A stretch of 64,000 nt of DNA, taken from assembly GCA_938009905.1 (NCBI GenBank), contig CALLGK010000027.1, positions 17,426 through 81,425 on the forward strand, given 5' to 3'. A program made the translations under genes and the position numbers. Origin of the DNA: an uncultured Acidimicrobiales bacterium (GTDB taxonomy: Bacteria > Actinomycetota > Acidimicrobiia > Acidimicrobiales > SZUA-35). How positions within the stretch are numbered: the first letter of the stretch is position 1; the number at the start of each line of letters is the position of its first letter. This document shows positions 1 to 64,000 of the stretch, piece after piece. A model generated the notes under the pieces. It worked only from the letters and a program-made list of their open reading frames with translations. It was not told the DNA's origin and did no database searches.

Positions 1-437
1 ACGACTTCGAAGAACAAGAAGAAGAGCAGCAGGTCGAGCGCCATGAAGACGCCCATGGACCCTGCCATCAGCAAGGTGAGCCAGATGTAGTACTGCTTCG
101 GGTCGTGGTGGGGTTCGGTGGCCAGAATCGCGATGGGGAACAACACGCCCGTCATCACGATGAGGAACAGCGAAATGCCGTCGACACCGAGGTTCCAGCT
201 GAGACCAAGGTCCTCAAGCCACACTCGGTTAACAGCGAACTGGAAGCCGGCATCGGTCTTGTCGAATGCGTTCAGCATCCAGACCGACATCGCGCCGGTG
301 ATGGTGGTGCCCACGAGAGCAGCGAGCTTGAGTTCGCTGTCGCGGTTCGCCGGAATCAGCATCAGGGCCAACACGGTGAGCAGTGGCGCAATGATCAGCG
401 CAGGGAGGATCGGGAAGGCAGCGGCGGCAATGATCAT
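1..437 (-). CDS. nuoM: NADH-quinone oxidoreductase subunit M, N-terminal part (gene continues beyond window edge)
   Basis: Own translation of minus strand from ATG 437-435 (ATGA overlap with nuoL stop): MIIAAAAFPILPALIIAPLL...WNLGVDGISLFLIVMTGVLFPIAILA...LLLFFLFFEV, typical antiporter-like NuoM N-terminus; follows nuoL in nuoA-N order. Confidence 0.8.
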   Translation of the reverse strand, partial: MIIAAAAFPILPALIIAPLLTVLALMLIPANRDSELKLAALVGTTITGAMSVWMLNAFDKTDAGFQFAVNRVWLEDLGLSWNLGVDGISLFLIVMTGVLFPIAILATEPHHDPKQYYIWLTLLMAGSMGVFMALDLLLFFLFFEV

Positions 438-2815
438 GATGCTCCCAGCCAAAGAACGGCGAGCATGAACAGGCCAACAACTGCGGAGGCCATCACGATC
501 AGAAGCGAGTACTGACGAACGAAGCCGGGTTGCAGCTTTCGAGCATTGGTTCCGATGCTCTGGACACCGGTTCCCACGCCCTCAACCGCTCCATCGACGA
601 CCTTCTTGTCGAGGAAGCTCAGGACGTCGAAGAGTTTCCGGCCCGGTCCGCCCATAAAGGCGGCGAGTGCGGTGTCCCAGGTGACGGCCAGTGCGAAGTT
701 CTTGTTTTCGATCTGCGCCGGATTGCCGCGTCCTCGGAGGTACACGCCAAAGGCCGTGACGATGGCGATCAGGCCAACGGCGATGGCAATGGCTGCCAGC
801 ACCCACTTCGTCTGTCCAGACGTTGAGAGATGGTGCTCGTTGCCGAACAGCGACGGCTCAAGCCAGTGCCCAAGGAAGTGCAAGTCTTTGGTGAACGGCA
901 GGTTGAGGCCACCGGCAACAGCTGCGAGGCCAGCCAGCACGACGAGCGGCATGGTCATCGTCCATGGCGACTCGTGAGGGTGGTACTCCTGGCGGTGCTG
1001 GTACGACTCGGGCAGACGGTCGGCAAACTCCTCGACGTCTGGCGCTGCAGAAGCTGCAGTCACGTATTCAGCCGGGCGTGGGGCTCGTGAGCGATCGCTC
1101 TCGGCCTCGGCAATCTTGCTTCGGGCCGCGTCGATGCCGACTTCTGCTTCGGTGAGTCCAGCGAGAGCTTCGGTGTGCTTCTCACGCGCCTTGGTGAGCG
1201 CTTTCTCGGCCTTGGGGATGCCCTTTTCGGCCTTGGTGAGAGCTTTGACCAGCTTGTCGTAGCCGTCTTCGCCTTCACTTGATGCGCCAACCGCAGCGGT
1301 GGCTTCGTCGAATGACACGCTCGCCGCAGCGAGGGCTTCTTCGCGCTTTGTCACATCGGCAAGCGCCTTTTCGACTGCCTCGTTGGCCGGGCCAACAGCA
1401 GCCTCAGCCTCTGTCGCGCCAGCCTCGGCATCGAGCACAGCCTGCACGAACGCGCCGTTGATCTCTTCTGGGGTCGGATCAAAGAAGCGTGTGCGACCGA
1501 AGAAGGTCAGGATAACTTGGCGGGTCATATAGAAGGCGGTGAGCAACGCCGTCACGAGGCCGATGATCCACAGACCGATGTTGGCGTCGTAGGCATAGAC
1601 AAGGATTTCGTCCTTGCTCCAGAACCCGCTGAACGGTGGGACACCGGCGATGGCAAGCCAGCCAACGATGAAGGTCATGGCCGTGATGGGCATGAATCGA
1701 GCGACACCGCCCATGCGTCGCATGTCTTGCTCATCGTGGAGACCGTGAATGACCGAGCCGGATCCGAGGAACAGCAGCGCCTTGAAGAAGGCATGGGTGA
1801 TCATGTGGAACATCGCGGGCACATAGCCCCCGACACCAACGGCCAAGAAGAGATAGCCAAGCTGCGAGACCGTCGAGTACGCCAACACCTTCTTGATGTC
1901 ATTTTGTGACACCGCAGCAAGGGCCGCGACCAACGCGGTGATCGCACCGATCCACGCAATAGTGGTGGGAGCCCACGAGTCGGCGGCAGCCAACACCGGA
2001 TTGAGGCGAGTGAGAAGGAACACGCCCGAGGTCACCATGGTGGCGGCGTGAATGAGAGCGGAAACAGGTGTTGGACCGGCCATGGCGTCTGGCAGCCAGA
2101 CGAAGAGCGGAATCTGTGCCGACTTACCGGCGGCAGCCAACATGAAGAGCATGACGGCGGCGGTCGCCACGCCGGTGCTGAGCTCGCCAGCCTGAGTCTC
2201 GGTGATGATGTCGGCGTAGCGGATGGAACCGATCGCGTTGAAGAGCAAGAACATGCCGAGCATGTAGCCAAAGTCGCCGATGCGGTTGGTGACGAACGCC
2301 TTCTTGCCGGCCGACGCGTTGGCGTCTTCCTTGAACCAGAACGAGATCAAGAAGTACGAACACGCACCCACGCCCTCCCAGCCCAGGAACGTCATGAGCA
2401 GGTTGTCGCCCAGCACCAGAACGAGCATTGAGGCAGCGAACAGGTTGAGGTAGAGGAAGAACTTCGAGAAGTTCGGATCGCCGTGCATGTAGCCGACGGA
2501 ATACAGATGAATCAGCGTGCCGACGCCAGTAATGAAGAGGCACATCGTGATCGAGAGCGGGTCGACAAGGAAGCCGACATCAACCGAGAACGAACCGGAC
2601 GGCACCCAGGTGAAGATCGTCTGGATGAAGAAGCGGTGGGCTTCGTCTTCGGCAAGCAGACCAGCGAAAACGACGAGCGTCGCCAGAAAGCTGAGAGCCA
2701 TCATGCCGGTGGCCAACCAGCCGGCGAGAGGTTCGCCTAACCGTCGGCCCAACAGGACCAGCAACATAAACCCGGCGAGCGGTAGCGCCGGGATGAGCCA
2801 TGCGGCTTCGAGCAT
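434..2815 (-). CDS. nuoL: NADH-quinone oxidoreductase subunit L (793 aa, with ~170-aa insertion between TM14 and TM15)
   Basis: ORF track 434..2815; antiporter-like motifs (WEGVGACSYFLISFW, GKSAQIPLFVWLPDAMAGPTPVSALIHAATMV, HAFFKALLFLGSG); HESP motif before TM15; gene order. Confidence 0.95.
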   Translation of the reverse strand: MLEAAWLIPALPLAGFMLLVLLGRRLGEPLAGWLATGMMALSFLATLVVFAGLLAEDEAHRFFIQTIFTWVPSGSFSVDVGFLVDPLSITMCLFITGVGTLIHLYSVGYMHGDPNFSKFFLYLNLFAASMLVLVLGDNLLMTFLGWEGVGACSYFLISFWFKEDANASAGKKAFVTNRIGDFGYMLGMFLLFNAIGSIRYADIITETQAGELSTGVATAAVMLFMLAAAGKSAQIPLFVWLPDAMAGPTPVSALIHAATMVTSGVFLLTRLNPVLAAADSWAPTTIAWIGAITALVAALAAVSQNDIKKVLAYSTVSQLGYLFLAVGVGGYVPAMFHMITHAFFKALLFLGSGSVIHGLHDEQDMRRMGGVARFMPITAMTFIVGWLAIAGVPPFSGFWSKDEILVYAYDANIGLWIIGLVTALLTAFYMTRQVILTFFGRTRFFDPTPEEINGAFVQAVLDAEAGATEAEAAVGPANEAVEKALADVTKREEALAAASVSFDEATAAVGASSEGEDGYDKLVKALTKAEKGIPKAEKALTKAREKHTEALAGLTEAEVGIDAARSKIAEAESDRSRAPRPAEYVTAASAAPDVEEFADRLPESYQHRQEYHPHESPWTMTMPLVVLAGLAAVAGGLNLPFTKDLHFLGHWLEPSLFGNEHHLSTSGQTKWVLAAIAIAVGLIAIVTAFGVYLRGRGNPAQIENKNFALAVTWDTALAAFMGGPGRKLFDVLSFLDKKVVDGAVEGVGTGVQSIGTNARKLQPGFVRQYSLLIVMASAVVGLFMLAVLWLGAS

Positions 2816-2818
2816 TCC

Positions 2819-3124
2819 CTAGCCCTTCAACTCGGCGAGATCGTCGACGGTGGCCGACGGACGGCGTCGCATCACGGCAACGACAATGGATAGACCGACA
2901 ACAACCTCAGCAGCTGCAACCACCAAGACGAAGAACACGGCCGTTTGACCGGCGAGATCGCGCAGGGCGGTGGAGAACGCAACAAAGCTGATGTTGACCG
3001 CGTTGAGCATGAGCTCGACGCACATAAACATGATGAGCGGATTGCGGCGCACAAGCAGGCCGGTCGCACCGATCGAGAAGAGCAATGCGCTCACCACGAG
3101 GTACCAGGTTTCGGTAACGATCAT
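2819..3124 (-). CDS. nuoK: NADH-quinone oxidoreductase subunit K
   Basis: 101-aa three-TM protein, ...[20 protein letters not shown]... typical NuoK; ATGA overlap with nuoJ stop. Confidence 0.95.
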
Positions 3125-3711
3125 CGGCTAGCAGTTCCTGGTTCGTCGACGACGAGATCCTCGGCGCCACGGTTGCGGACCAGCACAACAGCGCCAACGG
3201 TGGCGATGGTGAGCAGGAGGCCGGTGGCTTCGAACGCCAGGATGTTACGCGTGAACAAGTCGTGGCCCAACTGGACGACGTCTTCTTCTTCGGTGAGCGG
3301 TACCACCTGGCCGGTTGAGCCGGTGATAGCAGCCTGGCCGTAGTCGCCTGCTTCGTCTCCGGTGCGTCCGGAAAGGAAGATGCCGCCCATGAGCATGGCG
3401 AAAATCATGACGCCTGAAAGCAGTGCGGAGACGCGCTGACCTTCGAACGGTTCTTCAGAGATGTCTTCTTCGCGATCGACACCCAGCAGCATGATCACGA
3501 ACAAGAACAGCACCACGATGGCGCCGCCGTAAACAACGATCTGCACCAGGGCCAAGAAGTGGGCACCCTGGCTGATGAACATGATCGCCACGCCAAAGAA
3601 CGAAGCGATGAGCGAGAGCGCAGCGTGCACTGGGTTGCGATAGAGAATGACGCCGAGCGCTCCGGCCAAGACGATCACTGTTGAGATGACGAAAACAACG
3701 ACGCCCGCCAT
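3121..3711 (-). CDS. nuoJ: NADH-quinone oxidoreductase subunit J
   Basis: 196-aa membrane protein, ...[51 protein letters not shown] typical NuoJ; position between nuoI and nuoK. Confidence 0.9.
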
Positions 3712-4394
3712 CAGTGGTGACCTCCGTGATCATCGTGATCGTCAGCAGCTTCGACGGGAGCTGGGTCTTCGTGCTCTTGGCCCGCTTCGGGGGCACGAAC
3801 GCCGTATCCGAGCTCGCCCGACCAGGCGACGCGGTTTTCGTAGTCGGCCCGACCAGCGGGTGCGGTGGCTCGCATCCAACCCGAGGTGAACTGATCTTCA
3901 CCCGGGCGCCAGTCTTCCCACGGAAGGTTCTGTGGCTTGCCATCTTCGCCGACGAGCAGTTCGTCTTTGGTGTAGATGGCGTCGTCGCGATTGGTGAAGC
4001 TGAACTCGAACAGCTTCGTTTCGGTAATCGCTTCGGTCGGGCATGCCTCGACGCAAAGGTCGCAGTGGATGCACCGCAGATAGTTGATTTCGTAGACGAA
4101 GCCGAAGCGCTCACCAGGAGACTTGGGCTCTTCGGGCGGATTCTCGGCCCCGCGGACGTAGATGCACTTGGCCGGGCACACACCAGCGCACAGCTCACAG
4201 CCGATGCATTTCTCCATGCCGTCTTCGTACTTGTTGAGCACGTGGCGGCCGTGAGCCCGAGGCGGCTTTGGCCGCTTCTGGTCGGTCTCGGCTGGCGCTT
4301 CGCCCTTCTTGGCCTTGCCGGCGCGGTATTCCTTGGTGGTGACGCCTTCGCCCCACTTGCGGAGTGTGACGCCGAAACCTTCGAGATAGCCCAT
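3711..4394 (-). CDS. nuoI: NADH-quinone oxidoreductase subunit I (2x[4Fe-4S]) with acidic/His-rich C-terminal tail
   Basis: Two ferredoxin motifs CIGCELCAGVCP and CIHCDLCVEACP; start chosen at ATG 4394-4392 (MGYLEGFGVTLRKW, ATGA overlap with nuoH stop) rather than the 361-aa ORF-track start, whose N-terminus is Arg-rich non-protein-like. Confidence 0.9.
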   Translation of the reverse strand: MGYLEGFGVTLRKWGEGVTTKEYRAGKAKKGEAPAETDQKRPKPPRAHGRHVLNKYEDGMEKCIGCELCAGVCPAKCIYVRGAENPPEEPKSPGERFGFVYEINYLRCIHCDLCVEACPTEAITETKLFEFSFTNRDDAIYTKDELLVGEDGKPQNLPWEDWRPGEDQFTSGWMRATAPAGRADYENRVAWSGELGYGVRAPEAGQEHEDPAPVEAADDHDDHGGHH

Positions 4395-5713
4395 CAGTGA
4401 CCCGCCCCTTCGGTAGAGGAAACCGCGTGGGCGTTCTGAGCCGCCGGTGCGGGAACTGGTGTGAGGTGCAAGCCAGCTTCTTTGAGTCGCTCGTCTCGAG
4501 CGGTGTCCATTGCGGCTCGGAGCAGGGCCCAGCCGACGGCACCGAGAACAAGCGACGCGACAAGCACGAGCGCAACATTTGCGTTGGTGCTGTCGAAGAT
4601 GTTGAGGTCGCCGTTCTGGGCGATGCGGATGCCACCGAGCACGATGAGCCAAAGCAGCGACACGGGAATGAGTGCCTTCCAGCCAAGGTCCATCAGCTGG
4701 TCGTAGCGAAGACGAGGCAGCGTGGCTCGGAACCACACGAAGATGAAGAGGAAGATCAGCAGCTTGCCGAAGAAGAGCACGAAGCCACCGAACCAACCGA
4801 GCGTCGGCATGATGTCGATGAACGGGAAGTCGAACAGAGGCGCCGGGCCACCGAGGAACAGGGTGACGATGAGTCCGCCCATGGTGACCGTGTTCATGAA
4901 CTCGGCAAGGAAGAACAGAGCGAATCGGATCGAGCTGTACTCGGTGTGATAGCCGCCGACGATCTCCTGTTCGGCCTCAACGAGGTCGAAGGGAGGACGG
5001 TTCAGCTCGGCGGTGCCTGCAAGCAAGAACACGATGAACGGCACAAACCCGGTGGCGACGATGTTGAGCTGGCGAAGTGACCCGGACTGGGCCTGGACGA
5101 TCTCGTTCGTGCTCAAGGCGCCAGACACGAGAATGACGGCTGCAATCGACAGACCGAGAGCAGCTTCGTAGGAGATGGCTTGGGCCGAGGCTCGCACGGA
5201 GCCCAGCAGTGGGTACTTCGAGCCCGAGGACCAACCGGCCAGCATGATGCCGTAGATACCGAGCGAGCTCATGGCCAAGAAGAACAGGATGCCGCTGGGG
5301 ATGTCGGCCCCCTGCCACAGAAACTCACGACCGAAGATGGTGGACGAGCCAGCCGTACCGCTTTCCGACACGTTGGAGAAGTCGCCAGCGATGGGGACAA
5401 GCGTGAAGGTGAGGAACGCCGGAATCAGGGAGAGATAGGGGGCGAGCTGAAATACCTTGCGGTCGGCTCGCTCGGGAATCAGATCTTCCTTGAAGAAGAG
5501 CTTGATGCCGTCAGCCAGCGTCTGGAAGAGACCAAACGGACCAGCAATGTTCGGGCCGATGCGGTTCTGCAAGCGGCTGACGACTTTGCGCTCGAACCAC
5601 ACCATGAGCATCGTCGCGATGAGGCACAGCACGAACGAGATCAGCACGATGCCGAGCACGAGCAGTACGTCGCCGAAGTCGACGCCGTCGCGGAGGAATG
5701 GATGTCCACCCAT
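4394..5713 (-). CDS. nuoH: NADH-quinone oxidoreductase subunit H
   Basis: 439-aa polytopic protein; ...ERKVVSRLQNRIGPN..., GWSSGSKYPLLGSVRASAQAISYE, LNRPPFDLVEAEQEIVGGYHTEYS are NuoH/ND1 signatures. Confidence 0.95.
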   Translation of the reverse strand: MGGHPFLRDGVDFGDVLLVLGIVLISFVLCLIATMLMVWFERKVVSRLQNRIGPNIAGPFGLFQTLADGIKLFFKEDLIPERADRKVFQLAPYLSLIPAFLTFTLVPIAGDFSNVSESGTAGSSTIFGREFLWQGADIPSGILFFLAMSSLGIYGIMLAGWSSGSKYPLLGSVRASAQAISYEAALGLSIAAVILVSGALSTNEIVQAQSGSLRQLNIVATGFVPFIVFLLAGTAELNRPPFDLVEAEQEIVGGYHTEYSSIRFALFFLAEFMNTVTMGGLIVTLFLGGPAPLFDFPFIDIMPTLGWFGGFVLFFGKLLIFLFIFVWFRATLPRLRYDQLMDLGWKALIPVSLLWLIVLGGIRIAQNGDLNIFDSTNANVALVLVASLVLGAVGWALLRAAMDTARDERLKEAGLHLTPVPAPAAQNAHAVSSTEGAGH

Positions 5714-8133
5714 CAGCCGGCGTTCACCCTTACGTCAATGACGGCCGTCGAGGCCGACAGGAAGGTTCCAACGTCGAAGCCGTTCATGCGATACGGGACG
5801 TGCGCAACACCTCGTGGCACACCGGCCGAGGCCGAAACCTCGAGCTCGGCAGTTGCGCCACCGGGGCCAGTCACCGTGATCGTCGAGCCATCTTGCACGC
5901 CGAGGGCGTCAAAGTCGGCAGGAGAAAGAGCCAGCGTTGTGTCGGCGGCAAGGTGTGCCAACGATTGTGATTGCTGCACCATCGTGCCGAGATCCCAGAG
6001 CTTGCGGTCGACTACCAGTCGGAGACCGTAGCCGTCTACCGCCGGGACAGCGACAGAGGTCGCAGCGGCAATGTCGGCCAGGCTGGGTGTAACCGCATTT
6101 GTTGCCCCGAGCAGCGGGCCGTCACCACCGGCATCGATGTTTGACCAGTCGATGTCGGCGAAGGCCGGCATGGTGCTCGACAGCAGCGTCCGCACCTCGT
6201 CGAGGCTTGTGACGTTGAGGTCGTGGTCGAGCGCCGCGGCAAGCTCGGCGGCAATCATCCAGTCGGCTCGGCCTTGGCCGGGAGCCGTGACCTTCGCCCG
6301 CAACGGGCTGATGCGGCGTTCAAGGTTGACGAAGCTGCCGTCGACCTCACCAAAGGATGCGGCGGGAAGAATGACATCGGCCCGGGCTGACGACGCGGTC
6401 GCAAAGGTGTCGACGGCAACAAGGTTTTCGACCATGTCGAACGCCGAGCTAACGAGCGCGCGATCGGGAAAGTCGGCGAGTGGATCGGCGCCAAGCAAGA
6501 CGAGTGTTTCGACCTCGCCAGCAGCGGCGTCTTCCAGAATCTCTGTGGTGGTGCGACCGCGAGCCAGGCCCGTCTCGATCGCACCGTGGATGTTGCCGCG
6601 ACGCAGGGCCGGCAAAAACTTGGCCTCGGGAACGAGGCGATGAATGGCGGCCGCAGCCTTGGTGATCAGACCAGGATCTTCCGCCAGGTTGGTCCGACCA
6701 ATCACAACGGTGACAGGACGCCCTGACCCAAGCAGCTTGGCTGCCATCGCCAGCTCGGCGGCATCAACACCGCCGACGGTTTCGCTGGTGGTACCGGCGG
6801 CGACAGCTTCGGCGACATCGTCGATGGTTCCCGGCAGCGCGTGCAGCTTGGCCTTGGCGAAGCGGCTCAGGCCCGTGGCCCTCGCCGTCATCTCGATGAG
6901 CGACGCGCCGTCTTCGACCGCTGCGTGACGGAGCCGCAGATACAGCGTCGGCAGTTCTTCTTTGAGGTCGCCGCTGAGCAGTACGACAACACCACCGGGT
7001 GCGGCAGCTTCGGCGATGGTGGCGCGAGGAAGGCTCTGAATCAGCTCGGTCTCGAGACCATCGCCAATCTGAGGATCGGCATCACGCACGCCAAGCGCGT
7101 CGAGCAGCGTCGACCACATGAACTGGCCTTCCACCGGCAGGCGAGCGCCTCCGATGACACCAATGAGCGAGGGGTCAGCCTGCAGAGCCTCCGCAGCAAA
7201 AGCTGCTGCATCGGCCCACCGGGCCGTTGCGAACTCGCCTGACTCTGAACGAACCAGCGGATCGGTGAGGCGTTCTTCTGAACCGTTGGCCTCGTAGGTG
7301 AAGCGTTCCTTGTCGGACAGCCAGCTCCAGTTGACGGCATCGGAGTCGACGCCAAGCACGCGGACGAGTTCGTCGCGTGATGACTGAAGAACCACTCGGG
7401 CGCCGGTGGAGTCGACAACGGCGGTCGATTCGTTTTCGGCCAAGTCCCAGGGGCGGGCCTTGAACCGGTACGGCTCGGCCGTAAGGGCACCAACCGGGCA
7501 GATCTGCACGGTGTTGCCGCTGAAGTATGACGAGAACGGCTCGTCGGGAAAGGTGTTGACCTGCGTCTCGTTGCCTCGGTCGATGAAGTGAATCAGCGGG
7601 TCGCCTGCCACATCGGAAGCAAAGCGGGTGCAGCGATCGCACAAGATGCAACGCTCACGGTCGAGGTAGACCAGATCGCTGATCGGGATTGGCTTTTCGT
7701 AGTGACGCTTCTCTTCAACGAAGCGACTCTCGCCAGGCCCGTAGGCAACCGTTTGGTCTTGCAACGGACACTCGCCACCCTTGTCACAGACCGGACAATC
7801 GAGCGGGTGGTTCACCAGCAACAGGTCGAGGATGCCCTCTTGTGCTCGCTGGGTCTGGTCGCTCTCGGTGTCGACGATCATGTCGGGAGCAGCGGTGATC
7901 ATGCATGCCGGCTCAAGACGAGCACCGCGGCCACGGTCGACGTCGACGAGGCACATCCGGCACATGCCGACGGACTTCATCCGCGGGTGGTAGCAGAACC
8001 GAGGGATGTAGACGCCGTGACGCTCAGCAGCGTCAATCAGCAACTCGCCAGGGTTGGCTTCGACGGTTGCGCCGTTGATCGTGAACGAGATTCCGGGAGG
8101 AGCCTCTGCTTGTTCGTTGGCGGTATCGGTCAC
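5713..8133 (-). CDS. nuoG: NADH-quinone oxidoreductase subunit G (75-kDa Fe-S subunit)
   Basis: N-terminal 2Fe-2S/4Fe-4S motifs (CYHPRMKSVGMCRMCLVDV; HPLDCPVCDKGGECPLQD; CILCDRCTRF), molybdopterin-like C-terminal domain; GTGA overlap with nuoF stop. Confidence 0.95.
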   Translation of the reverse strand: MTDTANEQAEAPPGISFTINGATVEANPGELLIDAAERHGVYIPRFCYHPRMKSVGMCRMCLVDVDRGRGARLEPACMITAAPDMIVDTESDQTQRAQEGILDLLLVNHPLDCPVCDKGGECPLQDQTVAYGPGESRFVEEKRHYEKPIPISDLVYLDRERCILCDRCTRFASDVAGDPLIHFIDRGNETQVNTFPDEPFSSYFSGNTVQICPVGALTAEPYRFKARPWDLAENESTAVVDSTGARVVLQSSRDELVRVLGVDSDAVNWSWLSDKERFTYEANGSEERLTDPLVRSESGEFATARWADAAAFAAEALQADPSLIGVIGGARLPVEGQFMWSTLLDALGVRDADPQIGDGLETELIQSLPRATIAEAAAPGGVVVLLSGDLKEELPTLYLRLRHAAVEDGASLIEMTARATGLSRFAKAKLHALPGTIDDVAEAVAAGTTSETVGGVDAAELAMAAKLLGSGRPVTVVIGRTNLAEDPGLITKAAAAIHRLVPEAKFLPALRRGNIHGAIETGLARGRTTTEILEDAAAGEVETLVLLGADPLADFPDRALVSSAFDMVENLVAVDTFATASSARADVILPAASFGEVDGSFVNLERRISPLRAKVTAPGQGRADWMIAAELAAALDHDLNVTSLDEVRTLLSSTMPAFADIDWSNIDAGGDGPLLGATNAVTPSLADIAAATSVAVPAVDGYGLRLVVDRKLWDLGTMVQQSQSLAHLAADTTLALSPADFDALGVQDGSTITVTGPGGATAELEVSASAGVPRGVAHVPYRMNGFDVGTFLSASTAVIDVRVNAG

Positions 8134-9572
8134 GATGCCCCAATTCCCTTGAGTTCGACGGGCACGGCGCCAACGGGTGACGCAACAGGATCGTCGTCGC
8201 TCACTTCACGCACCCGATCACGGAACTCTTCAGGGAAGAGCGTGAGGGCGGAGTGGACGGGAGCAAAAGCTGATGGTCCGACGAAGCAGATCGTGGTCAT
8301 GCCGTAGGGGAAGGGCTTCGCTTCGAGGCCAAGGCGCTCAGAGGCGGCATGCGGGAACTCGCCGGGACAGATGGTTTCGCCAACTTCGAGCAGCATCTCG
8401 AGATCGCGGGTGGTGCCGTGACCATCGACGATGCGACCGAGGATGCGCTCAAGCCAGGTGCCACCTTCGCGACACGGCACGCACTTGCCGCACGACTCGT
8501 GGGCATAGAAGCGGGTGAGGCTGTGGGCAGCTTTGGGAATGTCGGTGGTGTCGTCCATCACCATGATGGCGCCAGACCCGAGCATCGAACCGGCTGGGCC
8601 GACCTGGCTGGCCTCGAACGGAAGATCGAGTTGATCGGGGAGGAACCACGGGGCAGAACCACCGCCTGGCACGAAGGCCTTCAGCGTGCGCCCTTCGCGC
8701 ATACCGCCGCAGTAGTCATCGCCGAAGATCAAGTCTCTGAAGGTCGTTGTGCCGTTGATGATCTCGTAGACACCGGGCCGCTTCACATGACCAGACACCG
8801 CAACCATGCGGGTGCCGGGTGACGTCTCGGTACCAATGGCCCGGTAGGCCTCGGCTCCGTTGGTGGCAATCCACGGCAGGTTGGCGAGCGTCTCGACGTT
8901 GTTGACAATCGTCGGCTTGCCATAGAGGCCGATGGCGGCCGGGAAGTACGGCGGCTTGAGCCGCGGCATGCCACGGTTGCCTTCGAGGCTCTCAATGAGG
9001 GCGGTCTCTTCGCCAACGACGTAGGCGCCGGCGCCCCAATGCAACACGATGTCGAGGCTGAAATCGGTGCCAAGAATGTTGCGACCGACATACCCAGCTT
9101 CGTAGGCGTCGTTGAGGGCGGCCGCGATGCGCTCCTGGGCAACGGCCATCTCGCCTCGCACGTAGAGGAAGCAACGACTGAGACCAACGGCGTAAGACGC
9201 GATCAGGCAACCTTCGATCAGCTGATGCGGATCGAGCTCCATGAGCAGGCGGTCTTTGTAGGTGCCCGGCTCGGACTCGTCACCGTTGACGACGAGGTAG
9301 CGGGGCCACACATCTTTGGGCATGAAGCCCCACTTGACGCCGGCCGGAAAGCCAGCGCCGCCGCGGCCGAGCACGGTGGCTTCGGTGATCTGGGCGTGAA
9401 CCTCTTCTGGCTTCTTCTTCAACGCGGCGCGAATACCTTCGTAGCCGCCGGTTGCCAGGTAGCCAACGAGGGTGTGGCTGTCTTCAACGTCGAAGCGCGA
9501 CGTGACGATCTTTGGCGTGTCGTTGGCAACAAAGCCCGCGGCGCGCTCGATCTCTTTCCCGCCCAGCGTCAT
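8130..9572 (-). CDS. nuoF: NADH-quinone oxidoreductase subunit F (NADH/FMN-binding)
   Basis: GRGGAGFPAGVKW FMN/NADH motif, ESCGKCVPCREG 4Fe-4S motif; start set at ATG 9572-9570 (ATGA overlap with nuoE stop); ORF-track start 9605 also possible. Confidence 0.9.
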   Translation of the reverse strand: MTLGGKEIERAAGFVANDTPKIVTSRFDVEDSHTLVGYLATGGYEGIRAALKKKPEEVHAQITEATVLGRGGAGFPAGVKWGFMPKDVWPRYLVVNGDESEPGTYKDRLLMELDPHQLIEGCLIASYAVGLSRCFLYVRGEMAVAQERIAAALNDAYEAGYVGRNILGTDFSLDIVLHWGAGAYVVGEETALIESLEGNRGMPRLKPPYFPAAIGLYGKPTIVNNVETLANLPWIATNGAEAYRAIGTETSPGTRMVAVSGHVKRPGVYEIINGTTTFRDLIFGDDYCGGMREGRTLKAFVPGGGSAPWFLPDQLDLPFEASQVGPAGSMLGSGAIMVMDDTTDIPKAAHSLTRFYAHESCGKCVPCREGGTWLERILGRIVDGHGTTRDLEMLLEVGETICPGEFPHAASERLGLEAKPFPYGMTTICFVGPSAFAPVHSALTLFPEEFRDRVREVSDDDPVASPVGAVPVELKGIGAS

Positions 9573-10201
9573 GAGGTCTCCTCTGGTTCGTCGATCGGCA
9601 GCCACACGGGAGGTCCGTTGACCTCATCTGGTGCGACGGCTCCGACGGCTCGACCAGCCGGAATCTGTTGACGGGTTTGCGACAGGGTGCCGTGGGGAGG
9701 AATGGCGGCCGAACCATTCTTCTTCGAGTCGGCGGTGAGGCGATCAACGAGTGAATCGAAGTTGTCGTGCGTGACCCGAAACTCGTGCCGGTAGTTGACC
9801 TGCAAGCAGGGGGCCTCGGTGCAAGCGGCCTGACACTCAGCTCGTTCGAGCGTGAAGAGGCCGTCGTCTGTTGTAGCGCCGACCTTGATGCCGAGCCGCT
9901 CTTCTGCGTGATGGATCAGTTCGTCAGCACCAAGCAGCTGGCATGACATCGTGCCGCACACGTTGATGACGTAGCGCCCAACGGGTTCGAGCTTGAACAT
10001 CTCGTAGAACGAGCAGGTGCCGAGCACCTCAGCCGACGTGATGTCGAGCAGCTCAGCGAGATGGCTCATGCCCTCGTTGGTCACATAGCCGTTTTGTTCC
10101 TGCACCAGATGGAGAAGCGGAATCAGTGCCGACTTCTTCACCGGGTAGCGAGCAATCACTTCCTTGGCCAGCAATTCGTTGGCCGCGTGTAAGCGAGTCA
10201 T
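9569..10201 (-). CDS. nuoE: NADH-quinone oxidoreductase subunit E (2Fe-2S)
   Basis: 210 aa; ...KKSALIPLLHLVQEQNGYV..., CGTMSCQLLGA and ECQAACTEAP cysteine motifs of NuoE. Confidence 0.9.
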   Translation of the reverse strand: MTRLHAANELLAKEVIARYPVKKSALIPLLHLVQEQNGYVTNEGMSHLAELLDITSAEVLGTCSFYEMFKLEPVGRYVINVCGTMSCQLLGADELIHHAEERLGIKVGATTDDGLFTLERAECQAACTEAPCLQVNYRHEFRVTHDNFDSLVDRLTADSKKNGSAAIPPHGTLSQTRQQIPAGRAVGAVAPDEVNGPPVWLPIDEPEETS

Positions 10202-11557
10202 CTAGCGATCCACCTCACCCATGATTGGGTCGACGCTCGAAATCACGGCGACGGCGTCGGCGATCAGACCCTGCGACATCATGTGCGGCAGTGTTTGCAG
10301 GTTGATGAACGACGGACCGCGAATGTGCATGCGGTAGGGCTTTGGGCCGCCATCGCTCACGATGTAACAACCAAGCTCACCACGTGGAGACTCAACCGCT
10401 GCATAGACCTCGCCCTCGGGCACCTTGAAGCCCTCGGTGAAGATCTTGAAGTGGTGAATCAGCGCTTCCATCGACTCGTCGATACGAGCTCGGGGCGGCG
10501 GGGTGACCTTGGTGTCGGTAGCCCGGTAATCGCCCTTTGGCATCTTGTCGAGGATCTGATGAACGATCCGCATCGACTCGCGAATCTCGTTGAGTCGGAT
10601 CGCATAGCGATCGAATGCATCGCCGTAGGTACCGACGACCACGTCGAACTCGACGTCGTCGTAGGCCAGGTATGGCATGTCGCGGCGTAGGTCCCAGGGA
10701 ACACCAGCAGAGCGGAGCACCGGTCCGGTTGTTGACAGCGCGATGGCCTCGTCGGCGCCCATGACGCCGACACCCTGGAGTCGCTCACGCCAGATCGGCT
10801 GACCGGTCATGAGGATGTCGTATTCCTCGAGGCGAGGCGGGAGGATGTCGAGCAACCGACCGACCGAATCACGCCATCCATCGGGCAGGTCGGCAGCAAC
10901 GCCACCGGGCCGGATGTAGTTGTGGTTCATGCGCAGACCGGTGACGAGCTCGAAGAAGCGCAGAACTTCTTCGCGTTCACGCCAGCCGTAGATCATCATT
11001 GACACCGCGCCGAGGTCCATGCCGTTGGTGGCCATGAACAACAGGTGCGAAGAGATGCGATTCATCTCGGACATGAGCATGCGGATCCACGTGGCCCGCT
11101 CAGGAATCTCGAGACCGATCAGCTTCTCAACGGCCAGCGAGAAGGCCAGCTCGTTGAAGAAGGGTGCGGCGTAGTCCATCCGCGTGACGTTGGTTGGACC
11201 CTGCAGGTAGGTGAGTTCCTCGCCGGTCTTTTCCATGCCGGTGTGGAGGTAGCCAACGACTGGCTTGGAACGAACAACGGTTTCGCCGTCCATTTCGAGC
11301 ATGAGTCGAAGCACGCCATGCGTGCTCGGATGCGACGGGCCCATGTTCATCAACATGGTCTGGTCGTTCTCGTCGTCGAGAGGCGCGTCTGCCATCTCGG
11401 CCATCTGAACTTCGGACATCCGCATCACGGCATGGTTGCGGGGCAGCAGATCAACCTGACCGAGGTGCAGCTCTGTTGCTGCATCGGTAGCCATGTTGTG
11501 TTCGATCACCGGCGTGTTGTCGACAGGTGCCTGTGGTTCAGCGTCAGTAACGGCCAT
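10202..11557 (-). CDS. nuoD: NADH-quinone oxidoreductase subunit D
   Basis: MNMGPSHPSTHGVLRL..., ...RIDESMEALIHHFK..., C-terminal ...DPIMGEVDR typical NuoD; start set at ATG 11557-11555 (ATGA overlap with nuoC stop). Confidence 0.9.
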   Translation of the reverse strand: MAVTDAEPQAPVDNTPVIEHNMATDAATELHLGQVDLLPRNHAVMRMSEVQMAEMADAPLDDENDQTMLMNMGPSHPSTHGVLRLMLEMDGETVVRSKPVVGYLHTGMEKTGEELTYLQGPTNVTRMDYAAPFFNELAFSLAVEKLIGLEIPERATWIRMLMSEMNRISSHLLFMATNGMDLGAVSMMIYGWREREEVLRFFELVTGLRMNHNYIRPGGVAADLPDGWRDSVGRLLDILPPRLEEYDILMTGQPIWRERLQGVGVMGADEAIALSTTGPVLRSAGVPWDLRRDMPYLAYDDVEFDVVVGTYGDAFDRYAIRLNEIRESMRIVHQILDKMPKGDYRATDTKVTPPPRARIDESMEALIHHFKIFTEGFKVPEGEVYAAVESPRGELGCYIVSDGGPKPYRMHIRGPSFINLQTLPHMMSQGLIADAVAVISSVDPIMGEVDR

Positions 11558-12108
11558 CAGTTCGTTCCTTTGAACTGCACGGGGATAGCACCGGTTGCGA
11601 AGTCTTTGCGGAGTGGGTGCCCTTCCCAATTCTCTGGCATCAGAATACGCGACAGGTCGGGGTGACCTTCGAAGTTGATGCCAAACATGTCGAAGACTTC
11701 CCGCTCGAGATAGTCGGCGCCCGGATAGAGGTTGGTAAGTGAGCCGATGGTGGCGTCATCGGCCGAGATCTGCACTCGGGCCCGGATGCGCTCACGTCGC
11801 TCGTGGTTGATGAAGCTTGCCACTAGCTCGTAGCGCTCAGCGTTGATTCCGGCTGGTAGTTCGCGTCGGCCCTGGAAGGTAAGAAAGTCGACGGCAGTGA
11901 CGTCGATGCACATGCGAAAGCCGTCAGCCAAAATGGCCGAGGCGACCAGAAGCCATTCATCGCGGCCGGGGTGGATGACCAGTTGGCCATCGGCGGACGC
12001 GACAAGCGGGCACCCAAAAGCCATCGGGCCGGTGGATTCCGCTGCGATGACCTCGTCGCCAGACGCCGCGTCGGCGCCTTCGGGGTCGGGAGTTGCTTCG
12101 TCAGTCAT
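11557..12108 (-). CDS. nuoC: NADH-quinone oxidoreductase subunit C
   Basis: C-terminal part of ORF 11557..12810: ...[43 protein letters not shown] typical NuoC; start ATG 12108-12106 (ATGA overlap with nuoB stop); upstream part of ORF is Arg-rich shadow overlapping nuoB. Confidence 0.85.
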
Positions 12109-12680
12109 TTCCGCCCAAGGCTGATGAGGTGTGATTCGCCCTGTCCATCTCGCTGCTCGACAACGATGCCCGCGCCCGTTCCGGCCTTGCGGTTCATGAG
12201 CTCGCCGGACTCGATCTTCTCGTGCAGGGTGTGGATGGCGTGAAGAAGTGTTTCTGGTCCGGGAGGACAGCCGGGGGCGTAGATGTCGACGGGGACGATC
12301 TGATCGACGCCCTGCACAATCGCGTAGTTGTTGAACATGCCACCGCTTGATGCACAGACGCCCATGGAAATGACCCACTTGGGTTCCATCATCTGGTCGT
12401 AGATCTGACGCAACACCGGGGCCATCTTCTGGCTCACTCGACCCGCAACGATCATGACGTCGGCTTGCCGAGGAGATGCTCGGAACACTTCCATGCCAAG
12501 ACGAGCGAGGTCGTAGTGCGAACCACCCGTGGCCATCATCTCGATGGCGCAGCACGCCAGGCCGAACGTGGCTGGCCAACTGGACCGGGCTCGCGACCAA
12601 TTGACGAGATCTTCGAGTTTGCCGGTTGCGAAGTTGTGCTCGATGGCGCCGAGGCCATCTTCTTTGAGATTGTCCAGCAT
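12105..12680 (-). CDS. nuoB: NADH-quinone oxidoreductase subunit B (N2 cluster)
   Basis: [17 protein letters not shown], ...[15 protein letters not shown]..., [10 protein letters not shown] motifs. Confidence 0.95.
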
Positions 12681-13195
12681 CAGGCGGCGCTCGCAGTCTC
12701 GTCATCATCATTGCCGTCGGGATCGACAGTGGCCGGCGCCGTGGTGTGCTCAAAACGACCCTCGAGGCCAACCTTGCGGATGGTCGACGAGGTCGTGCGA
12801 GACGCATCAACCATGTCTGACTGGCGATGGTTGACCTGCAACGGGCCCCAGTCGAGGGCTCCCTTTGAAATCAAGTACACGAACGACTCGAAGACCATCG
12901 CCGAGAACAACAGGACGGCAACAAGCCCAAACAGGCCGACGTCGCCGTGCACCATGGCCCACGGGTAGAGAAACACGATCTCGATGTCGAAGACGATGAA
13001 GAGCATCGCCACCAGGTAGAAGCGCACCGGGAAACGCTGGGGCGGTTCGCGACCGGGGATGATGCCACACTCATAGGGAGCGCTTTTCTGTTCGGTCGAG
13101 CGCCGAGGAGCGAGCAAGCCCGAGCCGACAAAGCTCCCGAACGCAAACAGCGCGGCCAACACGAGCAGCGCCGCAAGCGGCAGGTACTGAGCCAT
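12680..13195 (-). CDS. nuoA: NADH-quinone oxidoreductase subunit A with ~50-aa C-terminal extension
   Basis: 171 aa; ...[44 protein letters not shown] typical NuoA core; first gene of nuo order. Confidence 0.85.
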
Positions 13196-13237
13196 CTGGT
13201 GTTGCCTTTCGGATTACGAGTACTGAAACGGGCTGCG

Positions 13238-14191
13238 TCAGGCGACAGCAGCACGGATCTCCATCTCACGACGATCACGCACATGCATTGACCAGCACAA
13301 GATGAAGAAGAGAATTCCGTTGAAGATCGAGAACAGCGCCGGGGTCACCCGGGTGCCGCCAAACAGGGCCGGCAACGGGCCACCACGATCTCGTTCCATC
13401 ACGACAGATACAACCGACTTCCCGGGGTCAGCTGCAGCGACCGGTGGAGCTTCACCAGCGAGTGTTGGCTGATCGAGGGCACCTTGAACCTGGATGACAA
13501 CCAGCTCTTGCGGGTGCCAGAAGTGGACGAAGGTGGTGTCGAGCTTGTGGATCACTCGATCGAACATGTTGGGATCGTCTTTGAGCAGCGGCTTGCCACC
13601 GATGTTGTACGCACCAAATCGAAGCGGGACGTACTCAGCGGTGGAGTCGAACACGTGCTCTTCAGCCAAGAAGACGTCGGCTGAGGCAACGGCTTCGCCC
13701 CGGCGTGGGTTTGAGGTGGCGAGGTAGCGCCAGCCGTCGAACTCGTCGATGTTGACCTTGTTGAAGGCAACAGCCTCGGCCTGGGCGGCATCTGGGTCGT
13801 CGCTACTGACACCCTCTTCAACGTTGATGCCCTCAAGCACCAACCCGAGCGTCGCAACATCTTCGTTCTCGGCGAACGGAAGACCATCGTTCTGAAGCTC
13901 TGGGTTGTCGCCGTTGATCTCGACCAATGCCCAGCTTTCAGCTTCGCCCCGCCAGCCAATGGCGTAGACGGTCCAGATGACACCCATCATGGCCATCCAG
14001 CCGAAGAAGGCAGCAGCCGAGATGAGTCCACCGGTGCGGGCACCCGAGTTGGATGCCACCAGCAGGTAGGTGCCGCCGACCATCACCACGACGCCAACCA
14101 GCACCGAAAGAAGGCCACGGAAGAACGGGTCGAAGGCAATGCCGTCGATGAACGCAAGCATGTCGATGGAAGCAAGCATGGTGAGCATCAC
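13238..14191 (-). CDS. Unknown membrane protein (N-terminal TM helices, ~190-aa extracytoplasmic domain, C-terminal TM); candidate accessory subunit of the bc-type complex
   Basis: 317-aa ORF, hydrophobic N-terminus (LLSVLVGVVVMVGGTYLLVA; LISAAAFFGWMAMMGVIWTVYAIGW) and C-terminal TM (ALFSIFNGILFFILCW); 4-nt overlap with upstream cytochrome c gene, 42 nt before nuoA; no motif recognised. Confidence 0.6.
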   Translation of the reverse strand: MMLTMLASIDMLAFIDGIAFDPFFRGLLSVLVGVVVMVGGTYLLVASNSGARTGGLISAAAFFGWMAMMGVIWTVYAIGWRGEAESWALVEINGDNPELQNDGLPFAENEDVATLGLVLEGINVEEGVSSDDPDAAQAEAVAFNKVNIDEFDGWRYLATSNPRRGEAVASADVFLAEEHVFDSTAEYVPLRFGAYNIGGKPLLKDDPNMFDRVIHKLDTTFVHFWHPQELVVIQVQGALDQPTLAGEAPPVAAADPGKSVVSVVMERDRGGPLPALFGGTRVTPALFSIFNGILFFILCWSMHVRDRREMEIRAAVA

Positions 14192-15711
14192 AGACCTCGC
14201 TCGTAATCAACAACGGCCTGAATGAACTGTTCAGGCAAGAGCTTGCCGAAGCCCGGCATCATGCCGGCGGCGCTCTGTCCGCCTCGGCCGTAGCCCGACC
14301 CGGCGTCTGCACCGTTGTAGATGAAGTCGAAGTGGGCGTAGCTGGTGCGCTCTGGCATGTCGATGACGTCGCACGAGAAGCCGATCCGGCCGTCGGCGAA
14401 CATCAAGTCAGATTCGCCAAGCGAGTCGAGATCAATCGGCTCAGGGTTCACGAACCCATCGGCTGAATCGTCAACTTCAGGCAATCCGTCTTCGACGTAG
14501 GCGTACGCCTCTGACGAGATTCCCTCTGGCTCCCACAAGCTGGAGATCGATGCACACTCGGCGAGGTCGCCGTGCATCTCGCCACCGCTGAGCACTTCGT
14601 AGAGCTCACCGGAATCGGTGATGGGCGCACCCTTGTCGTTGAGGCGAACCTTTGAGCCGTCCATGGCTTCGTAGAAGAAGCCGTCGTCGTCTGCGAGGCC
14701 ACCCTTCGGTGCCCACGAGCCGTCTGGAAGCTTCCAAGCATCGTCAGGGAAGCGCTCGGTAATCGTGCCGCAGAGGCTGAAGCCAATACCCGATGGGTTA
14801 CCACCGCCGCAACCAGCTACGCCTTCGGCGAGCGGGTCGGCGCCGGGGGCCCACGGGGTGTTTGGACCGAGTGACCAGCCAGAGGTGTGGCAGCGACCGC
14901 AGCTGAGCGAACCAGCTTGGAAGCCGGAGAAGTAGCCGAGGTTGAACACGGCCTCACCGATGGACGAGAACTCGCCGTCGTCGAGCGATCGCTGAACCTC
15001 GTCGCGAATCTCGATGGCGAGTTCGTCGGCCTCTGCCTGGGCGGCCGCTGGGTCGTCTGAGAAGTTGATGTCGATCGTGTCGAGCGATTGGACCTCGAAG
15101 GTCTGGATGTACTCCATCGTGTTCTGGACCTGCTGCTCGGTGAGCGGACCACCACCCGGCGTTCCCCAGGCAGCCATCGGCGAACCGGGACGCCCGAAGT
15201 TGAGGATGTAGCGAACCTCATCTTCTGAGTAGCGCAAGAACACGTTGTTGAGCGCTGGTGCTGTCCAGCTGGCATTGGCGATGAACTGGCCATCGACGTC
15301 TTGGAGAACGTACGGAGCGACACCACCGACACCACCGGCGGCGTGACAGTTCACGCACTGTGCGCCTTCGGTGTAGAGGTCGCCACCACGCGACTCGAAG
15401 TTGAGCTGGTAGGCGGCGACAGCACCCTCTTGACGGCCAGGTTCAGCCAGCCAGTAGAAGGGAAGAGCGACCGAGGTGATGCCAAGGACAACCAACGCGA
15501 AGCTCAGCGAACGATCGAGCTTGACGCCCTCGAGCTCCTCGTCGGAGAGGTATTCCTTCTTGTTCGATGCGAGCTCGATTTCTGAACCGAGTTCGTCACG
15601 AGACGTGAAGATGTTGCGGATGAAGAGGGCGACGAAGCCCAGCAGTACGACAGACGCGACGGTAAGACCGATGGCGCGAAAGTCGGCGGCGAAGACGAGC
15701 GAGCTTTGCAT
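14188..15711 (-). CDS. Membrane-anchored dihaem c-type cytochrome (QcrC-like, 507 aa)
   Basis: Two CxxCH motifs (CVNCH, CGRCH), each with a downstream Met-ligand region (GSPMAAWG; GMMPGFG); two N-terminal TM segments; start overlaps Rieske stop. Confidence 0.8.
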   Translation of the reverse strand: MQSSLVFAADFRAIGLTVASVVLLGFVALFIRNIFTSRDELGSEIELASNKKEYLSDEELEGVKLDRSLSFALVVLGITSVALPFYWLAEPGRQEGAVAAYQLNFESRGGDLYTEGAQCVNCHAAGGVGGVAPYVLQDVDGQFIANASWTAPALNNVFLRYSEDEVRYILNFGRPGSPMAAWGTPGGGPLTEQQVQNTMEYIQTFEVQSLDTIDINFSDDPAAAQAEADELAIEIRDEVQRSLDDGEFSSIGEAVFNLGYFSGFQAGSLSCGRCHTSGWSLGPNTPWAPGADPLAEGVAGCGGGNPSGIGFSLCGTITERFPDDAWKLPDGSWAPKGGLADDDGFFYEAMDGSKVRLNDKGAPITDSGELYEVLSGGEMHGDLAECASISSLWEPEGISSEAYAYVEDGLPEVDDSADGFVNPEPIDLDSLGESDLMFADGRIGFSCDVIDMPERTSYAHFDFIYNGADAGSGYGRGGQSAAGMMPGFGKLLPEQFIQAVVDYERGL

Positions 15712-16631
15712 TAGTGGCTTGCTGCTCCAATGCAGTTGGGGCCTTCGGCTTCCTGACCGGTGGTGTTCACACCGATTGGGGGTCCCTGGATCACAACACC
15801 AGTGTCGACGATCAGCTCGTTGGATGGGCTGATCTCCATCGGGAATCGATCCATACCGCGAGGGGCAGGGCCGCCCTTCTTTTCACCGACGCGGTTGTAT
15901 TGCGATCCGTGGCACGGGCACTCGAACCATTGGGATGTCGTGCACTCAGGAACACGGCAGCCAAGGTGCGGGCACGTCTGGAACAACGCGACCACACCGG
16001 CTTCGAGTCCACCAGCGACCTGGTCGTAGAAACCGTAGGCGCCGACAGCCTTTTCGACCGCTGCCGGTGGGTACTCGGTGACCCACATACGACCCTCGGG
16101 CACGTAGAAGAACCCGCTACCGGCCTTGATGGCGTCTTCGATGTCGGGGATACGACCGACGTTGATGCGCGAGCCGAAACCACTGGAACCCTGCGGCCAG
16201 AGGAAGGCAATACAGGCGGCGCCAAAGCCGGACAGACCGAGACCGAACATGGCAACGATTCCTCGGTTGAGGAACTGGCGGCGAGCAACACCGAGGGTCT
16301 CAGGATCTGGCGGAACATACGCAACAGGGGTGGCTGGTCCGGCCTTCACGAGGGCGCCGGAACGCTCGGCCCGGGCGACAGCCTCGACCTCTGAACCGGT
16401 ACTGCCAGCAACGGTCTTGGACTCTTCGTCGGCACCAACCGACACGAGTTCCTTCGATGCGGGCGCGTCTTCTTCGTCGATGTCAACGGTGCCGCGATCG
16501 CGCTTCACCGTCTCGCCGGCCAACTGACCGAACGCACCGTCGGTATCACGGCGACGCAGCGAGGCGCTGATGACGCCAAGGCTCAGCAGTGCCAGTACGA
16601 CGACACCGATGATGATGAGTGTGGTTGTCAT
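15711..16631 (-). CDS. qcrA: Rieske [2Fe-2S] subunit of bc-type complex
   Basis: CPHLGCRV ... CPCHGSQY Rieske boxes; internal twin-arginine-like RRQFLNRG followed by TM. Confidence 0.9.
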   Translation of the reverse strand: MTTTLIIIGVVVLALLSLGVISASLRRRDTDGAFGQLAGETVKRDRGTVDIDEEDAPASKELVSVGADEESKTVAGSTGSEVEAVARAERSGALVKAGPATPVAYVPPDPETLGVARRQFLNRGIVAMFGLGLSGFGAACIAFLWPQGSSGFGSRINVGRIPDIEDAIKAGSGFFYVPEGRMWVTEYPPAAVEKAVGAYGFYDQVAGGLEAGVVALFQTCPHLGCRVPECTTSQWFECPCHGSQYNRVGEKKGGPAPRGMDRFPMEISPSNELIVDTGVVIQGPPIGVNTTGQEAEGPNCIGAASH

Positions 16632-16644
16632 GATTGCTCCTGTC

Positions 16645-17415
16645 TCAGAGCTCGAAGAAGAGGCCGTCGGCCCATGGGAACACGAAGTTGAAGCCCGGTC
16701 CTCGGAAGAAGGAACCGATCAGCGTGAGAACCGCCCAGAACATCATGAAGACCGTGAACAAGGTGATGGCGATCTTGCGATCTTCCGGCTTGTTGCTGGG
16801 GTTCTTGTCGATGTAGGGGGCCATCGTGAGGATGATCAGGCCGATACCCGGGATGGTCACACCAGCGACCATGGGGTGGAACATGGTGAGCAGTTCCTGA
16901 AGGCCGAGGAAGTACCACGGGGCCTTGGAGGGGTTCGGGGTTTCGTTCACGTTGGCCAGCTCGAGCAGCGGGGCGTTCACGAAGATCGAGAAGATGAGCG
17001 TGAATGCGGTGCAGAACAAGGCAGCACCAAACTCGACGACGATGAGGTGCGGCCACGTGTGCACCTTGTCGAGCGGCTTCATCTTGATGTCTTGGATCGA
17101 GCCAGACTTCACGACCGTGAGCAGACGCTGGGTGTGGCCAGCAGGGCCCGTCATGACCGGGGCATCGGCAACAGCAGTGGCGGCCGCAACAGCGGTGCCA
17201 ACACCAGCAGCAGCGGGGGCCACAGCGGTACCAGCTGCTTCCTTCTGCTTTGCAGACTTCGAGCGCTCGAGAAGGTGCGCGGGAATCTTCGAACCGGAGT
17301 CGCTCGCGGCCGCGTCATCGCCACCCGCCGGCGCCGCCTCAGCAGCGTCGGAGGATTCAGCCTTCTTGCGAGCTTCGGCCGCTCGCTTGCGGAGGTGTTC
17401 TGGGATCTCTGTCAT
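16645..17415 (-). CDS. Cytochrome b C-terminal half / subunit-IV-like protein with ~95-aa N-terminal extension
   Basis: PEWYFL-equivalent motif KAPWYFLGLQELL, three TM helices; N-terminal extension carries two IPxHLxxR motifs; AGGAGA SD 8 nt upstream of ATG. Confidence 0.85.
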   Translation of the reverse strand: MTEIPEHLRKRAAEARKKAESSDAAEAAPAGGDDAAASDSGSKIPAHLLERSKSAKQKEAAGTAVAPAAAGVGTAVAAATAVADAPVMTGPAGHTQRLLTVVKSGSIQDIKMKPLDKVHTWPHLIVVEFGAALFCTAFTLIFSIFVNAPLLELANVNETPNPSKAPWYFLGLQELLTMFHPMVAGVTIPGIGLIILTMAPYIDKNPSNKPEDRKIAITLFTVFMMFWAVLTLIGSFFRGPGFNFVFPWADGLFFEL

Positions 17416-17444
17416 GACGATGTTCTCCTAAAGAGAAGGATCTC

Positions 17445-18236
17445 CTAGAGGGGTCCGGAAATGCCGCCGTCTTTACGCACCCGCCAGAAGTGGATGGCCA
17501 TAAAGATGACGGTAACGAAGGGCAACAGCAGAACGTGCAGGACGTACCAGCGGAGCAAGGTGTCTGTACCGATGACTTTGCCGCCGAGGAGAACGAATCT
17601 GACCTGGTCACCAAACACCGGCGTGTAGCCCATCATGTTGGTACCCACGGTGACCGCCCAGAGTGCGAGCTGATCCCACGGAAGCAGGTAGCCGGTGAAG
17701 GACAGCAGCAGGGTGAACTGAAGCAGGAACGTTCCGATCACCCAGTTGAACTCTCGAGGGGCCTTGTAGGCGCCGTGATAGAAGACTCGGGCCATGTGGA
17801 GGAACACAGACAGCACCATGAGGTGGGCGCCCCATCTGTGCATATTGCGGACCAGCAAGCCGAAGGTCACCGACGTCTGAAGCGTGTAGATGTCGTCCCA
17901 TGCCGCAGCAGCGGTTGGTCGATAGAAGAACATCAAGAAGATGCCGGTAATGGTGAGCAAGATGAACAAGAAGAAGCTGAGTCCACCGAGGCACAGCGTG
18001 TAGCTGACCTTCACGGCGTGACGCTTCACCTTCACTGGGTGCAGGTGGTAGAGCACCGAGTTCATGATCACGTAGGAACGGTTTCGAGGGCTGTCGGTGT
18101 AGCCCTTACGGAAGACCGAGCCGGGGCGGAAAATCGAGTTCCAAACCTGACCACCCTGCACGTTGTCGGTCAGTGCGGAGGCCTGGGCTTGGAGCTTTTC
18201 TGCCAGTGTTGGCTTGTCTTGAATTGACTTTGCCAT
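17445..18236 (-). CDS. qcrB: Cytochrome b6-like (N-terminal, haem-binding half of split cytochrome b)
   Basis: 263 aa; ...LVRNMHRWGAHLMVLSVFLHMARVFYHGAYKAPREFNWVIG... and ...LHVLLLPFVTVIFMAIHFWRVRKDG carry the conserved His ligands of cytochrome b. Confidence 0.9.
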   Translation of the reverse strand: MAKSIQDKPTLAEKLQAQASALTDNVQGGQVWNSIFRPGSVFRKGYTDSPRNRSYVIMNSVLYHLHPVKVKRHAVKVSYTLCLGGLSFFLFILLTITGIFLMFFYRPTAAAAWDDIYTLQTSVTFGLLVRNMHRWGAHLMVLSVFLHMARVFYHGAYKAPREFNWVIGTFLLQFTLLLSFTGYLLPWDQLALWAVTVGTNMMGYTPVFGDQVRFVLLGGKVIGTDTLLRWYVLHVLLLPFVTVIFMAIHFWRVRKDGGISGPL

Positions 18237-18287
18237 GCGATTCCTGTTCGGGATTCGAAGAAGAGAGGTGGATCCGGTGCAGCGACG

Positions 18288-18704
18288 TCAGGCGAGACGC
18301 ATGCCGTAGCCGTAGCCATGGGACGGGGTTCGTTGGTGGGCATCGCCGGTGGCGGCCGGGTCGCCGACCTTGCCGAGGATGATCACGCCGGTGGGGCAGC
18401 GATCGACGCAGAGGGCACAGCGGGTGCACACGTCGTCGTCGATCGTGAAGATGAAAGCGTCTGTTGGGTCATCGCCAGGGCGAGCAACACCAAATGACTC
18501 AGAAATCGCCTCGGTGGGCTGCATGTGAATGCACTTCCACGGGCAGATGTCGACACAGCCTTCGCAGGCAATGCACTCAGACTGGTCGATGTGAATGAAC
18601 TGCTTTGGCTTGACGGCCTTCGCGAGGTAGTCAGCATCGACCTCGACGAGGACGTAGTCGTCGCGAAATTCCGGGAGTGGCGGATTGGCATCGGTCGTTG
18701 TCAT
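18288..18704 (-). CDS. 2x[4Fe-4S] ferredoxin-domain protein encoded inside the bc-type operon
   Basis: 138 aa; CIACEGCVDICP and CTRCALCVDRCP motifs; 4-nt gap to upstream gene, 51 nt to cytochrome b6-like gene. Confidence 0.8.
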   Translation of the reverse strand: MTTTDANPPLPEFRDDYVLVEVDADYLAKAVKPKQFIHIDQSECIACEGCVDICPWKCIHMQPTEAISESFGVARPGDDPTDAFIFTIDDDVCTRCALCVDRCPTGVIILGKVGDPAATGDAHQRTPSHGYGYGMRLA

Positions 18705-18708
18705 GCCA

Positions 18709-19188
18709 TCAACCCCTTCTCACCAGCGGGCGGCCATACGTTGAGGTTTCGACCTCGGTAGAGCCACTGCTCTTCGGCGCTTGCCAGAAACCCCAGAGCT
18801 TCGACAGTCCGCCGAGATAGACGATGTAGATGATCGCGGCGATCGAGTCAGACACGGCTCGGAGCGTGATGTCGAAGGGGAACCAGCCACCCTGGCTCTG
18901 GGCGGTGGCAATGCCGCCGAAGTCGAACAGACGGTCGGCTCGGAAGCTCCACTCGTTCTCGGCCAGCGTCAGCCACTGGTGAGGCACGATGCCGAACACG
19001 ATGAACAGAAGGAAGAAGATGTACGACGAGAAAAGCGTCGCTTCGCCCCACGTCATCTTGTAGCCGTCATCGAGTCGATTTCGGTACCACAAGATACCGA
19101 GCGACATCACGATCGAGAAAAGAATCGATACGACGAGAGCGACCACGTGGGACTCCTGTTGCGAGCCGAGACCAAGCTTCGGAAACAC
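18709..19188 (-). CDS. Unknown small membrane protein, first gene of the respiratory block
   Basis: 159-aa ORF with GTG start, three predicted hydrophobic helices (VVALVVSILFSIVMSLGILW; LFSSYIFFLLFIVFGIV; AAIIYIVYLGGL); no recognised motif. Confidence 0.55.
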   Translation of the reverse strand: MFPKLGLGSQQESHVVALVVSILFSIVMSLGILWYRNRLDDGYKMTWGEATLFSSYIFFLLFIVFGIVPHQWLTLAENEWSFRADRLFDFGGIATAQSQGGWFPFDITLRAVSDSIAAIIYIVYLGGLSKLWGFWQAPKSSGSTEVETSTYGRPLVRRG

Positions 19189-19249
19189 AGCGGGTGCTGT
19201 GTGTCTTCAGCGTAGGCGTACGGCCAGTCGCCGCGGGTGACGGGCGACT

Positions 19250-19267
19250 TTGTGAACGTTTGCACAA
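19250..19267. promoter_or_regulatory. Candidate Rex operator (ROP)
   Basis: TTGTGAACGTTTGCACAA matches the Rex consensus TTGTGAA-N4-TTCACAA at 13 of 14 half-site positions; centred ~70 bp upstream of the first gene of the bc/nuo block; rex gene present at 37107..37841. Confidence 0.55.
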
Positions 19268-19679
19268 TCTACTCGGACTCCAGCCCTCCGACGCAAACCA
19301 AGACACGGAATCTCCACAAGGTCATCCGGCACATGCAACGACGAGGCACCGGCAACAGGACGGTGTCTCCGAGCAAGGTCGGACGGCTGGGGGAAACCCA
19401 CGAATCGGTTCTGCAGAGAACCAGAACGAGCGGGGTGTTTGTACCACGCGATTGAACCGAAAAGCACCCTCAGGCCACAACGGACATCAGCACTCAAACA
19501 AGGGCACGCGGACGAACCTCAAGTTTCTGCCCGCCGGAGCATGGTTCACACCCCCCGAAGGGCCTACAGTAAGGCGCCGTCTGGCCGACACGAGAAGTTG
19601 CGTGTCGGACAGCTACTTTGCACTCCGACAGTCCAACCCAAATGTTCGATCGCCGAGCGTTTGTTGACCGAGGATCTCC

Positions 19680-20537
19680 GTGACTGAAATCCCCGAACAT
19701 CTTCTGAAGCGCAGCCGTGCCGCCAAGGGCAAGGGTGATGGCGACGCCGCTCCTAGCGAGTCGACGGCTGTCACGCCGACGGCTGACGCTGCGGCCGCCC
19801 CAGCCGAGACTGGCCCGCCGGCCATCGCCGCAGCCGCGGCAGCAATCCCCGCTGACAAGCCAGCCCCCGAGGCTCCTCCAGAGCCGCACTACATCACTGC
19901 CGCGAAGAAGCGGAAGAAGATTCCTGGCTGGGCCCTCCCCCTCGTTGCCGCCGTCCCGCTCTGGGCGATCTCGTTTGCTGGCACGATGCAGCAGCCAGAG
20001 GTCGAAGATCCACTGTTCATCGCAGCAGAAGAGACCTACCTCGTCGACGGCGGCTGCGCTGGTTGCCACGGCGGCGCCGGTGGCGGTGGCGTCGGCTACA
20101 AGCTCTCAGACGGCTCCGTGCTCGAAACGTTCCCGGATCCCGTCGACCAAATGGTGCACATCGCTCGTGGCTCTGGCGCCATCCAAGGTGAGGACTACGG
20201 CGCCGAGCGGGCCGACGGCACGCGCGAAGCTGGAGCCCTCGGTTCCATGCCAGCCTTCGAGAACAACCTCGACCAGGTTCACCTCGAGCTCGTCGTGTTC
20301 CACGAGCGGGCAATCCTGTCTGGCGAAGACACCTCCTCGCCGGAATACCAGGAGTGGATGAACCACATGCGTGAGGAATACGAGGCGGGCAACACCGACC
20401 CCATCGACCTCGAGTTCCTCCTCAAGTGCGCCAACCCCGAGTACACCCCTGGTGCTACCGGTGAAGGCAGTGACGACGAAGATCATCCTTGCCCCGGCCC
20501 TCAGGCCGAGGGTGAAGACGAAGTCGCCGCCGGCTAA
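19680..20537 (+). CDS. Membrane-anchored monohaem class I c-type cytochrome
   Basis: 285 aa, GTG start with GAGGA SD; CAGCHG haem motif and GSMPAF Met-ligand region; single TM (IPGWALPLVAAVPLWAISFAG); N-terminal MTEIPEHLLKRSRAAKGK motif. Confidence 0.8.
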   Translation: MTEIPEHLLKRSRAAKGKGDGDAAPSESTAVTPTADAAAAPAETGPPAIAAAAAAIPADKPAPEAPPEPHYITAAKKRKKIPGWALPLVAAVPLWAISFAGTMQQPEVEDPLFIAAEETYLVDGGCAGCHGGAGGGGVGYKLSDGSVLETFPDPVDQMVHIARGSGAIQGEDYGAERADGTREAGALGSMPAFENNLDQVHLELVVFHERAILSGEDTSSPEYQEWMNHMREEYEAGNTDPIDLEFLLKCANPEYTPGATGEGSDDEDHPCPGPQAEGEDEVAAG

Positions 20538-20669
20538 TCCGCCGCCATCTGGGATTGGTGTCCTGAGACGGTCGTAACTGGCCACCTCAACCCACCAATC
20601 CAGGAATGAATGTGAGGCAACCTTCCCGTCGCGGTGCGAAGCGCGTGCCGATGAAGCACGCTGTGGGCC

Positions 20670-22958
20670 GTGGTCTCTCCTCGGCGGTGCTTCTGCGTTG
20701 CCCTGCTTGCCTTGTGTCTGAGCAGCATCGCCGCCGCGCCTCACGCAACGCCGGCCGGAGCCCAAGCTGAGGTCGAAGACGAGTCGATCCCCGCTCCCCT
20801 GGTGATCGACACACGCGACGGCAACGCCGTCGACGACGACCCTCTCATCGCAGACGCACTTGCGGCGGTGCAGCGCCAGCAACAGATCGAACGCGAGATA
20901 GTTCGCGAGACGTTACGCGAGCAAGCGGTACCACCTGGCGGCCTTACCGTCACCTACCTCACGACGCCTCCTGACGACGTTCGTTTGGTGGTCGAAGCGG
21001 CAGCGGTGGCCTGGGAGTCGGTGTTAGTCACGAGCAATGCGGGCCCGGTCGAGATCGAGTTCGACTGGCGCATCCTTCCTGCGAACATCCTTGGTCTCGC
21101 CGCACCAACGTCATTTGAGCGCTCGCCCGATCTGCCCCAAGACGTGCTGTACCCCGTGGCGTTGGCCAACACCCTGCTCGAGACTGATCGAGCACCGGGC
21201 CGGGCCGAGATCAACATCACGTTGGCCTCCAACCTCTACGGCGTCAGCAACGGCTGGCATGTTGATCCGACCGTGTCGTCTGATCCGATGGCACCGCCAT
21301 CGTCTCCAGTACCGGGCCAGCAGCTCGATCTGTTCACCGTGGTCATCCACGAGATCGGACACGGTCTCGGCTTCACCGGTTCGGCTCGGAACGGACAGCT
21401 CCACTCCGAGCTTGTCGTATACGACGTGCTGGCCAGAGCCAACGGCGTTCCGCTCAGCCAGACCAACGTTGAGGCGGCGCTCGTTTCCGAAGACCTCTTC
21501 ATCGACATCGGTGGTGGACGCACTGCGGAGCTGTTCGCCCCTCCCCGATTCATCAACCGGGTGAGCTACAACCACTTCGACGAACGAGCTGATGCCCGTG
21601 AGCCCGGAGGCTTGATGACCCCCGTGTTCTCGAGAGGCGAAGTGAATCGCACGATCGATGCCGCAACGCTTGGTGTGATGTCCGGACTCGGCTGGGAGAT
21701 CGCCAAGCCGGTCGTCACGCCACGGATCACTTCTGTCGAACCGCGAGGCGATGGCCTTGTCGTGCGCTTCACGAACGGCATCGGTCGCAGCGGGCAACCG
21801 CCGTTCGCCCACCGCGTCACCGCCACCGCAGCAGACGGCACGCTGCTGGCGCAACGACAACCTTCGTGGGAAGCCCAAGAAGTCCTGATCGAAGGACTCG
21901 CTGACGGCCGAGGTGTCGTGATCACGGTGCTGCCCATCGGGATCGACGGACCTGGCCCGTCGGCCTCGGTGACCCTCAGCGATCGTCCAACCCAGGTGTC
22001 GGTAACCGGCACTGGTACATCCCGCTCGATCAGCTGGCAACCCCCGACCGCGCCGATTCCCGGCGACATCACGTATCGAATCGACCGTCGCCTCATTGGC
22101 GGCCCGTGGCAGTTGGTGGCCCAAACACGGAACGAGTTCGCAAGCGATACCGCTCTAGGCACCGGCAACTATCAGTACCGAGTGACAGCAATCGTCGACG
22201 GCGTAGCCGGCACATCAGTAGTGACCCCTATCGAAGGCGTCACCGAAGGGATCGTGCGATCGATGAGTCTCGACGGCCAGGTGACGCGTCTGTACCAAGC
22301 GTTCTTCGGCCGCTCGCCAGACACCGCCGGTCTGGCGTTCTGGCTCGAACAGCGAGCCGGTGGTGCAGACATCGAATCGATCGCGACCGCGTTCGCAGAC
22401 TCTGACGAGTTCCGAGCTCTCGCCGGAGAGCCAGACAACGGCGCCTTCGTCGACGACGTGTACCGCAACGTGCTTGGTCGTGCACCCGATGCAGAGGGTC
22501 GTTCGTTCTGGATTGACCGACTCGACAACGGCCTGCCTCGAGGCGACCTCGTGGTGGCCTTTTCGGAAGCACCCGAGTTTGTGCTCATCACGAACACGGC
22601 GGCTCCAACCGTCGGATCAACGGGCGCCGTCACCAGGCTCTATTGGGCCTTCTTCCAACGACCACCAGACCCCGAAGGCGTCGCCTTCTGGACCGACGAG
22701 ATCGACAACGGACGAGCACCGCTGAGCGCCGTGTCGAACGCCTTCACCAACTCGCCTGAGTTCGCCGCCACCTACGGCACGCTGAGCAATCAGGAGTTCC
22801 TCGACCTCGTGTATGACAACGTGCTCGGCCGGCGGGCAGACGACGGCGGCTTCAACTACTGGCTGACCCAACTCGAGAACGGCCGCGAGCGGGGCGACGT
22901 GATGCTGGCCTTCGCCAACTCGCCAGAGTTCATCCTCAAGACCGGCACGCTGCCTTAG
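20670..22958 (+). CDS. Secreted zinc metalloprotease-like protein with C-terminal DUF4214-type repeats
   Basis: GTG start, signal peptide (CFCVALLALCLSSIAAAPHATPAGAQA); HEIGHGLGF zinc motif; four repeats of the form LYxAFFxRxPDxxGxxFW / VYxNVLGRxxDxxGxxxW. Confidence 0.75.
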   Translation: MVSPRRCFCVALLALCLSSIAAAPHATPAGAQAEVEDESIPAPLVIDTRDGNAVDDDPLIADALAAVQRQQQIEREIVRETLREQAVPPGGLTVTYLTTPPDDVRLVVEAAAVAWESVLVTSNAGPVEIEFDWRILPANILGLAAPTSFERSPDLPQDVLYPVALANTLLETDRAPGRAEINITLASNLYGVSNGWHVDPTVSSDPMAPPSSPVPGQQLDLFTVVIHEIGHGLGFTGSARNGQLHSELVVYDVLARANGVPLSQTNVEAALVSEDLFIDIGGGRTAELFAPPRFINRVSYNHFDERADAREPGGLMTPVFSRGEVNRTIDAATLGVMSGLGWEIAKPVVTPRITSVEPRGDGLVVRFTNGIGRSGQPPFAHRVTATAADGTLLAQRQPSWEAQEVLIEGLADGRGVVITVLPIGIDGPGPSASVTLSDRPTQVSVTGTGTSRSISWQPPTAPIPGDITYRIDRRLIGGPWQLVAQTRNEFASDTALGTGNYQYRVTAIVDGVAGTSVVTPIEGVTEGIVRSMSLDGQVTRLYQAFFGRSPDTAGLAFWLEQRAGGADIESIATAFADSDEFRALAGEPDNGAFVDDVYRNVLGRAPDAEGRSFWIDRLDNGLPRGDLVVAFSEAPEFVLITNTAAPTVGSTGAVTRLYWAFFQRPPDPEGVAFWTDEIDNGRAPLSAVSNAFTNSPEFAATYGTLSNQEFLDLVYDNVLGRRADDGGFNYWLTQLENGRERGDVMLAFANSPEFILKTGTLP

Positions 22959-22992
22959 AAAGCTCGTCCCTTCGCTTCCTGGCGGGCGATTG

Positions 22993-23072
22993 CACTGGGT
23001 CGGCTATCGCCTCCCGCTACTCGCGATCGGGTCACAGCCCTCTCGCTTCGCTCGTCCCTCGCTCCGCGGCAC
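22993..23072. repeat. Dispersed copy of the ~80-bp intergenic repeat seen in triplicate at 42085..42326
   Basis: cactgggtcggctatcgcctcccgctactcgcgatcgggtcac... aligns with cacattgggtctgctgtcgcagaccgctactcgcgatccggaac... (shared core ccgctactcgcgatc); lies between convergent genes. Confidence 0.5.
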
Positions 23073-23148
23073 CAGTCCGGGGCACCACTGTTGCGAAGTG
23101 ACCGCCAGGCAAGCATGAACGGTCCGCCCGAAGGGCAGCGACAGGGCA

Positions 23149-24405
23149 CTACAGAGTTGAGGCAACCTCAGCGGCGGCCTCGATGGTTTGGGCGATGTCG
23201 GCCTCGGTGTGGCTGAGGCTGGGGAAGATCGCTTCGTATGGTCCAGGGGCGAGGGCAATGCCTCGTTCGAGCATCCCGTGGAAGAACGTGGGATACATCC
23301 CGCGATCAGCCGACGCTTTTGCTTCGTCGTAGTTCGTCACCGGCTCGTCGCCAAAGAAGATCCCGACGAGCGGTCCGATCTGGGGGACCTGTACGGCCAC
23401 TCCGGCTGATGCCATGGCCTCAGCGAGACCAGACGCAAGGGCTGCTGCTGTTGCCGTCAAGGCGGTGTAGCGATCGTCGTCGAGTTGACTAAGCACGGCC
23501 AGACCAGCGGCCGTGGCCAGCGGGTTCCCCGACAGGGTGCCGCCTTGATAGACGGGGCCGAGTGGAGCCACGTGATCCATCACCTCGTGGCTGCCACCAA
23601 ACATACCGACGGGCAAGCCGCCGCCGATGACCTTGCCAAACGCCCAGACGTCTGGTTGCACACCACTCCAGGTTGTCGCTCCGCCCTGGCCGAGGCGGAA
23701 GCCGGTGATGACTTCGTCGAACAACAGCAGCGCTCCGACGCGGTCGCACTCAGCCCGGCAGGCCTCAAGGAATCCTGGTGCGGGAGCGACAAGTCCCATG
23801 TTGGCGGCCACCGGCTCGATCGCGAGCACGGCCGTGTCTTCGTCGAGGGTTGGCACGATGTTGTACGGCGCAACCACGGTGTCAGCCACCGCAGCCTCTG
23901 GAACGCCAGCCGATCCGACGAGTCCCTGGTTGGCAACGCCGGAGCCACCAGCTGCGAGCAGCGAGTCGGTGTGTCCGTGGTAGCAACCGGCGAACTTCAC
24001 CACCTTGTTTCGACCCGTGGCCCCTCGGGCCAGCCGGATCGCCGACATTGCCGCTTCGGTGCCTGACGACGTCATCCGGACCTTCTCAAGCCCAGGTACC
24101 CACGAGCACACCTTCTCGGCCAGCTCGACCTCGCTACGCGTCGGCGCTCCGAACGTGGTACCCCGCGATGCAGCATCGCCAACGGCCGCAAGCACGGTCG
24201 GATTTGCGTGGCCCAGGATCGATGCCCCGTAGCTCTGGACGAAGTCGATGTACTCCTTGCCATCTTCGTCCCAGACGCGAGATCCCTCAGCCCGAGACAC
24301 GAAGTAGGGCGTGCCCCCAACCGACAGGAACGCTCGAACCGGTGAGTTCACACCACCGGGCAAGACAGCTTTGGCGCGGGCAAACAGATCCTCGTTGATC
24401 GTCAC
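23149..24405 (-). CDS. hemL: Glutamate-1-semialdehyde 2,1-aminomutase
   Basis: ...LPGGVNSPVRAF..., CYHGHTDSLL, FDEVITGFR class-III aminotransferase/HemL motifs; start placed at GTG 24405 (VTINEDLFARAK...) to avoid 74-nt overlap with upstream gene; the ORF-track start at 24546 is the alternative. Confidence 0.9.
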   Translation of the reverse strand: MTINEDLFARAKAVLPGGVNSPVRAFLSVGGTPYFVSRAEGSRVWDEDGKEYIDFVQSYGASILGHANPTVLAAVGDAASRGTTFGAPTRSEVELAEKVCSWVPGLEKVRMTSSGTEAAMSAIRLARGATGRNKVVKFAGCYHGHTDSLLAAGGSGVANQGLVGSAGVPEAAVADTVVAPYNIVPTLDEDTAVLAIEPVAANMGLVAPAPGFLEACRAECDRVGALLLFDEVITGFRLGQGGATTWSGVQPDVWAFGKVIGGGLPVGMFGGSHEVMDHVAPLGPVYQGGTLSGNPLATAAGLAVLSQLDDDRYTALTATAAALASGLAEAMASAGVAVQVPQIGPLVGIFFGDEPVTNYDEAKASADRGMYPTFFHGMLERGIALAPGPYEAIFPSLSHTEADIAQTIEAAAEVASTL

Positions 24406-24472
24406 TCCGAAAGTGTGCCCGACCCAGGGGGGAAAGAGGCCGTCAGCCCCGCTTTGTCGTGGCTTGAAATCC

Positions 24473-26104
24473 TCAAACGCCGTCCGGCAGCCAGACTCGA
24501 TCAGCCGTCGCCGCAAGGTCGGCCGCAAGGGACTGGGCCACATCAATCGGCAGGTCAGGGATCACGGTGGCCGACCCGAGGTTGGCGGTGTCGATCGCCA
24601 GCGACGCCAGCCCGAGACGACGCTGAAAGAAGGAGCTTCGCAGGAACACTCCCTGCACCTTCGAAACCCACACGATGCGCAACGTCTCGTCGAACCGTCC
24701 TCGCCGCACGGCGAGACATGGGCCCCGCAGCAGCCAACCATCGACACGCCACGACCGCCACGCAAACCAGAGCGAAATACCAAGGACAAATGGAACAAGA
24801 ACGAGCGGCCACCACCACGCCACATCGACCGGAAAGTCCGGCGATGACTCCTGGATACCGAACGCGCTGAACGTGAGGACCGCTACGGGAATCAACCCGG
24901 CAACGGCCGAGCGAATCGCCCGCCGTCGTATCGACACCCGGCTCACGCGCTGCAGGCTCGCTTCGTCGATCGGATCAACAACAAGCTCGGCCGCGGCATC
25001 TGCGATCGGATCCGCGGCGTCCGGGTCGATCAGGTCCGGCAAGAACTCGCTCCATGTGTTGTCATCGATGATCGGCGCGCAGAGTTCGAATCGACCACCT
25101 CTCGACTCCGTCACATCGGCAGTTGCCACGGCCAAGGTCTCTCGTCCGAGACGATGCCGGATCCAAGGACGGCGCACTTCGATGAGCTGAATGCGTCGCT
25201 TCTGGGCCCACTTCTCCTGGGTCGAGAACAGTCCGTGCGAGACGCGCACTCGTCGGGGCTCAACCTCAAAGACAAAGCCGAAGAGATCGAGCACGGCAAC
25301 GATGGGAACGATCAGGCCAAACATCCAGAACAGAGGGAAGGCGCTCTCGAAGAACACCATCATCACAGCTGCGACGACGACGGACACGAGCCCGACCGCC
25401 ACGGTGCTCGACGAGAACGCATAGAGCAGATGGTTCCGCGGCGAGAGTTGGTAGCGCACAACCCTCGCCTCGGGTTGTGCTGATGGCACGGGCCCGACGA
25501 GGGGTGGTCCAACTGGCACCGAACCGGGAACCGTTGGCGCCAAGACGGCATCGTCACCGGGCGTCGAACCGAGCGGCACTGCGGCACCGGCCGCGGGTTG
25601 CGCCGTGAGCTCGCCCAGCAGCGTTCGCGCCGTCTCCTTCGACACGACGGCAAGCTCGATCTCGCCTTCAGATCCGGCGGACGAAATCGTGAGGGTCTGC
25701 ATGGAGAACACGCGGGCCACAAGATCGGCGCCGATGGCAACGTTTTGGATCCGTGGCCGGGGAAGCACGGTGCGTTGCCGCACCACGACACCGCGCCGAT
25801 ACAGGACAGCATCGTCGGTCACCGCATACGTCGTGAAGAGATAGCGCACGAACCCGAGGGCCACGACCGCCGCCGGCAGCAGGGTTTCGATGTTGGCGAT
25901 TGGACCGCCACCAACGTCTGGCGCGAACCCTGAAAGTGCAATGGCTCCGATGAAGTTCCAGGCGAGTCCAATCAGCTCACGAATCACCGTGACGGGATGC
26001 AGGCGCCGCCACTCGATGTCGTCGGATGCCATGTCGCCGTCGGGAATCTCGTCAGCGACAGAGCCATCAGCGAGAGGCACATCGCCTGCTGGATCGTCAC
26101 TCAA
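24473..26104 (-). CDS. YdbT-like membrane protein with repeated bacterial PH (bPH/DUF304) domains
   Basis: 543 aa; repeated unit of TM hairpin followed by ...Y.L....L.YRRGVVVRQRTVLPRPRIQNV...type segments (three copies by eye). Confidence 0.7.
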   Translation of the reverse strand: MSDDPAGDVPLADGSVADEIPDGDMASDDIEWRRLHPVTVIRELIGLAWNFIGAIALSGFAPDVGGGPIANIETLLPAAVVALGFVRYLFTTYAVTDDAVLYRRGVVVRQRTVLPRPRIQNVAIGADLVARVFSMQTLTISSAGSEGEIELAVVSKETARTLLGELTAQPAAGAAVPLGSTPGDDAVLAPTVPGSVPVGPPLVGPVPSAQPEARVVRYQLSPRNHLLYAFSSSTVAVGLVSVVVAAVMMVFFESAFPLFWMFGLIVPIVAVLDLFGFVFEVEPRRVRVSHGLFSTQEKWAQKRRIQLIEVRRPWIRHRLGRETLAVATADVTESRGGRFELCAPIIDDNTWSEFLPDLIDPDAADPIADAAAELVVDPIDEASLQRVSRVSIRRRAIRSAVAGLIPVAVLTFSAFGIQESSPDFPVDVAWWWPLVLVPFVLGISLWFAWRSWRVDGWLLRGPCLAVRRGRFDETLRIVWVSKVQGVFLRSSFFQRRLGLASLAIDTANLGSATVIPDLPIDVAQSLAADLAATADRVWLPDGV

Positions 26105-26664
26105 CGGTCCGTCCCGATGAGTTCACGACGAAGTTCGTCAGCAGTTTCGTCGAGCAGGTTCGGAATCGACACGTTTGGCGTGTTGGCCCCTGCGGTGTGC
26201 ACGGTCAGCGTCACCAAGCCGAGCCATCGTTGGATCGGCCCACGCTCTGTCGACACGTGCTGGACCCGGCTCCGTGGCAGCACCGCAGACCTCGTGGTGA
26301 TCACACCGTGCTCGACGCGGAGCCGATCTGGTTCAAGCACATATCGCCAGGCTCGAAAACTCCGCCCGGCCCACCACAAACCCAGCCCAGCCACAAGCAG
26401 GCCAGCCACGACTGCTGGCACAAACAAGGGCCATGGCACATCGGCCTCTGCCCCATAACGGAGTGCAAGGTCGGCGATCGCCAGCACCGCAACCAGCAGC
26501 ACAACCTGGGTCACAACCACCAGTCGAAGCAGCCGAAGAGCTTCGGTTGGGAGCGGACGGAAGACGGCTGGGGGGCCAGCCTCGTCGTGGAGCGCGACCT
26601 CGTCGATTGGTGGTGTGTCGCCAGGAAGCGAGGCGTCGTCAGGGAGCAAGGAGTCGGCAGGCAT
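26101..26664 (-). CDS. YdbS-like membrane protein with single bPH domain
   Basis: 187 aa; TM hairpin then WRYVLEPDRLRVEHGVITTRSAVLPRSRVQHVSTERGPIQRWLGLVTLTVHTAG, typical bPH_2 pattern; 4-nt overlap with ydbT-like gene. Confidence 0.7.
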   Translation of the reverse strand: MPADSLLPDDASLPGDTPPIDEVALHDEAGPPAVFRPLPTEALRLLRLVVVTQVVLLVAVLAIADLALRYGAEADVPWPLFVPAVVAGLLVAGLGLWWAGRSFRAWRYVLEPDRLRVEHGVITTRSAVLPRSRVQHVSTERGPIQRWLGLVTLTVHTAGANTPNVSIPNLLDETADELRRELIGTDR

Positions 26665-27622
26665 CGGTGGCGAGATAGGTGAGGATCATGTCGGCCCCGG
26701 CCCGCTTGATCGCCGTGAGCACCTCAATGATGGCCACGTCTTCATCAATCCAGCCGTTGGCGGCTGCCGCCTTCAACATCGCGTACTCGCCACTCACGTG
26801 ATACGCGGCGAGGGGCAGTCGAGTCTCGGCTCGAACCTGGCTGACGATGTCGAGGTAGTACGTGGCTGGCTTGACCATGACCATGTCGGCGCCCTCCGCA
26901 ATGTCGAGGCGGATCTCTTCAATGGCCTCTCGACTGTTGCGGAAATCCTGCTGGTAACCCTTGCGATCGCCACCGTCTGCGATGGTGACGTCTACTGCGT
27001 CTCTAAACGGTCCGTAGAGGGAGCTTGCGTACTTCGCGGCGTACGCCAGAATCGCCACGTCGGTGAATCCATCACCGTCGAGGGCGGACCGAATCGCAGC
27101 GACCTGGCCGTCCATCATTCCGGACGGCGCAACCACGTCGGCACCGGCCCTGGCCTGGGCCACGGCGGCCTGCTGATAGAGCTCGAGCGTCCGGTCGTTG
27201 TCGACCTCACCTCGATCGTTCAAGACCCCGCAGTGGCCGTGTGAGGTGTATTCATCGACGCAAAGGTCGCCCATCAGCACCACGTCGTCGCCAAACCGGT
27301 CGCGTAGATCACCAAATGCGACTTGCACGATGCCATCTGGGTCCCAGGCGCCGGAACCCTGTTCATCCTTTTCGGCTGGCACACCAAAGAGCACGACGGC
27401 GTTGATGCCGGCGGAAACCGCGTCGGCCACAGCATCGATGAGCGACGCCCTCGTGTGTTGGTCGACCCCGGGAAGCGAGGAGATCGGCACCGGGTCCTCA
27501 ATGCCTTCCCGCACGAACAGCGGCAGGATGAAGTCGTTCGGGGTCAGCGTCGTCTCCGCCACCAACCGGCGCATGGCTGGAGTGCGGCGGAGACGTCGGA
27601 GTCGACGCTCGGGGAAACTCAT
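26639..27622 (-). CDS. hemB: Porphobilinogen synthase (delta-aminolevulinate dehydratase)
   Basis: RRLRRTPAMRRLVAET..., VAPSGMMDGQV, ASSLYGPFRDA, MVMVKPA motifs. Confidence 0.95.
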   Translation of the reverse strand: MSFPERRLRRLRRTPAMRRLVAETTLTPNDFILPLFVREGIEDPVPISSLPGVDQHTRASLIDAVADAVSAGINAVVLFGVPAEKDEQGSGAWDPDGIVQVAFGDLRDRFGDDVVLMGDLCVDEYTSHGHCGVLNDRGEVDNDRTLELYQQAAVAQARAGADVVAPSGMMDGQVAAIRSALDGDGFTDVAILAYAAKYASSLYGPFRDAVDVTIADGGDRKGYQQDFRNSREAIEEIRLDIAEGADMVMVKPATYYLDIVSQVRAETRLPLAAYHVSGEYAMLKAAAANGWIDEDVAIIEVLTAIKRAGADMILTYLATDACRLLAP

Positions 27623-27643
27623 CTCCCCAGGTTAGGGCGAGTG

Positions 27644-30600
27644 CTAGGCGGTGAGCCGGCGACGGCGGGTACCGAGAACCATCAGGCCACCCAACACCAT
27701 GAGCAATGCGGAGCTGGCGAACCATCGTCCAGCTTCCCCGCCGGTGAAGGCCAATGACGGAGGTGCTGCCACCAGACCGGCATCAATGCCTCGAATGTCG
27801 TCACCTGGATCAATGACGAACGGAGCGGTGACACCGCCACCGTCGACATCGTCGTCGCCGCCATTGCCTGGGGTCAGGATCGTGCCATCGGGCGCCGTGA
27901 TTCTGATTCGGTACATGCCGGGAGGAACGTCCTCGAAGAGGTACGTACCGTTCGCATCAGTGGTCGCGATGATCGGCTTGCCGTTTTGATCGAGAACGGG
28001 ATTGCCGTTCTCGTCGAGCAACTCGACGATGGCACCGGCGTGGGTGCTCTCACCGGGGTCTTGAATGCCATCACGATCAACATCGTCCCAGACCACACCA
28101 CCAACAGAAGCCGTTGGAGGCGTGCCGGTGTAGTGCGAATCATCCGCATCGTCCACCGAAGCCAAAGGTTCGCCGTCTGGACCCATCGTCGGCACGTACG
28201 CCGACGGATCGGTTGGCCACGTCGACGGGTCGGATGGATCAACCGATGGGTCGAGCGCCGGATTGCTGAAGTCTGGTGTGATCGGGTCACCCGACACCGT
28301 TGCCGTGTTCTTGTAGGCACCCTCAACAGCGGTGCCGGTGCCTTCACAGCTCACCGAACCACCAACAGCCAAGAACGGGATCACGTTCGTGCCATCCAAC
28401 ACGCCATCACCATCAACATCACAGTCAACAGTCACCGCAGCGTCAGAATCCGCAACGGTCGCATTCGCGAGCGCCGTGTTTCCGGTGTTGACCACAACGT
28501 AGGTCCACGTCACTGCGTCGCCAGCCAGAATCGTCTCGCCTGGGGCAGTGTCCGACTGAACACCATTGGTGTCCTTCTCGATGTCGATGCCAGCTTCGAA
28601 GCCAACACCCGTGTAGTGAGAATCGTCTGCGTCGGTCACAGGACCAACGGGATTCCCGTCGGGATCGGTCGGCGTCACGTATCCAGCCGGGTCGGCTGGC
28701 CACGTCGTTGGATCGGACGGATCAACTGATGGATCCAAGTCCGGGTCAGTGAAGTCCGGAAGGGCCGGGGCACCAGACACCGTGGCGGTGTTCATGTACG
28801 GACCAGGTGCGGCGATACCGGTGCCTTCACAGGTCACCGAACCACCAACCGCCATGAACGGAATCACGTTCGTTCCGTCCATCACGCCGTCACCATCAAT
28901 GTCGCAGTCGACAACAACAGCAGGGTCGGAATCCACAACGGCGGCATCCAGCAGGGCCGTAGCGCCGGTGTTTGTCACCACGTAGGTCCACGTCACCGGG
29001 TCACCAGCAGCGATGTTCTCGCCCGGCGCCTCATCAGACTGCGCACCGTTGGTGTCCTTCTCGATGTCTACTGACGGCTCAACACCGACGTAGTTCGACG
29101 GATCCTCGTCTTGCACAGTGACCGGCTCGCCAGTCACGGGGTCGGCGTATTCAGCGTAGTCAGCCCGGTCAGTCGGCCACGTGGACGCATCGGTCGGATC
29201 GCACACGCAATCAACGGTCGGCAGCGTCATGTTGCCCGACACCGACGCATTGTTCGAGTACGGGCCTGGACCGGCCACACCAGTCGACTCACATGTCACC
29301 GAGCCACCCGGAATCAGCAGCGGAATCACGTTCGTTGCGTCCATCACGCCGTCACCGTCGATGTCGCAGACAACGGCAACGGACGTTCCCGTGCTGTCAA
29401 CATCGGTCACCGTTGCATCGGTGAGCGCAACCGTGCCGGTATTGGCAACAACGTAGGTCCACGTCACCGCCGCTCCAGCGACGATCGGATTGCCAGGTGC
29501 ATCGTCAGACTGGGCACCGTTGGTGTCCTTCTCGATGTCAACTGACGGCTCAGGATCAATACCGAAATAGTGGGACGGATCCTCTGCACTCGGGTCCTCG
29601 AGCGCCGGCTCACCCGTGACGGGATTCAGCGGCTCGGTATAGGTGGCCGGGTCGGTCGGCCAGGTCGACGGATCAGCGGGGTCAACAGCCGGATCGGAGA
29701 AGTCAGGCAACACCGGGTTGCCGGACACCGTCGAGTTGTTCATGTATTGGCCGGCTTGGGCAACACCTGTGGCCTCACAGGTCACTTCGTCGCCAGGAAC
29801 CAGCAGCGGAACGATGTTGGTGTCGTCGAGAACGCCATCACCGTCAACATCACAGTTGGGCGTCACGGCCGGGTCAGAGTCACCCACAGTGGCGTCAGCC
29901 AGCGCGACATCGCCAGTGTTCTCAACCACGTAGGTCCAGGTCACCGGATCACCGGCGACGATCGTGGCACCAGTCGGCTCATCGGCGTCGAGGCCGTTCG
30001 TGTCCTTCTCAATGTCGATTGCTGGGTCGCAGAACCCGGCCATCACCGACACATCGTTGGATCGGATCGGGAGCAAAAGGCCACTCGTACGAGCGCCGAA
30101 ATTGTTGGTCCAGATGTCGCCACAGGTGGCGCCAACGGTCTCGAGATGAACCTCGATCAACGCGGTTGCACCCTTGTCGAGCGTTCCGAGATCGACGTGA
30201 ACACCTGTCACCTCGCTCGGATCGGTCGGGCACGGGTTGGTGCCGGCGGCCGGGGCAAGACCAGCGGCAACGGCGGTGCCGCCCGCTGGGGAATCACACC
30301 ACGTCGTACCTGAATCAGCAACAGCCGGGTCACGACTGATGGTGGTGGCAAGATCGGCCGTGTAGAGGATCGTGGCTCCGGCTGGGGCGACGGCACCGAG
30401 GAAGTTGAGATCTCCCGTGAACAATGATGGAGGCGTGCGGCCATCGCCCGTCAGAGCCACACCAGTCACGGGGTGACCGGCAGCAGCCGGCTCCGTCGCG
30501 TCGGCGAGGTGCGGCAGCACGTCGATCACTCGGTAGTTCTCGAGATCGACGTTGCCTTCGTTCTCCACATCAAGGGTGAAGACCATGGCGCCGTCGACGG

Positions 30601-33600
30601 CAATCACGGTGCAATCGCCAAGATCGTGGGTCGTGCCGGGAGCTTCGAAGCACGTGGTGATGTGCTCACTCACGGCCTTCTCGATGCCTGACTCTTCAAA
30701 CGGAGCACCCGTGAAGGCCTGTGCACTCGAGCTTGCCTGCGTCTTTGGGGCGCCAGTCTGTGAATCATTGCCCCTGACGGTTGCTGTGTTGGTCAACGTC
30801 GAGTCGGCTCCGGCGTCCTGGATGAGCACCTCGAATGCGAACTTGCCTTCGCCCTGAGCACCCCATCCGCCAACCTGGTTGCCGTAGGTACAGGTGATTG
30901 CCTGGCCAGCGACCGAACAAGAACCCTGAGACGGCTCGAGCGTGAATCCGACGAACGACATCGTCGCAGGCAGCACATCGGTCACCGTCACATCGTGGAT
31001 CGCATCCAGCGAGGAGCCCACCACCTTCGGATTGATCTGGAACTCGACAGTTTGGCCATTTGCCGTGATGTCCGACGGACCATCGGTGTTGATCTTTGAG
31101 ATAGCAAGCTGCGGCTCGACGATGTAGACGGCATCTGCGTGAGCAAGGCGAGGCTTCCCGTTGACATCCACGAATTCGATAACAGAGGCGTCGAAGTCAT
31201 TCTTGAAGTCGTTGAGAGCCGTGGAATCGCCACCGGTGATGGCAGCATCATCGGTGAAATCAAGGTTGCACCAGCCCAACGGGACGATGGTGTCGTCTGC
31301 ACCGAAGGCGGGACCGTTCGTGCAGCTGGGGGTCGGAGGTTGCCCGGTGCCATCCCAGTCTCCACGGGCCCGAGCGGCATACACAAACAGCTCTTGATCA
31401 GCCGCCTGCGCCGTCGGGTCGTCCTTCACCACCACCTGGAAGTTGAGGTTGATGCGCGAAGCGAATGCATTGCCGACCGTGTTGAGCGTCGTCGACTCCC
31501 ATGGAACATTGCCAGAGGTGCGAACCCGGAAGTGGGTGACGTCACCGTAGATCGGCGTTCCGTCCGCCATCGTGCCGGTTTCGAACGCAGTCAAGTCGCC
31601 GCTTTCGGCATCAACCCACGTACCAGCGTCGCCGTTGCAGTCGACGCTGTTGATACCAACCGCGTTCCTAATACCGCCAATGTTGGCCACCTCGATCACG
31701 TAGTCGAGTTCCGCGACGTCGGTACGAACCGTCGGAACGGAGGTGGGGTGCCACACTGAGGTGTGTCCGCCTTCAACGCTCGTCAGAACTTGAGCGATCG
31801 GAGATGCTGGTGCGTCTGCGTACCCACCCACCGTTGATCGGTTGATGGTGTAGGTACGAGCGTTCGCGTTGCTAGACGTTGGGAGCCCAACATCCGACAC
31901 CGGGAATGACCCCGGCATGCCAATCACCGACTGGTGCGTCGTGTCGACAGCCACGCAGAGGTGAATTGGAGACGAGAACGAATTGGCGTTCGACCTGGTC
32001 GTGATCGTATGCACACCGGAAATGATCGTCAGAACGTTGCCGCGAGGTGTCTGGCCATCGCCATCCCAGCGAGTCGAATTCTCATTGACTCCGTCAGCAC
32101 CGTTGGTGACGACAGTGCCGGTACCACCACGGGTGGTATGCCGGGTGTCGTAGGTACGCCACGTTCGGCCCTCGACGTCGGTGAACTCAACCTCTTGATA
32201 TGGGCCGTTCTGATAGTGGATGTAGTGACGCATCGAACGGCCCGGCTCGCCAGGGGGCGAGGTGGGGAATTCATATGGCGAATTGTTCGATACGCCTGCA
32301 AACCCACTGCCCGGCTCGGAAATCTCCGCTAACGAACCGTTCGTGCCGTGAATGAGAATCGGATCGACCTCAACCTGTCCCTGCATAACCTCAGCGTCGG
32401 TACCGGTAATGGCATTCACGATGATTCGAGGAACAGGCTTCGCCTGCAACTGATTTTCTGGAGCCCAGAACGCGACCTGTCCGGAGACCAAGGTGCTGTT
32501 ATTCGGACTCAAGTCAGCATTCTGCGGCGCAATATTGGACGTGTCCTGACCGGTGATGTCGATCTTCACCAACGGATACGCGACGCCACCGGACGCACCT
32601 GACAGATCCGTACACGTCCACGTGCCCACGTTGGTCTGCCCAACAGGTGTGGTCGAAGGGACACCGGCCGTGATGCCAAACGGATACGCGCCATCGCCGT
32701 CATAGCCACCACACGGCACACGGTTCAATCCAGTAGCTGAGAGCATCTGTGCCGGCGTGGCCAGCGACGTTCCGGGGACAGCATCGAAGAAGTGATCCCA
32801 GAATTCGAGGTCGATCGAGTCGTCCATCGGCTCAGAACCCTTCAGACCCCCGGCCGGCTCCAGGCGAAGGTTCCAGACGAACAGGCGACCGTTGGTTACA
32901 CCGTCAGCTCCGAGCACATCCCAGTACATCTCGTCTGGCTCGAAAGCGATGATGTCACCCGAGTCGGCGTCCTTGATCGGTTCACCCTTTACCCAGTCGC
33001 CGGCTGGGCGGGCCGACACAACCGTCGTGATCGGATTCGACACAACCGGGGCGAGCTGATCGGTTTCGAGCGACGCTGAGACGTTGAGGGGCGTATCGTC
33101 GAGCAGGCCCTTCACCAAGGCGCGAGGGTGAATGGCACCATTGGAGCCTTGATGCTCGGCATCGGTGGTACACACCAAATCTCGGCCGTCGTTGCCGGTA
33201 ATCGATGACGAGCCATCGTCGAGGCAACCGGAAGGCACGCCAGACGCTGTTGTGGCGTCTTCCAACCACTCGACACCCTCAGGAAGCGTCATCCGGATTG
33301 TGGTCGTTGTTCCGTCGGCCTCGTTGACGTTCCAATCGATGCGATATTGCACTTGGTCGTAGGTGCGAACGACGCCGTTGTTTGCGTTCAGATCGAGGCC
33401 TGGCGTGTGTCCACCAACTCCATCGTCCAGCGGATCAGCACCCGAGAACGCCGCCGTGCCATCGAAGTCAACAGACAACACGATCTCGTTCTGCTGCTGA
33501 GCTGAAACAGCAACCGGCACCGACAGCGGCGCGATGAGACCATAAGACGCGACGGCTAGAAGCTTCCTTGATCGCCTTCTGGATTTGCTTCGGGTGTTGT

Positions 33601-33613
33601 GTCGACCAATCAC
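27644..33613 (-). CDS. Giant sortase-anchored surface protein (~1989 aa): DUF11-like repeats, SdrD/Cna-B-like domain, LAFTG sorting signal
   Basis: C-terminus PSLAFTGGEAG + hydrophobic stretch + RRRRLTA; four ~155-aa repeats starting (I/V)DIEKDTNG...TWTYVVxNTG...CD(V/I)DGDGV(L/M)D; GGVVWDDVDRDGIQDPGE...TDANGTYLFEDVPPGMYRI B-type domain; start set at GTG 33613 (GGAG 8 nt upstream, then RRRSRKLLAVASYGLIAPLSVPVAVSA signal peptide); the ORF-track start at 33688 is the alternative. Confidence 0.85.
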   Translation of the reverse strand: MIGRHNTRSKSRRRSRKLLAVASYGLIAPLSVPVAVSAQQQNEIVLSVDFDGTAAFSGADPLDDGVGGHTPGLDLNANNGVVRTYDQVQYRIDWNVNEADGTTTTIRMTLPEGVEWLEDATTASGVPSGCLDDGSSSITGNDGRDLVCTTDAEHQGSNGAIHPRALVKGLLDDTPLNVSASLETDQLAPVVSNPITTVVSARPAGDWVKGEPIKDADSGDIIAFEPDEMYWDVLGADGVTNGRLFVWNLRLEPAGGLKGSEPMDDSIDLEFWDHFFDAVPGTSLATPAQMLSATGLNRVPCGGYDGDGAYPFGITAGVPSTTPVGQTNVGTWTCTDLSGASGGVAYPLVKIDITGQDTSNIAPQNADLSPNNSTLVSGQVAFWAPENQLQAKPVPRIIVNAITGTDAEVMQGQVEVDPILIHGTNGSLAEISEPGSGFAGVSNNSPYEFPTSPPGEPGRSMRHYIHYQNGPYQEVEFTDVEGRTWRTYDTRHTTRGGTGTVVTNGADGVNENSTRWDGDGQTPRGNVLTIISGVHTITTRSNANSFSSPIHLCVAVDTTHQSVIGMPGSFPVSDVGLPTSSNANARTYTINRSTVGGYADAPASPIAQVLTSVEGGHTSVWHPTSVPTVRTDVAELDYVIEVANIGGIRNAVGINSVDCNGDAGTWVDAESGDLTAFETGTMADGTPIYGDVTHFRVRTSGNVPWESTTLNTVGNAFASRINLNFQVVVKDDPTAQAADQELFVYAARARGDWDGTGQPPTPSCTNGPAFGADDTIVPLGWCNLDFTDDAAITGGDSTALNDFKNDFDASVIEFVDVNGKPRLAHADAVYIVEPQLAISKINTDGPSDITANGQTVEFQINPKVVGSSLDAIHDVTVTDVLPATMSFVGFTLEPSQGSCSVAGQAITCTYGNQVGGWGAQGEGKFAFEVLIQDAGADSTLTNTATVRGNDSQTGAPKTQASSSAQAFTGAPFEESGIEKAVSEHITTCFEAPGTTHDLGDCTVIAVDGAMVFTLDVENEGNVDLENYRVIDVLPHLADATEPAAAGHPVTGVALTGDGRTPPSLFTGDLNFLGAVAPAGATILYTADLATTISRDPAVADSGTTWCDSPAGGTAVAAGLAPAAGTNPCPTDPSEVTGVHVDLGTLDKGATALIEVHLETVGATCGDIWTNNFGARTSGLLLPIRSNDVSVMAGFCDPAIDIEKDTNGLDADEPTGATIVAGDPVTWTYVVENTGDVALADATVGDSDPAVTPNCDVDGDGVLDDTNIVPLLVPGDEVTCEATGVAQAGQYMNNSTVSGNPVLPDFSDPAVDPADPSTWPTDPATYTEPLNPVTGEPALEDPSAEDPSHYFGIDPEPSVDIEKDTNGAQSDDAPGNPIVAGAAVTWTYVVANTGTVALTDATVTDVDSTGTSVAVVCDIDGDGVMDATNVIPLLIPGGSVTCESTGVAGPGPYSNNASVSGNMTLPTVDCVCDPTDASTWPTDRADYAEYADPVTGEPVTVQDEDPSNYVGVEPSVDIEKDTNGAQSDEAPGENIAAGDPVTWTYVVTNTGATALLDAAVVDSDPAVVVDCDIDGDGVMDGTNVIPFMAVGGSVTCEGTGIAAPGPYMNTATVSGAPALPDFTDPDLDPSVDPSDPTTWPADPAGYVTPTDPDGNPVGPVTDADDSHYTGVGFEAGIDIEKDTNGVQSDTAPGETILAGDAVTWTYVVVNTGNTALANATVADSDAAVTVDCDVDGDGVLDGTNVIPFLAVGGSVSCEGTGTAVEGAYKNTATVSGDPITPDFSNPALDPSVDPSDPSTWPTDPSAYVPTMGPDGEPLASVDDADDSHYTGTPPTASVGGVVWDDVDRDGIQDPGESTHAGAIVELLDENGNPVLDQNGKPIIATTDANGTYLFEDVPPGMYRIRITAPDGTILTPGNGGDDDVDGGGVTAPFVIDPGDDIRGIDAGLVAAPPSLAFTGGEAGRWFASSALLMVLGGLMVLGTRRRRLTA
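28130..30019 (-). repeat. Four tandem in-frame coding repeats (~468-480 bp each) inside the surface-protein gene
   Basis: Repeat starts (revcomp of ...gtccttctc(a/g)atgtc...) at ~30019, ~29540, ~29072, ~28592; protein units share DIEKDTNG, TWTYVV.NTG, DGDGV, SVTCE, WP(T/A)DP. Confidence 0.85.
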
Positions 33614-34040
33614 GTGGATGGCTCCAGTTCGAATGAGGGACTTCGTTGGGCAAGAATTCGTGGAGAACTCGAGGACCACGAGACCCATCGACGTGAAGGC
33701 CGACTCTCTTCACCCTGTTGAGGCAGGGTGCTGCTACCACTTGATTGTCGATCGGGACTCTCACGCACCAACAAGGAGCGCAGTCACCAGCACGCCGTTC
33801 GACACGTTCCGAACGGACACCGCTCGACAATGCGTCTCGGTTAGCGAGTTCTCACGTGACTGGAGGTCGCTGACACAACGTCCGGTAATTCCCACGACAG
33901 CGTCGGGCCTCGAGGAATGTTCGCTCTTCAGGGAGCGGGAGCGAAAGGCCGTTCGGCCTCCCCCAAACTGAGGCGGGTTCAAGTCGACAGCGCGCTGCTC
34001 GACCTACATCAACAGCAACGCGATGCCCAAAACCTCTAGC

Positions 34041-34793
34041 TCAGGGGCACGAGCTCTCGACCGCCGTAATGAGCCCGCCATCGGTCGACGGTGTTGCAAT
34101 CCGTGAGACCGTCAACCCGACGTCAGACGCGGCCTCAGCCGTACGAGGTCCGATGGCGACAGCCGGTGGCACCTCGGCTTCACCGAGTCGTTCTGACAGA
34201 ACCGCCACAAGCCGCCGAGCGATCGACGGCGAGGTGAGCAGAATCAGATCACTAGATACGACACGTTCGACGAGTGCGTCATCGTGTTCTGGCACGATCG
34301 AGCGATACGCCGTCACGCGCTCCACCGTGAACCCGCGGGCCTCGATGGCGTCGACAAGGTCATCTGAGGCCAGCTCGGCCAATGGCGCAAGGACTGGTCG
34401 ATCCGACAGCTCAATCGGGACGGTTGCACCGAGGTCAGCCGCCGTCGCCACGGCGGGAACGAACGGTGTTGGGAACCCGGCAGCAACAACGGCAGACGCC
34501 GTTGCCGTCCCGACCGCACATGTGGCAACGTGGTCAGGCCAGGGCTGTTCGCCCATCGCGCGACGAACGGCGTTCACCGCATTCACCGATGTGAACGCCA
34601 CCAAAGCGAAGTTGCTCAGCCGTGCGACCGATGCCGCAAGTGCTGCCCCTTCATCACGCGGAGCGACGACCTCGGCGAGCGGAAAGCCGACGACGTCGAA
34701 CCCTGCTGCTTCGAGCTGCGCAGTAAGTGAGCCAGCTTGGGCCACCGGCCGACACACAACGACAGTTGCACGGCCGGCGCTGCTCGCTGGCAT
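34041..34793 (-). CDS. hemD: Uroporphyrinogen-III synthase
   Basis: 250-aa Ala/Val-rich two-lobed protein immediately after hemC with 1-nt stop/start overlap; pattern VVCRPVAQAGSLTAQLEAAGFDVVGFPL... fits HemD family (weakly conserved family, so call rests partly on context). Confidence 0.75.
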   Translation of the reverse strand: MPASSAGRATVVVCRPVAQAGSLTAQLEAAGFDVVGFPLAEVVAPRDEGAALAASVARLSNFALVAFTSVNAVNAVRRAMGEQPWPDHVATCAVGTATASAVVAAGFPTPFVPAVATAADLGATVPIELSDRPVLAPLAELASDDLVDAIEARGFTVERVTAYRSIVPEHDDALVERVVSSDLILLTSPSIARRLVAVLSERLGEAEVPPAVAIGPRTAEAASDVGLTVSRIATPSTDGGLITAVESSCP

Positions 34794-35686
34794 CAGCTCA
34801 ACCCGAGCTGCACCCGCAACTGGCGGGCAGCGTCGGCACCGAGATCAGCTGGTTCGGCCATGCTGCGAGGGCCCTCCACCTCAACCCGCCCGAGTTGGGT
34901 TTCGTCTGGCGATGCGAGCACGGCGGTAAGCACGATCTGCTCACCGACGAATCGAGCGTGGGCACCAGCCGGCAAGTCGCAATCGCCACCGAGTTCGATG
35001 AGGAAGCCGCGCTCGGCAGTGACCAACGCGCGGGTGGGCGCGTGGTCAAGCGCAGCCATGCGCTGTACGAGCTGGTCATCGCCCGTCCGACACTCAACGG
35101 CCAGCGCCCCTTGACCAATCTGGGGCACCATCACGTCAACGTCGAGCACATCAACAACGGGAAGTTCGAGGTTGAGCCGGTCAAGGGCGGCCGCCGCCAT
35201 CACAATGGCATCAAAGTCGTCGGCCTTCGACAACCGGGTCGCGATGTTGCCGCGCAGCCCAGCAAAGTTCAGCCCCGGCTGCGCGTGGGCAAGCTGGACA
35301 CGCCTCCGGTTCGAGCCGGTTGCAATCGTGGCGCCGTCGGCGAGGTCGGCGAGCCTGCTGCCAACCAGCACGTCGCGCGGGTCACCACGCTCAGGAATGG
35401 CAGCAAGTGTGAGCCCGTCAGGAGTTACCGCTTGAAGGTCCTTGGCGGAGTGGACGGCGATGTCGGCGTGCTCTTCGAGCACCAGCTCTTGAATCTCTTT
35501 ACTGAAGGCTCCCTTGCCACCGAGCTCGGAGATCGGAAGATCAAGTCGCTTGTCCGCAAAGGTCGCCGTGTCAATGAAGGCGACCGTCACGGTCGGATCG
35601 AGGGCCGTCAGCAGCGACGCCACGTGATGGGCCTGCCACATCGCCAACGGACTGTTGCGCGTCGCGATTCGGAGCTCGGCTGCCAT
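34793..35686 (-). CDS. hemC: Hydroxymethylbilane synthase (porphobilinogen deaminase)
   Basis: LRIATRNSPLAMWQAHHV..., RGNIATRL, ...GGDCDLPAGAHA motifs. Confidence 0.9.
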   Translation of the reverse strand: MAAELRIATRNSPLAMWQAHHVASLLTALDPTVTVAFIDTATFADKRLDLPISELGGKGAFSKEIQELVLEEHADIAVHSAKDLQAVTPDGLTLAAIPERGDPRDVLVGSRLADLADGATIATGSNRRRVQLAHAQPGLNFAGLRGNIATRLSKADDFDAIVMAAAALDRLNLELPVVDVLDVDVMVPQIGQGALAVECRTGDDQLVQRMAALDHAPTRALVTAERGFLIELGGDCDLPAGAHARFVGEQIVLTAVLASPDETQLGRVEVEGPRSMAEPADLGADAARQLRVQLGLS

Positions 35687-35695
35687 GACCAGGCG

Positions 35696-36952
35696 CTACA
35701 GATCGAAGAGATCGCGAAGCGACTCGGCGAGGCGATCGCCTCGAGCCGTGCCGGCAGTATCACGAAGCCGCGTTGCTGGCTCGTGAAGAATCTTCGCGAC
35801 AACCGCCTTGCTAAGCGCTTCTGCGGCCGCCCGAGCCTCGGGATCGAGATCGGCGAATCGAGAAGCTTGCTTGTCGATCTCGTCGATTCGAACGGCATCG
35901 GCCCAGCGATACATCGAACCAAGAAGCGGTGATACCTCTTGGGCGCTCAGCTGTTGCCGTAGACCGTCGAGGCCCTCGTCGACGACACGTTCGGCGTCAG
36001 CGACGGCCTTCTGTCGTTCTTCAAGGCCGCGATTGGCGAACGCCTGCAGGTCGGCGAGAACCAGCATCGAAATGCCGTCGAGATCAGCGACAGCCGGATC
36101 GACATCGCGGGGCACGGCAAGATCGAGGATGAGCAGCGGCGACGTGCGGTGCGCAACGGCCTGCTCCACACGATCGAGCTCGAGAACTCGGTTGGTGGCG
36201 CCCGTGGCCGAGATCACCATGTCGACGTTGGCCAGTTCGTCGGCGAACCGATCGAACGGAATCGTGCTGGCACCAAGTGAGTCGGCGAGTTCTGTTGCCC
36301 GACTCTCGGTGCGGTTCGACACGACAATGTCGATGTCTGCGGAGCGGTCGAGCGCCTGCGCAACGCCGGTTCCTACTTCGCCGGCACCGACGAGGAGCAC
36401 CCGCTTGCCATCGAGATCACTAATTTGTTCGCGAACGAGGCTTACAGCCGAGTGCGACAGGGATGCAGTGCGACGGCCAATGACCGTTTCGGTCCTGACT
36501 CGCTTACCGCTCTTGATGGCGTGCTCGAAGAGCGGGTCGAGCAAGCGCTGACAGGCGCCCTCGGTTCGTGCTGCTTCCCACGCCACCTTGAGCTGCCCGA
36601 GAATCTCGTGCTCGCCCAAGACCGCTGAGTCGAGGCCAGCCGCTACCTGGAAGAGGTGTCGGGTCGCCGTCTCGTTGTCGTGCACGTAGACGTACGGGAC
36701 GAAGTCATCAACATCGACACCAGTTGCGGTGGACATTGCGTCACGCAGGTTGGCGTAGCCATCGTGGAATCGCTCGACGTGAGCAAACACCTCAACCCGG
36801 TTACAAGTTGAGAGAACCACAACCTCATTCACGTGGTCGCCCTCGACGAATACCGTCAACGCCTTTGGCAGACGGTCGCCGGCGAGACTCACTCGTTCGA
36901 GCACATCAAGCGGTGCTGAGCGGTGGTTGATGCCGAAGGCGATGAGCGTCAT
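35696..36952 (-). CDS. hemA: Glutamyl-tRNA reductase
   Basis: FGINHRSAPLDVLERVS, VVLSTCNRVEVF catalytic Cys motif, NAD-binding VLLVGAGEVG. Confidence 0.9.
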   Translation of the reverse strand: MTLIAFGINHRSAPLDVLERVSLAGDRLPKALTVFVEGDHVNEVVVLSTCNRVEVFAHVERFHDGYANLRDAMSTATGVDVDDFVPYVYVHDNETATRHLFQVAAGLDSAVLGEHEILGQLKVAWEAARTEGACQRLLDPLFEHAIKSGKRVRTETVIGRRTASLSHSAVSLVREQISDLDGKRVLLVGAGEVGTGVAQALDRSADIDIVVSNRTESRATELADSLGASTIPFDRFADELANVDMVISATGATNRVLELDRVEQAVAHRTSPLLILDLAVPRDVDPAVADLDGISMLVLADLQAFANRGLEERQKAVADAERVVDEGLDGLRQQLSAQEVSPLLGSMYRWADAVRIDEIDKQASRFADLDPEARAAAEALSKAVVAKILHEPATRLRDTAGTARGDRLAESLRDLFDL

Positions 36953-37106
36953 GAGTGCGCTGCGGTGGTCGTGGAGACGAGGGTCATGGAGAAGAACGAG
37001 TCGGTGCTACATCCATTCAACCGCATGGGCGGCCAGAACAGTCCCAAGTGTGTTGTATCACCCCGAACAATTTCGAGTCGCGAGACCGTGAACCTCGTCA
37101 CGTCTG

Positions 37107-37841
37107 TCATGACGCATCATCAGTCGAGTCGGGAGCGTGCTCTGCTCCAAGCGGCACGCCGGTGCCACTTGCGGCCGCGGTGCTGCGCTGCTGGTAAAAG
37201 CTGAGAATCTGAAGCTCCGTTGCCAGATCGACACCGCGTACTTGCACGTGCGGTGGCGTGGTGATCTGCACCGGCGTGAAGTTGAGCAGCGATGCGAGCC
37301 CTGCACCGATGAGTTCGTCGGCTGCGGCTTGGGCCGCGGAGGCTGGGGTGGCGATGACCCCGACCGCGATTTCGTCTCGATCGACCACTTTCGAGAGGTC
37401 GTCGACGTGCTCGACAACAACGCCGGCCACCGAGGTCCCAACCACATCGGGGTCAACATCAACGAGAGCCCGGACCGGGAAGCCCTGTGTCGTGAGGCCC
37501 TCGTAGTTCGCGAGCGCTCGGCCAAGGTTGCCGACGCCGACAATGATGACCGGCCAGGCTTGATTCAGGCCGAGAACCACGCTGATTTCATGTACGAGGT
37601 ACTTGACGTCGTAGCCCACACCACGGGTTCCCGTGATGCCGATACCGGCCAAATCTCGTCGCAGCGTCGCAGGATTGACGGCCGCGATCTCGGCCAGGGC
37701 CTCAGAAGAGACGCTTGCTTCGCCATCACCGGCCAGACCAAGCAACCCTTGTAAGTAGACGGGTAGCCGACCGACCGTCGCGTCTGACACTCGTGGCGTC
37801 GTTTGATCGGGCGTCGGGTCGACCCCGTCGGCTGCACTCAC
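37107..37841 (-). CDS. rex: Redox-sensing transcriptional repressor Rex
   Basis: GRLPVYLQGL winged-helix N-terminus, Rossmann VIIVGVGNLGRALANY; located upstream of hemA as in other actinobacteria. Confidence 0.85.
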   Translation of the reverse strand: MSAADGVDPTPDQTTPRVSDATVGRLPVYLQGLLGLAGDGEASVSSEALAEIAAVNPATLRRDLAGIGITGTRGVGYDVKYLVHEISVVLGLNQAWPVIIVGVGNLGRALANYEGLTTQGFPVRALVDVDPDVVGTSVAGVVVEHVDDLSKVVDRDEIAVGVIATPASAAQAAADELIGAGLASLLNFTPVQITTPPHVQVRGVDLATELQILSFYQQRSTAAASGTGVPLGAEHAPDSTDDAS

Positions 37842-37896
37842 CGGCCGCAGGGTAGGGACGACACCTCGTTTTCACAAATGCACGAACGCGCCAGTG

Positions 37897-39390
37897 TCAG
37901 GCAGAACCGAGGTCTCGACGGCGAATCTTGCCAACGGCAGTTGTTGGAATCGAGTCGACGAGCTCGATGCGTTGCGGCACCTTGTAGCGGGCAAGCCGAG
38001 CCCGGCATAGATCGGTCAGGCCGTCAGCATCCACGGCGGCGCCTGGCTTCAACACCACGTAGGCCACCACCGACTCTTCGCCAGACTCCCCCGCCTCGCC
38101 GACTGCGGCGGCGAGCACCACGTCTGCATTGCTTTGGAGTGCAGCTTCAACCTCAACCGGGTGCACGTTGAAGCCAGACACGATGATCAGGTCTTTGAGG
38201 CGATCAACGATCGAAATACAGCCGTCTTCGTCGACAATGGCGAGATCGCCGGTGCGAAGCCACCCATCGTCGTCCCGGGTGCGAGCGGTTGCCTCGTCGT
38301 CGCCCCAGTACCCCGGCGAAATCATTGGCCCCTTGGCCAGGATCTCGCCGGTGTCTCCTACGAGTACGTCGTCGTTGGACTGATCAACAATCCGCAACTC
38401 AACGCCGGGCAGGATTTGGCCGACCGACCCACGGGGAGCAGCCGTTCCCATCGCCGAGCTCAGAATGCCGCTCGACTCGGTGAGCCCGTAGCCCTCGCGC
38501 ACATCGATGCCGACCTTGTCTCGGAGCGCTTCGGCGATTCGACCGTTGAGCTTCGAGGCACCAGACAACGCGATGCCAACAGTTGCAAAGTCGTCTGCGG
38601 TTGCCTCGGTACCCAGCAGCGACGCCCAGAGAGCAGGCGGACCAGCGACGAGCGTGATCCCGTGCGTCCGAATCAATGCCACGGTGCTCTCTGGCCCGTC
38701 GAAGTCGCGGAGCACGATGGTGGCGCCCATCGAGAGGCCGAAGTTGAGAATGACGTTGAGGCCGAAGACGTGGAAGAGCGGGATGACGCCCAACACGACT
38801 TGCGGGCGCTCGTCGAGGCCAAGCGGCACGGCACGAATCGCCGCAATGCTCGTGGTGAGATTTCCGTGGGTCAGGATGGCGGGCTTTGGCGGACCAGCTG
38901 TGCCCGATGTGAAGAGCAGGGCTGCGGGATGATCAGCCTCGACGGCCACCACGCCAGTTGGGCCATGGGTTTCGTCGTTGAGATCGATACAGCCAGCGGC
39001 CAGCAGCTCGGCTTCGGTTGCGAACACCAACGGGGGGAGGCTGCCGGCACCGGCGAGCGCCGCGTGAGCAGCGCCACCAGCCGACCCAACAATCATCGCC
39101 CCTGCATCGACTGCATCGAGCTCGGCTTGGAGCTCAGGCAATGGCGACTGAGGATTGAGCGGCACCAATACGAGGCCAGCGCCAACGCAGGCGAGGTGAG
39201 CCACCACGAAGGTGTCGGTGTTGCCTTCGATGAGGGCGACGCGATCACCCGCCTGTAGACCGTGGCCAACAAGTTGACCTCGCCACGCTGCGGCCCGATT
39301 GGAAAGATCGGTGTAGCTCACAGACCGGTCTCCAACGATCAGCGCCGGGCGGCCGGGATCAACTGAAGGCAGGGAGTCGAGGAGGTTCAC
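37897..39390 (-). CDS. AMP-dependent acyl-CoA synthetase/ligase
   Basis: LFTSGTAGPPKPAILTHGNL (AMP-binding box), EGYGLTESS, ...GWLRTGDLA..., ...GKIRRRDL. Confidence 0.85.
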   Translation of the reverse strand: MNLLDSLPSVDPGRPALIVGDRSVSYTDLSNRAAAWRGQLVGHGLQAGDRVALIEGNTDTFVVAHLACVGAGLVLVPLNPQSPLPELQAELDAVDAGAMIVGSAGGAAHAALAGAGSLPPLVFATEAELLAAGCIDLNDETHGPTGVVAVEADHPAALLFTSGTAGPPKPAILTHGNLTTSIAAIRAVPLGLDERPQVVLGVIPLFHVFGLNVILNFGLSMGATIVLRDFDGPESTVALIRTHGITLVAGPPALWASLLGTEATADDFATVGIALSGASKLNGRIAEALRDKVGIDVREGYGLTESSGILSSAMGTAAPRGSVGQILPGVELRIVDQSNDDVLVGDTGEILAKGPMISPGYWGDDEATARTRDDDGWLRTGDLAIVDEDGCISIVDRLKDLIIVSGFNVHPVEVEAALQSNADVVLAAAVGEAGESGEESVVAYVVLKPGAAVDADGLTDLCRARLARYKVPQRIELVDSIPTTAVGKIRRRDLGSA

Positions 39391-39478
39391 CTCGCCGATT
39401 TCAGCACATTGTGCGCCCTACCGAAACAGTGACGTCGGCAACACCACGCCGAATGTGAGCAAAACACTCAAGTTGAAC

Positions 39479-39496
39479 GATTTCGTCGACGAAATC
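39479..39496. promoter_or_regulatory. Perfect 18-bp palindrome abutting the CAP-domain gene start
   Basis: GATTTCGTCGACGAAATC (9+9, no spacer) ends 1 nt before the TTG at 39498. Confidence 0.4.
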
Positions 39497-39497
39497 A

Positions 39498-40283
39498 TTG
39501 GTTGTGACTTCACCCGCACCTCGCCCGAATGGGTCTCGAGCGAGCCGTCTTCAGCCCAAGCATTGGCTCGCAGGAGCTGTCCTAGCCGTTGGCCTAGGCA
39601 CAGCCCCCTTCACTGCCGATTTTGTGAGCGCCGCCATGGCGCCTGCTGCGGCGAACGAAGTCACCGACGAGGCCCAGTACATCGCCTTGATCAACGAGAT
39701 TCGGGCCGAAGCTGGCCTCGAACCATTGCTGGAGCACCCCGAACTCACCGATCAAGCCCGAGTGTGGGCCATCCAGCTCCGCTCAAACGACCAGCTGTCG
39801 CATGCCGGCGACCTGTCAGTCGGTGTGACCGGCAACTGGACAAAGCTCGGTGAGAACGTCGGCGTTGGCCCTTCAGACCAACTGCCCGCGATCTTCGATG
39901 CCTTTGTGGCGAGCCCTGCGCACTACGCAAACCTGATGGACCCAGACTTCCGCTTCATCGGCGTTGGCGTTGTCTACGACGACGAAGGTCGCATGTGGAC
40001 CGCCCATCGGTTCATGGCCGTTGCCCCCAACGACGAAGCGGTCGTGGCCGCCCAGTCGACGGATCGCCAGCCAGACGAGCAACCGGAACCCGAGGTGCTC
40101 GCGTTCGGCTCAGTCGACGAGTTCACCGAAGGGTCAGACGCAGCCCAAGCAGGGGCAGACGCAGCCCAAGCAGGGGCAGATCTCGAGGCAGATGCCGCAA
40201 ACCCCGCTGCTGCCGACGATGGCGACACCGAGACGGTGTTGCTGGCAGACCTGTTCGACCAGCTAGCGAACGAAGGCTTCTAG
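39498..40283 (+). CDS. Secreted CAP/SCP (PR-1-like) domain protein
   Basis: Signal-like N-terminus; ...ALINEIRAEAGLEPL..., ...SHAGD..., GENVG..., SPAHYANLMDPDFRFIGVGV typical CAP domain; start (TTG 39498 or GTG 39504) uncertain. Confidence 0.75.
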   Translation: MVVTSPAPRPNGSRASRLQPKHWLAGAVLAVGLGTAPFTADFVSAAMAPAAANEVTDEAQYIALINEIRAEAGLEPLLEHPELTDQARVWAIQLRSNDQLSHAGDLSVGVTGNWTKLGENVGVGPSDQLPAIFDAFVASPAHYANLMDPDFRFIGVGVVYDDEGRMWTAHRFMAVAPNDEAVVAAQSTDRQPDEQPEPEVLAFGSVDEFTEGSDAAQAGADAAQAGADLEADAANPAAADDGDTETVLLADLFDQLANEGF

Positions 40284-40293
40284 CCCAACTCGC

Positions 40294-40383
40294 TCAGCGA
40301 GCGAGCACAAACAGCTGAAGCACACCGGCGCCCAGAATCACGAGCAACAGAATCGCCATCGTGATGACGGTTGACTTGCGCAT
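40294..40383 (-). CDS. Possible 29-aa hydrophobic micro-protein
   Basis: ATG 40383 one nt after stop of upstream SAM-hydrolase gene; MRKSTVITMAILLLVILGAGVLQLFVLAR = single TM helix; no other support. Confidence 0.25.
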   Translation of the reverse strand: MRKSTVITMAILLLVILGAGVLQLFVLAR

Positions 40384-40384
40384 G

Positions 40385-41275
40385 TCAGTGCTCCTCGGGT
40401 GGTGGCGGCGTTGTAGTCGGTCGGGCCGTGATGGTGACGGGCGACGCCACTCGTCCAGGACCATCAGCGGCTCGCAAGGTGATCGAGTCGCCTTCGGAGA
40501 GTTCAAGGTCAAAGGCCGCTGACCCTCGGTCGACAGACAGCATCACCAGGCCATGGCTATCGACCAGCAAGCCAATGCTGCCAGTGGGAATCATGCCGAA
40601 GTGATCAACCCGCTGCGCCGTTCTGGTTGAGCGGCCACCGATCACCTCGACGAACTCGGGCCAGTCGTGGAGTTCGGTCGGGTCGACGTTGATTTGGATA
40701 TTGCCGTAGGCATCGATCCACAAAACCTCGCCGGCAATCGAGCCATCGTCGTCTGTCTGGCTCACGGGGAGCACACCGGGCAGGAGCAACGCCGGGTCGA
40801 TGGCCGTGCCGAGCTCGTCTGCTGGGACACCGAGGCACAGGTGGGCGGCGACCGGCGCAAAGATGTCGCGGCCGGCGTTCGTGGCGGCCGGAACGGTGAG
40901 TTGGTAGTCCTCGTTGTCGAGCACGAATGCTGCCGTGGCACCGCCAACGAGCGAAACAGCCGGAGCAAACAGGCCGTTGTCTGGGCCCACCAAGTACGCA
41001 CCACCGTTGGCCACTTCGATGGCGATGGCTTTGCGTTCACTGCCTGCGCCGGGGTCGACAACACCCAGCACCACCCCGGGAGCGAGGTACTGAACCGATC
41101 GAGCAAGGGCGAGGCCTGCCGCTCGCACGTCGTGCGTTTCGATGCCGTGGGTGACATCAACGACTCGCACCTCGGGAGCAAGAGATCGCAGCACGGAGTG
41201 AACGACGCCAACCGATTCGTCGACTGATCCGAAGTCGCTCAGGAACGAGATGGTGTTGAACCGAAGGTCGGTCAT
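40385..41275 (-). CDS. SAM hydrolase / SAM-dependent halogenase family protein (DUF62)
   Basis: ISFLSDFGSVDESVGVVHSVL...VVDVTHGI..HDVRAAGLAL pattern of the S-adenosyl-L-methionine hydroxide adenosyltransferase family; ATGA overlap with proC stop. Confidence 0.8.
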   Translation of the reverse strand: MTDLRFNTISFLSDFGSVDESVGVVHSVLRSLAPEVRVVDVTHGIETHDVRAAGLALARSVQYLAPGVVLGVVDPGAGSERKAIAIEVANGGAYLVGPDNGLFAPAVSLVGGATAAFVLDNEDYQLTVPAATNAGRDIFAPVAAHLCLGVPADELGTAIDPALLLPGVLPVSQTDDDGSIAGEVLWIDAYGNIQINVDPTELHDWPEFVEVIGGRSTRTAQRVDHFGMIPTGSIGLLVDSHGLVMLSVDRGSAAFDLELSEGDSITLRAADGPGRVASPVTITARPTTTPPPPEEH

Positions 41276-42063
41276 GAGCGTCCGAGCTCGGCCGAACGAT
41301 CGGCGGCTGCGGCAACGGCATCGATGAGGGCGCCACGCACACCCCGTTGTTCAAGCACGCGCAAGCCAGCCGCGGTGGTGCCCTTCGGCGTCGTGACATC
41401 ACCACGCAGTTCGCTGGCGGGCTTGTCGCCTTCCATCAGCATGGCGGCTGCACCAGCCATGGTTTGATGCGCCAGGAGCTTGGCTGTTGCTCTGGTGAGA
41501 CCGGCGGCGACGCCAGCATCGACCATCGCTTCGGCAATGAGGAAGTAGTACGCGGGGCCAGACCCAGAAAGTCCGGTAACGGCATCGAGCTGCGCTTCGG
41601 TCACCACGGCAACCGAACCAACCGATGTCAGGAGGCCCTGCGCCCATGCCAGATCGTCGTCGTCGGCATGCGCACCGGGAGCAAGGCCAGACGCACCGTG
41701 GCCCAGGAGCGCTGGCGTGTTGGGCATTACCCGAAGGACGGGCGTTCCGTCCCGAACAACAGCCTCGATCGCCGACGTCGTGATGCCGGCGGCAACCGAC
41801 ATCACTCGACGAGGCGCACTCAGGCTGGATGCCGCAGTCAGGACGAGGTGGGGCTTCACGGCCAGCACGGTGTCGACGGCTTCGGCTGGCTCGTCGGCGA
41901 TCTCGGCGCCCGGAGCAAGTGCAGCCAACTGCTCGGCTCGTGTCGGGTCGATCTCGACAATGCGGATTTCTTCCGCCGCTGCCCAGTTGGCATCGATCAT
42001 GCCCTTGGCGAGTGCAAGCCCCATCTGCCCGCCACCAACCATCTGAATCCGGATGTCGGTCAT
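41272..42063 (-). CDS. proC: Pyrroline-5-carboxylate reductase
   Basis: MVGGGQMGLALAKG NADP fold; ...RVMPNTPALLG..., ...LRGDVTTPKGTTAAGLRVLE signature. Confidence 0.9.
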   Translation of the reverse strand: MTDIRIQMVGGGQMGLALAKGMIDANWAAAEEIRIVEIDPTRAEQLAALAPGAEIADEPAEAVDTVLAVKPHLVLTAASSLSAPRRVMSVAAGITTSAIEAVVRDGTPVLRVMPNTPALLGHGASGLAPGAHADDDDLAWAQGLLTSVGSVAVVTEAQLDAVTGLSGSGPAYYFLIAEAMVDAGVAAGLTRATAKLLAHQTMAGAAAMLMEGDKPASELRGDVTTPKGTTAAGLRVLEQRGVRGALIDAVAAAADRSAELGRS

Positions 42064-42084
42064 GCACGCACGCTATCGCTCGAT

Positions 42085-42326
42085 CACATTGGGTCTGCTG
42101 TCGCAGACCGCTACTCGCGATCCGGAACTTGCTCAGGTCGTGTCAGCTCCGCTGACAACGCTTGCACTTGGGTCCGCTGTCGCAGACCGCTACTCGCGAT
42201 CCGAAACTCGATCAGTGCTTGTCAGCTCCGCTGACCAAGCTTGCACATTGGGTCTGCTGTCGCAGACCGCTCCTCGCGATCCGGAACTCAATCGGGAGGT
42301 TGTCGGCTCCGCTCACAACGCGTGCA
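42085..42326. repeat. Three tandem copies of a ~80-bp intergenic repeat, each with two short hairpins
   Basis: Units start at 42085, 42165, 42244 (cacattgggtctgctgtcgcagaccgctactcgcgatccggaac...gtcagctccgctgacaacgcttg); hairpins GGTCTGC-tgtc-GCAGACC and GTCAGC-tcc-GCTGAC; ~12-bp variable segment in the middle. Confidence 0.85.
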
Positions 42327-42565
42327 CCCGAGCGCGAGGCAAAGCCTGCGTGGCGCCTGAACGCCCCGCCTGGAGGGCAATGACTGAGGGCAGTCAGAGG
42401 GTCAGCCGGGCCGAGCCGGCACGAGGTCTTCCCCGACCCCTTGTGGTCGACACGGCCCGTCTGACGATGAACCAAACCTATCGCCATCATATGCGTTTAA
42501 CTACGCTTATTTACGTTAACGACGTTTCGCGCGGTTGGCCAGCGCCACCACAAGCGAGCAGGCGA

Positions 42566-43036
42566 TCAACCGAACCGTGACGCGAAGCCGATCCGAAGAG
42601 CCGGCCTAAAGAACTGTTCAACCCACACGTACATCGAACCCAAGATCCGATCGAGCTCGTTGGCATCGGCCGCGTGTCGGTCATCAATACGACCCTGCAG
42701 GAAGATCGCTCCTTCTTCGCCGATCGCCAGGCTTGCGCCATAGAGACCGAGGTTGCGCTTCAGCAGGTGGGCGTAAAACTCCGCCTCGTTCTCAATCGGC
42801 GCTGGCATGAGATACGTCTCGTAGCTGAGCGTTCGCTGCTGCAGATCGAAGCGAATCGTGAACACGTCTTTCTCTTCGCCCAACAGGCGAACAAACCACC
42901 GACGACGCTCCTCGGGTAAGCGATCAACAGCATCGACGATCGGGTTCTCTTCGAGCTGTTCGGCAAACCACTGATCGATGAATGCCTCGATGGCATCGAG
43001 CTCGTCGACGGTTCTTGGCGCCGCCGTTGGATCCAT
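42566..43036 (-). CDS. YbjN-like domain protein (conserved partner of mshA in actinobacteria)
   Basis: 156-aa acidic protein; pattern ...VFTIRFDLQQRTLSYETYLMPAP...FYAHLLKRNLGLYGASLAI... fits YbjN/T3SS-chaperone-like fold; immediately downstream of mshA. Confidence 0.65.
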   Translation of the reverse strand: MDPTAAPRTVDELDAIEAFIDQWFAEQLEENPIVDAVDRLPEERRRWFVRLLGEEKDVFTIRFDLQQRTLSYETYLMPAPIENEAEFYAHLLKRNLGLYGASLAIGEEGAIFLQGRIDDRHAADANELDRILGSMYVWVEQFFRPALRIGFASRFG

Positions 43037-43039
43037 CGG

Positions 43040-44296
43040 CTAGATGTCGCTTCCGACCCGAGCTCGGGGAGCCTCGCAGGGCACAGGGCGGCGCTGGGCC
43101 AGCTCGCCGTAGAGATGCCGCAGGCGGGCAGAAGCGGTCGACCATGCGTAGGTGCGAGCTCGGCCGGCGGCGGAGACAGAGAGTCGCCTCGCCAGCACAG
43201 GATCGCCCAAGATGGCATCGGTCCAGGCTGCGTATTCGTCTGGGTCGCGGCTCTCAACGAGGTAACCGGTGCGTCCGTGCTCAACGAGGGTGAGAAGACC
43301 ACCAACCGCTGATGCCACAACGGGCACGCCGCACGCCGCAGCTTCGAGCGCAACAAGCCCGAATGACTCAGAGCGACTGGGCACCAAGCACACATCGGCG
43401 GCCCGGTAGAACGTCGAGAGCAAGTGGTGCGGCTGGGGCGGAACGAACCGGACTCGATCTTCGAGGCCTTCGTCAGAGATCATCTGGCGAATGCGATCAA
43501 CCTCGGTTGAGCCGCCTTGGCCTGAGGCCCCGCCGACGATCCAGAGCCGAGCGTCGTCGCGTTCGAGCTTGGCCAACGTGCCAACAGCAACGTCGACGCC
43601 CTTGAGGGGCTGGATCCGGCCGACAAACAACAGCAATGGTCGGTCGTCGGTTTGCAGCGCCCAGCGGGCACCGGCCTGGTTACCAGGTGAGAAGTAGGCG
43701 TGATCGACGCCGGGTGGCACGATCTCGATGCGGTCTGGATCGGCGTCGTAGTACTGCTCGAGCTGTTCGGCTTCAGCTGAACAGTTCGCGAGCACGGCAT
43801 CAGCACAGGCCATCACTTCGGCCTCGGCTCGGGCCCGACGTTCTGGCTCAGGATCGCCCGTCATGGCTTTCACTCGCGCCAACGTGTGGAACGTGGTGAC
43901 AAGGGGAACGCCGAGTCGACGCTTCAACATCTGACCGGCAACGCCAGAGAGCCAGTAGTTGGCGTGCAAAACATCTGGCTTGAACTCGGCAAGATCGATC
44001 GCCACTTGGTCGGCGAAGTCGGTAACCAGCGGCTCGAGTTCTTCCTTTGAAGCTTCAAACGGACCGGCGGTGACGTGCACCACTTCGAAGCCCGGCTCGA
44101 CCAAGACCCGCTCGGGAAGATCGGCTCTCCAACGGCGCACATAGACCCGGCACTGCACGCCAGCCTGGGCCAACGACGTAACGAGTTCGCGCACGTAGAC
44201 ATTCATGCCACCGCCGTCGCCAGTGCCCGGTTGGGCCAGCGGAGAGGTGTGAAGTGAGAGAACTGCGACTCGACGCACGAAGGGTTCCAACCTCAA
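43040..44296 (-). CDS. mshA: D-inositol-3-phosphate glycosyltransferase (GT4, MshA-type)
   Basis: RRVAVLSLHTSPLAQPGTGDGGGMNVYVRELV N-terminal signature of MshA; C-terminal GT4 E..FGLVALEAAACGVPVVA motif. Confidence 0.8.
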   Translation of the reverse strand: MRLEPFVRRVAVLSLHTSPLAQPGTGDGGGMNVYVRELVTSLAQAGVQCRVYVRRWRADLPERVLVEPGFEVVHVTAGPFEASKEELEPLVTDFADQVAIDLAEFKPDVLHANYWLSGVAGQMLKRRLGVPLVTTFHTLARVKAMTGDPEPERRARAEAEVMACADAVLANCSAEAEQLEQYYDADPDRIEIVPPGVDHAYFSPGNQAGARWALQTDDRPLLLFVGRIQPLKGVDVAVGTLAKLERDDARLWIVGGASGQGGSTEVDRIRQMISDEGLEDRVRFVPPQPHHLLSTFYRAADVCLVPSRSESFGLVALEAAACGVPVVASAVGGLLTLVEHGRTGYLVESRDPDEYAAWTDAILGDPVLARRLSVSAAGRARTYAWSTASARLRHLYGELAQRRPVPCEAPRARVGSDI

Positions 44297-44709
44297 TCCT
44301 CCTCTGTCTGTTCCACGCCGGTCACCACGCCACTGTCGTCGGTCTCGGGCGACGAGACAAAACTGCGGTAGATGCCGAGCAACAAACCCTTCTGTTCACT
44401 GGTGAGCTCCGCGGCCCTGCGAATCGCTGCCTCGACGTCTGTCGGCTCGGGGGCGCGCTCTGCATCGAGGATGCCGGCTTGCACGTAGAGCGTCTCGGAT
44501 GAGATCTCGAGCGCCTTTGCGATCTGCTGCAGAATCTCCGCCGATGGTCGACGAAGCCCGCGCTCAATCTGGCTCAGGTACGGGTTTGAGACCCCAGCCA
44601 TCTCGGCCAGGCGGCGAACGGAAAGCTCAGCAAGCCGGCGTTGATCCTTGATGAAGGCGCCGAGGTTGTTGCTGTCGTCTGTTTGCTCCGAATCCACGAG
44701 GCGCGTCAA
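44293..44709 (-). CDS. XRE-family helix-turn-helix transcriptional regulator
   Basis: LSVRRLAEMAGVSNPYLSQIERGLRRPSAEILQQIAKAL HTH_3 pattern; TTGA-type overlaps with both neighbours. Confidence 0.8.
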   Translation of the reverse strand: MTRLVDSEQTDDSNNLGAFIKDQRRLAELSVRRLAEMAGVSNPYLSQIERGLRRPSAEILQQIAKALEISSETLYVQAGILDAERAPEPTDVEAAIRRAAELTSEQKGLLLGIYRSFVSSPETDDSGVVTGVEQTEED

Positions 44710-45251
44710 CCCAGGATCGAGTCGACGCTGGCCTCTCCGTCGCGGTAACGCCGACCGATTTCTGACTGAATGGCGTCGATGCGCTCGTGGAGTTGTCGGC
44801 GAACGGAGGAGAGTTCGACTTCGAAGGCACGAATCCGCTCGAACAGCTCGCGCAGATCGCCGTCGCTGAGGGTCTCGATGTTTGACAACACCGTCGGCGA
44901 GGCCATGGTGTCGAGCGACTTGACCATCTCGGCAGCAACCTCACCTGGTTCGCCAACGCGGACAGCTCGGGCCCCTGGCGTGGAGCCTCCGCCCGCTGGC
45001 GCATCGCTGAGGATCTCGGGCAGGTCGAACAGCAAGGCGGTGAGGTCGCCGTCTGCTGGCTCAGCACCAGCTCGACGAGCCGTTTCGTGCCCGACGATGT
45101 CGAGGCGCCCCTGCGAAACGCGACGAACCAGCGAGATGTCACTCTCGACGTCGCTGCATTCGACGCGAATGCGTCGCAGCTGATCGAGCGGACGGGTGGT
45201 GAGGCCGGTGAGGATCTCAGGGTCGAGGAGGCGTTCGAGCTGTGGAATCAC
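44706..45251 (-). CDS. RsiG-like coiled-coil protein with two ExxxSxxRxxx(Q/H)xxxD motifs
   Basis: ESDISLVRRVSQGRLD (45099..45146) and EVELSSVRRQLHERID (44775..44822); start set at GTG 45251 because the longer ORF overlaps the upstream membrane-protein gene; no strong SD. Confidence 0.55.
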   Translation of the reverse strand: MIPQLERLLDPEILTGLTTRPLDQLRRIRVECSDVESDISLVRRVSQGRLDIVGHETARRAGAEPADGDLTALLFDLPEILSDAPAGGGSTPGARAVRVGEPGEVAAEMVKSLDTMASPTVLSNIETLSDGDLRELFERIRAFEVELSSVRRQLHERIDAIQSEIGRRYRDGEASVDSILG

Positions 45252-45291
45252 GGTTTCTGAGGCTACCGGAGTTTGCGAACGCCCCCGGGAT

Positions 45292-46200
45292 CTAGACCAG
45301 GAGGAGCCATAGCGGGGCGGCGACGAGATAGCTGTCGAGGCGACGAAGCGCAGGCGCCCAGGCGTCACCCCGCGGCAACACAGCCGAGCCTGCGATCTGA
45401 CCGACCGGACAGCAAATGGCCGTGAGGGCGGCGAACAGTGGAAGGGTCGTGGCGTCGAAGGGCTCTGGCAGAACAAGGAAGAGTCCAAAGGCCACAACGC
45501 CGAGGCACACAATGCCGGCGATGGGTCCCTCGACCGCATTGGCCGAACCCGTTCCAACAAGGAAGTCGCCCATCTCATATGCGCTCACCAGCACAACGAG
45601 CGCGAACGCAGCCTCGGGGAACCACCCCGCGAGCGCTCCAAGCGAGCCAGCAGCTAGGCCAACGGGAAGCGACGAACGGATCGTTACCTCGGTCATGCGG
45701 ATGACCGACTCTCGGCGTTCTGCCGCGTTCCGAACCCGATGGCGAACGCCAAAAGCGCAATACGCCAGCGCGCCGATGGCGCACAGCGAGACGGCAACGC
45801 CAAGACCGAAGGTGCCAGCGGCCGCACCAGCAGCGGTGCCTCCGGCGAGCAGACCAGACACGCGTCGATCGGCAAGGGTGTGGCGAGTCCACGCCTGGCC
45901 TGTCTGCAGCGCGGCGACGACAGCGACTACTCCAGCAACGGCAACAACGGCAAGGGGCGACACCCGGAGCGCAGCAATCACCGCGGCAAACCACAAGACG
46001 CCGAGCGTGATCTTCGGACCGTCGGTGCGGTACGGGACGCTCAGCCGTTGTTGACGCCAGCGGGCCTCACGACTCTTCGTGCGTCGAGCGAGCTCGGCCG
46101 ATCGACGGGCCCGCATCTGGCCGACCACATTGCGCGAGCCTGGGCCATCGCGCGAGGGCTCATCGACCGTGCGGCCGGAGCGGGCCGGCCCAGTGGTCAT
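45292..46200 (-). CDS. Polytopic membrane protein, distant CdsA (CTP_transf_1)-like
   Basis: 302 aa, basic N-terminus then ~7 hydrophobic helices; C-terminal ...ALRRLDSYLVAAPLW resembles the DRxDSxxxxAP end of phosphatidate cytidylyltransferases, other CdsA motifs not seen. Confidence 0.45.
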   Translation of the reverse strand: MTTGPARSGRTVDEPSRDGPGSRNVVGQMRARRSAELARRTKSREARWRQQRLSVPYRTDGPKITLGVLWFAAVIAALRVSPLAVVAVAGVVAVVAALQTGQAWTRHTLADRRVSGLLAGGTAAGAAAGTFGLGVAVSLCAIGALAYCAFGVRHRVRNAAERRESVIRMTEVTIRSSLPVGLAAGSLGALAGWFPEAAFALVVLVSAYEMGDFLVGTGSANAVEGPIAGIVCLGVVAFGLFLVLPEPFDATTLPLFAALTAICCPVGQIAGSAVLPRGDAWAPALRRLDSYLVAAPLWLLLV

Positions 46201-46433
46201 CCGCCAGAGACCGGCGGCAACACGGCCACCTCGTCGGCGTCACCGACGGGATCGGTGCCAGTGGCCGGCGAGCCGTTGAGCCACACTTTCGAGCCAGCGA
46301 CGATGACCGAAAACGCCTCGCCGTATTGGCTTTTGGCCTGTTCAAGCACCTCGTCAACGGTCGCACCATCGATTGTTGTCGATCCGACACCGGCGATTTC
46401 CCGGGCTTGGGCGAACATGCGCAAAACGGCCAC
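46197..46433 (-). CDS. moaD: MoaD/ThiS-family sulfur-carrier protein
   Basis: 78 aa, ...FAQAREIAG..., ends ...VAVLPPVSGG (C-terminal Gly-Gly). Confidence 0.75.
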   Translation of the reverse strand: MAVLRMFAQAREIAGVGSTTIDGATVDEVLEQAKSQYGEAFSVIVAGSKVWLNGSPATGTDPVGDADEVAVLPPVSGG

Positions 46434-46497
46434 GGGTCGAGTCTAGGAGACAGCCTGCAGCGTCAACATCCGGGCCAATCGCATTAGCGTCGTCTGC

Positions 46498-47127
46498 GTG
46501 TCTTCTGAAACAACGACGCTGCTGCTGGTCCGTCACGGACAATCAACATGGAATGCGGAGGGTCGTTGGCAAGGCCAGGCCAATCCCCCGCTTTCCGAGC
46601 TGGGTCGAGAGCAGGCTCGGATGGCCAGTCAAAAGATTGGCACGGTCGACATCATCGTCACCTCGCCCCAAGATCGAGCGGCGACAACGGCTGCCATCAT
46701 CGCTGAACATCTCGGTGTAGGACCGATCGTGATGCACGACGATCTACGCGAGCGCAATGCCGGGCCGTGGTCTGGCCTCACACGGGCCGACATCGAAGCT
46801 GAGTACCCAGGGTGGCTCGATGAAGACCGCCGGCCAGATGGATACGAGACAGACGAGCACCTGCTGGAACGAGTCGATCGGGCGTTGCGGTCGATCGTGT
46901 CGGAGAACCCCGGTGCCACGGTGTTGGTGTTGTGCCACGGCGGCGTCATTCACAACTTCGAACTGGCCAACGGATTGCAGGACGGGCGGCTGCCAAACCT
47001 CTCCGGTCGAGTGGTGTCGCTCACGACAAACGCCAGCAGTGCGAGCGAGCCGAGCTGGGTGTTCGGCGAGTCACTTCAGTTGCTCGACGACGACCAGCTC
47101 ACGGGTGGAGAACGGCACCGGGTGTGA
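46498..47127 (+). CDS. Histidine phosphatase family protein (phosphoglycerate-mutase-like)
   Basis: LLLVRHGQSTWNAEGRWQG catalytic RHG motif; ...VLCHGGVI second His motif. Confidence 0.85.
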   Translation: MSSETTTLLLVRHGQSTWNAEGRWQGQANPPLSELGREQARMASQKIGTVDIIVTSPQDRAATTAAIIAEHLGVGPIVMHDDLRERNAGPWSGLTRADIEAEYPGWLDEDRRPDGYETDEHLLERVDRALRSIVSENPGATVLVLCHGGVIHNFELANGLQDGRLPNLSGRVVSLTTNASSASEPSWVFGESLQLLDDDQLTGGERHRV

Positions 47128-47630
47128 CCACAAAGGACGCACCCCGGCTCGAGCACGTCGTCATTCGAAGTGCCCGTCGAAAGAAGACGGCACAGGCGGC
47201 GATGAAACGTGGCGTGCTCGAGATCCGGATTCCCGGCCGCTCAACCAAGGCGGAAGAACACGAGTACGTCACGTACTTTCTCGACCGGTTCGAACGGCGG
47301 CAGACCACGGCAACCGTCGATCTCGATGCGCGAGCACGTGCCCTCGCTGCCACACACGATCTGGAACGACCGGCGTCAATCGTTTGGGTGAGCAATCAAG
47401 AGCAGCGGTGGGGTTCATGCACACCGGCCGAAGGCACAGTCCGCCTCAGTGACCGCATGGCAGGGTTCCCGTTGTGGGTCATCGACTACGTGATCGTGCA
47501 CGAACTCGCTCATCTGACCGAGCCGAATCACAGTTCGGCCTTCTGGGAGATCGTGAATCGCTATCCGCTTACCGAGCGGGCCCGTGGCTATCTGATCGCC
47601 AAGTCAGATGGCGATGTAAAGAGCGAGTAG
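47124..47630 (+). CDS. YgjP-like (DUF45/M48-related) metal-dependent hydrolase
   Basis: ...RWGSCTPAEGTVRLSDRMAGFPLWVIDYVIVHELAHLTEPNHSSAFW with HELAH zinc motif; GTG 47124 overlaps upstream stop (GTGA). Confidence 0.8.
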   Translation: MTTKDAPRLEHVVIRSARRKKTAQAAMKRGVLEIRIPGRSTKAEEHEYVTYFLDRFERRQTTATVDLDARARALAATHDLERPASIVWVSNQEQRWGSCTPAEGTVRLSDRMAGFPLWVIDYVIVHELAHLTEPNHSSAFWEIVNRYPLTERARGYLIAKSDGDVKSE

Positions 47631-47636
47631 TCGTCG

Positions 47637-47834
47637 CTACGACGCAGCAGCCTGATCGCGACTGGCGTCGAGCTCGGCGAGGGTCGCATCGATCCGATTG
47701 AGGTCGGCCTCGAGATCATCGAGATCAACCATCGACGGCAGGCTCTCGACCACCTCGGGAGGCGCGGGCTGCGGTTCTGGCTGCGGAGCGTTGGCGAACG
47801 CTGGCATGGGATTCGAAGAATCGTGCTGCATCAC
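47637..47834 (-). CDS. Hypothetical small acidic protein (65 aa)
   Basis: ORF only; Pro-rich N-half, acidic helical C-half (DLDDLEADLNRIDATLAELD); tightly packed after lipoprotein gene. Confidence 0.35.
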   Translation of the reverse strand: MMQHDSSNPMPAFANAPQPEPQPAPPEVVESLPSMVDLDDLEADLNRIDATLAELDASRDQAAAS

Positions 47835-47843
47835 GCGGCCACA

Positions 47844-48968
47844 CTATTCGTCCACGGCTTCGGTTCCATCGCTCCGACCAACAACAAGGGGTTGGCGGGC
47901 AAACACGGCGTCCACGGGCTCGAGCTCAATGGGCACAATCGTCTCGACGGACTCGCCGTCGGTATTCAGGACAACAACGTTGTTGAGGTTGGCGTCGTTG
48001 AGATCTTGATCAGTCCGGATGAAGGCCAGTCGGGTGCCGTCGAACGACAGGGCTCGAACGTCTTGGCCAACTCCGCCAATCGGCATGGTGAACACGACAG
48101 CGCCGCTTCCAAGCTCACGTACGACCACGTCTGTGGTCGCCACCACGCCATCGCTCCGGTACGTCAGCACCGTGTAGGCAACCAGGGTTGCATCGGGACT
48201 CAGGTCAACCGCCCCGTAGGAGGGCCGGCGATCAACAGCACATGGCGGCGTCGCGGGCCCACCGACGTCGACCACCTCGCCGCTCGAGTTCCAGAACAGC
48301 AGGTCGCCACAGGCGGCATCAGCCACGATCACGGCGTGGAGTCCCTCGCTGGCCGAGAGGTCAACGAGGGTTTGCCCTTCGGCCAAGGTGGCGAAGGGTG
48401 CGCGTTCGCCATCGACCAGCTTGATTCGATCGACGCCAACGCCCTCAACGCTCACGAGCACGTGAGCCTCAAGTGTGGAGTCGATGAAGCCAACGTCAAG
48501 GAGACCCACGCCTCGAGCCAGCACGGTGCCAGCCGGGTCGGCCGGACGGAGCCACAGCACGGTCTGCTGCTCAACACCTTCGTCGTCAGCCCGGACATCT
48601 TGGATGACGAGTCCACCAAAGAAGTCGTCAACGACTCGGTCGGGCACGACGCCTTCACCGAGCCCAAGCACCGCGGCAACAGGATCGGCAGAGAGATCGT
48701 CGACAATCACCGTGCTGTCGGCGCCGACCACGGCGATTGAGGGCACGTAGCCGTCTGGACGAGGCGGCGAAAACACAGGAAGGGGCGTCGCCTCTTGTTC
48801 GACACTTTCGTCGACGACTTCGTCATCGCTGACAGGCTCGTCGTCTCCCGCGTTGTCGTCGCTCGTGTTGGCTGGGGTCGCTGAACCCACCCCAAGATCC
48901 GGCTCGCCGATTTCGGCGCACGCCCCGAGCACCACAACAAGAGCCACGAGCAGAGTGGCCATGCGCAT
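47844..48968 (-). CDS. Lipoprotein, beta-propeller-like, unknown function
   Basis: Start chosen at ATG 48968: MRMATLLVALVVVLGAC lipobox; repetitive beta-strand-rich sequence; upstream part of ORF-track model lacks protein-like character. Confidence 0.6.
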   Translation of the reverse strand: MRMATLLVALVVVLGACAEIGEPDLGVGSATPANTSDDNAGDDEPVSDDEVVDESVEQEATPLPVFSPPRPDGYVPSIAVVGADSTVIVDDLSADPVAAVLGLGEGVVPDRVVDDFFGGLVIQDVRADDEGVEQQTVLWLRPADPAGTVLARGVGLLDVGFIDSTLEAHVLVSVEGVGVDRIKLVDGERAPFATLAEGQTLVDLSASEGLHAVIVADAACGDLLFWNSSGEVVDVGGPATPPCAVDRRPSYGAVDLSPDATLVAYTVLTYRSDGVVATTDVVVRELGSGAVVFTMPIGGVGQDVRALSFDGTRLAFIRTDQDLNDANLNNVVVLNTDGESVETIVPIELEPVDAVFARQPLVVGRSDGTEAVDE

Positions 48969-49146
48969 GAACTCGTTGTGCCTGGGCCAACGAGCGCGCC
49001 CGGCAAGATGCGGATGGGGAAACAGCACGGCTGCCATGTTGTCATCTCGCAGCGTGATCGTGTGACCACCCGTACGGACCAGCGGGATTGAGCAGCAGTT
49101 CCGAACCCAGCGCGGAAAGAAGGCGTGGACCACTAGCCTCTTGTGC

Positions 49147-49221
49147 GCCCCTGTGGCGCAGCCTGGTTAGCGCAGTGGACTTTTAATCCATTGGTCGTGG
49201 GTTCGAATCCCACCGGGGGCA
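49147..49221 (+). tRNA. tRNA-Lys (anticodon UUU)
   Basis: Hand-folded cloverleaf: acceptor GCCCCTG/CGGGGGC, D-arm GCGC-agcctggttag-GCGC, anticodon arm GTGGA-CTTTTAA-TCCAT, T-arm GTGGG-TTCGAAT-CCCAC, discriminator A. Confidence 0.9.
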
Positions 49222-49312
49222 CGTGGAATCATTGTGAAGCCCTCGTGGCCGATAAGGATTCCTACAAGCCAGTTTCAACGAACGAAGATCGAACGTAGCG
49301 CCGGAGCCCAAC

Positions 49313-49726
49313 GTGCCGAAGAAAACCATCGAACTCGACACTCCGTTTCGCAAGGGTGAGCAGGTGCTCACGACCCGCGATCTTCGGGGTGCGCCCGAAG
49401 GAACTGTCGGCAAGATCAAACTCATCAACGGCCTCAGTGACGTCTCGGGCGGCACGCCGTGGCTTCGCTACTGGGTCCGGTTCGAAGACGGCTCCCTCCT
49501 CGGACACGTCGATCACGAAGACCTCGTCCGCCCCGACATGGTTGAGGCGTGGCAGGCCCGCATCGAAGAGCGAGCGGCGGCAGCCGAAGCCGCAGCAAAC
49601 GCCGAGGCCGCACCGGCCGCTGATGCCGGAGCTCCTGCAGCTGGTGGTGGCGGTGGCATCGAGTCGATGATTCCCGCCGCCCTCCTCGAACGCAGTCGAG
49701 CGGCCAAAGCCCGTCTTCTGGGATGA
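49313..49726 (+). CDS. Hypothetical small soluble protein with C-terminal IPAALLERSRAAKARL motif
   Basis: 137 aa, GTG start; beta-rich N-domain (GTVGKIKLINGL...WLRYWVRFEDGSLLGHVDHEDL), Ala-rich linker, C-terminal motif shared with cytochrome subunits; stop overlaps ATG of next gene (ATGA). Confidence 0.6.
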   Translation: MPKKTIELDTPFRKGEQVLTTRDLRGAPEGTVGKIKLINGLSDVSGGTPWLRYWVRFEDGSLLGHVDHEDLVRPDMVEAWQARIEERAAAAEAAANAEAAPAADAGAPAAGGGGGIESMIPAALLERSRAAKARLLG

Positions 49727-50799
49727 GCCATCTTCCCAAGCTTGCGATCCTGGCGGCGTTTGCCGTCGGCATCGCTGGGTGCGGGCAAGTTGAGGACTAC
49801 GCGGGTGTCGCCGCCCCCAATGCCGACGTCGGGTCTGACGAGGGTTCCGCAGCCGGCGGCCAGAGCGATGGCGATACCGACGCTGACGACGAGGGCGGCA
49901 GCACAACGGCAGACGCCGACTCAGGCGACGAATCCGACGGCGCGATGTCAGACAGTGACAACGCTGATGGGGGCGATGCTGGCAGTGACGATGCCGACAG
50001 CACTGATGCCCCAGGCGAAAGCAGCGACGACACAAACGCTGGCAACGACAGCGACGACAACAGTTCTGAGCCGGCAGACGATCCCGAGCCAGAACCAGAC
50101 ACCGTGCCGATGCTCAACGTGCAGGTGGTCAACACCTACCCCCACGACAGTGGGGCGTTCACCCAGGGTTTGACGGTCATCGATGGCGTGCTGCTTGAGA
50201 GCACCGGCCTCTACGGATCGTCGTCACGACGTCGAGTCGGCCTCACGAACGGTGAAGTATCAACCAGCGTGCCACTTGACGAATCGCTGTTTGGCGCCGG
50301 CCTCACGGTTGTCGATGGCTCAACGGTGATCCAGCTGACCTGGCGCGAGGGTGTGGCCATCGTGAGCGACGTGCTCACACTCCAAGAATTCGACCGCTTC
50401 AACTACAGCGGTGAGGGGTGGGGCCTGTGTTCCGATGACGACCGACTCATCATGAGCGACGGTTCGTCAACCCTCATCGTGCGCGACCCGATGAGCTTCG
50501 CCCAAGCCGGCACCATCGACGTGACTCGCGACGGACAGCCCGTCTCCAAACTCAATGAACTCGAGTGTGTTGGCACCGACATTTGGGCCAACGTGTGGCT
50601 CACCAACGAAATCGTGCGCATCGACGGCACAACCGGCGAAGTGACCGGCGTTGCTGATCTCACGGCTCTTGTCCCTCCAGGGCCACTCGGCGACGAAGAC
50701 GTGCTCAATGGAATTGCTTACGACCCCGCGACCAACGCGTTCTACGTCACCGGCAAGAATTGGGACCTGCTCTACGAAGTCAGCTTCAGCGATTCGTGA
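49723..50799 (+). CDS. Lipoprotein glutaminyl-peptide cyclotransferase (beta-propeller type) with ~95-aa acidic D/S/G-rich linker
   Basis: Lipobox LAAFAVGIAGC; YPHDSGAFTQGL...LLESTGLYGSSSRRRV...  typical bacterial/plant QC; low-complexity acidic region 49819..50100. Confidence 0.85.
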   Translation: MSHLPKLAILAAFAVGIAGCGQVEDYAGVAAPNADVGSDEGSAAGGQSDGDTDADDEGGSTTADADSGDESDGAMSDSDNADGGDAGSDDADSTDAPGESSDDTNAGNDSDDNSSEPADDPEPEPDTVPMLNVQVVNTYPHDSGAFTQGLTVIDGVLLESTGLYGSSSRRRVGLTNGEVSTSVPLDESLFGAGLTVVDGSTVIQLTWREGVAIVSDVLTLQEFDRFNYSGEGWGLCSDDDRLIMSDGSSTLIVRDPMSFAQAGTIDVTRDGQPVSKLNELECVGTDIWANVWLTNEIVRIDGTTGEVTGVADLTALVPPGPLGDEDVLNGIAYDPATNAFYVTGKNWDLLYEVSFSDS

Positions 50800-51740
50800 T
50801 TCCGTCCACACGTGTTTGGAGGCGGCTGGTTCCCTGGGTTGTCGCGTTCGCACTGGCAGGGGCGTCGTGCACCACGGCCCCAACCGATCCGATCGCCAGT
50901 GACAGCAGCTCACCAACAACACTTGCGTCAGCCACGACGGAGCCTCCCGAAACAGAATCCGACACCAACACAAGCGCTCCAACGAGCTCGTCGCCCTCCG
51001 ATGATGAGATCGAACAGCCAGAGATCCAGAAGCTCGAGGGCAACTACGGCGTGCAGATCGTGTCGGCCTGGCCCCACGACGCAACGGCCTACACCCAGGG
51101 GCTCGAACTGCACGATGGCCGGTTGCTCGAATCAACAGGTCTCTATGGCGAGAGCGAACGACGCTGGGTCGACCCGGTTTCTGGTGAGGTCCTTGAACGC
51201 ACCGAGATCAGCAGCGACTTCTTTGGGGAAGGCATCACGTTGGTTGACGGCACGGTGTACCAACTCACGTGGTTGTCCGGTCAGCTACTGATCGCCGAGG
51301 GAGACAATCTCGGCGAGGTGGGATCCGACACCTACACCGGAGAGGGCTGGGGGCTGTGCGCCTTAAATGACCAGTTCGTGATGTCGAACGGGTCAGACCA
51401 GCTCGCCTTCCGATCGATCCCAGACTTCGACGTTGTTCGAACCGTCAGCGTGATCGATGCCGAGGGCAACCCGGTTGGGGCCCTCAACGAGCTGGAGTGC
51501 GTCGGTGATCAGGTGCTCGCCAACATCTATGGCCTCGACTCGATCGTCGTGATCGACGCAGCAACCGGAGCGGTCGATGCGGTGATCGACGCATCGGCGT
51601 TGCGACCACCGACGGCACCCGCCGATGACTTCGACTACGTGCTCAACGGCATTGCGTACGACGAGACGACAGGCAACTACCTGCTCACCGGCAAGTTGTG
51701 GGACACCCTCTACGAAGTCACGTTTGTGCCGTCTTCTTAA
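50796..51740 (+). CDS. Second lipoprotein glutaminyl-peptide cyclotransferase paralogue
   Basis: GTG 50796 overlaps upstream stop (GTGA); lipobox FALAGASC; WPHDATAYTQGLELHDGRLLESTGLYGESERRWV. Confidence 0.85.
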   Translation: MIPSTRVWRRLVPWVVAFALAGASCTTAPTDPIASDSSSPTTLASATTEPPETESDTNTSAPTSSSPSDDEIEQPEIQKLEGNYGVQIVSAWPHDATAYTQGLELHDGRLLESTGLYGESERRWVDPVSGEVLERTEISSDFFGEGITLVDGTVYQLTWLSGQLLIAEGDNLGEVGSDTYTGEGWGLCALNDQFVMSNGSDQLAFRSIPDFDVVRTVSVIDAEGNPVGALNELECVGDQVLANIYGLDSIVVIDAATGAVDAVIDASALRPPTAPADDFDYVLNGIAYDETTGNYLLTGKLWDTLYEVTFVPSS

Positions 51741-51746
51741 GAAGAC

Positions 51747-52496
51747 TCAGGCGTCTTGAGCTTCGAGCGTCTGGGACTCAGGCTCGGCAAGCAGCGCAGG
51801 CAGGTGCGTCATCATTCGCTCGTAGAGCTCGTCACCAGCTGGCGACATCAGATGGTCGACACCGGGCAGCAGCCAGAGCTCGCCCGTGCCGGCAAGCATC
51901 CTGACCATCTCGCTCGACTGATGCGGCAAGATCTGATCGTTTGTGCCGTGCACAAAGAGGAGATCTCGATCGTGCAGCCGCTCAGCCATTTCACAGCCTG
52001 CTGATTGCGTCGCAAAGGTGACGACGCCCGGCACCGATTGCACGTCGAGGTGGCAGGCGGCCTGAATGGCCACAGCACCGCCGAAGGAATGACCAAGCAC
52101 GGCGAACCGAAGTGCTCCGTGGCGGGCCGCGAGTTCCATGGCGGCAAGCGTGTCGTGCACACACATCGCCATGTCGTTTGGCCGCCGGTAGCTCACCCGC
52201 AGCACGCCAATCCCCTGCTCGGCCAGACCGACACCGACGCGATGGTAGAGACCGCCGTCCGGACCCAGCAGACCACCCATGGCTCCGCCGACACAGACGA
52301 CCACGGCCGAGGCGTCTGCGGGGCCGTGCCACAGCACCGAGAGCAAGCCACGCGAGGTGTACAACTCGAGATGATCGAGGTGTTCGCTGATGGGCACCGT
52401 CTGCATCGCAAGGGTGCCGAGCGCGTCGAGGGGCGTGTCGTCTTCCGGTTGACTGGCCGGGTCGGCCGCAGTCGTTGGATCGTCTGCCATGGCCAA
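51747..52496 (-). CDS. Alpha/beta hydrolase (dienelactone-hydrolase-like)
   Basis: Nucleophile elbow VLGHSFGG; ...FVHGTNDQILP... and C-terminal His region. Confidence 0.75.
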   Translation of the reverse strand: MAMADDPTTAADPASQPEDDTPLDALGTLAMQTVPISEHLDHLELYTSRGLLSVLWHGPADASAVVVCVGGAMGGLLGPDGGLYHRVGVGLAEQGIGVLRVSYRRPNDMAMCVHDTLAAMELAARHGALRFAVLGHSFGGAVAIQAACHLDVQSVPGVVTFATQSAGCEMAERLHDRDLLFVHGTNDQILPHQSSEMVRMLAGTGELWLLPGVDHLMSPAGDELYERMMTHLPALLAEPESQTLEAQDA

Positions 52497-52544
52497 TGCC
52501 TAGCAGCCTTCGTAGAGCGGAATGGAGTGAAGTACGGTGCAGCG

Positions 52545-53135
52545 GTGCGTTGGCTCGTAGTTCGTGCGATTGTCGACCCGGGATCGGTCGAGGCAGAAGC
52601 AGCTGACGCGCTTGTTGCTGCCCTCAACGCTGGTGGGCACGACGTCGACGAGATCGACTTGGCCGGCGACGCCATCACAATCTGCATGACGGCCGATGAA
52701 CACCGGGCCTACGAATCGGTCGGGGCCGACCATCCTGACCCCGTCACCGCCGCCCACATCAGCCTTCTGCAGGCCGCAGACGGAATCGCCTTTGCCTTTC
52801 CGACCATGTGGATGGCGCCAGCTGCGCTCAAAGGGTGGCTCGAGCGAGTAATGCTCCCCGACATTGCGTTTCGCCTCGACGAGAAGTCGAGAGTGTTGAA
52901 GCCGGGGCTCACAAACGTGAGGCACCTCGCCGTGGTGACCACCACCGACCATCCCAAGAAACACCGCCTCGCCTACGGCGACCCGGCCAGACGCCTCGTG
53001 ATGCGTTCCATCCGGTCGCTGTGCAACCGGCGATGCAAAACAACGTGGCTTGCCATGCACGATCGCTCCCGCGCCAGCGACACCGAGGCGGCATCGTTCG
53101 TTGCTCGCGTCAGTTCGACATTCGAGGCGCTGTGA
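52545..53135 (+). CDS. Flavodoxin-like-fold NAD(P)H oxidoreductase family protein
   Basis: VRWLVVRAIVDP..., ...LLQAADGIAFAFPTMWMAPAALKGWLERV (Flavodoxin_2 pattern); start ambiguous (GTG 52527 or 52545); the long ORF-track model overlaps the opposite-strand hydrolase. Confidence 0.65.
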   Translation: MRWLVVRAIVDPGSVEAEAADALVAALNAGGHDVDEIDLAGDAITICMTADEHRAYESVGADHPDPVTAAHISLLQAADGIAFAFPTMWMAPAALKGWLERVMLPDIAFRLDEKSRVLKPGLTNVRHLAVVTTTDHPKKHRLAYGDPARRLVMRSIRSLCNRRCKTTWLAMHDRSRASDTEAASFVARVSSTFEAL

Positions 53136-53713
53136 TTCACCGGGTCGTCGTTGTCGCAACCCACCCAAAGCCAGAGGCGCTCATTCGTGTTGCCCTCGAC
53201 CGCGTTCTGCGAGCACTCGAAGAACGGGGCGACGAGGTGACATTCCTCGACCTCGATGAGCTCGATTTCGATCCCCGCCTTGGCGCCGACGAGTTCAACG
53301 ATCCGTCACTGGCGCGAACCAACCTGCGTGAGCACGTTGACGCGCTCGAAGGCTGCGACCAGCTCGTGCTCGTGTACCCCACGTGGTTTGGAGGGCCCCC
53401 CGCACGACTTCTCGGTTGGTTTGACCGCGTGGTCCGGCCCGGGGTCGGACTCGACGAGAAGGGCCGGCGGCGCAATATTCATCGCGTCGATGCCGTGACA
53501 ACCCACGGCTCGTCGGCTCGCGTGAACTTTCTGCAGGGCAACCCGGGCCGCGTCATGCTGCATCGCGAACTCTGCAGGCACTGTCATCCCACGTGTCGCT
53601 TTGGATGGAACGCGCTCTATTCGCTCGATCGCATCAGCGACGACGAGTGCGCCTTGTGGCTCGACGAGATCGAGACCAGCTTCGGGCCAGATACCAGCGA
53701 GCCGCCGCCGTAG
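53132..53713 (+). CDS. Flavodoxin-like-fold NAD(P)H oxidoreductase paralogue
   Basis: GTG 53132 overlaps upstream stop (GTGA); VIHRVVVVATHPKPE..., ...LEGCDQLVLVYPTWFGGPPARLLGWFDRV. Confidence 0.7.
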   Translation: MIHRVVVVATHPKPEALIRVALDRVLRALEERGDEVTFLDLDELDFDPRLGADEFNDPSLARTNLREHVDALEGCDQLVLVYPTWFGGPPARLLGWFDRVVRPGVGLDEKGRRRNIHRVDAVTTHGSSARVNFLQGNPGRVMLHRELCRHCHPTCRFGWNALYSLDRISDDECALWLDEIETSFGPDTSEPPP

Positions 53714-53714
53714 G

Positions 53715-54647
53715 TCAGCTCGCCACCAGTGGCTTGTCAGCCTTGGCCGCTCGTCGTTCCTTCATGCGGGCCGCAACACGACCGGTCTTTTCGATGTAGG
53801 TCATCAGCCGTTCCTGGGCCTGTGCACCATCGCCGTCGAGGCCCTCGATATTGGCGATGTCCCAGAATCCGAGCACCACTGGCTCGAGGATGCCTTCGTA
53901 GTGATTCACGAAGTCGTAGATGCCAGCGTTTGCGATCAGCTTCGAGTGACCAGCAAAATCGGGAATGCCGGTGCCCGGCATCGCAAACCCAGTGACCTGG
54001 CGTTCGAGCGCCTGCATCATCTGAGACGGATCGCGCTCAAAGCCGGCCTGCGCGATGTCGCGATAGAAGAGGAAGTGGAAGTTCTCGTCGATCGCGACCC
54101 GGCGCATGATGTCGTAGCCAACTCGATCGTGGGGCTCGATGGCCCGACCGGTGTTGCGGTGCGAGATGCGGGTGGCGAGCTCTTGCAACGTCACGTAACA
54201 CATGCCGTCTGCCGCCGTTGGTGGCTCTGGCACCTCGCCTCCAGACATCTGTGCCATGCGACCCCGTTCGAGCTCGACCGGATCGATCGATCGGCTCACG
54301 GTGAGGTAGTCGCGAATGACCGTGGCGTGCCGGCCTTCTTCAGCCGTCCAGCGCCGGACCCACTCACCCCACGCTCCGTCGGCACCAAACATACGCTCGA
54401 TGTCGCGGAAGTAGTACGGGAGGTTGTCTTCGGTCAGCAGATTGACGAACAGCGCACTGCGGACCTCGGCGGGAAGATTCGCTTCGTCTGGTGACCATTC
54501 GTAGTCGTCTTCGAAGTCGCGTCCTCGGCTCCACGGCACGAAGGTGTGCGGGTGCCATTCTTTGACTTGACTGATGTGTCGTTCGAGAAGCTGCTCGGCG
54601 ACAGGATGAAGATCGTCCAGAAACGCAACGTCGGTGTCGTTGACCAT
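53715..54647 (-). CDS. Acyl-ACP desaturase (soluble di-iron, DesA-type)
   Basis: ...NLLTEDNLPYY..., WVRRWTAEEGRHATVIRDYL (EExRH di-iron motif), ...TLQELATRISHRNT... Confidence 0.85.
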   Translation of the reverse strand: MVNDTDVAFLDDLHPVAEQLLERHISQVKEWHPHTFVPWSRGRDFEDDYEWSPDEANLPAEVRSALFVNLLTEDNLPYYFRDIERMFGADGAWGEWVRRWTAEEGRHATVIRDYLTVSRSIDPVELERGRMAQMSGGEVPEPPTAADGMCYVTLQELATRISHRNTGRAIEPHDRVGYDIMRRVAIDENFHFLFYRDIAQAGFERDPSQMMQALERQVTGFAMPGTGIPDFAGHSKLIANAGIYDFVNHYEGILEPVVLGFWDIANIEGLDGDGAQAQERLMTYIEKTGRVAARMKERRAAKADKPLVAS

Positions 54648-54653
54648 GCGGGC

Positions 54654-54679
54654 AGCCTACCTACTGGTAGGTAGGCTGT
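54654..54679. promoter_or_regulatory. 12-bp-arm inverted repeat in the desaturase/ligase divergent region
   Basis: CAGCCTACCTAC-tg-GTAGGTAGGCTG, perfect arms; 7 nt upstream of desaturase ATG (54647) and 39 nt upstream of ligase ATG (54718). Confidence 0.5.
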
Positions 54680-54717
54680 ATACACCAAGGCCCAAATTCC
54701 CGAAGATCGGGGGCAGA

Positions 54718-55725
54718 ATGGCGTCCGTGGCGGGATCTTCTTCATCCAAAAGGCGAGCGTTTATCGCCCCAATGAAGGCGGTTCCCGGCCACATCCCGCC
54801 CGGCAACGACTGGCTCGCCGAGCTCAAATGGGATGGCATGCGTATGCAGGCCTCTATCGATTCTGCATCGTCGAACGACCGCCGCGTCACCCTGTGGTCT
54901 GGCTCAGGGCGCAATGTCACCTCGCACTTCCCCGAGCTGGCAGGCTTGTCTGACGCCGTCGATCTCGACGCGGTGTTCGACGGCGAAGCCGCCGTGTTCG
55001 ACGGCACTCGGCCAAGCTTCCAACGGCTCCAACACCGCATTCACGTGAGCAACCCAACCAACGTGTTGCTCACAGACCAGCCCGTTGTGTATCTGGCCTT
55101 CGATCTGCTCGCCCTTGACGGACAAGACCTCTTTGACGTGCCGCTCGTTGATCGGCGCCGCCTCTTGCATCAGGTGCTTGACGACGGCGCGTCGTGGCGG
55201 GTTCCGCAGCACAGCGGTGATCCGGAGCAGCTCTTTGCGCTGGCTCGCGAGCACGAGCTCGAAGGCATTATCTGCAAGCGTCCTCAGAGCAAGTATCGAC
55301 CTGGGCGCCGATCTCCAGACTGGATCAAGGTCAAGCTGCGCAAACGCCAAGAGTTTGTTGTTGGCGGCTGGCTCGACGGCACGGGCAGCCTCACGGGAAC
55401 CATCGGCAGCTTGCTGGTTGGGGTGCACGATGGCTCACCCGAAGCGCCGGGCACCGATCTGTTGTTCGCCGGGGCGGTCGGCTCAGGCCTACGTGACGAC
55501 ACCCGCAACCAACTGGCGTCGCTCTTCACGGCGACCGACACGTGCCCGTTTACCCACGTGCCAAAGCTCGACAAGACGCCCCATTGGGTTGATCCCGTTG
55601 CCGTTGTCGAGGTCGAGTACTCGTTGTGGGAAGACGACGCCCAGCTCTGGCATCCATCATTCCGCGGAATTCGGGTCGATCGTGAACCTCACGACGTGGT
55701 CCGAGAGACCCCCGCCGCCGAATGA
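54718..55725 (+). CDS. ATP-dependent DNA ligase (stand-alone ligase domain, LigC/LigD-lig type)
   Basis: Adenylation motif I ELKWDGMR, motif EGIICKRPQSKYRPGRRSPDWIKVK, OB-fold C-terminus; start at ATG 54718. Confidence 0.85.
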   Translation: MASVAGSSSSKRRAFIAPMKAVPGHIPPGNDWLAELKWDGMRMQASIDSASSNDRRVTLWSGSGRNVTSHFPELAGLSDAVDLDAVFDGEAAVFDGTRPSFQRLQHRIHVSNPTNVLLTDQPVVYLAFDLLALDGQDLFDVPLVDRRRLLHQVLDDGASWRVPQHSGDPEQLFALAREHELEGIICKRPQSKYRPGRRSPDWIKVKLRKRQEFVVGGWLDGTGSLTGTIGSLLVGVHDGSPEAPGTDLLFAGAVGSGLRDDTRNQLASLFTATDTCPFTHVPKLDKTPHWVDPVAVVEVEYSLWEDDAQLWHPSFRGIRVDREPHDVVRETPAAE

Positions 55726-55746
55726 CGACGTGAGATACTGCAGCCG

Positions 55747-56088
55747 ATGACTGAGGCCGGCACTGAACACGCGCGCATCGCGTTTCCTGCGACCGCGGAG
55801 TTCGCCTCGGTCGGGCGCGTTGCCGTGGCCGGCATCGCATTGCGGCTAGGCATCGACGTCGGCCAAGTCGAAAGCCTTCGCCTCGCCGTCAGTACGTCGA
55901 TCGAAGCGCTCGCTGGCGACGGCACGGTCACGTTGCTGGCAACGTGGAACGACGATTCGTTCGAGCTTGAACTGACCAACCCCGATGCACCAGGGCTCGA
56001 CGCCAGCGAGCTCGCCGGCCGACTCGACGACCTTGGTATTCCCGTCACCGTCTCGCCGAACAAGGTGACGCTGCTCCTCAGTCGTTAG
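55747..56088 (+). CDS. Small protein resembling the N-terminal part of RsbW-type anti-sigma/HATPase proteins
   Basis: 113 aa; ...ARIAFPATAEFASVGRVAVAGIALRLG...LRLAVSTSIEAL resembles HATPase_c_2 N-terminus but too short for ATP-binding boxes. Confidence 0.3.
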   Translation: MTEAGTEHARIAFPATAEFASVGRVAVAGIALRLGIDVGQVESLRLAVSTSIEALAGDGTVTLLATWNDDSFELELTNPDAPGLDASELAGRLDDLGIPVTVSPNKVTLLLSR

Positions 56089-56108
56089 CCACGCAGGCCG
56101 GTCAGTCG

Positions 56109-56573
56109 CTAGCCGCTAGAGCCAAAGCCGTCGGCACCACGATCGTCTGGCGCCGCGGGCAGTTCATCAACGACGGTGAAGCCCAGCGCCGGAACCGGCA
56201 AGACAAGGAGCTGCGCGATGCGTTGCCCTCGTTCGATGTCGACAGCCGCAGATCCGTGATTCACCAGGATCACCACAAGCTCACCCCGATAGCCGGAATC
56301 GATCAGGCCAGGGCCGTTGGCCACGGTCAGCCCATGCTTGACCGCAAGACCCGATCGCGGCAGCACGAGTCCGCACATCCCTTCGGGAACCGCGATGGCA
56401 AACCCCGTTGGAATCATTGCCTGTTCACCAGGCGCAAACCGATGCGAGATGCGAGCAGGCAGGTCGGCAGCTGCATCACCAGCCCGCTGTCGGCGAGGAC
56501 CCTCAAGATCAGGATCGAGGCGCACGATCGGTACATCAACGGTTGGTAGGCCGTTCGATCCATTCGCAGTCAC
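56109..56573 (-). CDS. dut: dUTP diphosphatase
   Basis: ...GDAAADL..., LVLPRSGLAVKHGL, GLIDSGYRGEL dUTPase motifs. Confidence 0.9.
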   Translation of the reverse strand: MTANGSNGLPTVDVPIVRLDPDLEGPRRQRAGDAAADLPARISHRFAPGEQAMIPTGFAIAVPEGMCGLVLPRSGLAVKHGLTVANGPGLIDSGYRGELVVILVNHGSAAVDIERGQRIAQLLVLPVPALGFTVVDELPAAPDDRGADGFGSSG

Positions 56574-56614
56574 GGGGCGAGCCTAGCGAGCAGTCCCGGG
56601 GCTACTCTGATGCT

Positions 56615-57169
56615 GTGCTCGCCTGGATGGACCTGGAAATGACCGGACTCGACCCGGCGAAACATGTGATTGTCGAGATCGCAACGCTCATTACCGACGA
56701 CGAGCTGAACATCGTCGCCGAGGGCCCAGAGCTCGTGATCCACGCCACAGACGATCAGCTCGCAGGCATGGAACCCGTTGTGGTTGAGATGCACACCAAG
56801 TCTGGCCTGCTCGAACAGATCAAGAACTCGACGATCACGCTTGAAGAAGCCGGCGCCCAAACGTTGGCCTTTCTCAAGGAGCATCTCGAAGAGCGGGCCG
56901 TACCACTCTGTGGGAACTCCATCGGCATGGATCGTCGCTTCCTCGACGCCTATCTGCCAGACATCGAGAACTTCCTGCACTACCGCTCGGTCGACGTCTC
57001 GACGATCAAAGAGCTGTCACGGCGCTGGTATCCCGAGGTACTCAACCAGGCCCCGCGCAAAGCGGTTGCCCACCGAGCGCTCGACGACATCAAAGAGAGC
57101 ATCGACGAGCTCCGCCACTACCGCGAGAGCGTGTTTCGGCCACCGGCCGACAAGACCGCAACCACCTAG
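56615..57169 (+). CDS. orn: Oligoribonuclease
   Basis: LAWMDLEMTGLDP (DEDD exo I), CGNSIGMDRRFL, HRALDDIKESIDELRHY; start GTG 56615 (ATG 56627 alternative); ORF-track extension overlaps dut on opposite strand. Confidence 0.9.
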   Translation: MLAWMDLEMTGLDPAKHVIVEIATLITDDELNIVAEGPELVIHATDDQLAGMEPVVVEMHTKSGLLEQIKNSTITLEEAGAQTLAFLKEHLEERAVPLCGNSIGMDRRFLDAYLPDIENFLHYRSVDVSTIKELSRRWYPEVLNQAPRKAVAHRALDDIKESIDELRHYRESVFRPPADKTATT

Positions 57170-57183
57170 CGCGCCTTCTCTCG

Positions 57184-57909
57184 CTAGCGGATCGACCCGG
57201 TCGCCGCGACACCAGACGGCGTGTGCCACCACACGGTCGTCCGCTCCTCGTTGTCGGCGACCTCGAGTGACACCTCGTCGTCGAGGGTGATCCCAGCGCC
57301 GTACTCGATGACGGCTTGCAGCCTTGGTGGACGACCTCGTTCGGCCAAAAGCTCTTCGATCACGGCCCAGTAGGCGGCGTTGTTCATATGCCGTTGGGTG
57401 TCGAAGTCGACGGCCCGCACCGGCCAGGCCAGACGTCGTCCGTCATCTGCCGACTTGGGAAGCTGATGCGACGCCTTCACCACTCGGTCACCGGCCGCTT
57501 CTCCGTAGAGCTCAATGAACTGCTCGGTGAGTCCGAGCGGGCGGAGTGACGACGGATCAAGGTGAATCCAAATGGAGGCCACCTCGTAGTGGGCACCTGC
57601 CGATCCGACCACGTGAATTCGGCGTTCGGCCCAGCGTCGCCCGAGCCCGCCACAAAACGTCGTGAGCGTGAGTTGTTCGGCCAACGTGGCGTGTTGGTGG
57701 ACATGCACCTCGGTTCGCCGCACGACCCAGGCCGTCGATTCGTCGAGCCGAGCGTCTGTTGTGTCGTCACTCGACACGTCTTGGGTGTATCGAGTCAGTC
57801 CATCAAGGCGAAAACATCCTGAAGGATCTACATCGCCCAGGCGGACCTGACGTGTTGCGGTGAAAGTCCGCCCCAATAGAGGGATTGGGACCATTTCAGA
57901 CGAGACCAC
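57184..57909 (-). CDS. Acyl-ACP thioesterase-like (double hot-dog) protein
   Basis: 241 aa; ...RQVRLGDVDPSGCFRLDGLTRYTQDVSSDD... and second-half ...VDFDTQRHMNNAAYWAVIEE pattern of Acyl-ACP_TE family. Confidence 0.6.
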   Translation of the reverse strand: MVSSEMVPIPLLGRTFTATRQVRLGDVDPSGCFRLDGLTRYTQDVSSDDTTDARLDESTAWVVRRTEVHVHQHATLAEQLTLTTFCGGLGRRWAERRIHVVGSAGAHYEVASIWIHLDPSSLRPLGLTEQFIELYGEAAGDRVVKASHQLPKSADDGRRLAWPVRAVDFDTQRHMNNAAYWAVIEELLAERGRPPRLQAVIEYGAGITLDDEVSLEVADNEERTTVWWHTPSGVAATGSIR

Positions 57910-58038
57910 GAGGGGTAGTAAATCAGGTCTCGGGTACGAAAATCAGTTGACGATCGCGTAATTCGGTTGACACTGTTAGTTGTTCGTAGTTCCCTAACTC
58001 GGGCACGCAAGCCACCCACGCACAGAAAGGACACCAAC

Positions 58039-58263
58039 ATGATGAACATGCTTCAGCAAGTTCCCAGCACGCCGGCCATGGCCGTTGCTCCGCGTTTGGC
58101 GTCCTACCCCGGCTACGAAACCGGCACTGGCATGGGAACTGACACATTTGGTCTCGGTCTGTTTGTGACCGCCATTTGTGAGCACGCCAAGTCCGTCGTC
58201 CGATTCTGGACCGCCAATCCGGCAGCGACGAAGGACCACTCCCAGTGGGAGAGCCCGACCTGA
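58039..58263 (+). CDS. Leader ORF / small protein (74 aa) upstream of the WhiB7-like gene
   Basis: ATG 58039 preceded by aaagga SD; ends 25 nt before a strong intrinsic terminator; no recognisable family. Confidence 0.4.
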   Translation: MMNMLQQVPSTPAMAVAPRLASYPGYETGTGMGTDTFGLGLFVTAICEHAKSVVRFWTANPAATKDHSQWESPT

Positions 58264-58288
58264 TTGTGAGATCACAGGTCAAGGACTC

Positions 58289-58330
58289 GAACCGCTGGGA
58301 GCACAAGCTCCCAGCGGTTCTTTTGTTTTT
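58289..58330 (+). terminator. Intrinsic terminator/attenuator in the whiB leader
   Basis: GAACCGCTGGGAGC-acaa-GCTCCCAGCGGTTC (14-bp perfect stem) followed by TTTTGTTTTT. Confidence 0.7.
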
Positions 58331-58497
58331 CGGCCACAAACGACCGAGAAACGCCGCCAACCAACGAGCCGCCTTGCGGCCAGGACCACACCACCACATG
58401 AACAACCGACACCAACAGCAACCAACACACCAACGAAGAACCACATCACCACCCGTTTGAAGCCCTAGTAGGGGCGAGCAATACCGAGGGGACCCTT

Positions 58498-58929
58498 ATG
58501 ACCACCATCACCATCGATCCAAAGCCTCCAAGTACCGGCACCAGCTTCGGCACGCCGGTCGAGATCGCAAGCACCGACGCTGTGACCTCCGCTAGCACCG
58601 GAGGGCTCAACAGCCCTCTCGCCGAGAGCTGGTGGACTGCAGCTGCTTGCCGTGAGGTGCCGAACGCCGGCGACCTGTTCTTCTCTGAAGAGCTCCAGGA
58701 CATCGCCGCCGCGAAGCGAGTCTGCGCCGAGTGCCCGGCCATTGCGCCGTGCCTCGAAGGTGCCATCACCCGAGGTGAGCCTTGGGGCGTGTGGGGTGGT
58801 CAGCTCTTCCTCAACGGGAAGATCCTGGCTCGGAAGCGGCGTCGAGGACGTCCGCCGAAGAACCCACGGCCCGAGGACCAGATCCCGGACATCCCGGTGC
58901 CTGCGCACCTCCAGAAGCTGATCGCCTGA
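58498..58929 (+). CDS. whiB7: WhiB-family Fe-S transcription factor with C-terminal AT-hook (WhiB7/WblC-like)
   Basis: Cys pattern C-x27-C-x2-C-x5-C (CREV...CAECPAIAPC), GEPWGVWGG turn, AT-hook RKRRRGRPPKNPRP. Confidence 0.85.
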   Translation: MTTITIDPKPPSTGTSFGTPVEIASTDAVTSASTGGLNSPLAESWWTAAACREVPNAGDLFFSEELQDIAAAKRVCAECPAIAPCLEGAITRGEPWGVWGGQLFLNGKILARKRRRGRPPKNPRPEDQIPDIPVPAHLQKLIA

Positions 58930-59214
58930 GCACAGACCAACTGTGCACGATGAGATCGGGCAACGACGCTGCTCTCACACCGACCTCGGTCGGGCCGGAG
59001 CACCTGGTCGAGCCCCATCGACATCAATCAAGCGAACTGCTCCAATCTGGCATCCCTTGCTCTCACTCCGGTGAGGACGAGGGGTGCCAGTGTTGGTTTT
59101 TGGCCCCTCTTTATGCGCAATCTGGCAAGCTTCTGCCGATAGAGGAACGAGCTGTTTCGCTGTTGTTCACCACTTGGGGGAATGGTCCTCTGGGGCAACC
59201 GGTTTGGAGTGCTC

Positions 59215-59823
59215 ATGGACGAAGACGCGCAATCTCACCACGCAGAGCCGTCGCCAGGGGCCGCAACTCGCCCCTGGCTCGTCATTGGCGCCATCGCCAT
59301 CGTCGCGCTCATCGGCGTTCTGGCCCTCTTTGCGACGTCCGAGCCCGCGTCAGACTCCGCTGAACCCAGTGGAGAGTTCGCTGCACTTACCGAGTTTCCG
59401 CTGGCCACCGCAGACGGCTCAGAAGTCACGCTGGCCCTCCACACTGGCGAGCCGATCGTCCTCAACTACTTTGCCGCATGGTGTCCGCCATGCGCTGCTG
59501 AACTTCCAGACTTCCAGGCCGTGAGCGAAGCTCGAATCGACGAAGTCACCTTTGTTGGCATTAGCCGAGACAACGACACCGGTTCGTGGCTCGGGTTGAT
59601 GGAGCAGACAGGCGTGACCTTCCCGAACTACTACGAAGGTGGCGTGCGAGGCAGCTTTGAGCAGGTGCAAGGCCTCGCAATGCCAACCACCGTGTTCATC
59701 ACGGCAGACGGCGAGATCGCTGAAGTGTTCAGCGGTCCCCTCAACCAAGAACTCTTGAACGAGAAAATTGACGAGCATCTCGTCGAAGCGGCAACCCCAG
59801 AAACTGGAGACAACGATGGGTGA
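59215..59823 (+). CDS. resA: Membrane-anchored thiol:disulfide oxidoreductase (TlpA/ResA-like thioredoxin)
   Basis: N-terminal TM (WLVIGAIAIVALIGVLALF), VLNYFAAWCPPCAAELPDF with WCPPC active site; start at ATG 59215. Confidence 0.85.
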   Translation: MDEDAQSHHAEPSPGAATRPWLVIGAIAIVALIGVLALFATSEPASDSAEPSGEFAALTEFPLATADGSEVTLALHTGEPIVLNYFAAWCPPCAAELPDFQAVSEARIDEVTFVGISRDNDTGSWLGLMEQTGVTFPNYYEGGVRGSFEQVQGLAMPTTVFITADGEIAEVFSGPLNQELLNEKIDEHLVEAATPETGDNDG

Positions 59824-60739
59824 TCTATTCGATCCGTTCGCCTTTGGCGTCGGCATGGTGGCGCTGGTGAACCCGTGCGGGTTTGCTCTGCTTCCCGCCT
59901 ACCTCGGATTCTTCCTTGGCCAAGACGATGGCGAGCAGCGACGCATCGTGGCCCTGAACCGAGCGCAGGGCGTCGGTCTATCAATGACCGTCGGCTTCCT
60001 CACCGTCTTCGGCCTCCTCGGTCTGGTCTTCACCGGTCTGTGGCAGGCCATCGTCGAGTGGCTTCCCTACTTCAACGTCCTGCTCGGCATCGGCCTCTTC
60101 ATTCTCGGCATCGCCATGCTGCGAGGCTTCCAACTCGTCATCAAGATCCCCAAGCTCGAAAAGGGCACAGACTCCGCGAGCTTCAGCTCGATGTTCCTCT
60201 TCGGCGTTTCCTACGCCTTGGCATCCCTGTCGTGCACGATTGGTCTGTTCCTCACCGCCGTCAGCGCCAGCTCTGCCTCAACCGGATTCACTGGGCGCCT
60301 CGGTGGCTTCATCTCCTACGGACTCGGCATGGGCCTGCTGGCCAGCGTGCTCACCCTTGCTGTTGCCTTCGGCAAGCGTGGCCTCGTCAACAAAGTCCGA
60401 TCGATTCTTCCCAAGATCAACATCATCTCGGCCGTGCTGCTGCTGATCGTCGGCCCCTACATGATTGGCTACGGCATCTGGGAGATTCAGATCCTCGACG
60501 ATCCAACCACCGTCACTCCGTGGCTCGATTCGATCATCGGCGGCGCTCTCGACTTCCAGTCGTGGATGTCCACCGAGTTCGCCAAGAAGATGACCTTCGC
60601 CGGCCGCACCTTCAGCCGCACCGCCCTCCTCGGCTGGCTGTTCTTCGGCATCAACGCCGTGCTCGTCATCCTCGGCATCAACGCCCGCCGCTCCGGTGGC
60701 AGCCCCGCCGAGCAGAGCAAGCAAACCGCAAACGCCTAA
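59816..60739 (+). CDS. ccdA: Cytochrome c biogenesis protein CcdA (DsbD-family thiol transporter)
   Basis: ALVNPCGFALLPAYLGFF and ...YALASLSCTIGLFL conserved Cys-containing helices; ATG 59816 overlaps resA end by 8 nt. Confidence 0.85.
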   Translation: MGDLFDPFAFGVGMVALVNPCGFALLPAYLGFFLGQDDGEQRRIVALNRAQGVGLSMTVGFLTVFGLLGLVFTGLWQAIVEWLPYFNVLLGIGLFILGIAMLRGFQLVIKIPKLEKGTDSASFSSMFLFGVSYALASLSCTIGLFLTAVSASSASTGFTGRLGGFISYGLGMGLLASVLTLAVAFGKRGLVNKVRSILPKINIISAVLLLIVGPYMIGYGIWEIQILDDPTTVTPWLDSIIGGALDFQSWMSTEFAKKMTFAGRTFSRTALLGWLFFGINAVLVILGINARRSGGSPAEQSKQTANA

Positions 60740-60782
60740 GCCTTCTCCCCCAGCTTCAGCGTTGCACCCAAGCGAGTTCGAC

Positions 60783-61997
60783 TCAGTCGAGCTCGCTTGG
60801 CTCGTTTTCGAAGGCCCGCCACAGCATCATCGTGCCGACGAGGTGGAGAAGCCCGGCCACCACGAACGACGTTCGAATCGACCACACCTCGGCGACCCCG
60901 CCGATGAGTAGGGCACCAATCACGAACGAGGTGCGGGTGATGGTGCGAGAGGCAACGGCGGCCCGACCCAGGAGATCAGCTGGCGTGTGGCGTTGCACAA
61001 AGCCTCGGCTGATCGCCAACCACGCTGCGGCCGCTCCCCCGTTGATCGTCCACAGCACGATGAGTTGCCACGATGTCTGCACGGCTGCGCTCGCGAGCAC
61101 GCTCACGGTGGCGGCCAGCGCAGCACCAACGACAACCGTTCGTCGTGAGAACCGGGTCGACAAGGGTGCGGCAACAATGCTGGCCGCTGTTGCCCCAACG
61201 GCCGAGGCCGCGAGCAGCAAACCGAACACGATGTCGCGAGCCATCAGCTCGATGCCAAGCAGCAGCACCAATTGGCCAAACGCTCCAGCCGTGCCGAGGT
61301 GAAACACCGCGGTCGCCGCAGTGATCGGTCGAAGAAACGCATGGTCTCGAATCCAGCGAAGGCCGGCGCCCATCTCGGCTCGGATCGATCCGGATGAACC
61401 CTGCTTGGGTTCGTTGGCTGGCAGACGACTGAACGGACCGACGGACAAGGCGTAGGTGGCTGCGTCGATCACAAAGGGCAGCCAGGGCAGGAAGGCAAAC
61501 GCAAAGGCGCCAAGCGGTCGGCCGGCGAAGTCGTTGGTGACGGTTTCGACCGTGGTGAGGCGACCATTGCCCCGGTCAAGATTTCGTTGGCTCACCAACC
61601 GGGGAACGGTGGCAACGACCGATGGGTCGACAAGAATCTCGCCGGCCGTGATCACGTATGCCACCACCATCAGGTGCCAGATCTCGGCTACCTCCGTGGC
61701 AACAGCAACGCCGAGTGCCAGCATCACCACGGCCCGCCAACTCTGCGTGATCATGATGAGGCGTCGGCGATCTGCTCGGTCGACAACGACGCCGCCGAAG
61801 GGCGCGAACGTGGTCCACGGCAAGTACTGGGCAGCCGTGATCACACCGATCAGCCACGGTGATGAGGTCAGCGATTTCGCGAGCAGAGGAAAGGCCGCGA
61901 GTCGTATGCCATCGCCAAGATTGCTGATGAAGCTCGCGGTGAGGAGGGCCGAAAACTCAGGACCGAGTGATCCTTCTGAGGCCTCATCTCGTCCCAT
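60783..61997 (-). CDS. MFS transporter
   Basis: 404 aa, ~12 TM helices, ...FISNLGDGIRLAAFPLLA..., ...GGVVVDRADRRRL loop 2-3 motif. Confidence 0.8.
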   Translation of the reverse strand: MGRDEASEGSLGPEFSALLTASFISNLGDGIRLAAFPLLAKSLTSSPWLIGVITAAQYLPWTTFAPFGGVVVDRADRRRLIMITQSWRAVVMLALGVAVATEVAEIWHLMVVAYVITAGEILVDPSVVATVPRLVSQRNLDRGNGRLTTVETVTNDFAGRPLGAFAFAFLPWLPFVIDAATYALSVGPFSRLPANEPKQGSSGSIRAEMGAGLRWIRDHAFLRPITAATAVFHLGTAGAFGQLVLLLGIELMARDIVFGLLLAASAVGATAASIVAAPLSTRFSRRTVVVGAALAATVSVLASAAVQTSWQLIVLWTINGGAAAAWLAISRGFVQRHTPADLLGRAAVASRTITRTSFVIGALLIGGVAEVWSIRTSFVVAGLLHLVGTMMLWRAFENEPSELD

Positions 61998-62119
61998 CGG
62001 CGCCCAGTATCGCCCGCCGCTGGCCCGCGTACCCGGAGAGGTCTCTTCTCTGCGCCGGCACTAGTGTCAGAGTCTTGGTGCACAGCGGATGGTTCTTTCA
62101 GGAGGTTTCCCACGCCCCC

Positions 62120-62734
62120 ATGACGTTCAGCGATCTGCTGGACCGTCCCGGCGTGGTCGAAACACTGGATCTGCGCCGTCGAATCGGCTTCTGTGCGTTT
62201 CACGGCGGCAACCTCGAGCGCTACACCGACCAAATCGCCGCGGAAGCAGCTGAGCAGTCAGGCGCCTCCTTCTACGGAGTGCTGCAACCAACCGGTATGC
62301 GTCAGCACATTCCGTCCACCAAGGTCGATCCGGCCGAGTCTGAGAAGCTGGCCGCCTTCATCGACCACTGCGATGTGGTGATCGCGGTGCATGGCTACGG
62401 CCTTCGTGGCCGCTGGACCGATCTGCTCTTCGGCGGTACCAACCGTGAGCTCGCCACTCACACGGCCTGGCACGTTCGCCGAGCGCTCCCCCAGTACAAG
62501 ATCGTTGACGATCTCGACGGGATTCCCAAGGGGCTGAAAGGGCAGCATCCAAAGAACCCGTGCAACCTGCCCCGCAACGGTGGTCTGCAGATCGAGTTGC
62601 CGCCTCGTGTGCGGGGCCTCACGCCGATGGCCCGGCACTGGCCGGGCCACGATCCGAAGCGTCGCCGCTTCGCCCACATCGGACACCTGATCGAAGGTCT
62701 CGCGGCTGCCGCAAGTTCGTGGCCCGACAGTTAG
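62120..62734 (+). CDS. Poly-gamma-glutamate hydrolase family (DUF867) protein
   Basis: ...GFCAFHGGNLERYTDQIA..., ...VVIAVHGY..., ...GGLQIELP pattern of PghP-like zinc hydrolases; start ATG 62120. Confidence 0.6.
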   Translation: MTFSDLLDRPGVVETLDLRRRIGFCAFHGGNLERYTDQIAAEAAEQSGASFYGVLQPTGMRQHIPSTKVDPAESEKLAAFIDHCDVVIAVHGYGLRGRWTDLLFGGTNRELATHTAWHVRRALPQYKIVDDLDGIPKGLKGQHPKNPCNLPRNGGLQIELPPRVRGLTPMARHWPGHDPKRRRFAHIGHLIEGLAAAASSWPDS

Positions 62735-62744
62735 TCTCGGGTTC

Positions 62745-63668
62745 GTGCAGTACCGAATCTTCACCGAACCACAGCAGGGCGCTAGCTACGACACATTGCT
62801 GAGCGTGGCCCAGGCCGCAGAACAGCACGGCTACGACGGCTTCTTCCGCTCAGACCACTACCTCGTGATGGGTGATGGCGATGGCTTGCCCGGGCCAACC
62901 CATGCCTGGCTGACGCTTGCCGCGCTGGCTCGCGAGACGTCCACGATCCGTCTTGGCACCTTGGTGAGCCCGATCACGTTCCACCACCCAGGCCAGCTCG
63001 CCATTGCGGTCGCTCAGGCCGACCAGATGAGCGGGGGGCGGATCGACTTCGGTATTGGTGCCGGTTGGTATGAAGCCGAGCACACCGCCTACGGCATTCC
63101 GTTCTTCGACATGGGCGAGCGCATGAGCCGCCTCGAAGAAGGGGTCGAGCAAATCGTCGGTCTATGGACCACGCCCGAAGGCGAGACGTTCTCCCACGAT
63201 GGTCAGTTCCACTCGATCACCAATTCGCCGGCGCTTCCGAAACCGGCGCAGGGTCCGCACCCGCCGATCATCATTGGTGGCCGTGGCAAGAAGCGCACAC
63301 CTGCGCTTGCCGCTCGGTACTGCTCAGATTTCAACGTGCCGTTTACCGACGCAGACGAGATGGTCGAGATCATGGATCGGGTGAAGGCCGCGTGTGTTGC
63401 CATCGATCGAGACCCGGCCGAGATCACCTTCTCTGCCGCCCAGATCTTGTGCGTCGGTGCAGACGAGGCCGAGGTTGAGCGACGGGCCGCATCGATTGGT
63501 CGTGAGGCCGCTGAGCTTCGCGAGAACGGCATGGCCGGGCTACCAGATGAGGTGCGAGCAAAGGCCGAGGGCTTCGCTGCTATCGGCGTCGATCGCCTCT
63601 ACCTGCAGATCCTCGACCTCGACGATCTCGAACACATCGCCCTCGGCGCCGAAACGCTGATTGCCTAG
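62745..63668 (+). CDS. Luciferase-like (LLM class) F420-dependent oxidoreductase
   Basis: MQYRIFTEPQQGASYDTLLSVAQAAEQHGYDGFFRSDHY...GRIDFGIGAGW typical of the F420-dependent LLM subfamily; GTG start. Confidence 0.85.
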   Translation: MQYRIFTEPQQGASYDTLLSVAQAAEQHGYDGFFRSDHYLVMGDGDGLPGPTHAWLTLAALARETSTIRLGTLVSPITFHHPGQLAIAVAQADQMSGGRIDFGIGAGWYEAEHTAYGIPFFDMGERMSRLEEGVEQIVGLWTTPEGETFSHDGQFHSITNSPALPKPAQGPHPPIIIGGRGKKRTPALAARYCSDFNVPFTDADEMVEIMDRVKAACVAIDRDPAEITFSAAQILCVGADEAEVERRAASIGREAAELRENGMAGLPDEVRAKAEGFAAIGVDRLYLQILDLDDLEHIALGAETLIA

Positions 63669-64000
63669 CCCCAGCGGAAGAGCTTGGCTCCGACGAGCGG
63701 AGCAGCGACGGCCCAGGCCGCGAGGCAGACCCACGCCCAGGCTGGTCCGGCTGATCCGCTGAGCGTTTCTCGGAACAGTTCAGCTAACGCTGTCGACGGC
63801 AGCACTTTCACGATCGCGGCCAGGAATCCGGGCAGGCGATCGAGCTCGAACACGAGACCGCTCAGCAACAGCATCACGACGTAGAGAGCGTTGGCCACGG
63901 CCAGCGCGGCAAGCCCGTCGACCACACCGGTGAGCGCAAAGGCCAAGCCCACAAAGGCAATGAGTCCGAGCACGATCGCCGGAATCAGCAAAGGCGAAAC
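63665..64000 (-). CDS. ABC-2-type transporter permease, C-terminal part (5' end beyond window)
   Basis: Hydrophobic C-terminus ...NALYVVMLLLSGLVFELDRLPGFLAAIVKVLPSTALAELFR... typical ABC-2 permease; ORF open to window edge. Confidence 0.6.
   Translation of the reverse strand, partial: VSPLLIPAIVLGLIAFVGLAFALTGVVDGLAALAVANALYVVMLLLSGLVFELDRLPGFLAAIVKVLPSTALAELFRETLSGSAGPAWAWVCLAAWAVAAPLVGAKLFRWG

Follow-up and report, generated by a model that had tools for sequence, protein, structure and literature searches.

On the minus strand of a 64,000-nt stretch of DNA from an uncultured Acidimicrobiales bacterium (hereafter the window, meaning the whole stretch that was analysed), the spacer upstream of proC contains a run of similar units of about 80 bp, and the question raised by this locus is what kind of element these units are. 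The original prediction, made from the sequence alone, offered a REP-like structured element, a MITE, a small RNA or a protein-binding module as the options, and held that the element had spread through intergenic regions. The comparison of the window with an independent assembly and with related genomes indicated a dispersed, mosaic, hairpin-centred family of intergenic repeats, which is under constraint and has undergone lineage-specific insertion and local tandem amplification.

The tandem organisation was recovered by two routes, both of which bore out the predicted three units of about 80 bp. Tandem Repeats Finder (TRF), run on the window, reported positions 42085-42327 as 3.0 copies with a period of 79, 85% matches and a score of 351, and a repeat search of the window returned three in-register copies at 79- and 80-bp spacing. 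The units and their dispersed relative were as follows.

42085..42164, minus strand (the strand carrying GTAG): unit 1, a composite of REP module, linker and hairpin 2 (TRF, repeat search, nhmmer 51.8 bits)
42165..42243, minus strand: unit 2 (TRF, repeat search, nhmmer 44.0 bits)
42244..42326, minus strand: unit 3 (TRF, sequence, nhmmer 48.1 bits)
42123..42141: variable linker, or patch, of unit 1, joining its REP module to hairpin 2
42108..42122, plus strand: invariant core CCGCTACTCGCGATC, also at 42187-42201, 42267-42281 (one mismatch) and 23014-23028
22987..23072, minus strand: dispersed copy, designated d4 (nhmmer 37.5 bits, repeat search, core matches)

The units abut directly, with ...GCTTGCA followed immediately by CATTGG..., and unit 3 ends in TGCA, as does a single copy from another genome (L003, below). 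The identity between units was 83-88%, and the differences were concentrated in a central variable patch, as had been predicted: among the three array units, 10 of 20 columns varied in the linker versus 8 of 61 elsewhere (Fisher p = 0.0014). The linker of unit 1 resembles that of a copy in another genome (L051). When up to two mismatches were allowed, the 15-nt core CCGCTACTCGCGATC occurred at four sites in the 64 kb versus 0.28 expected, and none of 100 shuffles reached four. The predicted fourth copy, lying 19 kb away and sharing the core, was thus confirmed at 22987-23072.

Since an independent assembly from a different sample (L132) carries the identical array, with the same three units, zero differences and 99.56% identity to the window over 11,855 bp, the array is not a collapsed or mis-assembled repeat, an outcome that would have undermined the original prediction. 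The units were also judged to be non-coding, as predicted, because a period of 79/80 bp is not divisible by 3 and the concatenated units, translated in six frames and used as protein queries, gave no hit at E <= 10. The open reading frames at 42053-42580 are repeat-driven, and annotators should be wary of them. Two further candidates were discarded: a coding mini-domain, because the frame shifts from unit to unit, and a CRISPR array, because the variable patch covers just about 12-20 nt within an 80-nt repeat and copies also occur singly.

Each unit is built around two hairpins, and the first of them belongs to a module that reads ATCGCGA-GTAG-C-GGTCTGC-GACA-GCAGACC-CAATGTG on the minus strand.

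42092..42109: hairpin 1 of unit 1, GGTCTGC-tgtc-GCAGACC, seven perfect pairs (sequence and fold); counterparts at 42171-42188 (unit 2) and 42251-42268 (unit 3)
42111..42114, minus strand: GTAG tag, 1 nt 5' of the foot of hairpin 1 in unit 1 (REP-rule scan; rule from PMC6006769); counterparts at 42190-42193 (unit 2) and, as GGAG, at 42270-42273 (unit 3)
42139..42160: hairpin 2 of unit 1, CGT-GTCAGC-tcc-GCTGAC-a-ACG (sequence); counterparts at 42217-42240 (unit 2) and 42302-42316 (unit 3, degraded)

Hairpin 1 is perfect in units 1 and 3, whereas its unit 2 counterpart contains a single C.A mismatch on the plus strand, which corresponds to a G.U pair on the minus strand. Hairpin 2 (GTCAGC-tcc-GCTGAC), which has three to four further pairs past a one-base bulge, remains intact in the first two units; unit 3 has a degraded version of it and also a tag mutated to GGAG. 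The earlier description of the hairpins as partly degraded in units 2 and 3 therefore stands, but with a single affected hairpin in each of these units (hairpin 1 in unit 2 and hairpin 2 in unit 3).

The stems keep their pairing through a few double changes and one palindromic loop insertion. Over eight copies, the pairing of hairpin 1 was kept in 92.9% of cells, with one pair changed on both sides in two copies; over four copies, hairpin 2 kept 90%, with compensatory change at three pairs. The compensatory changes that had been proposed as a check were thus present but few, and the statistics are weak at these sample sizes, with the observed covariation reached by 20 of 500 shuffles for hairpin 1 (8 sequences) and 38 of 500 for hairpin 2 (4 sequences). 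The insertion was found in the copy L099 of another genome, in which a perfect 7-bp palindrome sits in the loop of hairpin 1 and lengthens its stem. The array folded more stably than its shuffles (z = -3.4 as RNA, minus strand; z = -2.2 as DNA, plus strand), and its minimum free energy folds retained the local hairpins. The module flanks outside the pairing are invariant in sequence, whereas the stems may change.

The dispersed copy d4 lies between hemL and a convergent, plus-strand DUF4214 protease-like gene, starting 35 nt past the stop codon of the latter. It shares about 80% identity with a unit over the 5' 45 nt and is divergent beyond. Its stem has decayed to GGTCGGC-tatc-GCCTCCC, it carries GTAG at 23017-23020 on the minus strand, and it ends in a different, 'type B' tail, CTCTCGCTTCGCTCGTCCCTCGCTCCGCG.

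Copies were also sought in other genomes. The pattern TCGCNNNCCGCTNCTCGCGATC, run against the contigs of one genome per species, matched at least 116 stretches; among the matches listed, four were true copies, on three contigs of the metagenome-assembled genome CALJSB01 ('uncultured Acidimicrobiales bacterium R1_Bin_METABAT__39_1'), and the remainder were chance matches without the hairpin or the flanks. The four copies lie in the following places.

L003: 8 nt past the stop codon of a metallophosphoesterase gene, convergent with pcrA
L051: between purH and metF
L099: between fdhD and a hemQ-like gene
L027: upstream of a small gene, divergent from rpsF

An nhmmer profile of the 41-nt module separated eight true copies, at 37-52 bits, from all other matches in that search, which stayed below 20 bits. 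Two full tandem copies in a relative of the window (L136; 40.7 bits) and one 40.7-bit match in L137, the L136 locus from another sample, brought the total to 11 true copies. All seven loci are intergenic, their flanking genes have no common function, and the CALJSB01 contexts are mutually unrelated and non-syntenic. The elements occupy unrelated intergenic loci in at least three Acidimicrobiales lineages. In sampled sequence the density was about one locus per 25-30 kb, with two loci in the 64 kb window, one in 20.6 kb (L136), none in 19.6 kb (L133), none in 21 kb (L140) and, among the matches listed, at least four in CALJSB01.

The copies are mosaics of a shared module with different 3' parts. 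'Type A' units, comprising the proC array and L003, consist of the module, a variable linker and a second, bulged hairpin, measure about 80-85 bp and end in TGCA; L003 is the same composite as the proC units down to its end, ...GCTTGCA. 'Type B' units, represented by d4 and L027, pass from the module into a C/T-rich tail, which is 94.5% identical between the two over 55 nt at unrelated loci. The two kinds of part are combined in L051, in which a linker like that of unit 1 is joined to the tail motif of d4 and L027.

Searches of other sequence collections returned no further members. In metagenome contigs (JGI), the pattern TGGGTCN{9,39}CCGCTACTCGCGATC gave 12 stretches, all of them chance matches, including one (L126) that was examined and dropped. 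A scan of viral contigs gave three matches, again all by chance, and BLASTN of the array against plasmids and phages found no match. Rfam 15 reported nothing in the window at the gathering threshold; at E <= 10, the sole match within 41950-42650 was to sRNA-Xcc1, at 17 bits versus a gathering threshold of 53, and it fell outside the array. Scans for promoters and for intrinsic terminators (a G+C-rich hairpin followed by a T-run) identified no site at the proC array or at d4.

Orthologous loci revealed how the copies come and go. The array upstream of proC was found only in the lineage of the window and is absent from three relatives, whose ProC proteins are 86%, 83% and 75% identical. In the most distant of these (L133, 75%), the spacer between ybjN and proC is 179 nt long and has no element; in L142 (83%), the equivalent position of a spacer of about 250 nt is occupied by a different palindrome (16 bp, perfect); and in L135 (86%), no element occurs within the 127 nt available. 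In the relative L136 (HemL 91% identical), the interval separating hemL from the protease gene holds two copies in tandem (82-bp period), with perfect stems (GGTCTGC-GAA-GCAGACC), where the window has one decayed copy, and the duplication takes in local flanking DNA. No copy was present at this site, or anywhere in 21 kb, in L140 (HemL 85%). The elements are thus gained, lost and locally amplified, with zero versus three copies at proC and one versus two at hemL. These unrelated contexts in related genomes, together with copy numbers that vary at orthologous loci, bear out the original proposal of a spread through intergenic regions. The contig L137 ends within the second REP hairpin and several short-read contigs stop just past hemL, as would be expected of a multi-copy repeat.

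The conservation of the module exceeds that of neutral sites. Since identity at third codon positions was 52% for hemL between the window and L136 and 41-43% for proC between the window and other lineages, neutral sites are essentially saturated. The 38-nt module nevertheless showed 82-97% identity among non-orthologous copies of different lineages, and the most divergent copy was the one at the hemL site of the window (d4), with 71-76% module identity. Therefore, either strong selection acts on the module, or a conserved source keeps renewing it, or both apply.

The surroundings of proC were compared in the same way, with gene identities taken from the Pfam annotation of near-identical and related loci. 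The best protein matches bear names such as Acidimicrobiales or Acidimicrobiia bacterium, which places the host among the uncultured members of this actinobacterial class; look-ups of the exact ProC of the window, of the 793-aa ORF at 434-2815 and of the 100% identical HemL returned no record. In minus-strand order, the features are the following.

43040-44296, minus strand: mshA
42566-43036, minus strand: YbjN-family gene
42400..42466, minus strand: long hairpin between ybjN and the array (RNAalifold, 25 pairs, 6 compensatory, four sequences)
503-nt spacer between the YbjN-family gene and proC, containing the array
42070..42075, minus strand: TAGCGT, 6 nt upstream of the proC ATG (42063-42061); unit 1 abuts it
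41272-42063, minus strand: proC, followed by a SAM hydroxide adenosyltransferase-like gene

Sequence comparison placed TAGCGT 6-8 nt before the proC ATG, with no Shine-Dalgarno sequence, in four lineages. Because this hexamer is conserved near the ATG and a Shine-Dalgarno sequence is lacking, TAGCGT is a candidate -10 box, and proC is probably expressed as a leaderless mRNA from its own adjacent promoter. The hairpin at 42400-42466 is preceded by an AT-rich stretch, is kept in relatives without the array and gives the upstream boundary of the insertion. Since both this hairpin and TAGCGT are conserved without the array, the array looks like DNA inserted between two conserved features rather than a regulator of proC, and its absence from the three relatives identifies it as a lineage-specific insertion that is not part of a conserved proC leader. 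The original prediction placed the array in the presumed 5' region of proC; it does lie upstream of proC, but in an orientation opposite to that of most single copies.

We consider it slightly more likely than not that the units are a REP/BIME-type mosaic family of short G+C-rich extragenic palindromes arranged in composite units. By the published rule, a canonical REP has GTAG or GTGG 0-2 nt to the 5' side of a hairpin whose basal stem pairs completely over 7-20 nt, whose loop spans 2-5 nt and whose first four basal bases include three or more G/C (PMC6006769). A scan with this rule picked up unit 1, L003, L051 and both L136 copies, and the agreement of the module with the published rule favours the 'REP-like structured element' of the original prediction. 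The arrangement GTAG-C-stem on the minus strand was found in units 1 and 2, d4, L003, L027, L051, L099 and both L136 copies, with GGAG in unit 3. The stem is GGTCTGC/GCAGACC with a loop of GACA or GAA and basal bases GGTC, the exceptions being d4 (decayed), L027 (6 bp) and L099 (extended by an inner 7-bp stem). All seven loci are extragenic, and at five of the six with a nearby upstream gene end (d4, L136, L003, L051 and L099) the module lies in sense orientation 8-38 nt past a stop codon.

Several observations count against this assignment. By our own calculation, a random 7-bp hairpin has a chance of about 5% of carrying GT[AG]G at an offset of 0-2 nt from its foot (both tetranucleotides, three offsets and both strands), and the GTAG tag could be coincidental; its conservation is not specific, since it sits inside a longer invariant block. 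The unit is not a REPIN-type doublet, because hairpin 2 is untagged and only loosely resembles an inverted hairpin 1 (TTGGTCAGC versus TTGGGTCTGC); the units stand head-to-tail. The HUH...YxxxNP motif of Y1 transposases (RAYTs) was absent from the six-frame translations of the related loci, about 230 kb. The chance-only matches in the JGI metagenome contigs, unpaired flanks that exceed those of described REPs and the weak covariation statistics also speak against it.

The published REP families share much with the present one. REPs of the GTAG type have stems of 6-13 bp and loops of 2-4 nt and form subfamilies with complementary stem changes; in some families the tag is set off from the stem by a spacer, and a short conserved motif follows beyond the stem; partners lie 20-100 bp apart (PMC3733652; Di Nocera 2013). 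REP families typically number more than 100 copies per genome, and a cognate RAYT (TnpA_REP) gene with the same REPs on its flanks makes up a REPtron. The same survey found that REPs prefer sites downstream of genes, between unidirectional or convergent ORFs, and that head-to-tail arrangement is rare among REP dimers (PMC3733652). Like the GTAG REPs, BIMEs and REPINs of Proteobacteria, Cyanobacteria, Chloroflexi and the PVC group, the present elements have GTAG at a distance of 1 nt from a perfect, G+C-rich stem of 7 bp that closes a 3-4-nt loop; they are extragenic, mostly just past genes and between convergent or co-oriented ORFs, and are kept across related species. Complementary stem subfamilies, a second stem-loop 20-30 nt away and tandem clusters that sometimes include flanking DNA are also common to both. 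The present family differs in its host, an actinomycetotal order (Acidimicrobiales) with no RAYT found in about 230 kb, in its longer unpaired flanks (8 and 13 nt; ATCGCGA before the tag and CAATGTG after the stem), and in a partner hairpin that is untagged and no true inverted copy, with head-to-tail arrays in place of inverted doublets. REPs or RAYTs in Actinobacteria are unreported in PMC3733652 and PMC6006769, and Actinobacteria are unmentioned in the 2017 RAYT paper and in the other REPIN/RAYT papers searched; the Y1 transposases of Actinobacteridae were described as of the IS200 type only (PMC6006769; Quentin 2018).

By analogy with REP/RAYT and IS200/IS605 systems, a Y1 (HUH) transposase of the RAYT/IS200 type might recognise the GTAG-tagged hairpin in single-stranded DNA, and this putative enzyme would copy or maintain the elements. 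Head-to-tail arrays could then arise by local re-insertion or unequal exchange, with which the abutting units and the shared TGCA end of L003 are consistent. A TGCA/TCA near the 5' end may, more speculatively, be either an insertion target or a part of the element. Where transcribed, the hairpins would be passive RNA structures at gene ends, giving 3'-end protection or partial termination, and the array at proC would serve as a structured spacer between the ybjN-side hairpin and the proC core promoter, with no dedicated role in regulating proC. Ends of IS200/IS605 elements and their miniature derivatives (PATEs) likewise combine a subterminal hairpin with a conserved short 'guide' by its foot and act as single-stranded DNA; the present units differ in being only about 80 bp long, with no tnpA or tnpB nearby and no distinct left and right ends.

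A bolder form of the REP/BIME reading, which we put forward tentatively and expect to be wrong rather than right, is that this is the first REP-type system of Actinomycetota: GTAG palindromes that are near-invariant across Acidimicrobiales with saturated synonymous sites, with an undescribed, domesticated Y1 transposase to service them or else without any RAYT, and growing by head-to-tail, self-targeted insertion (each unit begins directly behind the TGCA end of the one before) rather than as inverted REPIN doublets.

The alternative that survives best, although we think it rather unlikely, is a cis-acting RNA element, located in 3'-UTRs or between cistrons and stabilising mRNA 3' ends, directing processing or termination, or docking an RNA-binding protein or an sRNA; such an element would be selected at the RNA level and spread by recombination without a dedicated transposase. 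The sense placement of the module just past stop codons, the strong sequence constraint and substitutions compatible with G.U pairing, such as that of unit 2 on the minus strand, all agree with it, and a role as RNA hairpins is generally ascribed to REPs (PMC3733652). Its orientation bias, however, is not significant at about four of five independent loci, d4 and L136 being one orthologous locus; the array at proC runs antisense to the other copies, and the copy L027 falls within a divergent promoter region. The scans picked up no U-tract terminator or promoter at either window locus, and there was no Rfam match. Such an element would also leave the dispersal and amplification unexplained, and it is compatible with the REP reading rather than exclusive of it. 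The same lack of promoter and terminator signals and of an Rfam match, together with the inconsistent orientation relative to genes, gave no support to the small RNA that the original prediction had allowed for.

An improbable explanation is that the invariant duplex (GATCGCGAGTAGC...CAATGTG) is a site for a nucleoid-associated or regulatory protein, with the tandem units binding cooperatively upstream of proC. It would fit the invariance of the unpaired flanks beside stems that may change and the position of the array directly against the proC core promoter, and binding of IHF, gyrase and Pol I is known for BIMEs (background in PMC6006769). Yet the neighbours of the seven loci share no function, and, when d4 and L136 are taken as one, four of five independent single-copy loci are at gene 3' ends, not promoters. 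The compensatory stem changes and the palindromic loop insertion indicate that a folded single strand, not a duplex motif, has been kept.

A MITE, that is, a deletion derivative of an insertion sequence with a DDE transposase, mobilised in trans via its terminal inverted repeats, is very unlikely. The elements are small, intergenic, present in several copies and polymorphic for presence and absence, and their ends have a weak inverted similarity (TTGGGTCTGC versus the reverse complement GCTTGGTCAGC). Inspection by eye of the flanks of the seven loci, however, revealed no terminal inverted repeat longer than about 7 nt and no target-site duplication; the copies have only the 5' module in common, with differing 3' parts, and are thus mosaics and not elements with two fixed ends; and plasmids and phages gave no match. 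The MITE option of the original prediction therefore lacked support, its inverted repeat being limited to a weak TTGG(G)TC similarity. Finally, neutral local tandem duplication (a VNTR) or an assembly artefact, with a chance likeness at 23 kb, would suit the tandem organisation and the identity between units but is scarcely credible beside the identical array in L132, the true copies at unrelated loci of other genomes, the enrichment of the core over chance (4 versus 0.28 expected) and the confinement of variation to the linker.

Two other families of intergenic repeats invite comparison with the REP/BIME-type units. MIRUs are mycobacterial intergenic tandem repeats with units of 40-100 bp, lying between co-oriented genes and varying in copy number by strain or lineage; they are described as lacking dyad symmetry and as containing short ORFs coupled to the flanking genes. 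The present units are likewise tandem and intergenic in an actinobacterium, with copy numbers that vary between lineages, but they are built from two hairpins each, have a period of 79/80 bp with stops in some frames, and also occur as single dispersed copies, which sets them apart from VNTRs of the MIRU type. BOX elements of Streptococcus pneumoniae are intergenic mosaics of fixed modules and variable, tandem internal modules that form stable hairpins. They share the modular mosaic build, the intergenic location and the hairpins with the present family but have no sequence relationship to it, belong to another phylum and follow another module grammar.

REP/RAYT systems are viewed as long-lived, vertically inherited 'replicators', mainly of Proteobacteria. 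If the present family is indeed a canonical GTAG-hairpin family in uncultured Acidimicrobiales, the range of REPs would be extended, and a Y1 transposase or another maintenance mechanism would be suggested for Acidimicrobiales genomes. The elements also explain contig breaks in short-read assemblies of this clade, and they can serve as VNTR-like markers, with zero or three copies at proC and one or two at hemL.

The spacer between ybjN and proC, which in the window also holds the array of three tandem units, contains the following conserved features:

42400-42466, minus strand: long imperfect hairpin, ATCGTCAGACGGG...GGGGTCGGGGAAGACCT...CCCGGCTGACC
42480-42535: conserved AT-rich, promoter-like stretch preceding the hairpin
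42070-42075, minus strand: TAGCGT, 6 nt before the proC ATG (42063)

The long hairpin was kept in four lineages, across which RNAalifold indicated compensatory changes in 6 of its 25 pairs. A search of Rfam returned no match for this hairpin, the only hit being sRNA-Xcc1 at E = 4.7. The hairpin may represent an undescribed structured RNA or else the terminator of the mshA-ybjN unit. Closer to proC, the window shares the conserved TAGCGT hexamer, 6-8 nt before the proC ATG, with L133, L135, and L142, the loci of relatives that carry proC and lack the array, and proC was devoid of a Shine-Dalgarno sequence in all four. The hexamer appears to be the -10 box for a leaderless mRNA. In L142, whose ProC is 83% identical, the place of the array is occupied by a perfect 16-bp palindrome unrelated to it (GGCAGATTCCTGCACG-acatc-CGTGCAGGAATCTGCC, approximately 697-733). 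Palindromic insertions seem to have a hot spot in the spacer upstream of proC.

On one side or both of the REP module, the GTAG-tagged hairpin part of the units, there is another motif that recurs, GCTCGTCCCT(T)CGC, which was located as follows, L027 and L051 being unrelated intergenic sites of the MAG CALJSB01:

Window, 22963-22981 and 23050-23062: GCTCGTCCCT(T)CGC motif
L027, 877-889: the same motif
L051, 4978-4990 and 5063-5075: the same motif

Directly 3' of the protease stop codon, a small hairpin has this motif as its loop and a stem that varies, GAAAGC/GCTTCC in the window versus GTCGAGC/GCTCGAC in L136, the hemL/protease locus of a relative. Five short-read contigs from different samples (L137, L138, L139, L141, and L144) end near the hemL stop codon, either 28-65 nt past it or within the second REP hairpin, with L137 ending at position 5583; these ends are consistent with repeat-induced assembly breaks. 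In L141, the locus of a further relative whose HemL is 84% identical, the 13-mer CCTCGTTCACCGG occurs three times in tandem immediately after the hemL stop codon (3950-4000).

Further RNA features and coding repeats in the window were as follows:

54271-54338, plus strand: ASdes sRNA match (Rfam, 48.1 bits; gathering score 40)
49147-49222: tRNA-Lys(UUU)
28125-30016: 4-5 tandem coding repeats with a period near 483 bp and 66-80% identity
40130-40180: 21-bp tandem repeat in a CAP-domain gene, 2.4 copies, 96% matches

The 483-bp repeats sit within a very large ORF, annotated at related loci as a CLIPPER/SdrD_B repeat protein. The 21-bp repeat encodes a repeated AQAGADA-like peptide.

Follow-up and report, generated by a model that had tools for sequence, protein, structure and literature searches.

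The locus raises the question whether a small helical protein, encoded beside an XRE-family regulator gene and the mycothiol gene mshA, is an anti-sigma factor of the RsiG family that responds to c-di-GMP and, if so, whether this neighbourhood points to a partner other than the sigma factor WhiG. Within the window, as we call the whole 64-kb stretch of DNA that was analysed, the coding sequence (44706..45251, (-) strand) starts with GTG at 45251, ends with a TGA stop at 44706-44708 and yields a translation of 181 amino acids. Public assemblies contain an identical called 181-aa protein (P0001), and public records label the product as "hypothetical protein"; RsiG is the correct annotation. A longer in-frame ORF of 290 aa, reaching back to ATG 45578, was rejected as rsiG because it overlaps the upstream membrane-protein gene and because homologues begin at the GTG.

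The first motif, ESDISLVRRVSQGRLD (45099..45146, (-) strand, residues 36-51), is an exact match to the c-di-GMP-type pattern E(x)3S(x)2R(x)3Q(x)3D. The second, EVELSSVRRQLHERID (44775..44822, (-) strand, residues 144-159), carries H155 instead of Q at the base-stacking position. Translation thus confirmed the protein, its coordinates and the two motifs as described in the first-pass annotation. The start codon, which had been marked as a point to check, keeps motif 1 inside the protein: homologues can be aligned with it from the very first residue, L9 being invariant. A six-frame translation of the window contains the pattern E...S..R...[QH]...D exactly twice, both times in this protein. Among composition-matched shuffles of its sequence (n=200,000), one motif match was found in 0.06% and two matches in none.

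The proposed identity was borne out by profile, alignment and predicted fold. The Pfam model PF22802 (RsiG-like) matched the protein in two stretches with 86.1 bits (cut-off 27, E 1.3e-24), and the same match is precomputed for all 120 homologues among the matches listed; no NCBIfam model matched. RsiG of S. venezuelae (6PFJ_T) aligned collinearly over the full length (E 1.1e-16), and the single-motif RsiG of Rubrobacter was matched, too (E 2.5e-4, residues 17-74). The AlphaFold2 model has a mean pLDDT of 83, with values above 90 on both long helices. Helix alpha-1 (45072..45188, (-) strand, residues 22-60, block pLDDT 93-96) is the predicted first arm of a coiled coil and helix alpha-5 (44742..44864, (-) strand, residues 130-170, block pLDDT 96-97) the second. 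The linker or loop (44943..45071, (-) strand, residues 61-103) comprises a short helix (70-75) and a Gly-rich stretch of low confidence, the pLDDT not reaching 50 for residues 67-69 and 73-90; in the alignment this region corresponds to the loop with which RsiG wraps WhiG and c-di-GMP. The alpha-5 segment shares 12 of 42 residues with the alpha-1 segment, an identity that reads as the trace of an internal duplication.

The model superposes on the RsiG chains of 6PFV and 6PFJ, and the pairing of the helices was judged by this superposition, not by inter-helix distances. In a Foldseek search of the PDB, the only significant matches were four RsiG chains from 6PFV and 6PFJ (E 4e-5 to 6e-4; TM 0.61-0.66 by query length and 0.72-0.73 by target; identity 34-36%), followed by a next-best match at E 0.14. 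Profile searches and Foldseek gave no signal of a FlgM-like sequence or fold. A Pfam match to HTH_Cmi2_C (20 bits, cut-off 27) was set aside as coiled-coil noise. The comparison of profile and structure with RsiG that the first-pass annotation had proposed was thus positive at all three levels, sequence, profile and predicted fold, and on these grounds the product of 44706..45251 is a genuine RsiG of the twin-motif type.

All 120 close homologues (identity 49-81%) among the matches listed have both motifs, and each of them carries H at the stacking position of motif 2. In an alignment of 52 homologues E36, S40, R43, Q47 and D51 of motif 1 and E144, S148, R151, H155 and D159 of motif 2 are invariant. 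Metagenomes hold a large number of family members (1369 clusters at 50% identity, E up to 1e-3); of the 150 best cluster representatives 136 have both motifs, as have 92 of 93 translated related loci, the exception (L016) being a split match. For the scan of metagenome loci, search patterns were taken from a 10-sequence alignment, a 41-sequence alignment being too diverse. The variable stacking position in this clade is that of motif 2, not of motif 1, and is occupied by H, F, L or Q. An exchange of Q for H in the motif is a known tolerated variant, and in the published motif logos the H substitution is seen in motif 1 only (PMC8325347). All named relatives are MAGs of Acidimicrobiales, Acidimicrobiia or Actinomycetota, which fits a family restricted to Actinobacteria; mshA, a WhiB gene and the order rex-hemACD are actinobacterial markers of the window itself. 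Of four Acidimicrobiales species, three have been described to have twin-motif RsiG proteins, one of these being YM304_37910 of Ilumatobacter coccineus (PMC8325347).

The histidine in motif 2 and the loop could be taken to indicate a coiled-coil protein which retains the RsiG fold, but has lost c-di-GMP binding and is degenerate, structural or engaged in some other role. D83, S90 and R95 of the loop are kept, and two residues which contact c-di-GMP in S. venezuelae RsiG, S108 and H110 (PMC7005675), correspond to A86 and G88. We regard such a loss as very improbable. Neither the base-specifying residues R43, D51, R151 and D159 nor the E and S residues vary within the family. For the stacking contact, histidine has been described as a fitting residue (PMC8325347), and c-di-GMP is bound even by single-motif relatives that have no long loop (PMC8325347). 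Moreover, genes for HD-GYP and receiver-domain proteins adjoin rsiG in some relatives. Of 80 metagenome loci, 19 have a receiver-domain gene after rsiG and 11 an HD-GYP-type gene (HHEMFDGSGYP), which ties the clade to c-di-GMP turnover and supports a role in c-di-GMP signalling.

We consider it likely, judging from sequence, model and analogy, that the protein is a monomeric twin-motif RsiG acting as a c-di-GMP-armed anti-sigma factor. The structures from S. venezuelae and Rubrobacter suggest that the two long helices (22-60 and 130-170), which carry one motif each, would pair as an antiparallel coiled coil and that both motifs would jointly clamp a dimer of c-di-GMP. Specific contacts would be made by the E, S, R and D residues, with Q47 and H155 stacking on the outer guanines. 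At high c-di-GMP levels the partner sigma factor would be kept inactive, and a drop in c-di-GMP would release it.

The closest known counterpart is RsiG of S. venezuelae (AmfC, vnz_19430; 6PFJ, 6PFV), the twin-motif monomeric c-di-GMP-armed anti-sigma factor of WhiG. The two proteins have in common alpha-1 with motif 1, the loop, alpha-5 with motif 2 and the C-terminal tail RRYR-x-GEA-x-VD-x-L, as well as all E, S, R and D residues of the motifs. S. venezuelae RsiG comprises 215 aa compared to 181 aa here, where its N-terminal tail is absent; Streptomyces RsiG has Q in motif 2 instead of H, and the Gly-rich loop described here lacks equivalents of S108 and H110. The host is a non-sporulating member of the Acidimicrobiales, unlike Streptomyces, and the regulon must therefore differ. 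The RsiG proteins of Acidimicrobiales reported by Schumacher et al. 2021 (e.g. YM304_37910) share with ours the order and the twin-motif class, a likeness drawn from their description; unlike those named there, the RsiG of the window stems from an uncultured MAG.

In Rubrobacter radiotolerans, RsiG (7LQ2-7LQ4) is the single-motif homodimeric ancestral form and controls type IV pili via WhiG. It shares with the protein of the window a homologous alpha-1 helix with its motif and a unicellular actinobacterial host. The Rubrobacter RsiG, with its one motif, forms a homodimer, whereas both helices lie in one chain here, which should, by analogy, work as a monomer. Because the host is unicellular, Rubrobacter is a better guide than Streptomyces to the likely output, i.e. 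pili or motility. Flagellar clusters occur in 41-91% of the species in six basal classes, Acidimicrobiia among them (PMC10746217). In unicellular Acidimicrobiales, genes for motility, pili or chemotaxis are a more likely output than sporulation. FlgM, the classical anti-sigma-28 factor, sequesters a sigma-28-family factor via contacts to sigma-2 and sigma-4 (PMC7005675); it does the same job as RsiG with an unrelated fold and without a nucleotide ligand.

Most of the S. venezuelae RsiG residues touching WhiG are identical or conservatively replaced in the protein of the window. Its C-terminal segment IGRRYRDGEASVDSIL (44712..44759, (-) strand, residues 165-180) is the equivalent of the RsiG surface contacting WhiG sigma-4. 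The sigma-4 contacts R54, R57, I183, Y187, L197 and L198 correspond to R26, R29, I165, Y169, I179 and L180, and the residues I80, V95, L99 and L143 of the sigma-2 pocket to I52, L73, L77 and I125. Of the 12 contact residues mapped, 10 are either retained or exchanged for similar ones (V95, L197 and L143 for L, I and I, similarity being judged pairwise against S. venezuelae RsiG); the other two are R58, which is V30 here, and V138, which is T120. R26 and Y169 are invariant across a diverse alignment, and R29, I52, L77, I165 and L180 are nearly so.

No sigma-70-family gene was detected in the 64-kb window, in line with the statement of the first-pass annotation that no whiG-type sigma factor is encoded nearby. 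Genes of the GGDEF, EAL and HD-GYP types were also absent from the 64-kb window. Searches (tblastn) with approximate WhiG and FliA queries against the window and 97 related loci gave no E value better than 0.3 and so revealed no sigma gene. Promoters of the WhiG/FliA type (T[AC]AA or CTCA, 15-17 nt, GCCGA) were matched 4 and 6 times in the window compared to about 2 expected matches, none of them convincingly placed upstream of a gene. The conclusion formerly drawn, that the partner may therefore differ, cannot be upheld. About 1.5 Mb separate rsiG and whiG in S. venezuelae (PMC7005675), and the absence of whiG from the window is thus uninformative; a position apart from whiG is something the two rsiG genes have in common, for the present one within the 64-kb window. 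In addition, all 134 of 134 rsiG genomes surveyed also carry whiG (PMC7005675), the partner of RsiG belongs to the WhiG2 clade (PMC12871210), and the mostly conserved WhiG contacts likewise speak against an exchange of the partner.

The genes around rsiG form a co-directional string on the (-) strand, headed by a ThiS/MoaD-like gene (46197..46433, Pfam ThiS, E 1e-11), the stop of which overlaps the start of a gene for a conserved membrane protein of 302 aa (45292..46200). This membrane protein has no Pfam or NCBIfam match, and its gene ends 40 nt before rsiG begins. Downstream of rsiG follows the XRE-family HTH gene (44293..44709, (-) strand; HTH_3, E 1.8e-14), which encodes 138 aa if read from TTG 44709 and 134 aa from GTG 44697. 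The next gene is mshA (43040..44296, (-) strand), encoding a D-inositol-3-phosphate glycosyltransferase (TIGR03449 mycothiol_MshA, E 7.9e-117) with a score of 390.6 bits, which is under the equivalog cut-off of 462.5. A YbjN-family gene (42566..43036, (-) strand; Pfam YbjN, E 6.8e-6) comes after mshA.

The stop/start overlaps previously described for rsiG-XRE and XRE-mshA were only partly confirmed. TTG codons that overlap the preceding stops do occur at 44709 and 44296, yet these only mark where the longest ORFs start, and likelier starts lie just past the stops: the XRE start chosen by the gene caller, GTG 44697, is located 8 nt past the rsiG stop, and the likely mshA start, TTG 44290, is located 2 nt past the XRE stop and is preceded at 7 nt by GGAGG. 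The 388-aa mshA of the gene caller was rejected, since it cuts off a conserved N-terminal segment. Under either choice of starts rsiG, XRE and mshA follow one another closely on the same strand, so that an operon is a fair reading of the sequence, and rsiG is probably co-transcribed with the membrane-protein gene, XRE and mshA. Between 42000 and 47200 we found no sigma-70-type promoter and one terminator-like site, which is located outside the gene string; both results are uninformative for an actinobacterium with 62% G+C.

The coupling to XRE and mshA had been considered unusual. It is indeed absent beside rsiG of S. venezuelae, the neighbours of which encode Dtd and an Eis-like acetyltransferase, but it is normal in Acidimicrobiales and in related metagenome contigs. 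The rule in this clade is rsiG, XRE (sometimes missing), mshA and ybjN: all 12 Acidimicrobiales genome loci and 26 of the 27 informative metagenome loci have mshA downstream of rsiG, and XRE is present in 8 of the 12 genome loci and in 48 of 56 informative metagenome loci. In all 12 genome loci rsiG is directly preceded by the gene for a membrane protein, and among relatives in general the upstream neighbour is either a membrane-protein gene or sodX. The fullest form of the locus comprises sodN/sodX, rsiG, a receiver-domain gene, an HD-GYP gene, XRE, mshA and ybjN. The order rsiG-XRE-mshA is therefore best read as a conserved gene order typical of the lineage and not as evidence for a different partner. 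As the RsiG family itself is already described, the position upstream of mshA in this clade is a mildly new point; the text available from Schumacher et al. 2021 (PMC8325347) and from a 2026 preprint seemingly contains no description of the rsiG gene neighbourhood. The size of the family in metagenomes, the variability of stacking in motif 2, the conserved position upstream of XRE/mshA and the receiver/HD-GYP insertions in some relatives are modest additions to the RsiG picture.

The same neighbourhood might be explained by an RsiG-fold c-di-GMP sensor with a switched client, i.e. the XRE protein or another sigma factor instead of or besides a WhiG-type one, by which mshA and mycothiol would come under the control of c-di-GMP. 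The tight packing of rsiG, XRE and mshA on one strand, the retention of their order across RsiG identities of 36-77%, a single ORF containing XRE and MshA in one relative and the lack of a sigma factor in the 64-kb window are consistent with this explanation. However, XRE is missing in 4 of the 12 genome loci with the adjacency of rsiG and mshA retained, which argues against XRE as an obligatory partner. In eight loci rsiG and XRE are separated by about 1.2 kb, and the inserted genes leave XRE with mshA and not with rsiG. The synteny is not limited to these genes: the YbjN-family and ThiS/MoaD-like genes are syntenic in related loci, as is a block of 10 kb from YgjP to proC including the housekeeping genes proC, histidine phosphatase and YgjP. 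Because the whole block is syntenic, adjacency alone says little in favour of a functional connection. Together with the mostly conserved WhiG contacts and the normal distance of rsiG from whiG, this makes a switched client unlikely.

That synteny, the unrelated neighbours of rsiG in S. venezuelae and the change between a membrane-protein gene and sodX upstream would also fit an order which was simply inherited, without shared regulation, so that rsiG would have its own promoter and its product would act in trans. This explanation touches the operon reading only and is compatible with the anti-sigma function preferred above. The spacing of 40 nt to the upstream gene and of at most 8 nt between rsiG and XRE speaks against it, as does the lack of a sigma-70-type promoter or terminator signal within the string, itself uninformative at 62% G+C. 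Moreover, divergence of this extent seldom leaves a gene order intact without some constraint. We rate mere inheritance of the order as slightly less probable still than a switched client.

If the neighbourhood reflects shared regulation, c-di-GMP would be linked to the control of mycothiol and redox balance in abundant, mostly uncultured actinobacteria of water and soil. A more far-reaching version, which we regard as a long shot, is that the RsiG switch has been built into a conserved thiol-redox locus of Acidimicrobiia-like actinobacteria, so that c-di-GMP and mycothiol/oxidative-stress homeostasis would be co-regulated, with the XRE protein as a second client of RsiG or as a coupling regulator. 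If true, it would be an output of RsiG and c-di-GMP without earlier description. Without shared regulation, the locus remains of practical use as a genomic marker by which the RsiG switch can be found in Acidimicrobiia.

The rsiG-like gene (44706..45251, minus strand), translated from the GTG at 45251, encodes a protein of 181 amino acids carrying two c-di-GMP-type motifs: motif 1, ESDISLVRRVSQGRLD (45099..45146, minus strand, residues 36-51), and motif 2, EVELSSVRRQLHERID (44775..44822, minus strand, residues 144-159). A six-frame scan of the whole window for E...S..R...[QH]...D gave two matches only, both in this protein. In shuffles of the protein one match occurred in 0.06%, two matches in 0 of 200,000. 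The start codon leaves motif 1 within the protein and does not, as had been considered in the first-pass annotation, cut it off, because public contigs carry an identical called protein of the same length (P0001) and the N-termini of aligned homologues line up from residue 1. A longer in-frame ORF reaching up to 45578 was rejected, as it runs into the upstream gene.

Comparison with RsiG by HMM and by structure, as suggested by the first-pass annotation, was positive. The Pfam family PF22802 ("RsiG-like") matched two stretches of the protein with 86 bits (cut-off 27). Residues 20-180 are collinear with the RsiG of S. venezuelae (chain T of PDB 6PFJ, entered there as "AmfC protein"; E 1.1e-16), and the first helix also matches the single-motif RsiG of Rubrobacter (7LQ2, E 2.5e-4). 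An AlphaFold2 model based on an alignment of 52 homologues (mean pLDDT 83) exhibits two long helices (22-60 and 130-170, pLDDT >90) bearing one motif each, with a Gly-rich loop of low prediction confidence between them. Foldseek against the PDB retrieved four RsiG chains (6PFV, 6PFJ; TM 0.61-0.66 by query and 0.72-0.73 by target, 34-36% identity) and no non-RsiG match below E 0.14. Family membership, both motifs and the predicted fold are thereby established, and the protein had been correctly described as RsiG-like with twin motifs. The two helices share 12 of 42 residues, a remnant of the internal duplication reported for the RsiG family (PMC8325347).

All named relatives are MAGs of Acidimicrobiales, Acidimicrobiia or Actinomycetota. 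Among the matches listed, both motifs are present in 120 of 120 homologues (49-81% identical), the stacking residue being Q in the first motif and H in the second throughout. Searching 1.84 billion cluster representatives with a profile yielded 1369 clusters at E <= 1e-3 and 705 at E <= 1e-10. Twin motifs occur in 136 of the best 150 of these 1369 representatives, the stacking positions of motif 1/motif 2 being Q/H (93), Q/F (24), H/H (12), Q/L (3) or Q/Q (2). Published logos, mostly of Streptomyces, Pseudonocardiaceae and Geodermatophilaceae, show the Q-to-H exchange in motif 1 only (PMC8325347). In the clade studied here the variable motif is motif 2. The variation is minor, H having been judged fit for the stacking contact (PMC8325347) and F being aromatic. 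The protein belongs to a known, structurally characterised family already reported for its taxon: three of four Acidimicrobiales species possess twin-motif RsiGs, and YM304_37910 of Ilumatobacter coccineus is tabulated (Schumacher et al. 2021, PMC8325347).

From the lack of a whiG gene nearby it had been concluded that the partner of the protein may differ. Indeed, no sigma factor gene was found within the window, but the conclusion fails: in S. venezuelae some 1.5 Mb separate rsiG from whiG, and whiG was found in 134 of 134 genomes with rsiG (Gallagher et al. 2020, PMC7005675). The absence of a sigma gene from the window carries no information on the RsiG partner. It is the WhiG2 clade that RsiG follows, and not WhiG1, the flagellar one (Denis et al. 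2026, PMC12871210). We carried the WhiG-contact residues of S. venezuelae RsiG (PMC7005675) over to our protein via the RsiG sequence alignment. The sigma-4 contacts R54, R57, I183, Y187, L197 and L198 correspond to R26, R29, I165, Y169, I179 and L180, and the sigma-2 pocket I80, V95, L99 and L143 to I52, L73, L77 and I125. In an alignment including distant representatives and the Streptomyces protein, no variation is seen at R26 and Y169 and hardly any at R29, I52, L77 and L180. R58 of the sigma-contact region is replaced by V30. Among the c-di-GMP contacts of the loop, S112, R115 and the neighbouring Asp ("Asp106" in PMC7005675, 105 in the indexing used here) are kept as S90, R95 and D83, but S108 and H110 are changed to A86 and G88. 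Conservation of the ligand-reading and of most sigma-contact residues is thus established, and the pattern fits, if indirectly, an unchanged role in holding a WhiG-type sigma factor. By analogy with the solved homologues, the two helices would lie antiparallel as a pair and clamp a dimer of c-di-GMP, and RsiG so loaded would then sequester a WhiG2-clade sigma factor encoded elsewhere. Motility, pili or chemotaxis would be our guess for the regulon, considering the Rubrobacter precedent and the fact that Acidimicrobiia are among six basal classes with flagellar clusters in 41-91% of species (PMC10746217).

The gene is part of a minus-strand string comprising a ThiS-like gene (46433-46197), a multi-pass membrane protein of 302 aa (46200-45292), rsiG, XRE (44709-44293), mshA (44296-43040) and ybjN (43036-42566). 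The stop/start overlaps noted earlier for rsiG, XRE and mshA hold for the longest-ORF starts only, as gene callers place the XRE start 8 nt past the rsiG stop; still, all gaps are 40 nt or less, and the string is likely co-transcribed. For mshA the best start is TTG 44290, 2 nt past the XRE stop and preceded at 7 nt by GGAGG; the public 388-aa call (start M31) loses a conserved N-terminal Gly-rich segment. MshA reaches 390.6 bits on TIGR03449, under the equivalog cut-off of 462.5, and is therefore a divergent MshA. The membrane protein has no match in Pfam or NCBIfam; its C-terminal "...PRGDAWAPALRRLDSY..." presumably bears a loose likeness to the CdsA signature.

Twelve species-level Acidimicrobiales genomes share, for the most part, the arrangement YgjP, histidine phosphatase | ThiS, membrane protein, rsiG, (XRE), mshA, ybjN, proC. 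The membrane protein directly precedes rsiG in 12/12; downstream, mshA is found in 12/12 and XRE in 8/12, and three of the loci have ybjN and proC inverted or in exchanged places. Informative cases among 80 metagenome contigs (RsiG 36-61% identical) gave XRE downstream of rsiG in 48/56 and mshA within 2.6 kb in 26/27. The coupling to XRE and mshA, previously called unusual, is thus typical of the lineage, although neither gene lies within 10 kb of S. venezuelae rsiG, whose neighbours are unrelated. Where extra DNA separates rsiG from XRE (gaps of about 1.2 kb in 8 loci), XRE remains beside mshA, to which it seems more closely tied than to rsiG. In one relative (L004 10557-12371, on a 3.6-Mb contig) an XRE domain and MshA form one 604-aa ORF with a Pro/Arg-rich repetitive linker, either a genuine fusion or a product of misassembly.

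Modest interest attaches to this conserved locus and to its receiver/HD-GYP neighbours in relatives. In the 1.2-kb inserts lie genes for a stand-alone receiver-domain protein (PF00072) and for a protein of HD-GYP type (PF13487, HD_5, HHEMFDGSGYP). Such genes stand between rsiG and XRE at locus L095 (6537-6878 and 6878-7615) and likewise at L031, L035, L036, L058, L060, L065, L066, L073, L078 and L092. A receiver gene follows rsiG in at least 19 and an HD-GYP gene in at least 11 of the 80 metagenome loci, both counts being minima on account of the many short contigs. A c-di-GMP phosphodiesterase directly after rsiG is separate evidence, from gene context, in support of a c-di-GMP role in the clade, and recalls RmdB, the Streptomyces phosphodiesterase with a local action on RsiG-WhiG (PMC13232838). 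Many relatives carry a divergent sodN/sodX pair (nickel superoxide dismutase/S26 maturation peptidase) directly upstream of rsiG (L095 5111-5884, minus strand, and 5436-5936, plus strand; also L052, L058, L061, L066-L068, L071, L072, L074, L078, L086-L088 and L094). Neither module is found in the window. In certain database entries for "RsiG" that are about 300 aa long (P0160, P0166, P0191), the sequence of this S26 peptidase and RsiG make up one called product, representing either true fusions or gene-calling run-ons. A regulatory tie of RsiG to XRE, mshA and redox genes seems improbable.

Further features of the window include a 2015-aa secreted protein with a terminal membrane anchor and at least four near-identical repeats of about 130 aa (27644-33688, minus strand), inserted between hemB (26639-27622) and hemD-hemC-hemA-rex (34041-37841), and two tandem glutaminyl-cyclase-like (Glu_cyclase_2) lipoprotein paralogues with long acidic low-complexity N-termini (49723-51740, plus strand). 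An RNase_T-family exonuclease (56408-57169, plus strand) is oligoribonuclease (Orn)-like by resemblance only; Orn is a housekeeping enzyme clearing pGpG after c-di-GMP hydrolysis. A 113-aa protein (55747-56088, plus strand) has no match in Pfam; its N-terminus (ARIAFPATAEFASVGRVAVAG...) may be similar to that of anti-sigma kinases of the RsbW type. Finally, a WhiB-family protein of 143 aa (58498-58929, plus strand) carries a C-terminal basic RKRRRGRPPKNP stretch resembling the AT-hook of regulators of the WhiB7 type.

What the first reader, a model, noticed from the sequence alone, without database searches (positions are those of the whole stretch)
57910..58929. WhiB7-like gene behind a ~590-bp leader with small ORF, strong intrinsic terminator and a C/A-rich G-poor tract
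**Seen.**
- The WhiB protein has the four Cys, GEPWGVWGG and an AT-hook (RRRGRPPKN).
- Upstream lie, in order:
  - an AT-richer region with direct TAAATCAG/AAAATCAG repeats abutting TTGACG (57947) and TTGACA (57967);
  - a 74-codon ORF with an SD (58039..58263);
  - a 14-bp-stem terminator plus TTTTGTTTTT (58289..58330);
  - a ~75-nt tract (58381..58455) that is almost devoid of G and T (accacaccaccacatgaacaaccgacaccaacagcaaccaacacaccaacgaagaaccacatcaccaccc).

**Established.** whiB7/wblC genes in mycobacteria and Streptomyces are autoregulated through an AT-rich site next to the -35. They are also controlled by uORF-dependent attenuation at a leader terminator that senses ribosome stress.

**Inference.**
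- The same logic probably operates here, but with an unusually long leader ORF.
- The C-rich G-poor tract resembles a Rho-utilisation site, suggesting a second, Rho-dependent checkpoint.
Basis: partly seen in the sequence, partly recalled or inferred. Interest (0 to 1): 0.6.

Follow-up and report, generated by a model that had tools for sequence, protein, structure and literature searches.

The report
WhiB7 gene with leader-peptide attenuator
This is the antibiotic-stress regulator gene whiB7 of an Acidimicrobiia bacterium, switched on by the known ribosome-sensing leader (small upstream ORF, antiterminator, terminator). It is an ordinary member of that class, with two apparently undescribed traits shared by its relatives: a leader peptide holding all 20 amino acids, and a C/A-only spacer before the gene.

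Summary
The protein is a WhiB7-type WhiB: four Cys, EPWGVWGG, an RGRP AT-hook, and M. tuberculosis WhiB7 as best solved relative.

Comparison with 80 Acidimicrobiales loci and three mycobacterial loci supports uORF-dependent attenuation.
- A conserved AT-rich box sits next to TTGACA.
- An SD-led uORF ends 20-38 nt before a strong hairpin with a U tract.
- An antiterminator strand lies 12-27 nt before the uORF stop. It pairs with the terminator's left arm and covaries with it.

- The 74-codon uORF is not unusually long. Relatives have 44-101 codons, mycobacterial fast growers 74-75, and M. smegmatis 83.
- The C/A tract is real, the most extreme in the 64 kb, and compositionally conserved in 60 of 80 loci. 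It meets only some rut criteria: high C:G and no structure, but no YC or pyrimidine enrichment. The Rho idea stays speculative.

New observations:
- 34 of 40 family uORFs, including this one, encode all 20 amino acids.
- Most end in Pro followed by UGA.

Verdict: a new member of a known kind, of moderate interest.

The parts
57939..57952 (+). Distal AT-rich box plus TTGACG (GAAAATCAG-TTGACG)
   Evidence: Read. It is conserved in 4-5 of 6 close relatives. It resembles the M. tuberculosis whiB7 promoter cagaaaatcggTTGTGG in L081. It is absent from the wider family.
57959..57995 (+). Conserved core promoter-like element: TAATTCGG (AT-rich box), TTGACA (57967..57972), a 14-nt spacer, then CGTAGTTCCCT (57985..57995)
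   Evidence: It is invariant in six close relatives. The layout AT-rich box + 3 nt + TTGAC + N14-15 + (C)GT(A/G)GT recurs across about 40 family loci. The composite motif occurs only here in the 64 kb. The exact -10 element and start site are not determined.
58026..58031 (+). Shine-Dalgarno sequence (AAAGGA) of the uORF
   Evidence: AGAAAGGAC and ATGATGA are invariant in close relatives. An SD-led ATG is found in family loci.
58039..58263 (+). uORF / leader peptide: 74 codons, encodes all 20 amino acids, ends SPT-UGA
   Evidence: five homologues only, no Pfam or NCBIfam family. Interior pN/pS is 0.76. Family uORF GC3 (last 12 codons excluded) equals that of flanking genes.
58239..58248 (+). 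Antiterminator 5' strand (CUCCCAGUGG, codons 67-70)
   Evidence: It pairs with 58292..58301. It sits at the same position relative to the stop in 28 of 40 loci and covaries with the left arm. Synonymous divergence drops to 0.10 here.
58251..58288 (+). Inner helix of the antiterminator; it includes the last uORF codons, the stop codon and the conserved spacer ACAGGTCAAGGACTC
   Evidence: Fold of the nascent RNA 58225..58302, -35.5 kcal/mol. The spacer is conserved in 5 of 6 close relatives and diverges in L087.
58289..58330 (+). Intrinsic (Rho-independent) leader terminator: 14-bp stem plus UUUUGUUUUU
   Evidence: The hairpin is invariant in close relatives. An equivalent hairpin was detected in 57 of 80 family loci under the strict U-tract rule, and in all eight inspected of the 25 loci lacking an in-range strict hit.
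58357..58467 (+). C/A-rich, G/T-poor unstructured spacer (core 58381..58455)
   Evidence: It is a compositional feature present in 60 of 80 loci. Sequence and length are not conserved.
58452..58460 (+). Short conserved element CCCGTTTGA between the spacer and the SD
   Evidence: It is identical in 4 of 6 close relatives. Its function is unknown.
58486..58491 (+). Shine-Dalgarno sequence (GAGGGG) of whiB7
   Evidence: CCGAGGGGACC is conserved in close relatives.
58498..58929 (+). whiB7-type gene (143 aa): variable N-terminal extension, Fe-S Cys motif, EPWGVWGG, RGRP AT-hook, conserved C-terminal tail
59042..59103 (+). Strong hairpin followed by GUUUUUGG; probable terminator of the whiB7 transcript
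   Evidence: Fold at -39.8 kcal/mol, z = -6.1.

Best explanation
The locus is the whiB7 orthologue of an Acidimicrobiales bacterium. It is controlled as in mycobacteria and Streptomyces.

**Inferred mechanism.**
1. Transcription starts at a promoter whose AT-rich box next to TTGACA is the likely docking site for WhiB7's AT-hook, giving positive autoregulation.
2. The roughly 495-nt leader carries a translated 74-codon uORF.
3. If ribosomes run through to the UGA at 58261, they cover and melt the antiterminator (58239..58301). The 14-bp terminator (58289..58330) then forms and transcription stops before whiB7.
4. If a ribosome stalls further upstream in the uORF, because of a translation inhibitor or any uncharged tRNA, the antiterminator strand pairs with the terminator's left arm as soon as it is made. 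RNA polymerase then reads through the C/A spacer into whiB7.
5. Because the uORF holds every one of the 20 amino acids, it can in principle report shortage of any of them.

**Shown here.** The anatomy, its conservation, covariation of the antiterminator and terminator, and RNA-level constraint on the uORF's 3' end.

**Inferred.** The start site, uORF translation, stalling, inducibility and autoregulation.
For: **Protein.**
- Pfam Whib at E=9e-15.
- The best solved relative is M. tuberculosis WhiB7 at 63 bits, against 34 bits for WhiB1 and 30 or less for WhiB3, WhiB and WhiB4. The alignment runs through EPWGVWGG and the AT-hook.
- RGRP is present in 81 of 81 family proteins and EPWG.WGG in 74 of 81.

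**Leader.**
- A strong hairpin with a U tract was found in 57 of 80 loci under a strict U-tract rule. Eight of the remaining 25 loci were inspected and all had it, with interrupted U tails.
- ATG+SD uORFs of 44-101 codons end 20-38 nt before the stem.
- Within each uORF, the best complement to the terminator's left arm lies at -27..-12 from the stop in 28 of 40 loci.
- Three sequence classes of left arm each have a matching antiterminator. In alignment A1, antiterminator pair 15-91 switches between G-C (8 sequences) and A-U (12), while terminator pair 91-110 is C-G or U-G.
- The nascent RNA up to the left arm folds into the antiterminator at -35.5 kcal/mol. Masking a ribosome footprint at the stop codon abolishes it and leaves the terminator.
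- The last 11 uORF codons have synonymous divergence 0.10, against 0.42-0.46 elsewhere.
- The mycobacterial loci L082 and L083 show the same layout, with 74- and 75-codon uORFs.

**Published mechanism.** Lee, Lee & Roe 2022 as cited in PMC10274678, PMC11550727 and PMC13236596.
Against: - There are no expression data for this organism.
- No sigma-70 consensus promoter was called. The conserved -10-like CGTAGTT lies only 14 nt after TTGACA, so the promoter geometry and start site are uncertain.
- There is no Rfam family for the leader.
- The full-length leader folds thermodynamically into the terminator form, so antitermination must be kinetic, as in other attenuators.
- The window uORF is not alanine-enriched (12%, against 24% in M. 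smegmatis), so one trait described for mycobacterial uORFs is missing.
Confidence: 0.85

Rival explanations
1. The C/A spacer (58357..58467) is a selected unstructured linker that works at the level of whiB7 translation or RNA folding. RNA made of C and A alone cannot base-pair with itself. It would therefore keep the whiB7 ribosome-binding site open, acting as a standby or landing site when ribosomes are scarce. It would also insulate that site from the G+C-rich attenuator helices.
For: - The tract is depleted in both G and U (8 G and 2 T of 75), which removes all pairing. A rut site would need only low G.
- It is predicted fully unpaired, and the 200-nt post-terminator leader folds no better than shuffles (z = +0.87). 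The uORF-terminator part is strongly structured (z = -3.75).
- The tract fills the space between the U tract and the SD in the family.
- Its sequence and length drift freely while its composition is kept.
Against: - There is no direct evidence.
- A few family loci (L025, L035, L064) lack the tract and have very short linkers, so it is dispensable.
- The same properties also suit Rho loading.
Confidence: 0.45
2. One reading: the C-rich, G-poor tract is a Rho-utilisation site. It would give a second, Rho-dependent checkpoint that kills transcripts which escape the intrinsic terminator, unless whiB7 is promptly translated.
For: - The C:G ratio is 4.1-4.5, the highest in the 64 kb.
- The tract is 75-110 nt of unpaired, untranslated RNA directly downstream of the attenuator.
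- A C-rich, G-poor composition at this position recurs in the family: the highest C:G window of the locus lies here in 44 of 80 loci, and the family profile shows C 39-45% against G 20%.
- There is a precedent for a uORF that senses antibiotics coupled to Rho: toiL-topAI in E. coli (PMC12121999).
Against: - There are 12 YC dinucleotides in 74 positions, which is the genome average (56th percentile). Pyrimidine content is only 47%.
- Rut sites mapped for full-length M. tuberculosis Rho show no significant C>G or YC bias. They are best distinguished by U>G bias and low structure (PMC13650167). Here U (2) is below G (8).
- No paper found links Rho to whiB7 leaders.
- Rho acting here would oppose induction exactly when translation is inhibited.
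- No rho gene or Rho activity was examined for this organism.
Confidence: 0.2
3. The 74-codon ORF is a stand-alone small-protein gene with its own terminator, and whiB7 is transcribed from a separate promoter downstream of 58330.
For: - The ORF has an SD, gene-like GC3 and five homologues of similar length.
- Codons -30 to -12 show some purifying selection (pN/pS 0.41).
Against: - There is no Pfam or NCBIfam family.
- The interior has pN/pS 0.76 with frequent indels.
- Peptides cannot be aligned across the family, yet always sit at the same distance from the terminator.
- Conservation at the 3' end is at the nucleotide level.
- The region 58331..58497 has no conserved promoter-like motif and no promoter call. 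With 2 T in 75 nt, the tract cannot hold a TAnnnT -10 element.
Confidence: 0.04
4. The single-stranded C-rich spacer is an endonuclease entry site, for example for actinobacterial RNase E. From my own recollection, that enzyme is reported to prefer cleavage next to cytidines. Cleavage would separate the uORF part from the whiB7 mRNA or set its half-life.
For: The only support is the unpaired, C-rich nature of the tract and its position between two translated units.
Against: No cleavage data exist and no sequence motif is conserved. The cleavage preference is recalled, not checked in a paper here.
Confidence: 0.08

Closest known systems
whiB7 / wblC leader attenuator of Mycobacterium and Streptomyces (Burian & Thompson 2018; Lee, Lee & Roe 2022; Poulton et al. 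2024, PMC10274678)
   Same: - An AT-rich box lies about 3 bp upstream of the -35-like hexamer.
- The leader is long.
- The SD-led uORF has the same size range: 74 codons here, 74-75 in L082 and L083, 83 in M. smegmatis.
- The antiterminator strand lies 12-23 nt before the uORF stop. By my reading of the L082 sequence, TCCGTGGA lies about 13-21 nt before the stop there.
- A Rho-independent terminator follows, then whiB7.
- The protein has an EPW motif and an AT-hook.
   Different: - The host is class Acidimicrobiia, not Actinomycetes. No paper in the library mentions whiB7 in this class.
- The uORF is not Ala-rich (12%) but contains all 20 amino acids. L082 and L083 have 18, and M. smegmatis has 19.
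- Most family uORFs end in Pro-UGA. The mycobacterial ones end in FL-UAG.
- The terminator has a good U tract.
- The spacer to whiB7 is an extreme C/A tract (6 G/T per 60 nt, against 17-21 in the mycobacterial loci).
- The protein has a 45-aa N-terminal extension and a conserved 24-aa tail.
- Synteny differs: acyl-ACP thioesterase and redoxin here, uvrD-like helicase and ABC1 kinase in mycobacteria.
Classical leader-peptide attenuators of amino-acid operons (trp, his, leu, ilv; ilvB1 in M. tuberculosis, PMC13236596)
   Same: The ribosome's position on a leader ORF chooses between mutually exclusive antiterminator and terminator hairpins. A ribosome at the stop codon masks the antiterminator.
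   Different: Those leaders are short and enriched in one or a few regulatory codons. This one is long and carries every amino acid, so it is a general translation-stress sensor rather than a sensor of one amino acid.
toiL-topAI of E. coli (PMC12121999)
   Same: A uORF responds to many classes of ribosome-targeting antibiotics, in a long 5' leader containing a rut.
   Different: There the control is translational plus Rho-dependent, with no intrinsic terminator, and the rut is pyrimidine-rich. Here an intrinsic terminator is the evident switch, and the tract is C/A-rich, not pyrimidine-rich.

Membership tests
WhiB7 subclass of WhiB-like (Wbl) proteins | Wbl domain with four Cys that ligate a 4Fe-4S cluster | tested here: met
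   Pfam PF02467 at E=9e-15. Cys51, 76, 79 and 85 fit the pattern C-x24-C-x2-C-x5-C. The same pattern was found in all 81 family sequences. Cluster binding itself was not tested.
WhiB7 subclass of WhiB-like (Wbl) proteins | EPW motif followed by the G[VI]WGG turn (sigma-A region 4 contact) | tested here: met
   GEPWGVWGG at residues 93-101. It aligns to AEPWGVWGG of M. tuberculosis WhiB7 chain 7kif_Z. It is present in 74 of 81 family proteins. The role of EPW in sigma binding is from my own knowledge.
WhiB7 subclass of WhiB-like (Wbl) proteins | C-terminal AT-hook (RGRP) | tested here: met
   RRRGRPPK at residues 114-121 aligns to KRPRGRPRK of 7kif_Z. RGRP is present in 81 of 81 family proteins.
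WhiB7 subclass of WhiB-like (Wbl) proteins | Closer to WhiB7 than to other Wbl paralogues | tested here: met
   Against solved structures: WhiB7 63.4 bits (E=2e-16), WhiB1 34.6, WhiB3 30.1, WhiB 29.5, WhiB4 22.9. No NCBIfam model matched.
WhiB7 subclass of WhiB-like (Wbl) proteins | Activates intrinsic resistance genes in response to translation stress | not testable with these tools
   This needs expression or genetic data.
whiB7/wblC uORF-mediated transcription attenuator | AT-rich WhiB7 box immediately upstream of the -35 hexamer of its own promoter | tested here: met
   TAATT-CGG-TTGACA at 57959..57972 is conserved family-wide. A distal GAAAATCAG-TTGACG resembles the M. tuberculosis promoter. 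Binding was not tested.
whiB7/wblC uORF-mediated transcription attenuator | Translated uORF in the leader | tested here: inconclusive
   An SD plus ATG is conserved. Family uORF GC3 is gene-like. The all-20 amino-acid content argues for selection on the coding sequence. Translation itself was not observed.
whiB7/wblC uORF-mediated transcription attenuator | Rho-independent terminator between the uORF and whiB7 | tested here: met
   A 14-bp stem plus U tract, -29.2 kcal/mol. It was detected in 57 of 80 family loci under the strict rule and in all eight further loci inspected.
whiB7/wblC uORF-mediated transcription attenuator | Antiterminator overlapping the uORF 3' end, mutually exclusive with the terminator | tested here: met
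   58239..58248 pairs with 58292..58301. Position is conserved in 28 of 40 loci. Compensatory change is seen. Synonymous-site conservation is seen.
whiB7/wblC uORF-mediated transcription attenuator | Alanine enrichment of the uORF (described for mycobacteria, PMC10274678) | tested here: not met
   The window uORF has 9 Ala in 74 residues (12%), against 11.4% in the GC3-filtered flanking ORFs of the related loci. The family pool is 15.3%. This is a described tendency, not a mechanistic requirement.
whiB7/wblC uORF-mediated transcription attenuator | Read-through induced by ribosome-targeting antibiotics or amino-acid starvation | not testable with these tools
   This needs Term-seq or reporter assays.
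Rho-utilisation (rut) site | High C:G ratio over about 70-80 nt | tested here: met
   34 C against 8 G in 78 nt, the maximum of the window.
Rho-utilisation (rut) site | Little secondary structure; untranslated | tested here: met
   The tract is predicted unpaired. No SD-led ORF covers it.
Rho-utilisation (rut) site | Enrichment in YC dinucleotides or pyrimidines | tested here: not met
   12 YC in 74 positions is the 56th percentile of the window. Pyrimidines are 47%.
Rho-utilisation (rut) site | Features of actinobacterial (M. tuberculosis) Rut sites: U>G bias, lower G+C | tested here: not met
   U = 2 is below G = 8. The criterion is from PMC13650167. Whether it applies to Acidimicrobiia Rho is unknown.
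Rho-utilisation (rut) site | Rho-dependent 3' ends downstream | not testable with these tools
   This needs in vitro termination assays or Rho depletion.

The most novel reading that the evidence does not exclude
Acidimicrobiia whiB7 leaders may be a distinct variant of the attenuator, with three traits.
- The leader peptide is under selection to contain every one of the 20 amino acids. One switch could then report shortage of any charged tRNA as well as antibiotic stalling.
- The peptide usually ends in Pro-UGA, a context that may park the terminating ribosome over the antiterminator.
- The obligatory pairing-incompetent C/A spacer may act as a second checkpoint, either Rho loading or ribosome standby, that decides whether read-through transcripts yield WhiB7.
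Probability: 0.3. Interest if true: 0.6.

Novelty: new member of a known kind. Interest (0 to 1): 0.4.

Why it matters
- The whiB7 attenuator is a central switch for intrinsic antibiotic resistance in mycobacteria. Finding the full design (box, uORF, antiterminator, terminator) in the deep-branching class Acidimicrobiia suggests the circuit is ancient in Actinomycetota. It also gives natural covariation support for the antiterminator model.
- The comparative set offers two testable leads that the mycobacterial literature read here does not state:
  - near-universal coverage of all 20 amino acids by the leader peptide, which would explain why these uORFs are long;
  - a conserved C/A-only spacer between the attenuator and the gene.
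- If the spacer proves to be a Rho or translation checkpoint, it would add a layer to a clinically relevant regulatory paradigm.
- As it stands, the locus itself is an expected, ordinary example.

Tried and rejected
- **Rfam.** A scan of 57000..60000 at E<=1 found nothing. A whole-window gathering scan found only a tRNA and an ASdes hit elsewhere. There is no curated family for this leader.
- **NCBIfam.** Nothing matched WhiB or the uORF peptide.
- **Sigma-70 consensus scan.** No promoter was called. The promoter was instead defined by conservation, and its -10 and start site remain uncertain.
- **Tandem Repeats Finder on the tract.** No repeats, so the tract is not a microsatellite expansion.
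- **HMM of the uORF peptide against the 80 loci.** Only L001 and L002 hit clearly. The peptide is not conserved as a protein family.
- **Strict terminator rule.** It found no in-range terminator in 25 of the 81 sequences scanned. Inspection of eight of these found the hairpin with an interrupted U tail in each.
- **Second uORF-calling pipeline with fixed hairpin windows.** It lost many loci, but still gave 28 of 41 uORFs with all 20 amino acids.
- **Alanine enrichment, as described for mycobacteria.** Not seen in the window uORF.
- **Rare-codon use in the uORF.** None: family uORF GC3 equals that of flanking genes.
- **D'Halluin et al.** The journal version (PMC10122055) is not held. The preprint has no mention of whiB7.
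- **20-codon ATG ORF inside the tract (58398..58460).** It has no SD and is absent from relatives, so it was rejected as a second uORF.
Full report
**1. Observation**

- The WhiB ORF is 58498..58929 (143 aa) and the uORF is 58039..58263 (74 codons).
- The uORF is preceded by AAAGGA, 7 nt upstream of its ATG.
- The consensus scan finds a 14-bp stem (10 G-C pairs, loop of 4) at 58289..58320, followed by TTTTGTTTTT. Its energy is -29.2 kcal/mol.
- The tract 58381..58455 has 33 C, 32 A, 8 G and 2 T.
- It is the most G/T-poor 75-nt window in the whole 64 kb: 9 G/T against a median of 37, and no other region comes near.
- It also has the highest C:G ratio in the window.

Two details needed correction.
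- Only AAAATCAG abuts TTGACG. TAAATCAG (57920) abuts no TTGAC, and TTGACA is preceded by TAATTCGG.
- The conserved promoter-like element ends near 57995. The transcribed leader is therefore probably about 495 nt, not about 590 nt. This is an inference, because no start site is mapped.

**2. The gene**

- The protein hits Pfam Whib at E=9e-15.
- Among solved structures the best match is M. tuberculosis WhiB7 (63 bits, E=2e-16). WhiB1 scores 35 bits, and WhiB3, WhiB and WhiB4 score 30 or less.
- The WhiB7 alignment runs through EPWGVWGG and the RGRP AT-hook.
- The closest genomic relatives are Acidimicrobiales and Acidimicrobiia genomes, mostly metagenome-assembled.
- RGRP is present in all 81 family proteins and EPWG.WGG in 74.
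- Compared with the 92-aa M. tuberculosis protein, this one has a variable N-terminal extension of about 45 aa (pN/pS 0.67). It also has a conserved 24-aa tail after the AT-hook.
- The core evolves under strong purifying selection (pN/pS 0.12).

**3. The leader compared across 80 related loci**

- *Terminator.* A strict search found a strong hairpin plus U tract 130-330 nt upstream of the first Cys codon in 57 of 80 loci. Eight of the 25 loci without an in-range strict hit were inspected. All had the hairpin, with interrupted U tails.
- *uORF.* An ATG-started, SD-led ORF of 44-101 codons (median about 68) ends 20-38 nt before the stem.
- *Promoter.* Upstream of the uORF, nearly every locus has an AT-rich box, three bases, TTGAC, 14-15 bases, then (C)GT(A/G)GT. 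In the six closest relatives the block TAATTCGG-TTGACA-N14-CGTAGTTCCCT is invariant. The composite motif occurs only once in the window.
- *Second box.* A distal box, GAAAATCAG-TTGACG at 57938..57952, resembles the M. tuberculosis whiB7 promoter cagaaaatcggTTGTGG. It is limited to the close relatives.

**4. The switch**

- For each locus I looked for the best complement to the terminator's left arm anywhere in the uORF.
- In 28 of 40 loci it lies 27 to 12 nt before the uORF stop codon.
- The left arms fall into three sequence classes, and the upstream strand changes with them:
  - CTCCCAG(Y)GG pairs with CCGCTGGGAG (the window's class);
  - CCCGACGGCC pairs with GGCCGTCGGG;
  - CCTGGCGGCC pairs with GGCCGCCGGG.
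- In alignment A1 (29 sequences), antiterminator pair 15-91 is G-C in 8 sequences and A-U in 12. The competing terminator pair 91-110 is C-G or U-G. This change is specific to the antiterminator.
- In the window, the nascent RNA 58225..58302 folds into a long antiterminator hairpin at -35.5 kcal/mol.
  - The outer helix is 58239..58248 paired with 58292..58301.
  - The inner helix contains the last codons, the stop codon and the conserved spacer ACAGGTCAAGGACTC.
- Masking a ribosome footprint centred on the stop codon removes this structure and leaves the terminator.
- Synonymous divergence among five close relatives falls to 0.10 in the last 11 codons, against 0.42-0.46 elsewhere in the uORF. 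The constraint there is on the RNA.
- The mycobacterial loci L082 and L083 have the same layout.
  - They carry called 74- and 75-codon uORFs.
  - By my reading of the L082 sequence, the strand TCCGTGGA lies about 13-21 nt before the uORF stop and complements the terminator's left arm.

Together these results support the published uORF-antiterminator-terminator model for whiB7/wblC. That model is described in PMC10274678, PMC11550727 and PMC13236596.

**5. The uORF is not a conventional protein gene and is not unusually long**

- It has no Pfam or NCBIfam family.
- It has only five homologues among 5.8 billion proteins.
- An HMM built from them finds only the nearest loci.
- Its interior evolves with pN/pS 0.76 and frequent indels.
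- Its length is typical. The M. smegmatis uORF is 83 aa (bioRxiv 10.1101/2025.10.10.681568), and two fast-growing mycobacteria have 74 and 75 codons.
- Family uORF GC3 (0.85, last 12 codons excluded) equals that of flanking genes, which is consistent with translation.

**6. New observation: the leader peptides carry the whole amino-acid alphabet**

- The window peptide contains all 20 amino acids in 74 residues, and already in its first 62.
- Across the family, 34 of 40 uORFs do so.
- The expectations are much lower:
  - about 1 of 40 for same-length segments of real proteins from the same loci;
  - about 4 of 40 for random draws from the uORFs' own pooled composition (maximum 12 in 2000 simulations);
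  - 5% for all ATG-to-stop ORFs of 44-101 codons in the loci.
- A second, less reliable calling pipeline gave 28 of 41. Six more lacked a single residue, usually Cys.
- The peptides cannot be aligned between sub-groups, so the property is kept despite sequence turnover.
- This fits experiments showing that the uORF's amino-acid content decides which starvations induce whiB7 (PMC10274678). It also offers a reason for the uORF's length.
- The mycobacterial uORFs seen here have 18 of 20. M. smegmatis is reported to have 19.
- In addition, 32 of 38 family uORFs have Pro as the last or second-last residue, 22 end in Pro, and 32 use UGA.
- The Pro-UGA pattern may slow termination and hold the ribosome over the antiterminator. 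It may equally be a by-product of the inner helix sequence. The data cannot separate these two explanations.

**7. The C/A tract**

- It is a family trait. In 60 of 80 loci the most G/T-poor 60-nt window of the roughly 6-kb locus lies in the 350 nt before the WhiB domain, where 5% would be expected. The loci are phylogenetically related, so the P value is only indicative.
- On average, positions +20 to +80 after the terminator are 39-45% C, 24-33% A, about 20% G and 8-11% T.
- Sequence and length are not conserved even among close relatives. The window has the longest and purest version.
- It is not a tandem repeat.
- The tract is predicted to be unpaired. The 200 nt after the terminator fold no better than shuffles (z = +0.87), whereas the uORF-terminator part is highly structured (z = -3.75).
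- Three mycobacterial loci show only a weak version (17-21 G/T per 60 nt).

*As a rut site it passes some criteria and fails others.*
- Passed: high C:G, length, lack of structure, and no translation.
- Failed: YC dinucleotides are at the genome average and pyrimidines are 47%.
- The Rut sites mapped for full-length M. tuberculosis Rho show no C>G or YC bias but a U>G bias (PMC13650167). Here U is nearly absent.
- No paper found links Rho to whiB7 leaders.

*What it may be instead.* Depletion of both G and U is exactly what makes RNA unable to pair. I therefore rank an unstructured standby or insulating linker for whiB7 translation (0.45) above a Rho checkpoint (0.2) and an RNase entry site (0.08). 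None of these can be settled without experiments.

**8. Verdict**

The finding is a genuine, well-formed whiB7 attenuator in a class where it has not been described. No paper in the library mentions whiB7 with Acidimicrobiia.
- The main interpretation is right.
- The 'unusually long uORF' is not supported.
- The Rho idea is unproven and only partly fits.

It is a new member of a known kind. Three clade-level traits are worth follow-up: the all-20 leader peptide, the Pro-UGA ending, and the C/A spacer.

Noticed in passing
window 58855..58926; family loci L001-L080: WhiB7 proteins of this clade carry a conserved 22-30-aa tail after the AT-hook (PK.PRPEDQLP.IPIP.HL...; here PKNPRPEDQIPDIPVPAHLQKLIA). 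M. tuberculosis WhiB7 lacks it. Its function is unknown.
   Followed up: partly
window 58498..58630: The N-terminal extension of WhiB7 (about 45 aa) is variable and Thr/Pro/Ser-rich, with pN/pS 0.67 against 0.12 for the core. Its first codons continue the G-poor composition of the leader.
   Followed up: partly
window 58039..58263 and uORFs of 40 related loci: 34 of 40 leader peptides contain all 20 amino acids in 44-101 residues, where about 1-4 of 40 would be expected. The window peptide has single Ile and Cys codons at 58174..58179.
   Followed up: yes
uORF 3' ends in related loci; window 58252..58263: Pro is the last or second-last residue in 32 of 38 leader peptides, and the stop codon is UGA in 32 of 38. 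This may reflect slow termination (ribosome parking) or a constraint from the RNA helix.
   Followed up: partly
window 58174..58230 (uORF codons -30 to -12): The peptide segment AICEHAKSVVRFWTANPAA is more conserved than the rest of the uORF interior (pN/pS 0.41 against 0.76), with normal synonymous divergence. This hints at a peptide-level role such as nascent-chain effects.
   Followed up: no
window 57920..57966: Three AT-rich octamers (TAAATCAG at 57920, AAAATCAG at 57939, TAATTCGG at 57959) are spaced 19-20 bp apart and conserved in close relatives. They may be multiple AT-hook sites, or elements of the divergent thioesterase promoter.
   Followed up: partly
window 58452..58460: A short element, CCCGTTTGA, between the C/A tract and the whiB7 SD is identical in 4 of 6 close relatives. 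In the window it can pair with CAAACG at 58337..58342, bracketing the tract.
   Followed up: no
window 59042..59103: A very stable hairpin (-39.8 kcal/mol, z = -6.1) followed by GUUUUUGG lies about 115 nt after the whiB7 stop. It is probably the terminator of the transcript, upstream of the redoxin gene.
   Followed up: partly
window 56408..60739; loci L085-L087: Gene order is conserved: RNase T-like exonuclease, acyl-ACP thioesterase (minus strand), uORF, whiB7, redoxin/AhpC-TSA protein, then a 308-324-aa gene product with no Pfam family on record. This differs from mycobacteria (UvrD-like helicase, whiB7, ABC1 kinase).
   Followed up: partly
window 54271..54338 (+): An Rfam match to ASdes (M. 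tuberculosis sRNA family RF01781), at 48.1 bits against a gathering score of 40. It was not examined further.
   Followed up: no
window 49147..49222 (+): tRNA-Lys (anticodon TTT), the only tRNA in the window.
   Followed up: no
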